Source of the DNA: Malacoraja senta
Lineage: Eukaryota
Length of the DNA: 64,000 nucleotides
Assembly (NCBI GenBank): GCA_038087875.1
Contig: CM075996.1
Span: 4,900,001 to 4,964,000 of the forward strand
Direction: 5' to 3'
Position 1 is the stretch's first letter. Every line of letters begins with the position of its first letter. This document shows, piece by piece, positions 1 to 64,000 of this stretch. Made by a program: the position numbers and the translations under genes. The notes below the pieces were generated by a model that did no database searches, was not told the origin of the DNA, and worked only from the letters and a program-made list of their open reading frames with translations.

Positions 1-338
1 GAGAAGACACCCAGCAACTGGTGATGTCCATGAATCGCCGACTTCAAGAAGTCATTGCATGCAAAGGATATGCAACAAAATACTAAACATGACTACTTTC
101 ATTTAGATGACATTACTGTGTCCCAAACATTATGGTGCCATGAAATGGGGGCACTGTGTATAAACACTGCTGTAATTTCTACATGGTGAAACCAAAATGT
201 ATAAAAATGGCCTTTATTAAAATCTGACAATGTGCACTTTAACCACATGTGGTTTTTTCTATTATAAATCTCAAATTGTGGAGTAGAGGCAAATAAATAA
301 ATGATGGTTCTTTGTCCCAAACATTATGGAGGGCACTA
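1..338 (+). mobile_element. 3' end of a Tc1/mariner IR/DR transposon (transposase C-terminus and right inverted repeat)
   Basis: 3..86 reads EDTQQLVMSMNRRLQEVIACKGYATKY*, a typical Tc1 C-terminus. Direct repeat TGTCCCAAACATTATGG at ~118 and ~313. Ends GGAGGGCACT(a) followed by TA. Confidence 0.8.
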
Positions 339-1299
339 TATGAATTATTTTTTAGGCCTCAAGTCAGGTTATTTTGCCCAGATCCATTCTGTGTACCACA
401 CCATATAAATTAAGCATGTTCGGAGAGTCTGCACGTTTAGTAGGATTAAGATTAGTCGTATTTAGCACAACAGTACCCGGAATAAGAGACTTCATGTGGC
501 ATAAAAAGAGATGCTGAGATTTTCCATGACAGAAATGCTCAAATCAATCAGGTTTTGGTGGACAGGTAGTTTTGCAAATTTAAGTCATGAGAAAAACTTT
601 GTGTTGGGGGAAATTCAATGAGCTATGAAGAGATAGAATGCACTGCCTGCAGGATGATGAAAGCACCTTCAAAGATTCAACAATATCACAACTGATTGAA
701 CAGTTTTTCTGTGCTTTTTGATTCAATGATAACCATGGATTATCCTGAAAACAAGAAAATCCCAGCTTCCTTCTGCAAGCAATGCATGGATTTGGAGGAA
801 CGTTCTTAGATAACCACAAACCACAGATTATACAGGAATGCAAGTTAATGTGCAACTATATGAACTGTCATAGTTTAGTCCCATGATAGTAGCACATACA
901 GCCTTTGATGGCACAAAACTCACTGCTGGAACACCCAGTGTATGGTTCAAGTTGGGATACAAATTTCACACTGGTCTTTCACCTTTCTCTTTAAAAACAA
1001 AATAGTAAAAAGCCATCTGTCCACACCAGGCCCCTTTAAAATGCTGCATAAAAGACCAACAAAAATTCTTACCTGCACCAGGTATCTCTCAAGAACATGA
1101 GGCACCATCTAGTATCATAACACTTACATATCCTTTAGCCCATTCAATGATATGAATCCTCATGGGAAAAGTTTTTTTTGTTTAATTACAAAGAACAGCC
1201 TTTTCCTCCCACATTCCAAAACCTGAACAAATTCTCCTGGAAATTGGTCAGGAGATCCCTTTTTCAGATTCACTAAATGCTGACTAAAATATCAGGTAC

Positions 1300-1357
1300 C
1301 TTTGGTGCCTCCGGGAATTTCGGGTGTTCTGCTGGAGGAGGTACAGTTGCTCCCATA
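1300..1357 (-). CDS. ST13: ST13 (Hsc70-interacting protein, Hip) coding exon 2
   Basis: CAG|T ATG GGA...AAG|GT; 58 nt; (S)MGATVPPPAEHPKFPEAPK continues exon 1 in frame. The gene continues past the left window edge. Confidence 0.88.
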
Positions 1358-4243
1358 CTGTAAAGAAGATGCAAAAAAAAGAGATTTTAAAAAACATCGA
1401 AAATTAACAGATCAGGCGTGGCTGCATTGATAACTGTGTTGGTCTCAAAATCCTTTCTTAATCTATGTAATCCAAGGCCTCAAGAGAATACAAATACAAA
1501 TTTATGATGGAAATACAAGGAACTGCAGATGCTGGTTTACAAAAAAAGACAGTGCTGGAGTAACACAGGGTCTCGACCCAAGACCTCACGTATCCCTGTT
1601 CTCCCGAGATGCTGCCTGACCTGCTGAGTTACTCCAGCACTTTGGGTCTTTTTTTTTAACCTTTTTATGATGCCCATTTCTCATCTCTTCCTCACAGGTT
1701 CACAGATAAATGCATTTTAAAAGAAATGAATACTGTAGCAAAGTTAAATGGAATTAGTTCAGTTTAGGTCCACCACTGATTTTCTGGCAACTAGTGGTAT
1801 GGCACCTCCATTAATCCAGACAAAATTACAAAAGTGTGCTTGAAATCTCCCCCAAAATGTAGCACCTTGGCCGAGTGAGACAGGCGATCTTCACCTCATC
1901 GGGACTTCCACACCGATCAATGGGTCGAATGTTTCAACTGCGGCTGGGGCTCTGGAACTTTGGCCCAGCCGGCAGATCCGTTCCCATAGCTGGCAGATCC
2001 GTTCGCACAGGCGACTTCCCAGGCCGGTATCTTGGGTGCTGCCTGCATAGTTTGCCCGCGTAGGGTTCTTCCGGTTTCCTCCCACATTCCAAAGACGCGC
2101 AGGTTTGTAGGTTAATTGCCCTGGTCTGTACGGAATGGATGTGAAAGTGGGATAATAGAACTACTGTGAACGGGTGATCGATGGTCGGCGTGGAGTTGGT
2201 AGGCCGGAGGGCCTATGTCCATCCTGTATCTTTCAATCAATTTCTATCAATCAATCCTACTGAAGTTACTATATTTCAGCTCAAATTACAACTGAGAACA
2301 GACAATACAGTCAAGATGTATTTTCCTTGGCAAATCCTCTGACAGAGGCATAGAAACAAGTGGAGGGTTGCGTTAAATGAGCAACCTAATTAACCAATTA
2401 AAATAGACCTGAAGAGTTGAATGGGCCACTTTGTACCAAGTGACACTAGGAAAGTTCAAGACAAAAGATACAAACTAGATCCAGGTACCGGAAAACCATC
2501 CTAACCTCCAGCATCGGGTAAAGGAAATATACTGTGCATCATATGTTGAAAATGTGCAATGCACAAATTCTTGAAAAAATACAGGGCTCGTACAGTATTG
2601 TCAAATCTACACGACAGAATGGCTATTTGGTTGTACATTGCAGTCTTTCAAGCTTCTGGGTTAAAAAAAATCCTTCATCCACACCAATTTCAGTTTTTTT
2701 TTAAAATTGTCATCTCTCGCCAATCCACCAAAAATATGTCAATTTTGATCAAACTATTCAATAACCACAAGTTTGCAAGTCAACTGCTATTGAAGTGTGG
2801 CGGGCTTAAGACAAACAGCCCCTGAGGATTGGTGATATTTCTGGACAGTGAACTAAGGTATCAGGATACATTCCAATGGTATTACAGCCGCATGCAGAGG
2901 ATTAGATTTCACTATCCGTAACCCAGATTGAATTATATCTTGCAGTTAAATTCTGAGCAACCAGATTGGACATTAAACAAACTATTACTACTGATTCTTC
3001 TCGATCTTGATTACTCAGCAGGTCCTCTAAATTTATTGGCAGAAATCCACAAATTAGCTAATTAACAGCAGCGGAAATTGATCGCATGGTTTGGTGCAGA
3101 AGAAAAATCAGACTGTTCAAAAGTTCATAAATTCTAGGAGCAGAATTAGCACATTCAGTCCATCAAGTCTACTCCGCCATTCAATCATGGCTGATCTATC
3201 TTTCCCTCGCAACCCTATATTCTCCTGCCTTCTCCCCACAACCCCTGACACCCTTACTAATCAAGAATCTGTCAATCTCCATCTTACAAATATCCATTGA
3301 CTTGGCCTCCACAGTCATCTGTGACAATGAATTCACCACCTTCTGGCTAAATAAATTACTCCTCATCTCCTTTTTAAAGGTTTAAGAAGGAACTGCAGAT
3401 GCTGGAAAAATCGAAGGTAGACTCAGTCTGAAGAAGGGTCTCGACCAGAAATGTCACCTATTCCTTCGCTCCTTTTTAAAGGTATGTCCTTTTATTCTGA
3501 GGCAATGGCCTCTGGTTCCAGACACGCTCACTAGTGGAAACATCCTCTCCACATTCATTCTATCCAAGTCTTTCACTATTCGGTAAGTTTCAATGAGGTC
3601 CTCCCTCATCCTTCTAAACTCTTGCAATGATTGCTGACAGGGTGCATATTGGGAAAGGGGGATCTACACTGATTTGACAATTGTCTACAGGTAGTAGTAT
3701 CATTTGATGGGCAGGCTAGGCTTGCATCGGCTAGAGTTCAATATAGATGGGATTTGATTCAAACATGCAAGATCCTGAGGGCAGATGCAAAATGCTGCAA
3801 GAGAGGGTGTGCTCCACTGCAAAATCTTATGGTATGCCTACTTTGAAGAAGTTCTCCCTCTCTCTGATGAGAGTTCTGCAACACCCTCTCTCGCTGCTCC
3901 CCCTCTGTGATTCTGTTTTCACACCTTACCCGTCCATATCTCCAGACTCCCTCTCCTTGACTCTGAAGAAGGGTCTCAGAATAAAATATTTTTAAGGCAG
4001 AGGTGGATGGATAGTTAATAAGGTAAAAGGGTAAAAAGTTACCAAGAATAGAACAGGAATGTAGAGTTGAGGTTACAATCAGATCATCCATGACCATTTA
4101 AATGGTGGAGCAGTGTAGGAACGAATTGCAGATGCTGGTTTAAATCAAAGACACAAAATGCTGGAGTAATTCAACGGGACAGGTAGCATCTCTGAAGAGA
4201 AGGAATGGATGACATTTTGGATCGAGACCCTTCTTCAGACAGT

Positions 4244-4271
4244 CTGAGGAAGGGTCTCAACCCGAAACGTC
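4244..4271 (+). ncRNA. Minimal type-I hammerhead ribozyme motif in a Penelope-derived element
   Basis: CTGAGGA-A-GGGT-CTCA-ACCC-GAAA-CG-TC: core, 4-bp stem II, palindromic ACGT stem III, GUC triplet. Confidence 0.55.
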
Positions 4272-5092
4272 ACCCATTCTTTCTCTCCAGAGATGCTGCC
4301 TGTCCCGCTGAGTTACTCCAGCATTTTATGTCTATAAATGGTGGAGCAGCGTCTCCTGCTCCTAATTCATATGTTTAGATATATTTAATCCTCATTAAAA
4401 GAGCCATTTGGGAAATATACCAAATGACAATCACAACCACTGCCAATGGAACGCGGCTCAATTAGAACAAAATTTCAAGGAACAAAGAATAAGACCAAAG
4501 TAATAAACAGGAAACTAAAGGGACAGATCAGAAGACAAAGATCCAGTGTGCTCTGTCCAAAACAGTAAGCATGCCAAAGTAAGTCAACATGTTTTAGAAT
4601 AATGGGCACACAACTCTCCATTTATGCACCTTGCCAGCAGTGCAAGAAATGCCACTGACGTAGCTGGAGGCTTTCACTCGATCTTTCACAGTAAAATTAC
4701 CGCTCCAATGGTTCCATTCTGTACACTTAATCGAAGATGTGAATAATTTGAAATTTCATGCTTGCTTACAAAGATCAATAGAAATTTTAATGTAATAAAA
4801 TAATTGGACAATACATTTTGTTGCTCTCACAAAAACTTCCGTCAAATACTTCCTTCAGAAGATACATTTACAATGCTTTGCTTCAGACTGACTCTCTCCC
4901 TCTAGTATTTCTACACTAAATACAGTTAATAAAAGCAGCCTTTTTTTATTAGGTCACTAACCTGTTACATAAGCAGTACTCCTAACTTCTTAAAAAAACA
5001 ATCACCTTCAATCATCACCAATGCTGACAGCCGAACTCAGATGAGAGATCAGACTTGCAATTTACATCAGTGGTACATTGCCTCAGGTCCAT

Positions 5093-5493
5093 TATGGGTC
5101 TACCCCACTTAGGCGATTTTTAGGCGACTGTCATAGTCGTAGCAGGTCTCAGAAAAAACGGCGACTGGACTAATGGGCCTGTCCCCCTTCTGCAAGTATT
5201 CAGGCGACTGCCAGCGAATACGACAATGGAATTCACCGGTCAGCACCGGCAACAAACCTACGTTACCTGGTGACAACCTATGACAGCACCTACGTCAAGC
5301 CATGCTCATTGGCGTCAAACCCACGGTCGCCGAAAATGTTTCAACATGTTGAAAATCCAGCGGCGACCAGAAAGACGCCACGTCTCTTTGGGTGATTGAG
5401 GAGACTACTCACGACCATACAGGCGACACCCCGGCGACCATGTGGCGACAGCCTAGTCGCCTAAAAAAATCGCATAAGTGGGACAAGCCCATA
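5093..5493. mobile_element. MITE with GGGCCTGTCCCACT-type terminal inverted repeats (PIF/Harbinger-like)
   Basis: TATGGG..CCCACTTAGGCGATTTTTAGGCGAC ... GTCGCCTAAAAAAATCGCATAAGTGGGACAAGCCCATA. Related copies at ~7395-7695 and 34791-34971. Confidence 0.7.
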
Positions 5494-5509
5494 GGTACTT
5501 CTCACTCCT

Positions 5510-6232
5510 CTCCCATCCCCCTCCCCCCCTTACCACATCCTTCATTGCAGTACTTCTCACCCAGTCTGACCCCGCCCCACACCCTGACCCCGCCCCACAC
5601 CCTGACCCCGCCCCACACCCTGACCCCTCCCCATTCTGCACCGCCACACCACACTTTATCCACTCACTCCCTCTCCACCAAAGATCCTATCGCTATAGGA
5701 TCTTTGCTCTCCACCCCCTCATACCCCCACCACCCTCCCACCCACCCAAACCCCCCTCCCCACCTCACTCCTTCCACACCTCACTCCTTCCCATCTCACC
5801 CCCCCTTTCGCTTCCCACTCCACACCTCACCCTCCCTCCACACCCCACCTCACTCCTTCCCACCTCCCTCACCCCCCACCTCACCCTCCCTCCACACCCC
5901 ACCTCACTCCTTCCCACCTCTTCCTCACCCCCCACCTCACCCTCCACACCTCACCCTCCCTCCACACCCCACCCCCCCCCTTTCCCTTCCCACCCCACCC
6001 TCCACACCTCACCTCACCCTCCCTCCACACCTCACCTCACTCCTTCCCACCTCTCCCTCACCCCCCCCCCACCTCACCCTCCACACCTCACCCTCCCTCC
6101 ACACCCCACCCCACCCCCCCTCTCCGTTCCCACCTCACCTCACCCTCCACACCACACCTCACCCCCCCCTCACTCCTTCCCGCCCCACCCCCCCCCCCAA
6201 CCTCACCCTCCACACCTCACCCCCCCCCTCAC
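5510..6232. repeat. C-rich low-complexity/minisatellite tract in ST13 intron 1
   Basis: Repeats of CACCTCACCCTCC..., plus three ~18-bp CCCTGACCCCGCCCCACA units at ~5567-5630. Confidence 0.9.
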
Positions 6233-6342
6233 CTCTCCAGCCACTCCTTGAAGAAGCGCAGCTCGCCCATGTGCAGCACGCTCGGGCTCCCTTTGCAGTG
6301 CTGCACGAAGGCGCTGAGATCGCGGAGTTTCTGCGCGTCCAT
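6233..6342 (-). CDS. ST13: ST13 coding exon 1
   Basis: ATG at 6342; MDAQKLRDLSAFVQHCKGSPSVLHMGELRFFKEWLE(S) matches the Hip N-terminal dimerisation domain; donor AG|GTGAGG; 110 nt; in a CpG island. Confidence 0.93.
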
Positions 6343-6830
6343 CGTGCTCCGTTGCTGCAGCTTCGCCTCCTCCCCCTCCCCGCGCGCGCGCGCCAGTCGG
6401 TCTCAGCAGCCGCACCAGCAGCTCGCGCACCTTCTGGCGGAATCTTCTGGAACTAGCTCTCCCGCCTCCCGCCAGCTTCGGAGTCAAGACTCCACCCCCT
6501 TTAAAACCAACAAAACCATAGTTTAATATGAAACTTTTACTTTTGCCGGCAACATAACGAAACTTGCTGTGAACCTCTCCTGACAATTGGCACCCCCGGA
6601 TTTTTTTTAATGTATTTTAATAGCCGGCAGCGACGCGGACGCCCACGAGGTGGCTCCTGACCGTTGAACCTTCGTGACCTTCCAGCCCGCCAATGGTTGG
6701 TGAGCATTACGTCATCCCCGACCAATGGGCGGGGGCTACGGCACGGGCAGCGCGCCTGCGGTTGAGAAGGACCGGGCGGAGGGGGATCCTCGCCCAATGA
6801 CGGGGAAGAACAAACATGGAGAACCCGTGG
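6343..6830. promoter_or_regulatory. CpG-island bidirectional promoter ST13/XPNPEP3
   Basis: CpG-rich. Perfect HSE GAAtcTTCtgGAA at 6440-6452, degenerate HSE at 6666-6683, CCAAT boxes at ~6690, ~6722 and ~6794, CRE-like TTACGTCA at ~6707, GC boxes. Confidence 0.75.
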
Positions 6831-7156
6831 AGATTTGATCTCGGTTTTTAGATCTAACGAGTTATAAATGAAGGCGCGGATTGACAATGATTCCCCAAAC
6901 TGTAAGAAACATCAGTTCTGCTGTAAAGACTCTCAGGATTCAAGGTCAGAGTCTGAACCTCCCTCCAAGTCCTTTGGTGATCCGGGGGCTGATGGTGTGA
7001 TTTGGGAGCGCACTGTTTTGTTGTATGGAAGGCTCGGTGTTAAATGGGCAAAGTGGCTCAGTTAAAATCGACCCTCGTAAACTAAACTAAAACAACCCTT
7101 GACGAATGTCACCACCTGTGACTTTACTCAGTTCCATCATTTTTGTCCCTCTCAGT

Positions 7157-7185
7157 CTGAAGAAGGGTCTCGACCCTGAAACGTC
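7157..7185 (+). ncRNA. Minimal type-I hammerhead ribozyme motif
   Basis: CTGAAGA-AGGGT-CTCG-ACCCT-GAAA-CG-TC: 5-bp stem II with canonical spacing. Confidence 0.55.
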
Positions 7186-9329
7186 ACAAACCGTCTCTGG
7201 ATGCTTTCAAGAGAGAGCTCTTAAAATTAGCGGAGTCAGGGGATATGGGGAGAAGGCAGGAACGGGGTACTGATTGGGGATGATCAGCCATGATCACATT
7301 GAATGGCGGTGCTGGCTCGAAGGGCCTACTCCTGCACCTATTGTCCATTGTCACCCACTGCTTCTCTCCAGAGATGCTGCCTGACCCGCTGAGTACCACT
7401 TTACAAGCTAACTCAAGAGTTCTCCCGAGTTGCCCCTGATTCGAACTTGGAGAATTACGGTAATAGCCGTTCGTAGGTACTCGGGGCTCTCATTGGCATT
7501 TTTCAACATGTTGAAAAATCTTCACGATCTTACCGCGTTTCCCGAGTACCTGCCGTTAGCGTTACCAGCCGCTAAGAGACGTCCCGAGCTCCGACGTACC
7601 CGCTACGTACATTCTACGTGCTTACCACGAGTTTGATTTTTTTTTTAACTCAGGAGAGCTCTTGGGTAACCTCGTATAGTGGGATAGGCCCATTACTCCA
7701 GCATTTTGTGTCCACCATCTTTCTACCAGTTAATCTGTCCTGTTTTTCATCCTCAAACCGTTTGTGTTCTTTCCACACTCTCTGCATCTTAAAGAAGGGC
7801 CTAGGGTTCACCTGGATCGAGGGCGCTCCAGTATTTCCAACATGTGTATTGGATTTTGGATTATTTTTTTATTTTTCTTTGTAATGAACACCAAAATATG
7901 GTCACTGTGCATTTGTGAGTAATGCAAAAGAATTTAACTGTGCTGTGCATGCGTGAAAATAAAGAACCATTGAAGGCTGCACTGTGACGTAGTTGATCGA
8001 ACCACTGGAGATGCAAAGAACTGCGGATGCGGGGATCTCGAGTAAAACAAAGTGCTGGAGGAACTCAGTGTGTCAGGCAGCATCTGTGGGGGGAATGGAT
8101 GGGTAACGTTTTGGGTCAGGACAGTTCCTCAGAACTGATAGAATCTCGACTGCAACATCCGTGCTTCATCCTAAATTCGGCTGCTGTCTGTGTGGCATTT
8201 GAACGTTCTTCCTGTGTGGGTTTCCTCCTGCAACACAAAGAGGGATGGGTGGTCATTAAATTGCCTCTGCTGTTTAGATGAACAGTAGAGTCTGGGGGGT
8301 AACTCATGGAGATGTTGGGGAAGTAGTGCCAAAACGTTGCCTGTCCATTCCCTCCATAGATGCCACCCAACTCACTAAGTTCCTTTAGCACTAAGTTTTG
8401 CTCAAGATTCCGGCACCTGCAGTTCCATTTGAGTTTAGCTAATGGGGAACATTAATAAGGGATGGGACTGCTCCCTGGCTTAGCATACATTTGAGACTTC
8501 ACACTTCATCACAGGGCTTCACACTAGGTCATAAGGCAATACAGTAACGATGGCTAAAACAGCTTATATCCTCCTTCATGGACTGATTGAGTGGGGGGAA
8601 AAGAGACTTCTACACATTAAAAGTTCTGATGGAGAGTCCCTGACCTAAAATGGTGATTCTATTGATTTCTATCGATACTGCCTGACCTACTGAGATTGTT
8701 CAGCGTTCTCTGTATTCATCTTAAAAATTAAAGTTCTCATTACTTTCTCTAAGTAGACTGCCATCACAGTTAAATATTGCTAACGCATAGGATAATACTC
8801 AGAGTCAAGCAACATCTGTGGAGTGAGAAACAATGTTTCAGGTTATTGGATTTTGATCAGAACTCTGAAAAATTAGAGCGAGAACAAGTTTTAAGATTGG
8901 AGAAACTAGTTTGGAGAGTATGCGAATGATCAGACGGTGAGGAACAGGAGAGATGAACTGGTAAAAAGTTGATGGAGCAGAGTGTAAGAGGGTGGTGCAG
9001 GAGTAAGTCACAACTGGCGACATTTATCAAGAGAAGAGGCTGTGAAAGCATGTCTTGGTAGAAACCTGATCAGAATGGACAAGGAAAATTTAATCTAGGG
9101 TTTTCACCATGTGAATACGATCTTAAAATTGAATACATGTTTTTTTTCAATTTAATATGTCATTTACAATATCATCTGCTCTTACTATTTCCCTACTTAT
9201 TGTAGGCTTTTAAAAAAATAAAAGTGTTGTAAAAAATATTGTTCAGATTATTGCATTGTTGAATATGGGATTGTTCTCATCTGCGATGATATCCATTTTG
9301 CTGGACCAACAGAGGTCACGTAATACACA

Positions 9330-9925
9330 CAATACACCTCAGACCCACAAATTATACCCCTCTCATGTCTCTAAAGCACTATGATCTGCTAGAACCTTAA
9401 TTAAAACAAATATTAAATAAATATGTGGATTTCAAATATGTTTGAAACATTACACCTAGAAGAGATAAGACTCCTCCTAGCAGGTAAACCAGATCATTTC
9501 CACCTGACGTGGTCTGCATTTATAGAATTATTACAAACATAAGGTGCAAAAGTACTTAAAAAAAAAAATTGAGGTCAGGTAAGGGGGGATGATAGTTGAA
9601 GAGTTGGTATGTCCAATTTGCGTAATGCTCATAAAAATATTTGTTTCTCTCTTTTTCCTCTTTCTTTCTTTTTTTCCTAGGGTCTATTTCTTAACTCTTT
9701 TCTTTTGTTTTTAATTTTGCTCTTATAGGGTCTTTGTCCTTTTTTGTTGTCACATTTCCTACACTTCCACTTTTTCCTTCACTTTCTTCTTTCTTTCAAT
9801 CTTTTCCTTTTCTAGTGTAAAAAATAAATGGAGTACATTAATTGTAAGAAGATATAAATGACAAGTACTAATGTATGTGGTTGTAATGTAATGTACTTCT
9901 AATAAAATACAAATTAAAAAAAATA
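9330..9925 (+). mobile_element. L1-clade LINE 3' fragment
   Basis: ETLHLEEIRLLLAGKPDHFHLTWSAFIELLQT* (~9443-9542) resembles the ORF2 C-terminus, followed by a T-rich 3'UTR, AATAAA and an A-rich tail. Confidence 0.6.
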
Positions 9926-11060
9926 TATATATATATTAAATATAAATTAATTTTACATCAAAATTTGCATTTCTTGCATGGGCAGCCTGGTGCCAGTTAA
10001 AAAGTTGCCCTCGTAGTCCAAATTAGGGTCGGAACGGTGGCCGTCCGCATGACCAAGGCGCTGTTTTTCTGGCAGGACTACCGGGTAGACCCCTGACAAT
10101 TTGCCAAAAATGCAGTAGGGCAGGTGCCCGCCTACCACCTGACGTGGGTCTCCGAGAAGAGGTCAATGGTCCGCCGGGTGGGCCGAGATTCCAGCCTACA
10201 AAGTCATCCATGGAAGTTGGCTATGGGAACGGATTCGCCGGCTCTGGTCGGGTGAGAGTTCCAGAGACCCAGCCATAGGGAGCAAAATTGACCTGCTGAT
10301 CGGCAACGAAAGTCCCGATGAACCTCAGATAGGCCTCCTCACCCGACCTAATCATCACCTAAGGGCGGGGGCGGGGGGGGTATTTCAATGTGCGCTCTCA
10401 TAATTTTGCCTGGATTAAAGGAAGTGCTGGACAAACCATTTCCGGAAAATCAGTGGTGGATTTGTACCAGAGACACTCAAAATGCGCATCAAAAATTACT
10501 GTGAGGAACAATTATATAGTATCAAAAGTGGCATACCTCTCTAGAACTTCAGTGTTATCAAATGAAATATTGTTCCTTGAATGCAACATTTGTATTATTA
10601 TTTAATCTTGATAGTTCAGGGTTTTGCTTTAGTGACAGTGATGTAACAAGATGTCTAAGTCCTTTTGGTGTAATGTTACCTATCATGCATGTTCCATCCC
10701 ACATCCCAAAGAAACCTGATTCAGCCAATCTAAAGAAAGGTCCTAACCTGAAATGTTGGGACCCTTCCTACTTCCTCTCTCTGATGGGAGACCCTCTCTC
10801 ACAGCTCCACCTCTGTGAATTAATCAGAAGGGTCCAAACCTGAAATGTCACCTCTCCATGTTCTCCAGAGATGCTGCCTGACCCACTGAGTAACACCAGC
10901 ACTTTGCCTTTTTTTTTAGTAAACCAGCGATTCCTTGTTTCTAAAATAAATTCAGTTATTATGTTGGAAGGACTAGTGAATATGTACACAGTGTGAACAT
11001 CACTGAAACTTTAATCATTTTAACCTGGATTTAATAGCTCTTTATATTTTCTCTCCTTAG

Positions 11061-11177
11061 GATGTACAAACTGCCTCTACAAGAGATTTTCCATCATGCC
11101 ATCTGGGCAGAAGAGTCTCCCCACTCGCTATCTTGGGCAGCCCAGTCCTTTTACACACCCCCATCTCCTCAAGACAG
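11061..11177 (+). CDS. XPNPEP3: XPNPEP3 (Xaa-Pro aminopeptidase 3) coding exon 2
   Basis: TAG|GA...ACAG|GT; CTNCLYKRFSIMPSGQKSLPTRYLGQPSPFTHPHLLKT; 117 nt. Confidence 0.92.
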
Positions 11178-11950
11178 GTTAGTAAAAGATTGTGACATGA
11201 TTAATCTGTAGTCGGGATTTTCAAACCAAGCAATCAAGCCAACATAATCGGACAAGGATAGTTCTCTGTGTACTTGTGCTGTTTCATTGCTGATTTCAAA
11301 GTTGTGGCCTTGAGGTTTGGATGAAACATATACTGTAAATCATTAGAATAGTAACATCTGCTGGATAGTAAGGTTGGATGCCTTTATTTATTTCTCTGGG
11401 GGATCTGAGCATCAATGCAAGGCTAGCATTTGCTGCCCTTCCCTAATTGTCTTACAGAGGGTAGTAGTGAGCCACCTCTTGACCTGCTGCAGTTGTGATG
11501 AAGGTATTCCCACAGCAACCGGAAATATATTGCTTTTCTTTCAGCATCGCTGGATCCAAATCCTAGAATTCCCTACCTAATTCCAAGTGAACGTACAGCA
11601 ACCTTGGAGGAGAACCTGCAGTTTGTAGCCATTCTTGTGTTATTAAAGTTATTATTGGTGCTAGAGTTTCTGTATTTGGAAGGTGTTTCCAGAGTAGCGT
11701 CAGCAGGTAACTGCAGGGCATTTTGCAGTTGGTACATACTGTAGCCACTATGCACTGGTGGTGGAAAGATTGAATGTTTAGGATAATGGTTAGGGTAGTG
11801 GCCAGGTGGATTTAAGATGTACATTAGCAAGGATCTATTTGGAAAGCTTAAAGGCACAATTTGACATGGCCTCTGCATGTTCTACATTCTCAATGAAATT
11901 ATCTGCAATTGAGGAGGTTGTTGGAACTTGCACATTTGAATATTTTTTAA

Positions 11951-14180
11951 TATTGAATTGAATATGAATTGAATATAACTTTAATTGTCATTCAGGTATA
12001 CACATAGACACAGTGCGCATTGAACGAAATTTCGTTGCATTAACTCTTCAAAGTAGCAGCAGAATATAACATTTATATCAGGCGATCAGTAAAAGTGCTT
12101 AGTGTGTCCATAAAAAAGTGCTTCATGTGCATAGTTAAAAAAGGAACGTTTTTTAAAGTGGCAATGAATAAGAAAGTTCTAGCATCGGTTTGATTGTGAG
12201 TTCAATAGTCTTATGGCCTGGGGGATGAAGCTGTTGCAGAACCTGGTTGTCCCGCTCTTCATGCTGCGGTACCTCCTCCCAGAGTTCAGCAGTGTAAACA
12301 GTCCATATTGTGGGTGTGCGGGGGCTCTGGTAATGCCCTTAGCTCTTGACAGACAGCGTTTGTAACCAATGTCCATGATGGAAGGAAGAGAAGTCCCAAT
12401 GATTTTTTCCGCTGTCCTCACCACTCTCTGAAGGCACTTCCAGTCCGCAGCTGTACAGCCGCCGCACCACATAGAGATGCAGCTGGTCATGACTGATTCA
12501 ATGGTGCTTCTGTAGAATGTGGTGAGGATGGGAGGGTGGAGGTGTGATCTTCTCATCCTGCGGAGGAAGTACAAACGCTGCTGTGCCCGTTTTACCAGAG
12601 ATGTGATGTTTGTAGTCCAAGTTAAGGTATCCGTTATATGCACTCCCAGGAACTTGATGCTTTTCACCTGCTCCACTGCTAAGTTGTTGATGCACAGCGG
12701 AATGTGACTGGGCTGATTTTTCTTTCTGAAGTCGACGACAATCTCCTTGGTTTTGTCCACATTTAGGAGAAGGTTGTTCCTGCTGCACCAGCTCACCAGC
12801 TGCTCCACCTCCTCTCTGTATGCCTGGTCGCCGTTGTTGCGGATGAGGCCCACTACTGTTGTGTCATCCGCGTATTTGATGATATGGTTAGTAGTGGACC
12901 TGGCGACACAGTCATGTGTCATCAATGTGAAGAGCAGCGAACTCAGGACACAGCCCTGAGGGGAGCCGGTGCTCAGTGTGATGACCGAGGAGGTGTTCTT
13001 CCCCACCCGCACAGACTGGGGTCTTTCAGAAAGGAAATCCAGGATCCAGTTGCATAGTGTGGTATTGAATCCTAGGGGTGCCAGTTTGCTCACCAGATGC
13101 TGGGGGATTGTCGTATTGAATGCTGAGCTGAAGTCAACAAACAGCATCCGCACGTTGGTGTTCTTCTCCTCCAGGTGTTGTAGGCTCAGGTGGACTGCAG
13201 AGGAGATAGCATCCTCTGTGGAGCGGTTCGGGCGATAAGCAAACTGGAACGGGTCAAAACTGGAGGGGAGTTTGGAAACCATGTGCTGCTTAATAAGCCT
13301 CTCAAAGCACTTCATTATTATTGGTGTGAGTGCTACGGGGCGGTAAGCATTCAGGCAGGTTATTGTGGACTTTTTGGGAACTGGTATGATGGTGGCTGTC
13401 TTGAAACATGATGGAACAATGGCCTGGTTCAGGGAGGTGTTAAAAATGTCTGTCAGAACCAGGGCCAGCTGGTCGGCACATCCCCTAAGCAGACACCCCG
13501 GTATGTTATCCGGTCCGGCTGCCTTTCGCTTGTCAATGCCCTCCAGGATTCTGCGGACTACAGCAGTTTCCAAAGACAGTGTCTGTTCTCCTGGTTGAGG
13601 CTCTAATTTCCTCACTATAGTGGTGTTCAGTGCCTCAAACCTGCCGAAATGATTATTGAGTTCATTGAGAAAGTCTGTGTCATCCTTACAAGACATCTGA
13701 GGGGCCTTGTAATTTGTTATGGCCCGGATGCCTTCCCACATGTTCCTGGTGTTGGTATCATCCTGGAAGAAACCCTGGATTTTCTGTCCGTGGGCGCGCT
13801 TTGCTTTCCTTATTTCACGGTTAAGGTTGGCTCTCGCTGTTCTCAGAGCCCCCAAATCACCAGATTTAAAAGCCGCATTCCGTGCTTTCAGCATGGCACG
13901 CACCTCTGCAGTAATCCAAGGTTTGTGGTTGGCCCGGGTTGTGATGTTCCTGATGACAGTGACGTCCTCCATGCACTTCTGTATGTATCCCGACACAGAC
14001 ATGGCATACTCATCCACATTGATGTTTTGATTGTAAGTGGCTGCTGTCCTGAACATGTCCCAGTCCGTGCACTCAAAGCAGTCCTGGAGTGCTTCTATAG
14101 CTCCCTCAGAACAGACTCTAACCTGCTTCACAGTGGGTTTCTCTCTGATCAGCAGGGGCTTATAGGCTGGGATGAGCATT
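11951..14180 (-). mobile_element. Rex1/Babar-type LINE, 5'-truncated, uninterrupted 666-aa RT ORF (12179..14179)
   Basis: RT motifs [38 protein letters not shown] and YREEV; ATTCA-type microsatellite tail near 11951-11975; antisense in XPNPEP3 intron 2. Confidence 0.92.
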
Positions 14181-14963
14181 ATTTTTAAGCTTATAATTGA
14201 ACTTTCGTCTTTAGGCTTGTTGAGGATGTGATTTTACAATGTAGGACTAAGTACCTTGAGGATGTCAGTGCCTTAGAACATGAGATGACAGGAAAAATAT
14301 TTAAATGCGTGATTATAGTCTTGGTGACATTATCTTTTAGTTTTACTGTTTGCCTTGAGTAGTCTTTTCCCAATTAGCGATAAGTTATGACGTTTTATTA
14401 CGGGTATTGGTTTAAAATACCATTGTTAGCCAAATTGTGGGGCTATAAGTATTTCTTTAGTTCTCAATCTCAGAGGATACATCTGCACCTTAGAATTGTC
14501 CACAATTCAATATTTAATAAGATAGAATAAACCTGTAGAGACCACATCAGTCTGAAGAAACGTCACCCATTCCTTCTCTCCAGAGATGCTGCCTGTCCCA
14601 CTGAGTTACTCCAGCATTTTGTGTCTACCTTCGATTTAAACCAGCATCTGCAGTTCTTTCTTACACGAGACCACAATCATGATTGACATTAGAAGATTCA
14701 AACTCACATTTTTTTAAATGAAAATAGAAAATTTATTTTAAAAGAGGAAGCACTTATTTTAGTACAATGTAGCATCTCTCATATTAGAGAGCTGCAGTGA
14801 AGGATGGTTTATAGAATTATGAAAAATGAAGTTGATCTTTTGACAAAACTGTCCGTATTGACATTTATGTTTTATAGAAGCTTGCTGTCATTCTGTGCTG
14901 AGTGCAGCAGCACATTGTGGTCAATTAAAGAGTGTTACTGGGGTGTTTTTGCTTCATTTACAG

Positions 14964-15371
14964 GTGAGGTCACTCCTGGGTTGACACAGATAGAATATGC
15001 ACTGCGTCGGCACAAACTGCTAAGCCTCGTCCAGAAAGAAGCTGAGACCCTAGGATCTTCTGACCACGCCATTATTCTGCTGTCCCACCCCACATACTAC
15101 ATGACGAATGACATCCCATTTTCATTCCACCAGAACACAAACTTCCTCTACCTCTGTGGCTTTCAAGAGCCAGACAGCATTCTGCTGCTCCACACTATCC
15201 CTGGAATGAGCCTGCCTTCCCATAAAGCCGTCCTTTTTGTGCCAAGGAGGAACGAAAACCGAGAGCTATGGGATGGCCCAAGATCTGGGGTAGATGGTGC
15301 TGTTGCCCTGACAGGAGTGGATGAGGCCTTTAATATGGCAGAATTCAGACAATATTTGCAACAGTTTAAAG
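14964..15371 (+). CDS. XPNPEP3: XPNPEP3 coding exon 3
   Basis: CAG|GT GAG...[25 protein letters not shown]...[18 protein letters not shown]...ELWDGPRSG; 408 nt. Confidence 0.95.
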
Positions 15372-16090
15372 GTTGGTAACATCTAACTTTCACAGACTTG
15401 GAGAGTAGTGCTGGAAGATAAATTGATGATTTCATGCACCAGCCACAGAAATTGATCAATGGAAAATGGAACTCTTCCACGTTTAGATATCTATTATGCT
15501 GCTGATGCCTAATGCAATCTAACATTGTTAATCTAGCTTTGTAAATTCATTTGTAGCACAGACGAAAGAGAACCTTTGCAAGGAGGTTTAGCTTAAAACC
15601 CACACCCTCCTACCTGACAGCAGATCAGAATAGCAGTGGGTTCCACTGATTTCCAGTTAACTCTGCAGTAAAGTATACAATGTTCCAGTATGGATTGAAA
15701 CCTGCAAACATTTGACCATCTGTCTTGGTATGGGGACGTAAAAAGGTGCAGCACAGAAGTAGGTGTTTCAGCTCATTGGATCTACATCGACCACTCATTT
15801 ACACTAATCTCATTTTTATGTCATTGTATAATTTGATGTCAAATTATGTTTGATAGGAATCAGTGGAAGGTCTAATATTTAATCATGTCATACAGCACTG
15901 GAGGAAACAATTGAGTCTATGGCAGCCCTTTGGTAGAGTAAATCCAGTTATTTCCATTGATTGACTTTCTTCATCTCTTTTCCTGCAGATTCTTCTTCCA
16001 AGTATTTATCCCAATTTTCTTGATGTGAATGCAAGTCACACTACTGACTGATGAATTTTGCCCACCTCCCCCTCTCCGTCTCTCATTTAG

Positions 16091-16293
16091 ATGAAGGGTG
16101 CACGCTGTGGTATGACAATGAGCCATCTGTCCACTCAGTGTTACATTCAGACTATCTGCAGCCCTTTGTAGATATCAAGACTAAGAGCAAGAATGTAGTC
16201 AAACCGGTGCGGGCTCTTGTCCAGAATCTGCGACTTATCAAGTCAGACACGGAGATTGAACTCATGAAGATGGCTGCAAAGATCACCTCAGAG
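16091..16293 (+). CDS. XPNPEP3: XPNPEP3 coding exon 4
   Basis: TAG|AT...GAG|GTAGGT; LWYDNEPSVHSVLHSDY...LRLIKSDTEIELMK; 203 nt. Confidence 0.95.
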
Positions 16294-17503
16294 GTAGGTT
16301 GAGTTGGAGACATTGACAGACTTGGATTGCAGTGATGGTATTTTTGTTAAAGGGAAAACAGTTTTTTTTCCTAAACCTAACAGTTCCCTCAAAAGGGGAG
16401 TCTGCAATTGAGAATCAGACGGTTAATAGGATAGGGAATTTGGGATATTCAGGAGAGCGAGGAAAGTGTGCAAATTATAATACAATAAATTGTGGTGCCA
16501 AATGGATGAGTTCATTTGAAGGAAAGCTAAATAAATACCTGGAAGGAAGTGAGAAATGGTGTTCATGCTAATGGGAAGCTCTTCTGGGTCATTAATGCCA
16601 GCAAAGATTAGTTGGCTGAATGGACTTATGCCATGCTTGAAATACTAGATAACAAAGCTGAAGGTAAGGCCTCCTGTATAGAATAGAAGCAAGAAACAGC
16701 AGATGCTGGGTTTACCTGAAAAAAGTTACAAAATGCAGGAGTAACTCAGCGGGTCAGGCAGCATCCTCGGCAAACATGAACAGGTGACATTTCCGGTTGT
16801 GACATTTATTCAGACTTCTGAAGAAGGGTCCTGACTGAAACGTCTCCTATCCATGTTCTCTAGGGATGCTGCCTGACCTGCTGAGTTACTCCAGGACTTT
16901 TTGCCTTTTTTGTCCTCCAGTATAGAGTGTTCTTCTTCACATTGTCTCAATCAATTGTGTAGTGCCACACTCCACAATTGTAACAACTCCACCTGTGATT
17001 CCCTCTCACCTGACTCTCAGTCTGAAGAAGGGTCTCGACCCGAATCGTCACCCATTCCTTTTATCCAGAGATGCTGCCTGTCCCACTGAGTTACCCCAGC
17101 ATTTTGTGACTATCTTCGGTGTAAACCAGCATTTGCAGTTCCTCCCTACACATTCACCTCAGCAACGATCTACTATGGACTTTGCTTCTAGTTGCACTAT
17201 ATATTTTGGTTTTGTACAGTTATGGTCAGAGATTAATTTATTGTATTATTGATTATGGTATATTTATTTGTGTTTTTGTTTTAATGGACCTGTAAAGCTG
17301 CAACGAGTAAGAATTTGATTGTTCCGTTCCCGTTACATATGACGATTAACCCCCTTGACACTCAAATAAATTCCAATCTTGATGTGTCTACCTAGCCCAG
17401 TGTCTCCCTGAGTAAATACTGTTGCCTGAGCATCAAGTTGTTTCACAAAGACTGCAGATAATTAAAGAACTAATACAAAGCTCTTTTTTTTTTTAATTTT
17501 CAG

Positions 17504-17566
17504 GCAATGAGCAGTACAATGTTTTCAACCACATCTCCAGTTAATGAATCCTATCTTTATGCAAAG
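17504..17566 (+). CDS. XPNPEP3: XPNPEP3 coding exon 5
   Basis: CAG|GCA...AAG|GTGAGG; AMSSTMFSTTSPVNESYLYAK; 63 nt. Confidence 0.93.
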
Positions 17567-17877
17567 GTGAGGAACAACATTTCAGACTGGATACTGTTTT
17601 GATCTGTAGCAGTCAAGTGTACATGGGTTGACTGTCAATGAGAATCGGTCATCAAAACATTTAATACAGTTCAGGCACCCATTTAGCAGACCCTAGCAGA
17701 TAGAGGTATCCAATTAATCATCTTTCTGCTGCTTTACATACCTGCACATGTTTTTGTGTGTCAAATATTTTTCCAGTGTTTAAGAAGGAACTGCAAATGC
17801 TGGAAAATCGAAGGTAGACAAAAATGCTGGAGAAACTCAGCGGGTGCAGCAGCATCTTTGGAGCGAAGGCAATAGGC

Positions 17878-17905
17878 AACGTTTCGGGTCGAAACCCTTC
17901 TTCAG
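17878..17905 (-). ncRNA. Minimal type-I hammerhead ribozyme motif (UUCG stem-II loop)
   Basis: Minus strand CTGAAGA-A-GGGT-TTCG-ACCC-GAAA-CG-TT; the element is flanked by the TSD TTTTTCCAGT (17768, 17915). Confidence 0.55.
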
Positions 17906-18429
17906 ACTGATTTTTTTTTCCAGTTTCCTTTTGAAAGTTACCATTTAATTTGATTCCATTTTCCATAAAATAACATCAATTTAAAACTTTAAAGTAATAA
18001 TAGGTTCTGATTATAGAAATAATAGGTACTGATTTCTGGTGACATCCTTGAGGTTAACTTTTGACTCCTGGCATTTTAAGATTTATTCTTAAATATAGCT
18101 ATTGATGTTAAGAGTTTTATCAGAAGTATTGGACACAATTCCAATCACACTGGAAGTAACCTGCATTCTTTTTAAGTCTCTGATATTCTTCAGTTATTAT
18201 CCATAAGCTCCTGTCCTGTTATGTCATATATGCACTTATGCATGCACTGTTTGAATTGGCATTGTGATTATTTTAATTGAGAGAATGCAATCCTATTCTC
18301 AATGAGATGTTTTATAGTTTGGATGCTAATGTGTACAGATAACGTATTGGGTTTCTGTATAAGGCAAATTAAATGCATTGAAGGACGTTATTTCTTTGCT
18401 TATGATTCCACAACGTTTCTACATTGCAG

Positions 18430-18543
18430 TTTGACTTTGAGTGCCGAGCTCGAGGAGCAGATCTCCTGGCCTATCCTCCCGTTGTAGCTGGTGGCAATCG
18501 TTGCAATACTCTGCACTATGTGAAAAATAACCAGCTGGTTCAG
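18430..18543 (+). CDS. XPNPEP3: XPNPEP3 coding exon 6
   Basis: [42 protein letters not shown] bounded; 114 nt. Confidence 0.95.
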
Positions 18544-20299
18544 GTAACGATGTAGCCCTTCCTTAGTAAATGTTGATAAAGAAGAGATTTCTGTGCACTT
18601 TCCACTGATTGATACCTCTGTGACTGTTCATCTGGCTCTTTGGATGGCAACCCTCATCAGCAGTCTGCTTGATGTATAACTCTGTCCTTTGAAGTGACTG
18701 GAATTTTCTCATGTATATTCATTTTGGTTTTCTGTAAATCCAAAAATCCCTTGATTTTTTGTTGATCTCTCATTATGTTCCCTGAAATCTCTCGTCACCT
18801 GTGCTTTTCATCTCCTAAATATCTTATGCGGCTTAGTGTGAAACTTTATTTGACAATGCTCCTGTGTAAGTGCCCAGGGACGTGTTATGAAGTTAAATAA
18901 AATTGTATTCTTTGTTATTGTGATCTGACTGGACATCATGTGCTTATCATAAAGCAGAGACAGAGTTGCCTACAAATGCTTCAATGTGCTCAGCTAAGAT
19001 CTGGAGGTGAAAGAGCTAGTTACAAGAGAATTAGCAAGAATGTGCTGGGATAAATATCCTGGCTTACTGTTTCTTATCTTCCTTGCATGACTTTCAATCC
19101 AACCTGAAATAAGTGAATTATAATTATCTACCCTCCGTTTCTGAAAACCCATCTTGTTAGATCTCTGAGAAAGAATATTTTATTTTTCATATTTTTATAC
19201 AACATAGGGAGGAATCACTTGGCCCTTCAAGTCTTTGCCAGCTCTCAGAGGATTCTCATCAGCTACACTCCCCATTCATTCCCCTGTAACATATTTCCAC
19301 TGGCGTCTGTCAACCTCCCCCGGTTCTCATGTCACCTACATACATTAGCGGGACATTACAGTAGTCAATTGATCTGCCAACCGACACATTCTTGGGCGGT
19401 GGGAGGAATTGGGAGCACCTGGAAGAGAGACACATGGCCACACAGAGTACACACAAACTTCACACTGATACCACCTGAGGTCAGAGACACACCTGGGTGA
19501 CTGAAGCTACGTAAGAGCACCATGCAACTGTTGTCCAACTGTGCCACCCATATAGTGCTAAGTCATACTGACCAGAGATGCCATAAATCTGTGTGTGATT
19601 TAGCTCCCCTCAGTTGCAATGGTAATATAATGCTGCATTTAATCTCTGTAGTTAGGAAACAATTAAATGCAGGTAGGATTCCTGCATTTCAGCAACCTTG
19701 TCACCATTTTGGGTGTAAACAATATCATTTACTTGAAGTTGCCCATCAAAGTAACCAATATTATTGTCACATCATGAAGATACTGGAAGATGTCAACCGG
19801 CCCTCTATATTTACCAGAATAAAGAGATGTTTGAAAGTAAAATGGAGTGTCCTGAAGTTACAGAGGGGAGGGTATTACTAGTTTCCCCATCTCTTGCTGC
19901 TAATAGAAATTCATCAAAGCAGGGCACATTTTCATAAGATGTGATCAACTAGCTAAAAACAGATGGTGAAAATCAAAAATTAAAACTGAAAATGTTGACC
20001 CTGCAACATCTCTGGAGAGAGAAACAGAGTTAAGGTTTCAAAACTAGTGGATTGAAATTACCTAGGTGTGGGCATCTTATCAGGACCAGGCTGTTCAGGA
20101 ATTATGTCAGAAGACATTTCTAAATCTACAGGGCGAGGAAATCTGCAACTCTCTTCCCAAAAATAGTTTTGAGGCTGGGGAGCAAATGTCAGCACTGAGA
20201 CTACTTGGTCATGTTGTACTGGGATATTCAGAGTGTTGGAGCCAGAGCAGAGAGGTGAAGCTTAGATACAAATCAGGGGCACGACAGCTTACTCTTCAT

Positions 20300-20600
20300 T
20301 CTCTGCTAACCTCCAGATTCAGGGACAGTTTCTTCCCAGCTGTTTTCAGGCAACTGAACCATCCTACCAACAACTAGCAAGCAGTCCTGAGCTACTATCT
20401 AGCCTATTGGAGACCCTCAGACTATCTTTAATTGGACTTTACTGGACTTTATCTTGCAGTAATCGTTATTCACGTTATTCCCTTTATCATGTATCTGTAC
20501 ATTGTGGATGGCTCAATTGTAACCATGTATTGTCTTTCCGCTGACAACAAAAGCTTTTCACTGTACCTCGGTACACGTGACAATGAACTAAACTAAACTA
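20300..20600 (+). mobile_element. Rex1-type LINE 3' end with (AACTA)n tail
   Basis: TSRFRDSFFPAV motif followed by a 3'UTR and tail; homologous to ~28400-28715. Confidence 0.7.
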
Positions 20601-20626
20601 ACCCATTTACTCCATTATTTCGCCAG

Positions 20627-20712
20627 GATGGGGAACTGGTTTTGTTGGATGGAGGGTGTGAATATTCTGGCTATGTCAGTGATGTCACTCGAACCTGGCC
20701 TGTTAATGGAAG
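20627..20712 (+). CDS. XPNPEP3: XPNPEP3 coding exon 7
   Basis: [28 protein letters not shown], containing the M24 peptidase metal-ligand Asp residues; 86 nt. Confidence 0.95.
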
Positions 20713-21909
20713 GTAAGACACAGAGTTTGAATTTGCTCCAGGCCCCGTTTGTTTCCCTTTCTTTCCGAAATGGTTAACTCCCACCAGGTATGTTTCAGTA
20801 AGCCCCACCGATCCTTGTTCTCCAAATAAATATATTGTACTGACCAAATGGACACAGTGCATGAAACAGTAGATCAAAGTCAAGGCTGCTGTGCACTTTG
20901 GAGGAGTGGGCGTTGGTTGTCCTTTTCAGCAGGAAAGTATTGAGTGACATGAAGCAAAATGATGAGAGCTGCAGAAGTACAAAATGAAGTGCTTCAAATG
21001 GCTCTCTACAAAACTCACATCAGTCCGTTTATTGTAGAATTTAAAAGCTCACAAAAATAGCAACTTTCATCATGGGACATGTCTTCTTCTTAAAAGCCAG
21101 CAGGTCAGCTCAGATCTCAAGCTTAAAACTGCTAAACACAGGCTGAAGCAAATCCTCCCACTTCATTTAAGTGTCAACTGATGGAAACTTGTGCTGAGCC
21201 AAATGAGGTATCGCCAACTCCCTCAAATTTCCCCTGCCTTAGAGTACGCATTTGATTAGGAATAATCGGTTGCCAGGATAAGGGTAAATAGACCTTTTCA
21301 ATTCAGTTAATTTAAATACATTTAATTGCACTGTGTATGTGCTTTATATATTTTTAAATTTATTAAAATACTTTTGATTTTGAAAGCTGGTGAATCTCAG
21401 TGACGTTTTGCCAGCTAATGAGCCTGGGATTGGGGGCTTCACCAGGTATCAAACAAGTGCTGGAAGTAGACCCAGCCACTTGGACTTGCAGAGACACAGT
21501 ACCATGCTGGGCATTACAATCAGTTATGAGCATGCCTTCCTGTGAAGTATTGAATTTAAGATCACTCTGGATGGTCCGAGGGTATGTGACCAGCAAGCTT
21601 GGAGGACTTGCCATTCGGTCCAACCTACATGGTGAGACTGCGGAATAGTCAAGGGGAAAATGGCATTGCTACATTATGAAGAAACGGAAAAATGTACGAT
21701 AGAGGAAGGAAGAGGAAAGGGTGCATGGGGGCTGGAGGAATTTCACATAGAGCATAAACACTGCTCAAGCCACTGTTCCTCTGTTGTGAATTTCTGCAAT
21801 TCTAATCCTAATAATTCCAATTCTAATTCTAATATGTCACACAAATGTCTGATGTTAGCCTTGCTCTTTCCTGCAAGAAAGTACTAAGTAGCTTATTGCT
21901 TTGCTGCAG

Positions 21910-22090
21910 ATTTACAACGCCTCAGTCTGAGCTGTATCAGGCCATTCTTGATGTTCAAAAGTCCTGCCTGAGTCTCTGCACTCCTGGGATAAGTCTGGAG
22001 AACATCTATGCTTTCATGTTGAATCATCTGGGACAGAAGCTGAAGGACGTGGGAGTTCTGCAGGATAAATGCCAGCATGATATTTACAAG
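21910..22090 (+). CDS. XPNPEP3: XPNPEP3 coding exon 8
   Basis: FTTPQSELYQAILDVQKSCL...HDIYK|GTTAGT; 181 nt. Confidence 0.95.
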
Positions 22091-23363
22091 GTTAGTTACA
22101 AAGCCAGACAAATAAAAATCTATAAGCTGAACTGACATGGCTACAATTGGGTTATCAAGCATTTGGAAGGCAAGCGGACTGGTTTAAAGATAAGAACCAA
22201 ACACTATTCCCTGTGAGTTTATGTGTAGCGAGATTACCATTTCATAGGTAGAGAAAAATGCCGGAGAAACTCAGCGGGTGAGGCAGCATCTATGGAGCGA
22301 AGGAATCGGTGATGTTTCGGGTCGAGACCCTTCTTCAGACTTCTTACCATTTCATAATTCTTCAAACCTTTTTTTTAACCTTCTCTGCACATGGCACAAA
22401 CCAAACCCAGTTGTATTAGTACTTCGAAGAATAGTGGGGCATTTTAGCCCCAAGGACACTGCATCCTTGTGCCAAATCAACTTGAAGCCATGTACTTCCT
22501 GTCCGGGCTGAAATCCTTATTAATCTGAAGAGTCCTGACCCGAAACCTCACCTATCCCATTTCTCAGAGATGCTGCCTGACCTGCTGAGTTACCCCTGCA
22601 CTTTGTGTCTTTCTTTGGTATAAACCAGTATCTGCACTTCTTTGTTTCTACATCACAGGATATTGGTTTGGAGAAGGAACTACTGGTGAATTCTCCATTA
22701 GAAATTACAGGACATTCCAGGTGATTTTCTCAGGAAGATGGCAGTGCAGTTAGCTTGCTCCAAAGTGATGTACAGAGCAGTCACCAGCAGAAACACAAAA
22801 CAAATTGATTATTGTTGAGAGTCTAAAATTAGAAACAAATTCCAATTGTTTACTGTTTTAATTTTTAATCCTTAACATTTATATATTTTCTTGTATATAC
22901 AGTACTCTGGAGAATGTTCACAGGAACAGGCAATGAGGCCTAACTAGTCCTTGACAGCCCTCTCATTCCCCCCTTCCTGTAAACTAATTGAAAATTGCTC
23001 AACTTGTTGATATCCTCTATTCTACTGTTTTTTAGTGCCCCAGTTTGCTAATTCTGGGAGCATAAAAATATAGTACGGCGAGGCCATTCAGCCCTCCATG
23101 CCTATGGCCATGGCTGATCTTCCATCTCAATGCAACTTATTGTGCTCTCCATGTCCCATATCACGTGTGTCTAGAAATCTATCTGTCATTGTTCTGACCT
23201 TCCCAGCCTTCTATGTTCACTATTGTCTGAGTGAAGGAATTTCTCCCCATCTCAGTATGTGCATACTTGTGTGCACACACTTCTACTTTTATGTCATTAA
23301 GTGAGTTGTCTTTTTGTATATTTTTTAAAACCAAACTTAATGCAATTTGACATAATGGTCATT

Positions 23364-23690
23364 GAGTCAGCACAGTAGGGCAGCGGTAGAGTTGCTGCCT
23401 CACAGCGCCAGAGGCCCGGGTTCGATCCTGACTGCGGATGCTGTCTGTACGGAATTTGTACATTCTCCCTGTGACCACGTGGGTTTTCTCCGGATGCTCT
23501 GGTTTCCCGCCCACATTCTAAAGACGTACAGGTTTCTGGGTTAATTGGCTTCAGTAAAAACTGTAAATAGTTCCAGTGTGTAGGATAATGTTAGTGTATG
23601 GGGTGATTGATGGTCAGACTCTGTGGGACAAAGGACCTGTTAACGTGCTGTATCTCCAAAGTAAACTGAAGTAAAGTAATCAAAGTAACT
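23364..23690 (+). mobile_element. HE1-like V-SINE (tRNA-derived head, V-domain)
   Basis: A/B boxes (GGTTCGATCC), V-domain GTGGGTTTTCTCCGGATGCTCTGGTTTCC and a short-repeat tail. Other copies at ~2050(+), 19210, 34590, 45310, 49670, 50500, 57020 and 62090(-). Confidence 0.8.
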
Positions 23691-23709
23691 TGGTGTCCTG
23701 ATTCTCTAG

Positions 23710-23830
23710 ACTGTTCGCAGGTACTGCCCGCACCATGTAGGACATTACCTGGGGATGGATGTCCATGACACACCAGATATCTCACGATCTATAGCCCTGC
23801 AGCCTGGCATGGTGGTGACCATCGAACCTG
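23710..23830 (+). CDS. XPNPEP3: XPNPEP3 coding exon 9
   Basis: [40 protein letters not shown], the catalytic His/Glu motif; 121 nt. Confidence 0.96.
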
Positions 23831-24727
23831 GTAAGAAAGCAGAGGATAATAATACTGAAATTTAACTCGCACAAGCTCATTAATTTCAAGGAAGTTTTGC
23901 AAACTGTCTTGAGCTGATTTTTAGCCGAGATTCAGATAGTCAGATTATAGATGGTTAAATCCTCGTTCACATTCTTTTACAGCAAATACATCTATTTGTC
24001 CATCTTGTCCATCACTCTTATCTGCTGGACTATTTCTCAAACACGGCCCACAGAGCCTGTTTTTAAAATGTATGACGTCCACAAACCATAGAGTGTCTAC
24101 AGTAAACAGCAGAGCGTGATTAAGAATCTGCTCCCCATTACTCTGGTGTTCTAATCGGATCAATATCATACTCAGTAGCACACAAAAATAGTGGTATGAA
24201 AAGCACACCAGGTTCCTGGAGACTCTGCCCTCCAATGTGGCCTCCTCTATACTCGAGAAACAGATTGGACGATTGCTTTGGGGAGCACGTGCACTCAGCC
24301 CACAGGAGTGACCCTGGGCTTCCGGTTGCCTGGCATTTTAATTCACCACCCACTCCCACTCTGACCTCTCTGCATGTTGCCTTCTACCCTGTTATGAGGC
24401 CAAACAAAAGCTGGAGGAACAACGCCACATTTTCCTTCTGGGCATAATACAAGACTCAATATTCAATACCCTAACTTCAGATAACCTGTTCTTTCTTTCT
24501 ATTTGTATCAGGACTGGCCATTTGCACCTTCCATTCCTCTTCCCCCTTCACTTTTCTTTTTGCATTTATGTAGCGTGTCCTCACATCTCAATCAGCCAGA
24601 CTATACAACATCAACCTGACTTCTCAACATTAGCAACACATTACACAGACAAAGGAGCTTAACTTTCAGTTTAAACTTGAAACGTCACCTATTCATGTAC
24701 TCCAGAGATTTTGCCTGACCCATTGAG

Positions 24728-25092
24728 TCCAAATCCAACCTTTCAGTCCTGGGCCTCCTCCATGGCCAGAGTGAGGACCACCGTAAATTGGAGCAGCATC
24801 ACCTCATATTACGCTTGGGCAGTTTACACCCCAGCGGTATGAACATTGACTTCTCTAATTTCAGGTAGTCCCTGCTTTCTTCTCCCCTTCTCAGGTCTCC
24901 CTCAGCCCACTGTCTCCGCCTCTTCCTTTCTTCTTCCCGCCCCCTCCCCACCCTCGCATCAGTCTGAAGAAGGGTCTCGACCCGAAACGTTGCCTATTTC
25001 CATCGCTCCATAGATGCTGCCTCACCCGCTAAGTTTCTCCAGCATTTTTGTCTACCTTCAATTTTCCAGCATCTGCAGTTCCTTCTTAAACA
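24728..25092 (+). mobile_element. Penelope-like element 3' end (GIY-YIG C-terminus and terminal repeat with hammerhead motif at 24964-24991)
   Basis: Degenerate ...EQHHLILRLGSLHPSGMNIDF, then CTGAAGAAGGGTCTCGACCCGAAACGTT. An older copy lies at ~24200-24480. Confidence 0.8.
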
Positions 25093-25458
25093 CTGAGTTA
25101 CTCCAGCGCTTTGTGTCTTTTTTTTGTAAACCACGCCTGCATTTCCGTGTGCCTAAAAGAGCTTAACTGTCTGTTCAATGGCTGTCCATTCTTTCACCCT
25201 ATTACTGACATTCTCTTTGCATCACCTGTGAACCTCCCTACATTCCCTCTCATGAACCCCCACCTCCAACCTTCCAGGAAAATGCCTTCACAATCCAACA
25301 GTTGCTATGAACTTGGTAATTCACCTTAAGTTGCTAACATATATCCTCCTACATGCTCCAGGATAGCCACCAGTCACCTACCACTGCGAGTACTTGAAAG
25401 CTTACCCTTGGCTGTATTTCTGTTAAATTTCCTTTTGATATCATTGTTCCCATTGCAG

Positions 25459-25622
25459 GAATATATATCCCAGAAAATGACACCTCTGCTCCACCAAGGT
25501 TTCGGGGAATTGGAATTCGGATTGAGGACGATGTGTTGATAATGGATGAGGTGCCGGTTATTCTTTCTGCTGACTGCCCGAAGGAATTGCCAGAAGTAGA
25601 AAAGATCCTGAACTGCCATTAA
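25459..25622 (+). CDS. XPNPEP3: XPNPEP3 last coding exon (10)
   Basis: GIYIPENDTSAPPRFRGIGIRIEDDVL...ADCPKELPEVEKILNCH*; TAA at 25620-25622. Confidence 0.95.
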
Positions 25623-26114
25623 CAAGCAAATGCTGAAAACCTCATCAATTCAGGATTTTATAATGTGGGAAGTAACAGAGAAAGGTCACAAGTGAATCCA
25701 GCACCTTTGCTCAGTCAGTGATGGCTCTGCGTGTGAGAATGTCACCACTTTATTCTGAAGTCTGCCCAAATGTGTAAAACCACAGTAATACATACACTGC
25801 GTTAGATTTTATAACAAAGATATGAATTCCAAGCACTAATGTATTGTCTGAAGGTAGGAGCAATGTTGAGAACTTTTAAATAAATGGATAGGAAAGGAAC
25901 CATTGCACCTGCCCCTTTAAAGCAAAGACGTCTCAAAATTCCCAGTAACTGCTGTCTGCCAGTGGTCATCCTTTTTTGAGGGGGGGGAACTGGACCACCA
26001 TAATGTGAACCCATCATGAAAGTGTCCATGTATAGACTGTGAATGATAAAGTAATCAGGCAAAGGTGGATGATAAAGCTTCTCGATTCTTATGTGGAGTA
26101 ACCTTGCCTCTAAT

Positions 26115-26960
26115 TGATACAATGATGATACAATTTATTTGTTGTCTTTTGAATCTAAGTTCAAACAAAATTTGGTTTCTGCAGTCATACAAACAAGTAA
26201 AAAGAACCAAGGCACAACACAATTTACACAAACATCCATCACAGTGAATCTCCTCCTCACTGTGATGGAAGGCAAAGTCTTGTCTCTCCCCTGCACTCCC
26301 CATTCTCCTCCCGATGTCAAAGTCAAAGCCAAAGCCCCCGGCAGGCAATGGTAAATAAGTCCCGCGGCCATTAAAGCCGCGCCGGGCGATGCAAGGCCAC
26401 GCTCCGGGTCTTGATGTTGGAGGCCCCCGGTAGCGCTAGCAAGTCCCGCGGCCATTTAAAGCCGCGCCGGGCGATGTAAGACCCTGCTCCAGGTCATCTT
26501 CAACCCCGCAACTCGGCCGGGAGAAGTTGCCGTTGCGGGAGCCCCGAAAAGCGGTCTCCCACCAGGGACCCGCAAGCTCCCGATGTCACCGTCCACCGGG
26601 CCGGTGGCTGGAGCCTCTGAATCTCCGGGGTCGGGCCGCAGCAGCGCGCCACCACAGCTCCTCCCGTTCCGAACTCGGCCAGCTCCGCGATGGTGAGTAA
26701 GTCCGCCGGCTCCGCGACTGGAGCCCCAGGTCGTTCCGTTGGAGGCCGCTCCACGGTGCTAGGCCCCAACGACAATGGAGACCCGACAGAGAAAGGTCGG
26801 GTCTCCCGTGCAGGGAAAAGATTTTAAAAGTTTCCCCCACCCCGCCCCCCCACACATACTCAGTTAAAAAAAACACTAGAAACGAATCTCAAACGAAGCA
26901 AAAAAAAAAAAAAAGACAGATGGACTGCAGAGGCCGCTGCGACGTGGGTCGCGCCGCCCA
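26115..26960 (-). mobile_element. GC-rich non-coding retroposon-like repeat, copy 1 (copy 2 at ~27358-27895)
   Basis: Two highly similar copies with internal ~65-bp subrepeats, a 13-bp hairpin and (CAATA)n-like tails. Confidence 0.65.
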
Positions 26961-28799
26961 CCCAAGTGTCAGATGGCACAAGAAGATTGACATCATTGTC
27001 TCTTCAGGAAAAGTTATTTTTATGTAAAGACCTTCGATAACAATTCACTGATAATATTGTTTCCATGAATGTCTGAACTTACCGAATGTTTAAATATAAA
27101 GAACCCAACAAGGCAGGTACTGGAAATCTGATATACAAACCATAAAATGCAGGAAATACTCCATGTCTGTGATGTTACAATTTGTACATTTTTCCTGTGA
27201 CCGCGTGGGTTTTCTCTGGGTGCTCCAGTTTCTTCCCACATTCCAAAGAAGTGCAGGTTTGTCAGTGCATTAGCCTATCCATGTTCTCCAGAGGTGCTGC
27301 CTGAACCGATGAGTTACTCCAGCATTTTGTGCCTTCCTTTCTATACTAATGTTACACTCAATACAATACAATACAATACCGTTTATTGTCATTTGAACCT
27401 CAAATGAAGTTCAAACGAAATTTGTTTTTTGCAATCATACAACAAGAAAAGAACCAAGACACACACCAACACAATTTACACAAACATCCATCACAGTGAA
27501 TCTCCTCACTGTGATGGAAGGCAAAGTCTTGTCTCGCCCCTGCTCTCCATTTCTTCTCCCGATGTCAAAGCCCCCGGCGGGCGATGGCAAGTGCCGCGGC
27601 CATTAAGGCCGCGCCAGGCGATGTAAGGCCCCGCCTGGGTCTTGATGTTGGAGCCCCCAGCGGGTGCTGGCAAGTCCTGTGGCCCTTTTAAGCCGCGCCG
27701 GACGATGTAAGGCCCCGCTCCGGGTCGCCTTAAACCCCGCAACTCGGGCAGGAGAAGTTGCCGTTGCGGGAGCTCCGAAAAGCGGTCTCCCACCAGGGAC
27801 CCGCGAGCTCCCGATGTCACCGTCCACCGGACCTGCGGCTGGAGCCTCCGAAGCTCCGGAGTCGGACCACAGCAGCGCGCCACCACAGCTCTCCATGCTC
27901 CAAGCATGTGAGACCTTATTTTATGAAATAACCTTTCCATGATATCTCATCAAATGTCTTTTGAAGATGCAGCTGTAGCACATTTTTGTTCCCTCTTGAC
28001 TAACCTGCAACTTACATCAACTAACAGGTTGATAAGTGGCAACTGACATTCATGCCACAAAAGGGGGGTCAGGCAATGGCCATCTCCAACAAGAAATAGG
28101 TGACATTTTGCAGCGAATTGCGGATGCAGCCCAGACCATCACACAAACCAACCTCCCTTCCATTGACCCCATTTATACCTCACGCTGCCTCGGCAAGGCA
28201 AGCAGCATAATCAAGGATGAGACCCGGCACCCTGGCCACTTCCACTCCCTTCCCCCATCGGGCATGTCATAAGTAATAGGAGCGGAAATAGGCCATTTGG
28301 CCCATCAAGTCAACTCTGCCATACAATCACGACTGATCTATCTCTCCCTCCTAATCCCATTCTCCGACCTCCCCATAAAAAGGTATAGAAGTGTGAAAAC
28401 ACACACCTCCAGATTCAGGGACAGTATCTTCCCAGCAGTTATCAGGCAACAGAATCATCCTACCACAACTAGAGAGGAGTCCTGAACTAATATCTACCTC
28501 ATTGGTGACCCTTGTACTATCTTTGATCGGACCTTACTGGCTTTGTCTTGCACCAAACGTTATTCCCTTATCATGTACAGGAAATAACATCATTTATCAG
28601 TACACTGTAAATGGCTCGATTGTAATCATGTTTTGTCTTTCCACTGACTGGTTAGCACGCAACAATAGCTTTTCACTGTACCTCGGTACAGGTGGCAATA
28701 AACTGAACTGAAGTGAAAAGTTGCCCCTCAGGTTCCTATTGAATCCTGCCCCTCTCATGACATTGCATCCCTTGGGCTGGCGGGCGGGCTGCTGGCAAC

Positions 28800-28871
28800 T
28801 GACGTCCTGCAGGTGGCGCTTGTGTTGCCCCTCCCCACACGCCACAAACGCCCATGCGCAGGGCGGACAAG
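28800..28871 (+). promoter_or_regulatory. RBX1 proximal promoter / 5'UTR
   Basis: CTCF-like CCTGCAGGTGGCGC (~28806), NRF1-like GCCCATGCGCA (~28850), YY1 motif CAAGATGGCG over the ATG. Confidence 0.55.
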
Positions 28872-28952
28872 ATGGCGACGGCGATGGACGTGGACGCACC
28901 GAGCTCCACCAACAGCGGCAGCGGCGGCAAGAAGCGCTTCGAGGTCAAAAAG
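28872..28952 (+). CDS. RBX1: RBX1 (RING-box protein 1) exon 1
   Basis: MATAMDVDAPSSTNSGSGGKKRFEVKK|GT; 81 nt. Confidence 0.96.
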
Positions 28953-30618
28953 GTACCTCGTCCCGTTCCTCTCGGAACCGCGAAACCGAATTTGTGAAGA
29001 GCGAAGTGCGCTGAAGGGAACGAAACTGTAATAACTTCAAAAAGATCGGCGGCTATGGCGGAGGGAATGGGCCCGCCGGTCAGATTAACGACGGCGTCGT
29101 CCATTTAGGGCGGGGCGTCGGCGTGACTGACGTCAGCGTCTCCGTTCGGGGCGGGGCGTCCGTGTGATTGACGTCCGCGTCATTCAATTAGGGTGGCGGT
29201 TTGTCCAAAGGCACCAGCCAGAGCCAATGGTTGAAGGGAGTGCGGAAAGGGGCGGGTTCTGAGAAGGGGGCGAGGCCGGTGGGTGGGTGGGGGCGGGGCC
29301 GGTGGGTGGGGGCGGGGCCGCGGCTACTACCCGCTTCAAAATGGCCTTGCGAGGCGGTGGCTGGTTAGCTAGCCTGAGGTCAAGTGTGTTTAATTGTCAT
29401 ATATCCCAGACAGAACAAATACATTCTTACTTGCAGCAGCACAACAAATAATAAAAAATAATAATACAAAAAAATAGTTAACAAAGTACACTTATAAACA
29501 ATATAATGAATGAGAGAAAAAAGAGTCCAGTGTGTGTGTGTATGTATGTGTATTAAATATATATAATATATACACACACTCACATATATACTGAAGTCTG
29601 AAGAAGACCGGAAACGTCACCCATTCCTTCACTCCAGAGATGATGCTCAGTTACCCCAGCATTTTGTGTCTACAATTTAAACCTCAGTTTGTACCTCGGT
29701 ACAGGTGACAATAAACAGCATCTGCCGTTCCTATCTACACATATACAGATATATATATATACACACATACATACATACACAGAAAACAAACAGTAATAGT
29801 GCAATAATAGTATCTGTAGTTCAGAGCTTATTTGAGGTTGTAATGTTTAATAGCCTAATGGCTGTAGGAGAGAAGCTGTTCCTGAACGTGGACGATACAG
29901 CTTTCAGCCTCCTGTACCTTCTTCCCGAATGCAGGGGTGATATGACCAGGGTGGTGAGATTCTCTGATGGCTTCCATCAACATGCGTTTGAGTGGGTCAA
30001 GTGCAGCTTAATGACCTGCAGCCCCCAAAACATCCCTAATCTTAGAGGCAGTCTGACAGCAGACTTTTTGTGGATTAGGGCAGACCGGTTCTGAAAAAAA
30101 ACCGTTCAGGCTTCACAAAAGTGATTTGCTCAGTCCTAGTTTCTTATTCCAAATTTCTTCGCACAGGCAATTGTCTGAGACAGAACTAGGCTGTAAGCAA
30201 GGAACTGCAGATGCTGGTTAATACACAAAGTGTAGGAGTAACTGAGCAGGTCAGGCAGCATCTCTGGATAACATGGATAGGTGAGGTTTCAGGTCGAGAC
30301 TGCAGAAGGATTCTCTATAGCTGTTGCCTGACCCGCTGAGTAACTCCAGCACTTTGTGTCCTTTTAGGCTTTAAGCAACCTGGTTTTTCCCTCTTAGGGT
30401 AAATCTACTCAGTTTACCCCCATGTGAGTTACCAGAAATATCTACACCATCGTCAAAATGTTTTTATGTGCTTAACAACATCCACTTTGTCCTTGCTTCA
30501 ACTCCTGTTGTTGAAATTGTTATGCTCCACTACTTTAGACAATAGGTACCCCAATCAGTACCCCATTCCTGCCTTCTCCCCATATCCCCTGACTCTGCTA
30601 TTTTTAAGAGCCCTATCT

Positions 30619-31372
30619 AATAATAATAATATCTTTTATTGTCATTGCACGTCAGTGCAACGAGATTTAGTATGCAGCTCCACTGATGTACAAGAAAAGT
30701 AAGATAAATAAATAAGCAAGCTGAGTGACGTGACCATCCGAGGGAGACTGTCCAGGGGGGGTGGGTGGGGGGGCACTCAGCAGGGCCGGTTCAGAGCCGC
30801 TATAGCTCTTGGAATAAAGCTGTTTCTGAGTCTGGAGGTTCGGGCGTAGAAGGCCTTGTAACGTCTGCCGGAGGGAAGTAGTTCAAACAGTTTGTTACAA
30901 GGGTGTGATGAGTCCTTATGGATGCTGACGGCCTTCCTGAGGCACCGTGTGTGGTAGATGCCCTCCAAGGCTGGTAGCTCTGACCCAATGATCCTCTGCG
31001 CTCTGTGGACGACGCGCTGAAGAGCTCTCCTCTCCGCCTCCGTGCAGCTGAGATACCACACAGAGATGCCATACGTTAATATGCTCTCTGTGGTGCAGCA
31101 GTAGAACGTTGTCAGCAGCTGTTGGGGCAGACCAGTCTTTTTTAATGTCCTCAGGAAGAACAGTCGTTGCTGTGCCTTCTTGACCAGCGTTGGTGGACCA
31201 TGTGAGGTCCTCTGAAATGTGAGTGCCCAGAAACTTAAAGCTGGACACTCTCTCCACACTTTCCCCATAAATGGAGATTGGGGCGTATTCTCCATTATGG
31301 GACCTCCTGAAGTCACTAATCAGCTCCTTGGTCTTGGAGGTGTTTAGTGACAAGTTGTTATGAGCGCATCTA
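30619..31372 (-). mobile_element. Rex1/Babar LINE 3' fragment (frameshifted), nested in a CR1 3' fragment
   Basis: LNTSKTKEL...FKFLGTHI / KKAQQRLFFLR...LLPSGRRY in two frames; (TAA)n tail; splits the host sequence GAGCCCTATCTA|GCTCTCTCTTGAA. Confidence 0.85.
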
Positions 31373-31756
31373 GCTCTCTCTTGAAAGCATCTATGGACTT
31401 TCTTTGGACTTCAGTCTTTTATATTCCAAACTGCCTTCGCTCTCATGCTCTTCTTAATCTTGGTTATTGTTTGCTTAAACTATGCTTAGAATGGAAAGAG
31501 TTGGACTGGTTGAGTAAAAGTTTAACATGGTAAAACCTTTAGGATCAGATCTTTCACCCAACATAATAAACATTTCCATTACCAACTTAAGGTTGTATCC
31601 TGACCCACAATATCATCCACAATTTCGACCTAGGACAACTACAGCAAATTCCTGTTTATTCTACACTCTTCCTCAGAGTTAATCTGCACTGGCCCAAGTC
31701 ATCTCCTTTGTCCAAAGTTATCTTCACGAGGCCTTAGTCATAGATCTTTAATGTGA

Positions 31757-31948
<192 letters not shown>

Positions 31949-32849
31949 TAGGGTCTTGACTATCCTTTTGCTCCCACAGATGCCACCTGACCTGCTGAGT
32001 TCGTCCAGCAATGTATTTATTGCTCCCCTGTCTATATGCTGTTGTGTTATTGCTTGGATAATCGGAGCAAATCATTAATAACAATATTAGTGTCTGTGAA
32101 TCTTCCAGGGTGTTGTTCAGAACCATGAGCATCACTGATGTTTTGGGGGAGGATATCTGCTATCCTTGCCTGGTCTGGCTTACTGAAGTAATGAAAGTGG
32201 TTCGAGAAAGCTTGACACAATCTTCATGTGAAGTTAAAGGATGGGCAACAGGTGCGGGCCTGGCCAAACATGTGATGTATAAATCCCAAGATGTATGGAG
32301 TGACCAGACAAGCACTTGCTTGAGCCAGATTGTTGCAAAATGGACCCTGCCACTGGATTTGGAATTAGTAGTCACATCCCATCCCACAATTGTACGATCT
32401 TTGTACAAACTGTGTTATAAGGGCCCATTGAGCAAACATTCAACATCGTATAACCTTCAGAACCCAATCTCTCAGCAACACAATAAACTTCTCCATTACC
32501 AAGTTTCAGGTAAAATTGTTTGCTGGCCAGCTCCTCACTGTCAACTATTCCTAATATCCATCTTGGCATTGGCCTGTACCTGTACTCCAATTGGTATTGG
32601 TGATAGTGGAATCCACTAAAATATATTGTACTGATGGGCAGATATGATCCAGATTTAGAAAATGAAGCATGGACAACCCAATATTTTTGGACAGATCAAA
32701 GTAATGTAGTTTGGAGTTTCCTTGACTGAAATTCTAACAATAGCATTATACCCTGAATCAGCAATCAGATTAAGCAGGATAGACGACTGAGCCAAACGTG
32801 CTTAGAGGCTTACTCCAGCATGTAGAGCCACCCCATATGTCTAACATAA

Positions 32850-33026
<177 letters not shown>

Positions 33027-33031
33027 TAATA

Positions 33032-33608
33032 CAGTAAACCCCTGTTCTAACGGACCTCTTTATAATGGATTTGGTGATAAAGGACGGAACTAACGATGGC
33101 TACCGACGCCATCTCCCGAAACGCACCGTGGTTCCCCCCACCCCATTGCCGCTGACACCCCCAGCCCACACCACATCCCCAGCTGCTTCTGCTGCAACCA
33201 CCGGCCCGCACAGCTTCCTTGGCCGCTTCCAGGCTGCGCCTGCCACCGCCGACCCTTACCTGTGCTCCAGCTGCCTGTGGGCTGCAAATATTGACTCCAC
33301 CGATCTCGCCTCTGCTGGCCACCAGTACGCCAAGGCCGTCAGCCCATCTGCATTCCAGGCCCAGTTCCGACTGAGAGTCTGAAGAAGGGTCTCGGCCCAA
33401 AACGTCACCTATCCATGTCCTCCAGAGATGCTGCCTAGCGTGCTGAGTTACTTTATGTCCTTTTGTGTTTTAACTAGCACCTGCCGTTGTTTATTCTGCT
33501 ACATATACAATGATAACACCTTACTCGGTTATAGTGAACAGTTGGCAATAATGGGCACCATTTCTCCCCCCACCCACCCACATGGTCTGTTATAACAAGG
33601 AGTTACTG
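33032..33608. mobile_element. Tigger/pogo-like MITE with a nested Penelope-derived element (~33370-33505)
   Basis: TA|CAGTAAACCCCTGTTCTAACGGAC ... GTCTGTTATAACAAGGAGTTACTG|TA. Confidence 0.6.
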
Positions 33609-34103
33609 TAGAGTTTATATTGTATATAATCCAGGCTAAAACCCCAGTACAGCACCGAGGGATTGTTGCACCACTGGAGATGCTGTCTTTTTATTGAATG
33701 ATGATAAATTAGGCCCCTTCTGTCCTCTGATACAGCAACCAGAACTAATCTGGATGACACCATTGGATTCTTTAGAATCATTTCAGTGTTTTCAAGCAAC
33801 ATCACTTTAAAAAAATGTTGCCAAATATGGATGCTTTCTGCACACAATGTGCTACCACGTTTATTTACATTACAAGAATGATTTCAGTTTATTTAATTGG
33901 TTGTGAGGTATCAAGTTGACACTTGTCCACTTGAGTCTAAAATTGAGCATTTGGGATCTTTTGGAATTTCTGACTCCTTTATCCATAACACCTTGTGCAT
34001 CTGGTTCTGCTGCATCTAAAATCACATTCATCCTTTGCATGTGCGCTTGGAAATGCCTGACTAATATATCTCGAGTTAACAATTCTGGGGGACCGATTTC
34101 TGA

Positions 34104-34307
<204 letters not shown>

Positions 34308-35803
34308 TAAGTTTACTTTTCTTGAGACTGAGTGCGGTTAACAACAGGATGAGCATATTTTTCCATTTATGTTTTGGTGGCTGTGAAGGGATGTGGACTG
34401 AGGCAATGGATGTGGAATTCCTTGACCGTGACATATTGCTGTCCATTTACTCCTAAAGCACATAATTAAGCTCTGGGCCCCACCGAGGTACATGCAGACC
34501 ACCCTGCACTGCGCATGGTGACCCCACATTAATCCCTTCTTGCTGTCCTTGCATTCTCATCAAATCCCCTGGGTTCTACCATTCAGTTGCACACTATGGT
34601 CAGTTAATAGTGGCCAATTAACCTACAAACCTGCACATCTTTGGAATGGTGGTGAAAACCCACCTAGTCACAGGGAGAACATGCCGACTCCACGCAGACA
34701 GCACAGGAGATCAGGAATTAAACGACGTCGTTAGATATGGGAGGCAGCAAGTCTTCAAGCTGTACACTATGCTGCCCAATTTTGCATCTTAAAAGGCCTG
34801 TCCCACTTGGGCATCATTTGCGTGTCACGCAGGTGGTGCACGAAGATTTTGTGAATCCCCAAATCCTGGGGCGCCGCTCGCGACACTGCCTATGTCACCA
34901 TGCGCGCATCACGTGTAAATGATGTTGCATAAATGATGCGCAAATAACGCCCAAGTGGGACAGGCCCTTTAGACTACGTAGGACACCCTTTGTGTGTATT
35001 TTCTTGGAGGACACTGACATAGTTATCAAATTGCTACTTGTAACCAGGGCCTGGACAGTTGATCCAGGGACACATTTAAAACTCACTGTGGTATCTGGTT
35101 AATTTGGATTCAAGTAACCAAATACATTAGAAATGTTTTCTTGGACTCTTTCAGTGACTGTGAGATCACTGGACTGAGGTTAAAAGTCTGTCTAATGGTC
35201 CTCCAGGGAGTGAAATTTGCCCTCCATCCCCAGTTGGGTTTATGCGACTCCAGACCACCAATGGATGTCTCTTAACCTCCTTTTCAGTTCATGACCAACT
35301 CAGGATGGACAATAAACAGTGGCATTGCTGGTGCCATTCCCATCCTCTGTGGGGAAAAAAACATCCTGCGTGTTTTAAAATACAGCCACCATTATTTTGC
35401 TTGCTAACTTACCGTCTGTTATCAGCGAACTCAGTAGATTGTAGAAACAAAGAGCTACAGATGCTGGTTTATACCAAAGATAGACACAAGGTGATACACG
35501 AGTAACTCAACGGGTCAGACAGCGTCTCTGGAGAAAAAGGATGTGTAACGGAAGAGTCCCGACCTGAAGTCACCCATCCTTTTTCTTTAGAGATGCTGCC
35601 TGACCTGTTGAGTTACTCCAGCACTTTGTGTCTATCTTTGGTATAACTCAGTTCTGATCCTGCATATAGCTGGTTCACTTTGAACAGTGTTCTATCATAC
35701 TGACTTAAAACAATAAAACACTGATTGTTTCTATACTGAATGCCTAAAGATTTGTTAAACTGAATGAGATTAATTGTATGTCTAATTTGTCTCTCTTCCT
35801 CAG

Positions 35804-35816
35804 GTATGGCCACTAA
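35804..35816 (+). CDS. RBX1: RBX1 exon 5 (coding part)
   Basis: CAG|G TAT GGC CAC TAA completes ...QKYGH*; total CDS 330 nt. Confidence 0.93.
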
Positions 35817-36173
35817 ATGCCACAGGTACGCACCTGCCAGCAGCTGTTCCTCTGGCGCATAGACCTACATCATTGGCTCCCACCCTTCCCATTCCCCTCC
35901 ACCTCTTCTTGGCGCCTTCTGACAGCTGTTTGTTCAGATGACAAGGACTTTATCAATAATTGCCTGCTTTTTTTTTAGAAAATGCTCTTTAATTTCTCTG
36001 GTTGCAGACTCTTCATTATAAGACAACTAAATATGTGGAAAAAGTTTGCACTGATCGCAGGTGAAGAACCAAAAGTCACTCATGTAGACTTCCCTTTTTC
36101 TCCCCAATTTAAACAAACCAACAGAAAGAATGTGATGGTTTTCTTTGGCTCTTTACCTAAATGTATTTTATTT

Positions 36174-36179
36174 AATAAA
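36174..36179 (+). terminator. Probable RBX1 polyadenylation signal
   Basis: AATAAA about 360 nt after the stop, in U-rich context. Confidence 0.55.
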
Positions 36180-48116: not shown

Positions 48117-51100
48117 GTCTCTTTCAGAACTTTGGCGAATCACTTTTGAAGCAGTCACGGTTGTAATGCAAGCAACACAACATCTACCGAGGCACATCTA
48201 CAAGAAGTCACAAAGGGCAACAGTAAATGACCAGATAGTGTTTTCATTAAGGAGAGTGTCTGCAGGGGACAGCTCACAAAGGAAAGAAGCACGGAATCCC
48301 GACTGATAAATGTATCACAAAGAACTGCAAATGCTGGTTTACAATTAAGACAGAGAGCTGGAGTATCTCAGCAGGTGAGGCAGCCTCCCTGGAGAAAGAA
48401 AGGACTCGACCCAAAAGGTCACTTATCTACATTCTCCAGAGATGATGGCTAACCCACTGAGTTACTCCAGCACGTTGCCTTTTTCAGAGAAATAGATATT
48501 GGGCAGGATTTCTCTTCCAGCTGCAAATTTTACATCCGCCCGTGGTGCAATAAGGGTTCAGTTTATCATCTCATTTGATAGATTCTCCTCTCTCTATATA
48601 TATATAACGTCAGGATTCATGTGCAGTGCCAGTCGAGATGGTGAACTCAAGGATACAGACCTTACAATAGCTGATGGAATCTTGAATGAGACACATCTAC
48701 CTCAAGAATAAATGTCAAAACAGAGGAGAAATTTTAAGAACATTAAGGAATGCGAGGTTGTGCACAGCACTGTTGGGAGTTTGTCATCAACGTGGGCATC
48801 ATGTCACTTGTTAGTGAATTGAAGGAAAGATTATTGAAGGATAGAAGACCAAGGATCTTAAGTGAAAGATAACACAAGCATGGGGCATGGTCCAGAGTTC
48901 ACTTATGTTCCTTCTGGCATATGCCCAGTTAATCTGGTCCCAGGTCAGTGTAACTCACCTGGAGGGACCAAGGATGCAGAGCGACAACCTCAATGCCTCT
49001 ACCAGTGTTTGCAAGAAAGCTGCCTCCAGCCACTCCTTTATTGGAATTGGATTGAATGGGGTTTCTACCAAGAAGTAAGGGACAAACACAGGCAAATGGG
49101 ACTAGTGTAGATGGGACATGTTGGTGTGTGTTGGGCCAAAGAACCTGTTTCCACACTATATGACCCTATGTGTTAATAAATTAAAACACTAAAATGTCAC
49201 TTACACACAGTGCAGCGGAGTTAAAACAGGAACAGAAAATGCTGGGAGGCCACCACCATTTCTGGAAAGAGTAGAGTACACATTTCAGGTCAAAGACTCC
49301 GATGATGCAGTCTTTTGCTTTTACTTCATACTCCAGTTTTTGATTTTGTATTAAAACAGGTTCTACTTACCGTCTGTCCCTTTCCATGCATTGTATTCCG
49401 TGTTTAACACAATGCAGGCCCAGCAAGTGGTCTTCCCAGCCCGAGAGCTAGGAACTCTGTGGAAGTCTGCAATGCTCCTTCAGAGGTGGTCACCAGCAGT
49501 GTGCAGTGCCAGTCGAGACAGCAGAGTAGAGACCACTGTTGCTGGCTTTAATCCGTCAACAGACTTTGGGGCGCATTTAGAGATGTAGCGACAATTGAAC
49601 TAAGTGGAGGAACCCTGATAAAAAAAAATCTGTCCAAATAGCCAGTTTCAATTCTACTTTCTATGCAGTTTAGCTTCGAGATAGTCTGTAAACTGGTGCT
49701 TTGGCCCACATCGATCACCAATCACCCCGTTTACACTAGTTCCATGTTATTCCACACCCTACACACTAGGGACAATTTACAGCAGCCAATTAACCTACAA
49801 ACCCGCATGTCTTTGAGATGTGGGAGGAAGCCGGAAACCTACATGGTCACAGGGAGAACGTGCAAACTCCTCACAGACAGCACACAAAGTCAGGATCAAA
49901 CTCAGGTTTCTGGTGTTGTGAGACCAACCCATCGCATGACACAAGTGGCTCAGCATCTGAGAAGCACATATTTCTAACAGCCTTTACACAATGAAACGAA
50001 ACTCCGCTGCAATCTAATTTCATTTGGTGCAAGACCTTTGGTGCAGAGATGGCCGAGATTCTTCTTGAGGAAATAAAACCATTTATCTCAAACCAATAGA
50101 AAATTAAAGCATCATTTGTATTTCCACAAGCCAGATGCAGGTCAACATTCTGAACCTCTTATAAAAGGTGTGTGTGGTAATGGAGAATGAAACCGAATAT
50201 TTCAGCAAACAAGCTGACCATCTTTGACGCTTCAATTATAGTCCATGGGCTGAAATTCATGGCCCTCATTTATTGTCCACGGAGAAAATTCAGATGAATT
50301 GCTGTAACAAGCACATAGACATTAAGTTGCTTCCTTCACCATTCTAAGCATCAGCTAAATAATTAATGTACTTTCCTGAACCAGCCCCAGAACTCCTAAA
50401 GCTTTCGTCAAATGTTTTTGAGTCGATTGCCATGTGTTAATCTGAAAAGTACAATTCGCCCCAGATGTTTTTTTGTCGGGACCACGACAAAATGTGTTTA
50501 GAGTCGAGAAGCACAGCATGGAAACGGGCCCTTTGGCCCACCAAGTCCATGATCAATCACCCATTCACAGCGGTTCTATTATTGCACTCTCTCATCCGCA
50601 CCCCCTATACAATTTACAGGGGCCAGTTAACCCACATGTCTTTGCGATGTGGGAGGAAACCGGAGATCATAGATGAGGTTTTAGAGTGAATGCGCAAACT
50701 CCACACAGACAGCACCCGAGGTCTGGATTAAACCGTGGTCTCTGGCGTGTGAGGCTGCAGCTCTACCGGCTGTGCTGCAGTACCAAAATATTAAAGATTT
50801 TGTATTAGAATCTCCAATCTACCTCGTTGGTCACTTCAACCAAGTTTTATCAAGCTTTTTAAACTAGCGGTAAAAAAAACATGACCAAAGTTATGGTCAC
50901 AAAGTTTCGGAAAATTGTGAAATAACATATGATCTTGCATTATTGCATCCAGATAATCAGAGAGAAGCAGTGATTGGCATATTACCTTAATAACGCTACT
51001 GAGCTCGAGGTTTGAAAGCAAAGCGCATTTGACCTTTTATACCAGTGCAGAACCAAATAGAGTCCCATTTTCCTTATAGCTCTGCAGTTTTTGTTTGCTG

Positions 51101-51433
51101 TTGTGCATCTCAAGTCTATCCCCAAAGACTTGGTGCAATAATAAAACGATTCCATATTTTTATCATGAAAAGTCCCAAGGAAGTGCACAACTTAGCAAGG
51201 GATCAATGCTCTCTGTACAAACTAAATGAGAAGTGATCATAATCTTGGGGAAGAACATTGTTTGGTGGACAGCATAAGAACAAACTGTGCTTGTATACCA
51301 ATGTTAAATTTTAAGATAATCATATTACAGAGTCAGTTCATTTTCATAACATTGTTAAATATAATACATAAACCAGAACATATTCTTCTCCAACTGTACA
51401 TTTTTAAAGGTCTTTGTATCTGGAAGGTTGCCT

Positions 51434-51436
<3 letters not shown>

Positions 51437-51484
<48 letters not shown>

Positions 51485-51490
51485 ACACAC
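51437..51490. repeat. (GT)n(GC)n(AC)n microsatellite
   Basis: Read directly from the sequence. Confidence 0.9.
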
Positions 51491-53255
51491 ATGCTCTCAC
51501 ACAACAGTGCTGGTTTCGATGGGGGTGAATCCCTTCCCAGGGAATGGCCAATCTTTAGGACAATCTTGCCAAAAGGCTACATTCAAGCACCATAATACTT
51601 TGCTAAATATTTGCAGAGGTATTGAACTTTCAATGCTTTTTATACAGTACATGATATGTGCAGTTAACAAGTTTTGACGCTTCTTGGGGCAGCTGCAATG
51701 GGATAGAAAAATGTTATCACCAGAGTAAGCAACAATCTGCTGGAGGAACTCAATGGGTCAGGCAGTGTCTGTGGAGGGGAAACAGGCAGGCGATGTTTGG
51801 GGGTCGGGACCCTTCTTCACATGAGTGGAGGAGAGGATGAAGCTCAATCTCTGAAACAGATGCTGCCTGACCAACAGATTTCCTCCAGCACTTTATTATT
51901 TGCTTGGGATTCCAGCATCTGCCGTCTCTTGCGACATTACTGGAGTACTCTTTTGCGTTTGTCGTGCGACCACTTTTCTGGACGATAGCCTAGAGAATGT
52001 TTGCATGAACAATGGAAAAATTGGTACAATAACAATCTGACACTTCAAAAGATCCAGGTTCTGCAATTTGTTCACTATATCTTCAGGCCAGGGTGTTGAT
52101 AACATCAGGACAATCGAGGTAACAAGCTGAAGGATATCTTTCCCTCTATTTACACGATGAGGAAGAAACATTTCTTTTAGTCCAGATTCATTGCTGCATT
52201 ATTGATAACTGTGCCCTGGTTAACAGCAGGGGCGTTTGGGAGAATGAAGAAACGATAAATGCTGAAATCTTGAGCAAAATATAAAGTGCTGGAGGAATGT
52301 ACGAGGTCAGGCAGAATCTGTGGAAGGAATGGGCAGATTACTTTTTGGGTTGGAATTCTTCTTCATCAGTCTGTCCATTTCCTCCACAGATGCCGTCTGA
52401 CCCACAGAAAGTACACACAGGCCAAACATTGTGCTGAGGACATTTTGAAGTGAGGACAGTTTCAGGCCCCCTTTCCTGAAGTTCTTCACAACCAATAGAT
52501 TCATTTTTAATAACACCCTGTGGTACAGAACAGATCCGAGAACAAGAGCTGGATGACTAACAATCACGTGGAATTTGGTGAAGACGGCTGAAGGTTGAAT
52601 GATGACCAGGGCACAGGTAAACTCTTCTCCTCAGGCATCTTCTAACATTCCTTTAGCAGAACGTCTCCAAAGGCAACACCTCCAACAATGCTTCAACTAA
52701 AACTGCATCGTCCCAATTATAATTTAACCACTTGAGATTTAAATTCTCAACTCGACGCGAGGTAAATGTGGATCACTTTAGATTTAAATTCTCAACTCGA
52801 CTGAGCTAAGTGGATACTTTACATTACAAAGATCATAGCTGCAACCCGTTTAACTTTGTTTATCCAGTCGGTATTGGTGCAGATTCTGAAAGCAGATTTT
52901 CTCCTCAAAACCTGCAATTCGATCCTTTTCCTCCCCCTTAAACAAGGGAAGGTTAACTTAAAAATGAATAGTTGGAATAAATTCTATCCCAATATTGTTT
53001 CAGTCCTGGTGATAAGTGGAGGGACACCATTTGGGGAGGATTTTATTACAACATGTCTGCCTTCTTAAGATCGCCCAGAAGAATTTGAAGATCACCTGAT
53101 TAGGGCTCGCTGTCCACCAACAAGACCACGGGATGAATAATCTGCAAATCCAAACCACCAAAAGAAAACACAATTTTGTTTTACGTTCACCTGCGAAGCA
53201 CCATAACATGCAGAGAGCATCCATTAAAAACAGGCAGTGTCGCTGTTGCACACAG

Positions 53256-53261
53256 TTTATT
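53256..53261 (-). terminator. Probable EP300 polyadenylation signal (3'UTR ~53235-54103)
   Basis: Minus-strand AATAAA about 850 nt after the stop, followed by GT/T-rich sequence; the AU-rich UTR is free of repeats. Confidence 0.55.
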
Positions 53262-54103
53262 CAACAATATGGTAAATAAGAAAGAAATCAATTTTAGCAG
53301 TCTATACAGTGATCCAAAGTTCATATTTATAAGTAATTATCAATAAATTGCATGATTTACACGTTTCTGGATAGGTTTTTTCTCTTTTTCTGCTTGCCCA
53401 TTTTCAAGTTTTACACAGAAGTCTGAAAGAGGAAAAACCAAGGGATGTTTTCAATAAAATCAGCCACACAGTTTTTTTTTCTAAAGGATCCTTCGATAGT
53501 CTCACCAAAAAAAATAAAATAAAAAGTAAAATGTCACCATTAAACTGAAAAACCCCACAATATTCTACATCCGCAGGACATTTGGCAGCTGCCAGTTTGT
53601 GCAATAGTCTCTCATTCTACCTGTACAAATTATTAATACTTTGAAATTTCTGTTCAAACCCTTGTATAGAAATGAAAAAAATTAAGGGAAGAAGGGGCTA
53701 CACAAGAGGTATGGTAATCCACTGTCGTCAAAAAAACAAATGTATACAGTAACGCAGGCTGTATTTTTTCTGTGAAATGCTTTGCATTAATGGACAATGC
53801 TTACAAGATTCTTTGAAGTTAGAAAATAAAAATATGAATTCAACTCTCCTTTTAAAAAAAATGTAGGTATGGGCAATCTGCAATTGAAATAACAGAATAG
53901 GAAAACAAAAAAAAGGACTGGCTGTTGACCAGTTATAACAAAAAATATATTCTTTGTATAATATCATCCCTCAGTTTTTTTTTCCTCAATAAATTGCAGT
54001 TTGTTGAATTCTGGGACAATTGTCCTCCCTAGAAATTTCAAAATTGTTTTTCAGTACAAAAACCCTAAGTAAAGACGAAAAATGAGAATTTGCTCCCAAA
54101 ATG

Positions 54104-54790
54104 CTACAAGATGTCTAGTGTATTGTGATTAATGTTTGTGCCTGTTAAGTCCGGGTTGTCAGAACCCAAGCCAAGGTCACTGGCGGCACCATGTAAGCCT
54201 GCCATTCCAGGGTTAGCAAGTTGAGAAAGCATTGCACTCTGGTCCGGAGCTGTAAAATGTCCTTGATCCATTGGATTTGCCTGGGCAGCTACCATTCCCG
54301 GATGTGGGGAGTTAGTCTGTGGCGAGACATGATGTGGAGACGGTTGAGGTTGCATCCTGGGCGACGGGCTGGAATGAGGTGGTTGGGACTGCGGGCGCGG
54401 TGAAGGCACGGGCTGCGGTGACCGTACCTGGTTGCTAAGAGAGGATGGGTGCTGGCCCTGGAGGTGAGGTGACTGGGCCTGGCCAGGGAGCATGTGCTGC
54501 TGTGGACTCATGGAGTTGGACTGGACTGGAGAACCCATCTGCTGCTGTTGTTGCTGTTGGAGAATTCGCTGCTGGAGGGCCTGGTGGAGACTTGAAGTGC
54601 CCTCTGCCCCCATTCCTGTTTGCGGAAGTTGGCTCATCTGTCCCATGGGTTGCCCCACTTGGCCCATGGCTCCCTGCTGCATGGGCATATGATGCTGTAT
54701 CCTCTGTTGCTGCTGCTGTTGCATGGGATAACCAGAACCTTGAGGTTGTTGGAACTGATTAGCCATTCCAGCAGCCATGCCAGGGCTCGA

Positions 54791-54846
<56 letters not shown>

Positions 54847-54965
54847 TCTGCTGCTGTTGCAAGAGCTGTCTTCGCATCAAGAGCTCCCGGAATTGGGAGT
54901 TCATACTGGGATGGCTCATGTTCATGGACTGTCCTTGTGCATTGATCACACCCATGCTTTGTTGC

Positions 54966-55006
<41 letters not shown>

Positions 55007-56416
55007 CTGAGGCATGTTGGGCCGTTGAACTCCAGACTGCATGGGGCTCATGTTCTGCATGCCTGGGTTGCCGTGAATGACTTGTTGTCCCTGAAGACTC
55101 TGCTGAGCCTGCATCCCTTGCTGGGGCTGCATTCCTGGCTGCCCCTGCATGCCTGCCTGGCCCTGGCTTCCTTGATACCTGGCTGCCCTTTGCTTGATGA
55201 AAGCAGCCATAAGCAGGGGGTTGGAGCGGAGAATAGCAAGCACTTGCTGTTGCTGCATCGGGGAGCTTGGGGACCTGAGAGTCCGCAGTAAGTCCTGCAG
55301 GGCTCCCTGGGGAATGGCACCTCGATTGGGCTGAGGCACTCCTGACGTAACTTGGCTCATGGGTGGTGGCGGCTGGGGTTGCATGCTCATTTGCAAGGCT
55401 TGCTGGGTCATCTGCATGACTGGTCTCTGCATTCCTTGTGGATGCTGCTGACTCTGGGCTATTCCAGCTTGGGCCCACTGTACCTGCTGCATGCTGGCTG
55501 GTCCCATTCCCTGATCCGCATGAGATGGGACTCTCTGCACCTGCTGTGGGTTCATGCTCATCCCAGCCATCTGATTCATGGGCGCAATGTGGGGATTCAT
55601 TACGCCGGGCCGTTGGAAAGGCTGCTGCTGTGCCATCAAACGCTGAGCATCAGCTGCTCTCTGAATCTGCAAGGCCATTTCCACTGCAGCTGCTGGTGGT
55701 GGAGGCTGTACAGGTGGCGTGACTTGGGTTGCAGATATTGCCTGACCAGTCGGCTTGCCTTGAGGTATAGGGGTCTGCGGTTGACTTCTTGTCATGCTGT
55801 TGTAGGAAGGCATGTTAGATGGTGGCGTAGGTTGGGGCTGGGGCTGCGGCTGGGGCTGTGGTGGAGCTGGGGGTTGGGGTTGAGGAGTCTGTGGGGTGCT
55901 GGGCTGCTGTCCTGTTGGTGTAGTGGGAGCAGTGCCACTCGGGGATGGCAAGCTTTGCTGTCCGCCGCCGCTTCGCTGCATGGTGGCCATCCTCCTGCGG
56001 AGCATCTGGGCTTGCTGTAGACGGTGCTGTAGCTGCTGCTGACGGAGCTTGTGCTTGATGTTGAGACAGAACGGCACAGGGCACTTGGTCTCTTGGCAGT
56101 GCTTGGCATGATAGCAACAGAGCGCAATAAGCTGCTTGCAGATTGGACAGCCGCCATTGGTCTTGCGTTTGCATCCCTTGGTGTGCTGGACCACCCTCTT
56201 CATCTTCTGGCAGGAAGGCAAAGAACAGTTGGCATTGCGGCACTGACACGCATGGACCAGTGACTGAATGCAACGCTGTATGCTCAGCCGCCTTGAATCT
56301 CCAGTGCTAGCTTCTGAACCTTGCGAGTTGCTCTCATCATCCAGGCCAAGGCCAAGCTTCTCCATCTTGTGTTCATGTCCTTTAGTGTTAAAGCAGTTGA
56401 CACAGAGGTCATAATC
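54104..56416 (-). CDS. EP300: EP300 terminal exon (end of ZZ, TAZ2, NCBD/IBiD, Q-rich tail)
   Basis: [14 protein letters not shown]...[23 protein letters not shown] (TAZ2), [15 protein letters not shown] (NCBD). The C-terminus SDLGLGSDN...NTLDIL is p300-type, not CBP-type. Confidence 0.95.
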
Positions 56417-57436
56417 CTAGGGCAAAGAAAAACAAGATGGTTCAACAACTCTTGCATCTTAACTGGTGTACAAAATCATTTATTCTCAATTGATAACATG
56501 AAAACGTCCCTTCATAAACAGCAATCGGACTGCATTATGGTTGTGCAAATTTTGTTTGTGCTACTTTGAATTTGGGACGTTTAATGATGATTTAATTATA
56601 CTTATAGAGTGAGGAATAATCAGTGGGTGTTTGCAGAGAACTTGCAATCCTTCTGGTTACGACACGTAAAAAATTACAAAAAGGGCGGCAGAATTCGCAT
56701 GCCTTAAAAGGTGAAAAGTATAGGAGCAATTAAAATAGTCAAAAGTCTGATTAAGGGGTATTAAGGTAAATTATCAAGTGGATCAAGAAAAGGATAAATG
56801 GAACCAAGATACAGATCAACCATTGCTTAAAGAATGGAAGAGGTTTGAAAGGCTGAACAGCTAACAAGTAGCTTTTGACACCAAGACAGTTTAAATCGGT
56901 AAAAGAACAAGCAATGGTAGACTCAGTGAAATATTCCAGAACCGATCAAATTCCTGATCTAAGTGATGGAAGGAGCAGCCACAGGGCCTGGCTTTATAAT
57001 CCCAAACATATGTTTTGATTCAAGGTGCAGGATGGAAACAGGCCCTTTGGTCCACCGAGTCCATACTGACCATTGATCACCCGTTAACACTAGTTCCATG
57101 TTTGCCCACTTTCTCATCCACTCCCTACACTCTCGGGGCAACTTTACAGAGGCCATTAAGTTACAAACCCGTGGGAGGAAAGCAGAGCACCCAGAGGAAA
57201 CCCACGTGGTCACAGAGAAAACATGTAAATTCTACACGGACAGCACCCAAGGTCAGGATCGCACCTGGGTGCCTGGTGCTGAGAGACAGCAGCTCTACCA
57301 GCTGTATCACTGTGCTTCAATTAATATTTTTTATATCGGAATAAAAAGAGCTTCAGTACTTGATTCTATACTCTGTTTGCCTAAATATCAAACTGGAAAG
57401 AGTGAACAGGAATAATAAACTAACACTAGTACGCAC

Positions 57437-57718
57437 CTCACAAACAGTGCAGTGCCACCTGGTCTCCACGTGGTGTTTGCACTCATTGCATGTATATACA
57501 AAGCGATCCTGGCCCTGGTTGTGAAGCTCCACCAGCATGCACATAGTTGACCACTTGGCTCGTCTCAGCGATGAGAACTCCATGTGCTTGTCCCTTGCCA
57601 GTGTGAGAAAGGCATCACGTCCATCCATCAGGTCACAGGCGATGAGAGGGTCAGGATCTAGGATGGTTGGCAATGAGTTTGAGTTGGGACCCGCAATCAG
57701 GCGGATCACAAAAAACAC
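57437..57718 (-). CDS. EP300: EP300 exon (HAT C-terminal part / ZZ start)
   Basis: VFFVIRL...DLMDGRDAFLTLARDKHMEFSSLRRAKWST...RWHCTVCE; 282 nt. Confidence 0.96.
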
Positions 57719-59131
57719 CTGCGGAACAAGATCGATTAGACAATTAGAATTCAAGACAAACATCATCATCATACCCAAATAAATATCTGAAAGTTTGTAT
57801 TTAATTTGTACAGGTACAAAGTACCTAACTGGGTGATGATGACACTACTACTGGGACTAACAGACATCTTACTGCCTTATCAAAATAATTCTCAAATTAG
57901 TACTATAGTATGGCCTGAAATGCATTACACAAACTAGTTCCAGTTGTTCATCCCATGCGCAAATTAAATACTTCCAGACTTCATCCTAATTCTATTTACA
58001 TTTTTGTTTTGTTTTTTGTTTGCAGTTAACAGATTTAAACCTTTTGTCCAACCAAATGTCTATTTTTATTTATTTTCAGTTTCCTTACAGATTGCAGTAG
58101 ACATTAGATTTATAACAACGCGTGCAGTGGAAAGTTTTACAATCAATGCAATGCATGCAGCTTAATTTGTCTGAAAAGTGCAGAGGGTAAGTATATTTCT
58201 CTCAGTCGGTTGCCAAAGGAGTTCAAATTGGCAATGGCTCAACTCCTTGAATGGGCCTAATGGTTAAATCTGCAGAGGGAAAGACTCTCTGCCAACCATA
58301 TCTGCTGTACAACATCTCCCTCCAACAATAAAGATCCAGGAAAATATTTCCATTTTCCTCAGTACGGGAGCCTCCTCCCAGTGGAGGCAGACACTGATGA
58401 TGAAATTCTGCATCATGTTCAATGACCATCATAAATTTTGTTGAGAGGAAAAGTATCTGAATATTGTGACCCAGAAACTGTGATTAAACTCATGGCCTTC
58501 CCTCCCACCAAGCTTCCGAGTAGTGCACCACTTACAGCACCGAAGAGATATCACCACCTTATCCCCGCAAAACCCTCCAAATCCTCGAACAGGATAAGTG
58601 GGCCAATGTCCATCCCTAAGACAACATCCTTTGCATTTGAGTCCTTGCTACCTGATGAGCAGGCCAACATTGTTTATATGCCCAACCTCACGACAGTCTA
58701 TTCCGAGGCCCATCACAACAAGAGAAAATGACCAACTTTCTCAAAACCACCTTGGGAAATAAAAGGCAACATCTCAACCTGGTCCTGAGAACCTCAGACC
58801 TAAAATGTCGGAGCATTAAGAGCCTCAAATCCATTTGCCAGGAGCACAGAGGCCCAAAGAAAATGGTGGAAGGAGCTCACCTCCCAACCTATTCAGCTTC
58901 CCAGCAAAACATCTCCTCACCTACCTGCGGTAGACTCAGCAGGTCCCACATTGGCTTCATTGGCCACTGCAGAGCACAAGTGGAAGCAAGTCATTCTCAA
59001 CCTCAAGGGACTAGCCAGGGGAAGATCTTTCTTGTTGCAGCATGAAAACCGAGCATCTATTTTAATGCAGGGACTATCACTGCTATACATGCCCTCATAC
59101 AGCAACAGAAAAGTAAACATTGGCCATTATA

Positions 59132-60359
59132 CAGTGCATTCAGAAAATATTCAGACCCCTTCACGTTTCCACATTTTGTTATGTTGCAGCCTTATTCTAA
59201 AATGGATTAAATTCATTTATTTATCATCAAACTACACACAATACCCCATAATAAAAAAGCGATAACAGGCGTTTAGAAATTCTTGCAAAGTAATTAAAAA
59301 GAAATAACTGAAATATCACATTTACATAAGTATTCAGACCCTTTACTCAGTACTTTGTTGAGGCACCTTTGGCAGCGATTACAGCCTCGTCTTCTAGGGT
59401 TTGACGCTACAGGATTGGCACACCTGCATTTGGGTAATTTCTCCCATTCTTCTCTGCAGATCCTCTCAAGCTCTGTCAGGTTGGATGGGGAGCGTCGATG
59501 TACAGCTATTTTCAGGTCCCTCAGAGATGTTCGATCAGATTCAAGTCCGGGCTCTGGCTGAGCCACTCAAGGACATTCACAGACTTGTCACAAAGCCACT
59601 CCTGCGTTGTCTTGGCTGTGTGCTTAGGGTCGTTGTCCTGATGGAAGGTGAACCTCTGCCCCAGTCTGAGGTCCAGAACGCTCTGGAGCAGGTCTTCATC
59701 AAGGATCTCTCTGTACTTTCCCTCGATCCTGACTAGTCTCCCAGTGTCTGCCGCTGAAAATTCAGGCCAAAGAGTTCAATCTTGTCCGGGCGGTCAGCTC
59801 TATTAAGAGTCCTGGTGGTTCCAATGTTCTTCCAGTTAAGAATGACGGAGGCCACTGTGCTCTTCGGGACCTGCAATGCTGCAGAAATTGTTTTATACCC
59901 TTCCCCAGATCTGTGTGTCGACACAATCCTGTCTCGGAGGTCTACGGACAATTCCTTCGTCTTCATGGCTTGGTTTTTGCTCTGACATGCACTGTCAACT
60001 GTGGGGCCTTATATAGATAGATGTGTGCCTTTCCAAATCATGTATGGTCAATTTAATTTACCACTGGTGGACTCCAATCAAGTTGTACAAGCATCTCAAG
60101 GGTAATCAATGGAAACAGGAAGCACCTAAGCTCAATTTTGAGTGTCATAGCAAAGGGTCTGAATACTTATGTAAATGTGATATTTCAGTTATTTCTTCTT
60201 AATTACTTGGCAAAAAATTTCCAAACACTGTTTTTTATTATGGGGTATTGTGTGTAGATTGATGATTAAAATTTTTTTTTTAATCCATTTCAGACTAAGG
60301 CTGTAACGTAACAAAATGTGGAAAAAATGAAAGGGTCTGAATACTTTCTGAATGCACTG
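59132..60359 (-). mobile_element. Tc1-family IR/DR transposon, internally deleted, in an EP300 intron
   Basis: TA|CAGTGCATTCAGAAA...TTTCTGAATGCACTG|TA; ~210-bp TIRs with inner TATTCAGACCC repeats; transposase remnants MKTKELSVDLRDRIV...GYKTIS and DLKIAVHRRSPSNLTELERICREEW. Confidence 0.92.
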
Positions 60360-60682
60360 TATATGGAAACAGTGGGGCTAGCTGAAGCACCAGCACCATT
60401 GCTTTGGTTCAAACCAGCTAAAGTAGCTCAGTGGTAAATTCTGTCTGCATAGTTTGTCCATCAAAAAATGTTTTCGATGAATGTTCATGGTATGCAGGTG
60501 TCTTCTCACTTAACCTTTGGAGGGTGTGTGGATACATACTTTAGAAATCTAATGGGCACAGAAAGAGGAGGAAATCAGAGGGGCAGCATATTCTTTATTT
60601 GATACAAGGAGACATGCATAACTAATGAAAAAGAAAATCAGCAATTACGTACAAAAAGACTACAGGAACAGGAGAAACATAC

Positions 60683-60844
60683 CTCCTTGTGCTTTTCCAT
60701 GGTGGCGTAGAGTTTCTGGGAGAGGTCATTCGACACATTGGGCATTCCTGGTTTCTTCTTGTTACCTCGGCTCAGGCTACTCTTATTCTTGCTCGTTTTC
60801 TTATTATTCTTTTTCTTTGCATTTTTGCTGTCTCCCTTCTTCCC
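60683..60844 (-). CDS. EP300: EP300 exon (HAT lysine-rich autoinhibitory loop)
   Basis: GKKGDSKNAKKKNNKKTSKNKSSLSRGNKKKPGMPNVSNDLSQKLYATMEKHKE; 162 nt. Confidence 0.96.
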
Positions 60845-61016
60845 CTGGAAAGATGCAAACTGACAGTTACAAAAAGTCAATGTTTATTTTAATTTGGAAA
60901 AGTTACATCAAACACAAATTCACTTCAACCCAGCTCCCCACTCGAATGGAACAGACAGGAAGAATTCAGGGCAGAAGTGACGCCGACCTGGCAATAAGAC
61001 AGGTCTTGCATATCCA

Positions 61017-61615
61017 GATTTGAGTATAGGAGCAGGGAGGTTCTACTGCAGTTGTACAGGGTCTTGGTGAGATCACACCTGGAGTATTGTGTACAGTTTT
61101 GATCTCCAAATCTAAGGAAGGACATTATAGCCATAGAGGGAGTGCAGAGAAGGTTCACCAGACTGATTCCTGGGATGTCAGGACTTTCATATGAAGAAAG
61201 ACTGGATAGACTCGGCTTATACTCGCTAGAATTTAGGAGATTGAGAGGGGATCTTTTAGAAACTTACAAAATTCTTATGGGGTTGGACAGGCTAGATGCA
61301 GGAAGATTGTTCCCGATGTTGGGGAAGTCCAGGACAAGGGGTCACAGCTTAAGGACCGAGATGAGAAAAAACTTTTTCACACAGAGAGTGGTGAATCTCT
61401 GGAACTCTCTGCCACAGAGGGTAGTTGAGGTCAGTTCATTGGCTATATTTAAGAGGGAGTTAGATGTGGCCCTTGTGGCTAAAGGGATCAGGGGGTATGG
61501 AGAGAAGGCAGGTACGGGATACTGAGTTGGATGATCAGCCATGATCATATTGAATGGCGGTGCAGGCTCGAAGGGCCGAATGGCCTACTCCTGCACCTAT
61601 TTTCGATGTATCTAT
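61017..61615 (+). mobile_element. CR1-clade LINE 3' fragment
   Basis: QRRFTRLIPGMSGLSYEERLDRLGLYSLEFRRLRGDL...FFTQRVVNLWNSLP and a CR1 3'UTR. Shorter copies at 3130, 7200, 37770, 39480 and 45035. Confidence 0.9.
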
Positions 61616-63556
61616 TACCTCCTTACACACACTGCCGTTTAAAACAGTACAGCTGAAACACATGCCAAAAATTACCAGCAGATCTCAGAGTTCAGCAAGA
61701 GGGAGAATACTTCAGGTACTGCAGTAGTACCTTTGTATTGTGACATTTTCATGCAAGAAATAGGTAATGCGAATCATCGTAGCTGGCTTAAATGAATATA
61801 AAATATAATAAGAATACAAGAGGGCACATCCAGTGTTATGTTTTATGGAAGTGCAATGGTAGTTCTTTTTACAAGAACATAACAATTTAAAACATTATCG
61901 AGGCTTCATATCTTATTACATTCAGACTTAGAAATCCTAAGAAACCCATGAGTATGGTTTTACACTTTAAAAGCCGGAATTAATCTTTGTATCTTAAGTG
62001 GACCAATGTGTGCTAGCCAGGTTTAAGTTGCTCAAAGCAACTTCCATTTCAGCGTTCTGATGTTCAGTTGGTTTAAAATGTAAATTACAGAATAGAATCG
62101 AACCCGGGTCTCCAGCACTGCAAGGCAACAACTATACCTTTGCACCACTGTGCCGCCACTGCAGCCTCTTGGTTCAAGATCTCCATGACAATGATGAAGC
62201 AAGGTATATTTCCCAGTCAAACAGTCGGCATGCTTTTAGTTGTGGTATCTCAACCCCCCCCAAAGCTAAGATAGAAATGTCTTCGGCTCGGGAAGCAGTA
62301 TATCCTTTGATTTCGGTCTCTGCACCAATGCCCAAGATGGGAGATTTATTTTAGTTTTGAGCGTCAAGTCTTTCCCAAGAGGGGCAGATTAAATTGTTAA
62401 TAATGCGAAACATGACACCAACCTGTCGGAAAGGCGTCTTTTTGTTTAACTGTGGTAAATCAGAATTAGTTGAGAAACTTAGTATGGAATGAAGGCTCAA
62501 TGATTTCAACATGTGTTTTAAGCTTTTTTGATTTAAACCATTTGGGTTTAAATGTGGAATGGGTATTCAAGTGTTCAGGGCCGTGAGATGCGTTGGATCA
62601 GCAATAGAATGGTACATAATTTCCCTAGGTGAAGGGACAGATTGACAACACATGATTTCTGATTGACACTCATGTGAACCATTCCTCAAATGTAACCACA
62701 TAAACCAGTTTGTGATATTTCTGTTACTCTCTTTGCAGACACTACTACAGGAGTACTGGAATGTATGAGCAAATTTAGATTCAGTTGCATCTCACAATCA
62801 AACAGTATGCCATCTATGCTTTCCTTTGTTAAAATACAGGTACTGTAGCTAATTGTTGGTCCTGTCAGCTTGCAGGCTGTGAACATGAACACAGTCCACT
62901 CATTTCCAAATGAGCATTGGGTATTAACAAATGATAGAGTTGGGCCACCAAAGTATCACAGAGCTGCTACTCGTATTTAACTAACTAGAAATCAAACTTC
63001 TGACCTTAGAAGACAGGCCAGTGTTTATTGTGGCATTTGATAAAATGAAATTTAAAAAACCCCACCAAGTTCCACAGAACTTCTGCCCGAATACATGAAT
63101 ACCAAACTTTGGCCAAGTGGGTGGATAGCGGGTGTATCAAGTACATCAGGCGAGAAGAAATTCTGGAAGCTCAGACATTTCAGTAGCTCTATTTGGAAAT
63201 ACTTAAGAGATACTTTTTGTGATCAGAATCAAATGGTTAACAAAACAGAATTTAAAGTCAATGCTTGAAAGGGAGACTCGTTGCCCTCTACCCCATGGGA
63301 ATTCCCAACAGCATTACTGAAGTCCCCAGAACAGCACAACAGATGGTAATCTCTCAAACTACCAGATCTAGTGTAATTTCCCAGACTTGGGCACATGGGA
63401 AGAGGTATCATTTATTTTCTCAAGCTTAATTTTGCCTTCTTTAATCGACTTCTCACATGCCATTTTTCCATGGCAGGACCCTTTGTTGGGGCACCAACTG
63501 ATGGTGTCCACAGTGCACTGCAGTTTTGATATTGAATGAATAAGATCACAACTTAC

Positions 63557-63724
63557 ATCAGTGCTCTCACTGGAAGTGTTATTTTCCTCTCGCTTACGCT
63601 CCTCTTCCTCTTGCTCCAACTCTTTGATACTTTCCTCCAACACATTGGGCCAAAAGTCACCTTCAAAATACGGCAGCTCTTTTGCACTGGTCAGTCTGTC
63701 TTCTGTTGCCTGCTTAAATATGTC
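63557..63724 (-). CDS. EP300: EP300 exon (HAT domain)
   Basis: DIFKQATEDRLTSAKELPYFEGDFWPNVLEESIKELEQEEEERKREENNTSSESTD|GTAAGT; 168 nt. The gene continues past the right edge. Confidence 0.96.
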
Positions 63725-64000
63725 CTGTGAGAGAAAAGTACATTGCAAGTTCCTCAATCACGCATTGTATTATTTAGTAAGATCACAGGGGCAGAAACAA
63801 GGAACTGCAGATGGTGGTGGACAAAAAAAAGACAAAGTGCTGCAGTAACTCAGCAGGTCAGGCAGCATCTCTGGAGAACATGGATGGGTGTCCTTTTGTG
63901 CTTCTTCAGATCCGATCCGAAACATCATCTATCCATGTTCTCCAGAGATGCTGCTTGACCCACTGAGTTACTCCAGCACCCTGTGTCCTTTACATGATTA

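Follow-up and report, generated by a model that had tools for sequence, protein, structure and literature searches.

The hammerhead-like motifs dispersed through the 64-kb window (the whole stretch of Malacoraja senta DNA analyzed, 64,000 nucleotides) are very probably insertions, 5'-truncated and dead on arrival, that a very abundant Neptune-type Penelope-like element (PLE) left behind and that carry its minimal hammerhead and are now passengers. The order of the element is the endonuclease end, the stop codon, the pseudo-LTR segment, the hammerhead, and the tail. Sequence comparison indicates that the source elements are under selection for the hammerhead fold, because the motif is positionally enriched and its stems show compensatory changes in relatives found by their endonuclease. 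The element family keeps the hammerhead structure, whereas the genomic copies do not. Minimal PLE hammerheads of this kind are already known, having been described in 2014, and the skate motif is one of them.

The features of the 24964 copy and the other features in the window are given in Table 1. The core boxes CUGANGA, GAAA, and UH are perfect in four window copies and also form the family consensus, and the extra base between A9 and G10.1 is an A in 28 of 29 window copies. The motif pattern of the first-pass annotation has 12 matches in the window at up to three mismatches, and none in 100 shuffles. Its identification of a PLE minimal type-I hammerhead with an ACGU palindrome and an extra A between A9 and G10.1 is upheld by the boxes, the stems, and the position, which support assignment to a PLE pseudo-LTR. 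The Rfam covariance models give no hammerhead match up to E = 5 across the window. GUU, the triplet at the predicted cut, is a poorer cleavage triplet than GUC. A longer stem I was sought and was rejected, since the best upstream/downstream duplexes are weak (-2 to -9 kcal/mol) and their register differs between subfamilies. Four of five hammerhead-containing fragments (from 24964, 4244, and 7157) fold as monomers no more stably than shuffled sequences (z = 0.35 to 1.15). The predicted double hammerhead of 24964 has an energy of -6.5 kcal/mol compared with -20.9 kcal/mol for the best alternative dimer, which sequesters CUGA; this gap is weak evidence, as it is also found in relatives with a longer stem I, and neither Mg2+ nor tertiary contacts enter the model.

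Table 1. Features of the window (positions are those of the 64-kb stretch)
Feature	Position	Strand	Remarks
Minimal type-I hammerhead	24964-24991	+	C3-A9 24964-24970; extra A 24971
Stem II of 24964 hammerhead	24972-24975/24980-24983	+	GGGT/ACCC
3' core of 24964 hammerhead	24984-24991	+	G12-A15.1 24984-24987; C15.2-G16.2 24988-24989; U16.1 24990; U17 24991
Predicted cut of 24964 hammerhead	after 24991	+	GUU triplet
Stem I of 24964 hammerhead	24962-24993	+	2 bp only: G24962-C24993, U24963.G24992; both positions covary across relatives
5'-truncated C-terminal end of PLE GIY-YIG endonuclease	24729-24868	+	Stop TAG 24866-24868
Pyrimidine-rich pseudo-LTR segment of 24964 copy	24869-24963	+	
Tail (~100 nt) downstream of 24964 hammerhead	24992-25090	+	Common to whole family
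Older decayed copy, split by young 24964 copy	24253-25154	+	Endonuclease remnant 24253-24467; broken hammerhead ~24665-24690; tail
Head-to-head fold-back pair	4113-4371		+ copy (4244) intact, antisense to ST13; - copy G12->A
Copy in XPNPEP3 intron 1, sense	7152-7187	+	Core intact, tail missing
Intact copy, antisense to XPNPEP3	17779-17911	-	93% identity to 24964 copy
Copy with G16.2->A, antisense to XPNPEP3	22239-22344	-	Site 22311; ACGU palindrome lost
Partial tandem	41260-41957	-	Mutated hammerhead and tail 41957-41843; CxxC and GIY-YIG ~41847-41474; pseudo-LTR; hammerhead 41374-41347; tail
Second subfamily copy	43968-44533	+	GIY-YIG remnant; 192-nt pseudo-LTR segment; mutated hammerhead at 44423; tail
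XPNPEP3	6887-25700	+	Exons mapped; best named homologue Rhinoraja XPNPEP3, 96%
ST13	first coding exon near 6240-6345	-	HipN
RBX1		+	zf-rbx1
EP300	54104-64000	-	Converges on RBX1

The endonuclease remnant of the 24964 copy matches that at 41794-41474 (tblastn, 74% over 54 amino acids, E = 8e-22), the first few aligned residues belonging to the older copy. GIY-YIG remnants lie on the same strand just 5' of the motif in four places (24964, 41347, 44423, and the older copy near 24670), so that the two reported earlier, at 24964 and 41347, are joined by two more. The Pfam GIY-YIG match of the window remnant (E = 0.0023) is below the curated cut-off; the remnant is a C-terminal GIY-YIG with CCHH, of which one cysteine is gone by deletion, and the stretch at 41847-41474 retains the CxxC half of the linker. 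Shark, skate, and ray homologues have a PLE reverse transcriptase (RT), the DKG motif (P0014), a CX4CX2C linker, and a CCHH endonuclease, and the full CX2-5CxxC linker is present in P0002, P0004, P0005, P0008, P0012, and P0027. Among the best named homologues are Leucoraja PLE-derived proteins (84%). The CX2-5CxxC linker before the endonuclease is assigned to Neptune and Nematis (PMC8557442). The homologues and the short remnant, rather than an RT tree, point to a Neptune-type source element, and Nematis shares the linker. The copies resemble Neptune-clade endonuclease-positive PLEs in the C-terminal GIY-YIG with CCHH, the linker, 5' truncation, partial tandems, and inverted 5' copies (PMC8557442); they differ in that neither a PLE RT nor a full-length element is found within the 64-kb window, and the assignment to Neptune rather than Nematis is putative. 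Fragments of this endonuclease are also found inside the annotated skate and ray host proteins P0002, P0003, P0006, and P0023, where they are probably gene-model errors or exonisation.

Thirty metagenome loci were fetched by the endonuclease alone, and 24 of them extend 250 nt or more past the projected stop and were usable. On the sense strand, and allowing a single mismatch, the motif is found within 450 nt after the stop in 14 of the 24, a density of 14 matches in 12,852 nt of post-stop zone compared with 3 in 207,648 nt elsewhere. When pairing is not required, seven of seven perfect-box matches in the post-stop zone have a stem II of at least 3 bp and a stem I of at least 2 bp, and three of seven do so elsewhere; with one mismatch allowed, both stems and the palindrome are present in 13 of 32 post-stop matches and in 4 of 158 elsewhere. 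When 6 motifs from the window are aligned with 16 from relatives (leaving out L004 and 7157 for their insertions), 85.7% of the cells are paired, compared with 64.0% after shuffling (reached by 0 of 500) and 16 to 34% for slid partners, and both sides have changed in 8 of 10 pairs (matched by 11 of 500 shuffles); these figures are upper bounds, since the rows are related and were picked by a stem-requiring descriptor, and the pairing-free count is the fairer test.

Three of the four stem II pairs change on both sides across families, and G10.1-C11.1 is G-C in 21 of the 22 rows and G-U in 1. Both pairs of stem I are formed in all 22 rows, with four pair types each, by construction. The palindrome at 15.2-16.2 is CG in 19 rows, GC in 1, and broken in 2. 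In L001 and L003, stem II is as in the skate and stem I is swapped from GU/AC to AC/GU. L001 also has the U3-A8 core swap already described for PLE hammerheads (PMC4209133), and the second L003 motif has an AGCU palindrome. Stem I reaches 6 bp in the relatives compared with 2 bp in the skate. Among the window copies themselves, the alignment shows no covariation. Perfect minimal hammerheads with a stem I of 5 to 6 bp also occur away from the matched endonuclease at L003:126(+) and L018:4791(+), and these probably belong to other PLE families.

The skate motif shares the type-I topology, the CUGANGA and GAAA boxes, G10.1-C11.1, the extra base between positions 9 and 10.1, the palindromic 15.2-16.2 without a loop III, and the pseudo-LTR position with the minimal PLE hammerheads of Cervera and De la Pena (2014; PMC4209133), which likewise occur mostly as single dispersed copies, with close pairs on opposite strands. 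Stems I and II are 2 and 4 bp here compared with 4 to 5 and 7 to 8 bp in Schistosoma, and D. virilis is described as having a helix I of 2 bp (PMC4209133). The density is far higher here, at 46 fragments in 64 kb compared with approximately 4,000 to 9,000 motifs per genome in coelacanth and Xenopus, and the available text and supplementary file 2 of PMC4209133 contain no shark or skate. Single minimal hammerheads were reported there to show no cleavage in vitro and dimers to be cleaved weakly, the latter being summarized also in a review (PMC6765202). PAc, a Poseidon element of Anolis (PMC11167929), similarly has a tail that follows a hammerhead at the end of the pseudo-LTR, and insertions apparently made from uncut RNA, but it belongs to a different clade and its ORF begins inside stem II. 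Its ribozyme is described as cleaving only with the element protein and as dispensable for insertion in vitro, and its reverse transcription as starting internally at the tail (PMC11167929). Non-LTR retrozymes (10.64898/2026.07.22.740005) also have PLE-derived type-I hammerheads and are reported in one chondrichthyan genome; they are tandem arrays with a hammerhead per unit, whereas the window copies are single, nested, or inverted. Viral contigs scanned for the motif had 0 matches. No paper on this motif in skates was found in a literature search to which subscription journals and Repbase/Dfam were external, and a term search of 10.1101/2025.06.08.657570 finds no mention of Penelope.

A search with a profile of 17 window copies recovers 46 fragments (E of at most 0.01) of a hammerhead-plus-tail repeat of approximately 135 nt, so the dispersal described in the first-pass annotation is correct and its list of sites was an undercount. 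Among the six sites given there as clean, 4244, 17878(-), and 24964 have the exact pattern, and 7157, 22311(-), and 41347(-) deviate from it; all of the degraded sites were recovered, one at 44423 instead of 44425. The 7157 copy has an inserted T before G12 that can pair with the extra A. Stem II was said to be kept while its loop varies, and the loop variants are indeed present, but 41347(-) has a stem mismatch (GGGT/AACC) and CTCA derives from CTCG by CpG deamination, for which reason the CTCG/CTCA variation was rejected as covariation. The endonuclease remnant within 41260-41957 sits between two mutated hammerheads 578 nt apart. The young 24964 copy spans 24729-25090, nested inside the older copy, and is flanked by an 8-bp near-duplication, CA(T/C)TGAGT, at 24721-24728 and 25091-25098. 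A contig from a related species crosses the left junction of this copy by 32 letters and differs at 31 of approximately 550 positions, the right junction being unbridged; the insertion therefore probably predates the split from that species. The summed contig depth over the motif is approximately 5 to 9 x 10^5 times that of the unique flank in three DNA runs, a figure that is not a copy number and is taken only to mean that the repeat is very abundant. In three copies, at 14552-14570(+), 29598-29620(+), and 63909-63890(-), the stem II hairpin is partly or wholly lost by a clean internal deletion, which might stem from a template jump over the hairpin; the 14552 copy reads CTGAA-GAAACGTC.

The motif is intact in 4 of 23 window copies that span the hammerhead. 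G12, which lies in a CpG, has changed from G to A in 10 of 33 copies, compared with 23 of 69 neutral CpG G residues in the loop and tail (p = 0.82). The non-CpG core letters are 92% kept compared with 74% for the pyrimidine linker (p = 3e-11) and 88% for the downstream conserved block (p = 0.054), and stem II, at 84%, is no better kept than its comparison (p = 0.16). The expected conservation of core and stem over the flanks thus holds within the window for the core against the linker, is at best slight for the core against the downstream block, and fails for stem II. All core letters are the consensus across the window subfamilies, while the loop and linker vary. The retention figures for G12, the core, and stem II fit selection among source subfamilies followed by neutral decay after insertion.

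As predicted in the first-pass annotation, the host genes are ST13, XPNPEP3, RBX1, and EP300, all supported by Pfam or homologues. Human EP300 and RBX1 share one strand. The 24964 copy is in the last XPNPEP3 intron, whose flanking exons start at 23710 and near 25458. Copies within genes are 21 sense and 10 antisense (p = 0.07), where gene limits are those of coding exons and some intergenic copies may be transcribed; this is, if anything, a lean to the sense strand, which fits harmlessness and is also compatible with co-option. The claim that the four pre-mRNAs contain many potential self-cleaving or dimerizing motifs is not supported, as intact sense copies number 2 of 13 in XPNPEP3, 0 of 3 in ST13, 0 of 4 in RBX1, and 0 of 1 in EP300. 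The two are 7157 and 24964, 17.8 kb apart, and nowhere in the window do two intact motifs lie within 1 kb of each other on one strand. Cleavage of host pre-mRNA is thus not supported.

Ten close pairs of copies are head-to-head (e.g., 4113-4371, 16685-16940, and 63794-63990), and each would therefore place one sense and one antisense copy in a transcript, giving long hairpins and not ribozyme dimers; the pair at 4110-4345 folds at -146 kcal/mol (z = -18) with the motif buried. By analogy with inverted Alu pairs, which are editing substrates, such pairs in introns would give long double-stranded RNA and possible editing substrates. The proposal that copies are templated by cleaved RNA and start at position 1.1 was rejected, as a start near the cut site is seen in only 2 of the 46 fragments, and this is consistent with uncut templates. 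In the active element, a tandem transcript would carry two hammerheads paired via the ACGU palindrome, which would be cut after position 17, probably with the help of the element's own protein. Reverse transcription would begin in the tail, mostly on uncut RNA, pass through the hammerhead, and usually end soon past it, often folding back to give the head-to-head pairs; the inserted copies would then be passengers. The intact 24964 copy, which stands alone and has a stem I of 2 bp, most likely leaves with its intron without being cut.

The pyrimidine-rich pseudo-LTR is missing upstream in 19 of the 25 copies that reach C3, and many of these start at TCAGT; of the 19, two (17022 and 51820) keep approximately 20 nt, and fold-back partners are not independent. 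Possible causes are stalling or fold-back of the RT at the UCAG-U-CUGA palindrome, transcription start at TCAGT, which we take to resemble an initiator, or diverged subfamilies that were missed. The segment 24865-24962(+) reads as a 98-nt intron-like sequence (GT, polypyrimidine tract, CAG) that ends at stem I, as does about 41375-41474(-), and a GT is present at equal register in the 44231 subfamily. The acceptor AG is absent from that position in the distant relatives, and the joined form is not among the 15 joints listed of 680. The end of the segment at stem I matches the position of the intron end in the D. virilis PLE (PMC4209133); in D. virilis, the transcription start precedes that intron by 46 bp (PMC2377424), and this speaks against a start at stem I. 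Elsewhere in three genomes, rare head-to-tail joints of the unit (25058, 25094, or 25123 back to 24960-24962) and short core duplications (25001-25005 back to 24961-24970) occur and are candidate retrozyme-like dimers.

These 5' edges, together with the low-depth head-to-tail joints of 97 to 164 nt in three genomes, would also suit a unit of approximately 135 nt that is its own non-autonomous, SINE- or retrozyme-like element, mobilized by the PLE and with its 5' end at the ribozyme edge instead of at random truncations. We consider this unlikely, since the hammerhead-plus-tail runs on from an endonuclease remnant at four sites, copies also start at points spread over the hammerhead and tail, PLE insertion is described as giving fold-back pairs and partial tandems (PMC8557442), and some diverged pseudo-LTRs may have escaped notice, the upstream references numbering only three or four. 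A somewhat stronger, though still doubtful, alternative is that the motif is vestigial even in the skate source elements and is kept for protein binding, as a promoter, or as a splice signal. The short stem I compared with the relatives, the GUU variant, the UCAG-U-CUGA palindrome competing over the core, the ordinary monomer folds, and the hidden CUGA in the best predicted dimer all agree with it, as does the report that core mutants have no effect on insertion in vitro (PMC11167929). However, the stem I pairs are kept with swapped letters next to the same GGGT/ACCC stem II in L001 and L003, and the core letters are the consensus across subfamilies in which loop and linker vary. That an ordinary repeat resembles a hammerhead by chance deserves almost no credence: the missing Rfam match and the ordinary folding energy would be expected of it, but it is refuted by the post-stop enrichment and the stem pairing in protein-found relatives, including the U3-A8 swap of L001 and the AGCU palindrome of L003.

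Cutting or dimerization of host pre-mRNA by intact intronic copies (in practice in XPNPEP3), whether alone, as trans-dimers with other copies, or with a PLE protein as chaperone, is in our judgment very improbable. XPNPEP3 does have two intact sense copies, copies of the family are very numerous, including in a presumptive RNA run (11,238 contigs), the Anolis PLE ribozyme is shown to cleave with the help of protein (PMC11167929), and strong cleavage is reported for one of nine Xenopus retrozyme dimers (10.64898/2026.07.22.740005). On the other hand, the distance between the two copies and, more weakly, the energy of the double hammerhead speak against it, sense copies are not depleted, and G12 is not protected. 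A 2307-nt contig of the RNA-like run aligns to 25458-25700 and departs from the genome exactly at the start of the last exon, as spliced mRNA would, and the Anolis study reports no reads ending at the cut site (PMC11167929). Equally far-fetched is a broader scheme in which perhaps 10^5 to 10^6 skate units have their 5' ends at the ribozyme edge (a transcription start or the intron-like 3' splice site) and the minority that are intact and in sense introns are activated in trans by other copies or the protein, cutting pre-mRNAs like that of XPNPEP3; were it true, PLE activity would cut host pre-mRNAs genome-wide.

Under the preferred reading of truncated passenger insertions, a very abundant skate repeat missed by Rfam can now be labelled as a PLE pseudo-LTR with a minimal hammerhead, and its density in the skate is a natural dataset on the role of the PLE hammerhead, via the insertion ends relative to the cut site. 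Larger importance would follow only if intronic copies cut host RNA. Approximately 170 nt separate the end of the 41260 copy from a tRNA-Gln(CTG) gene (41019-41090(+), 68 bits). Non-LTR RT remnants with RVT_1 and/or ALKBH8_N, unrelated to the PLE, are located at 12179-14233(-), 46412-47912(+), and 30777-31410(-), and one of these three has a 684-amino-acid open frame.
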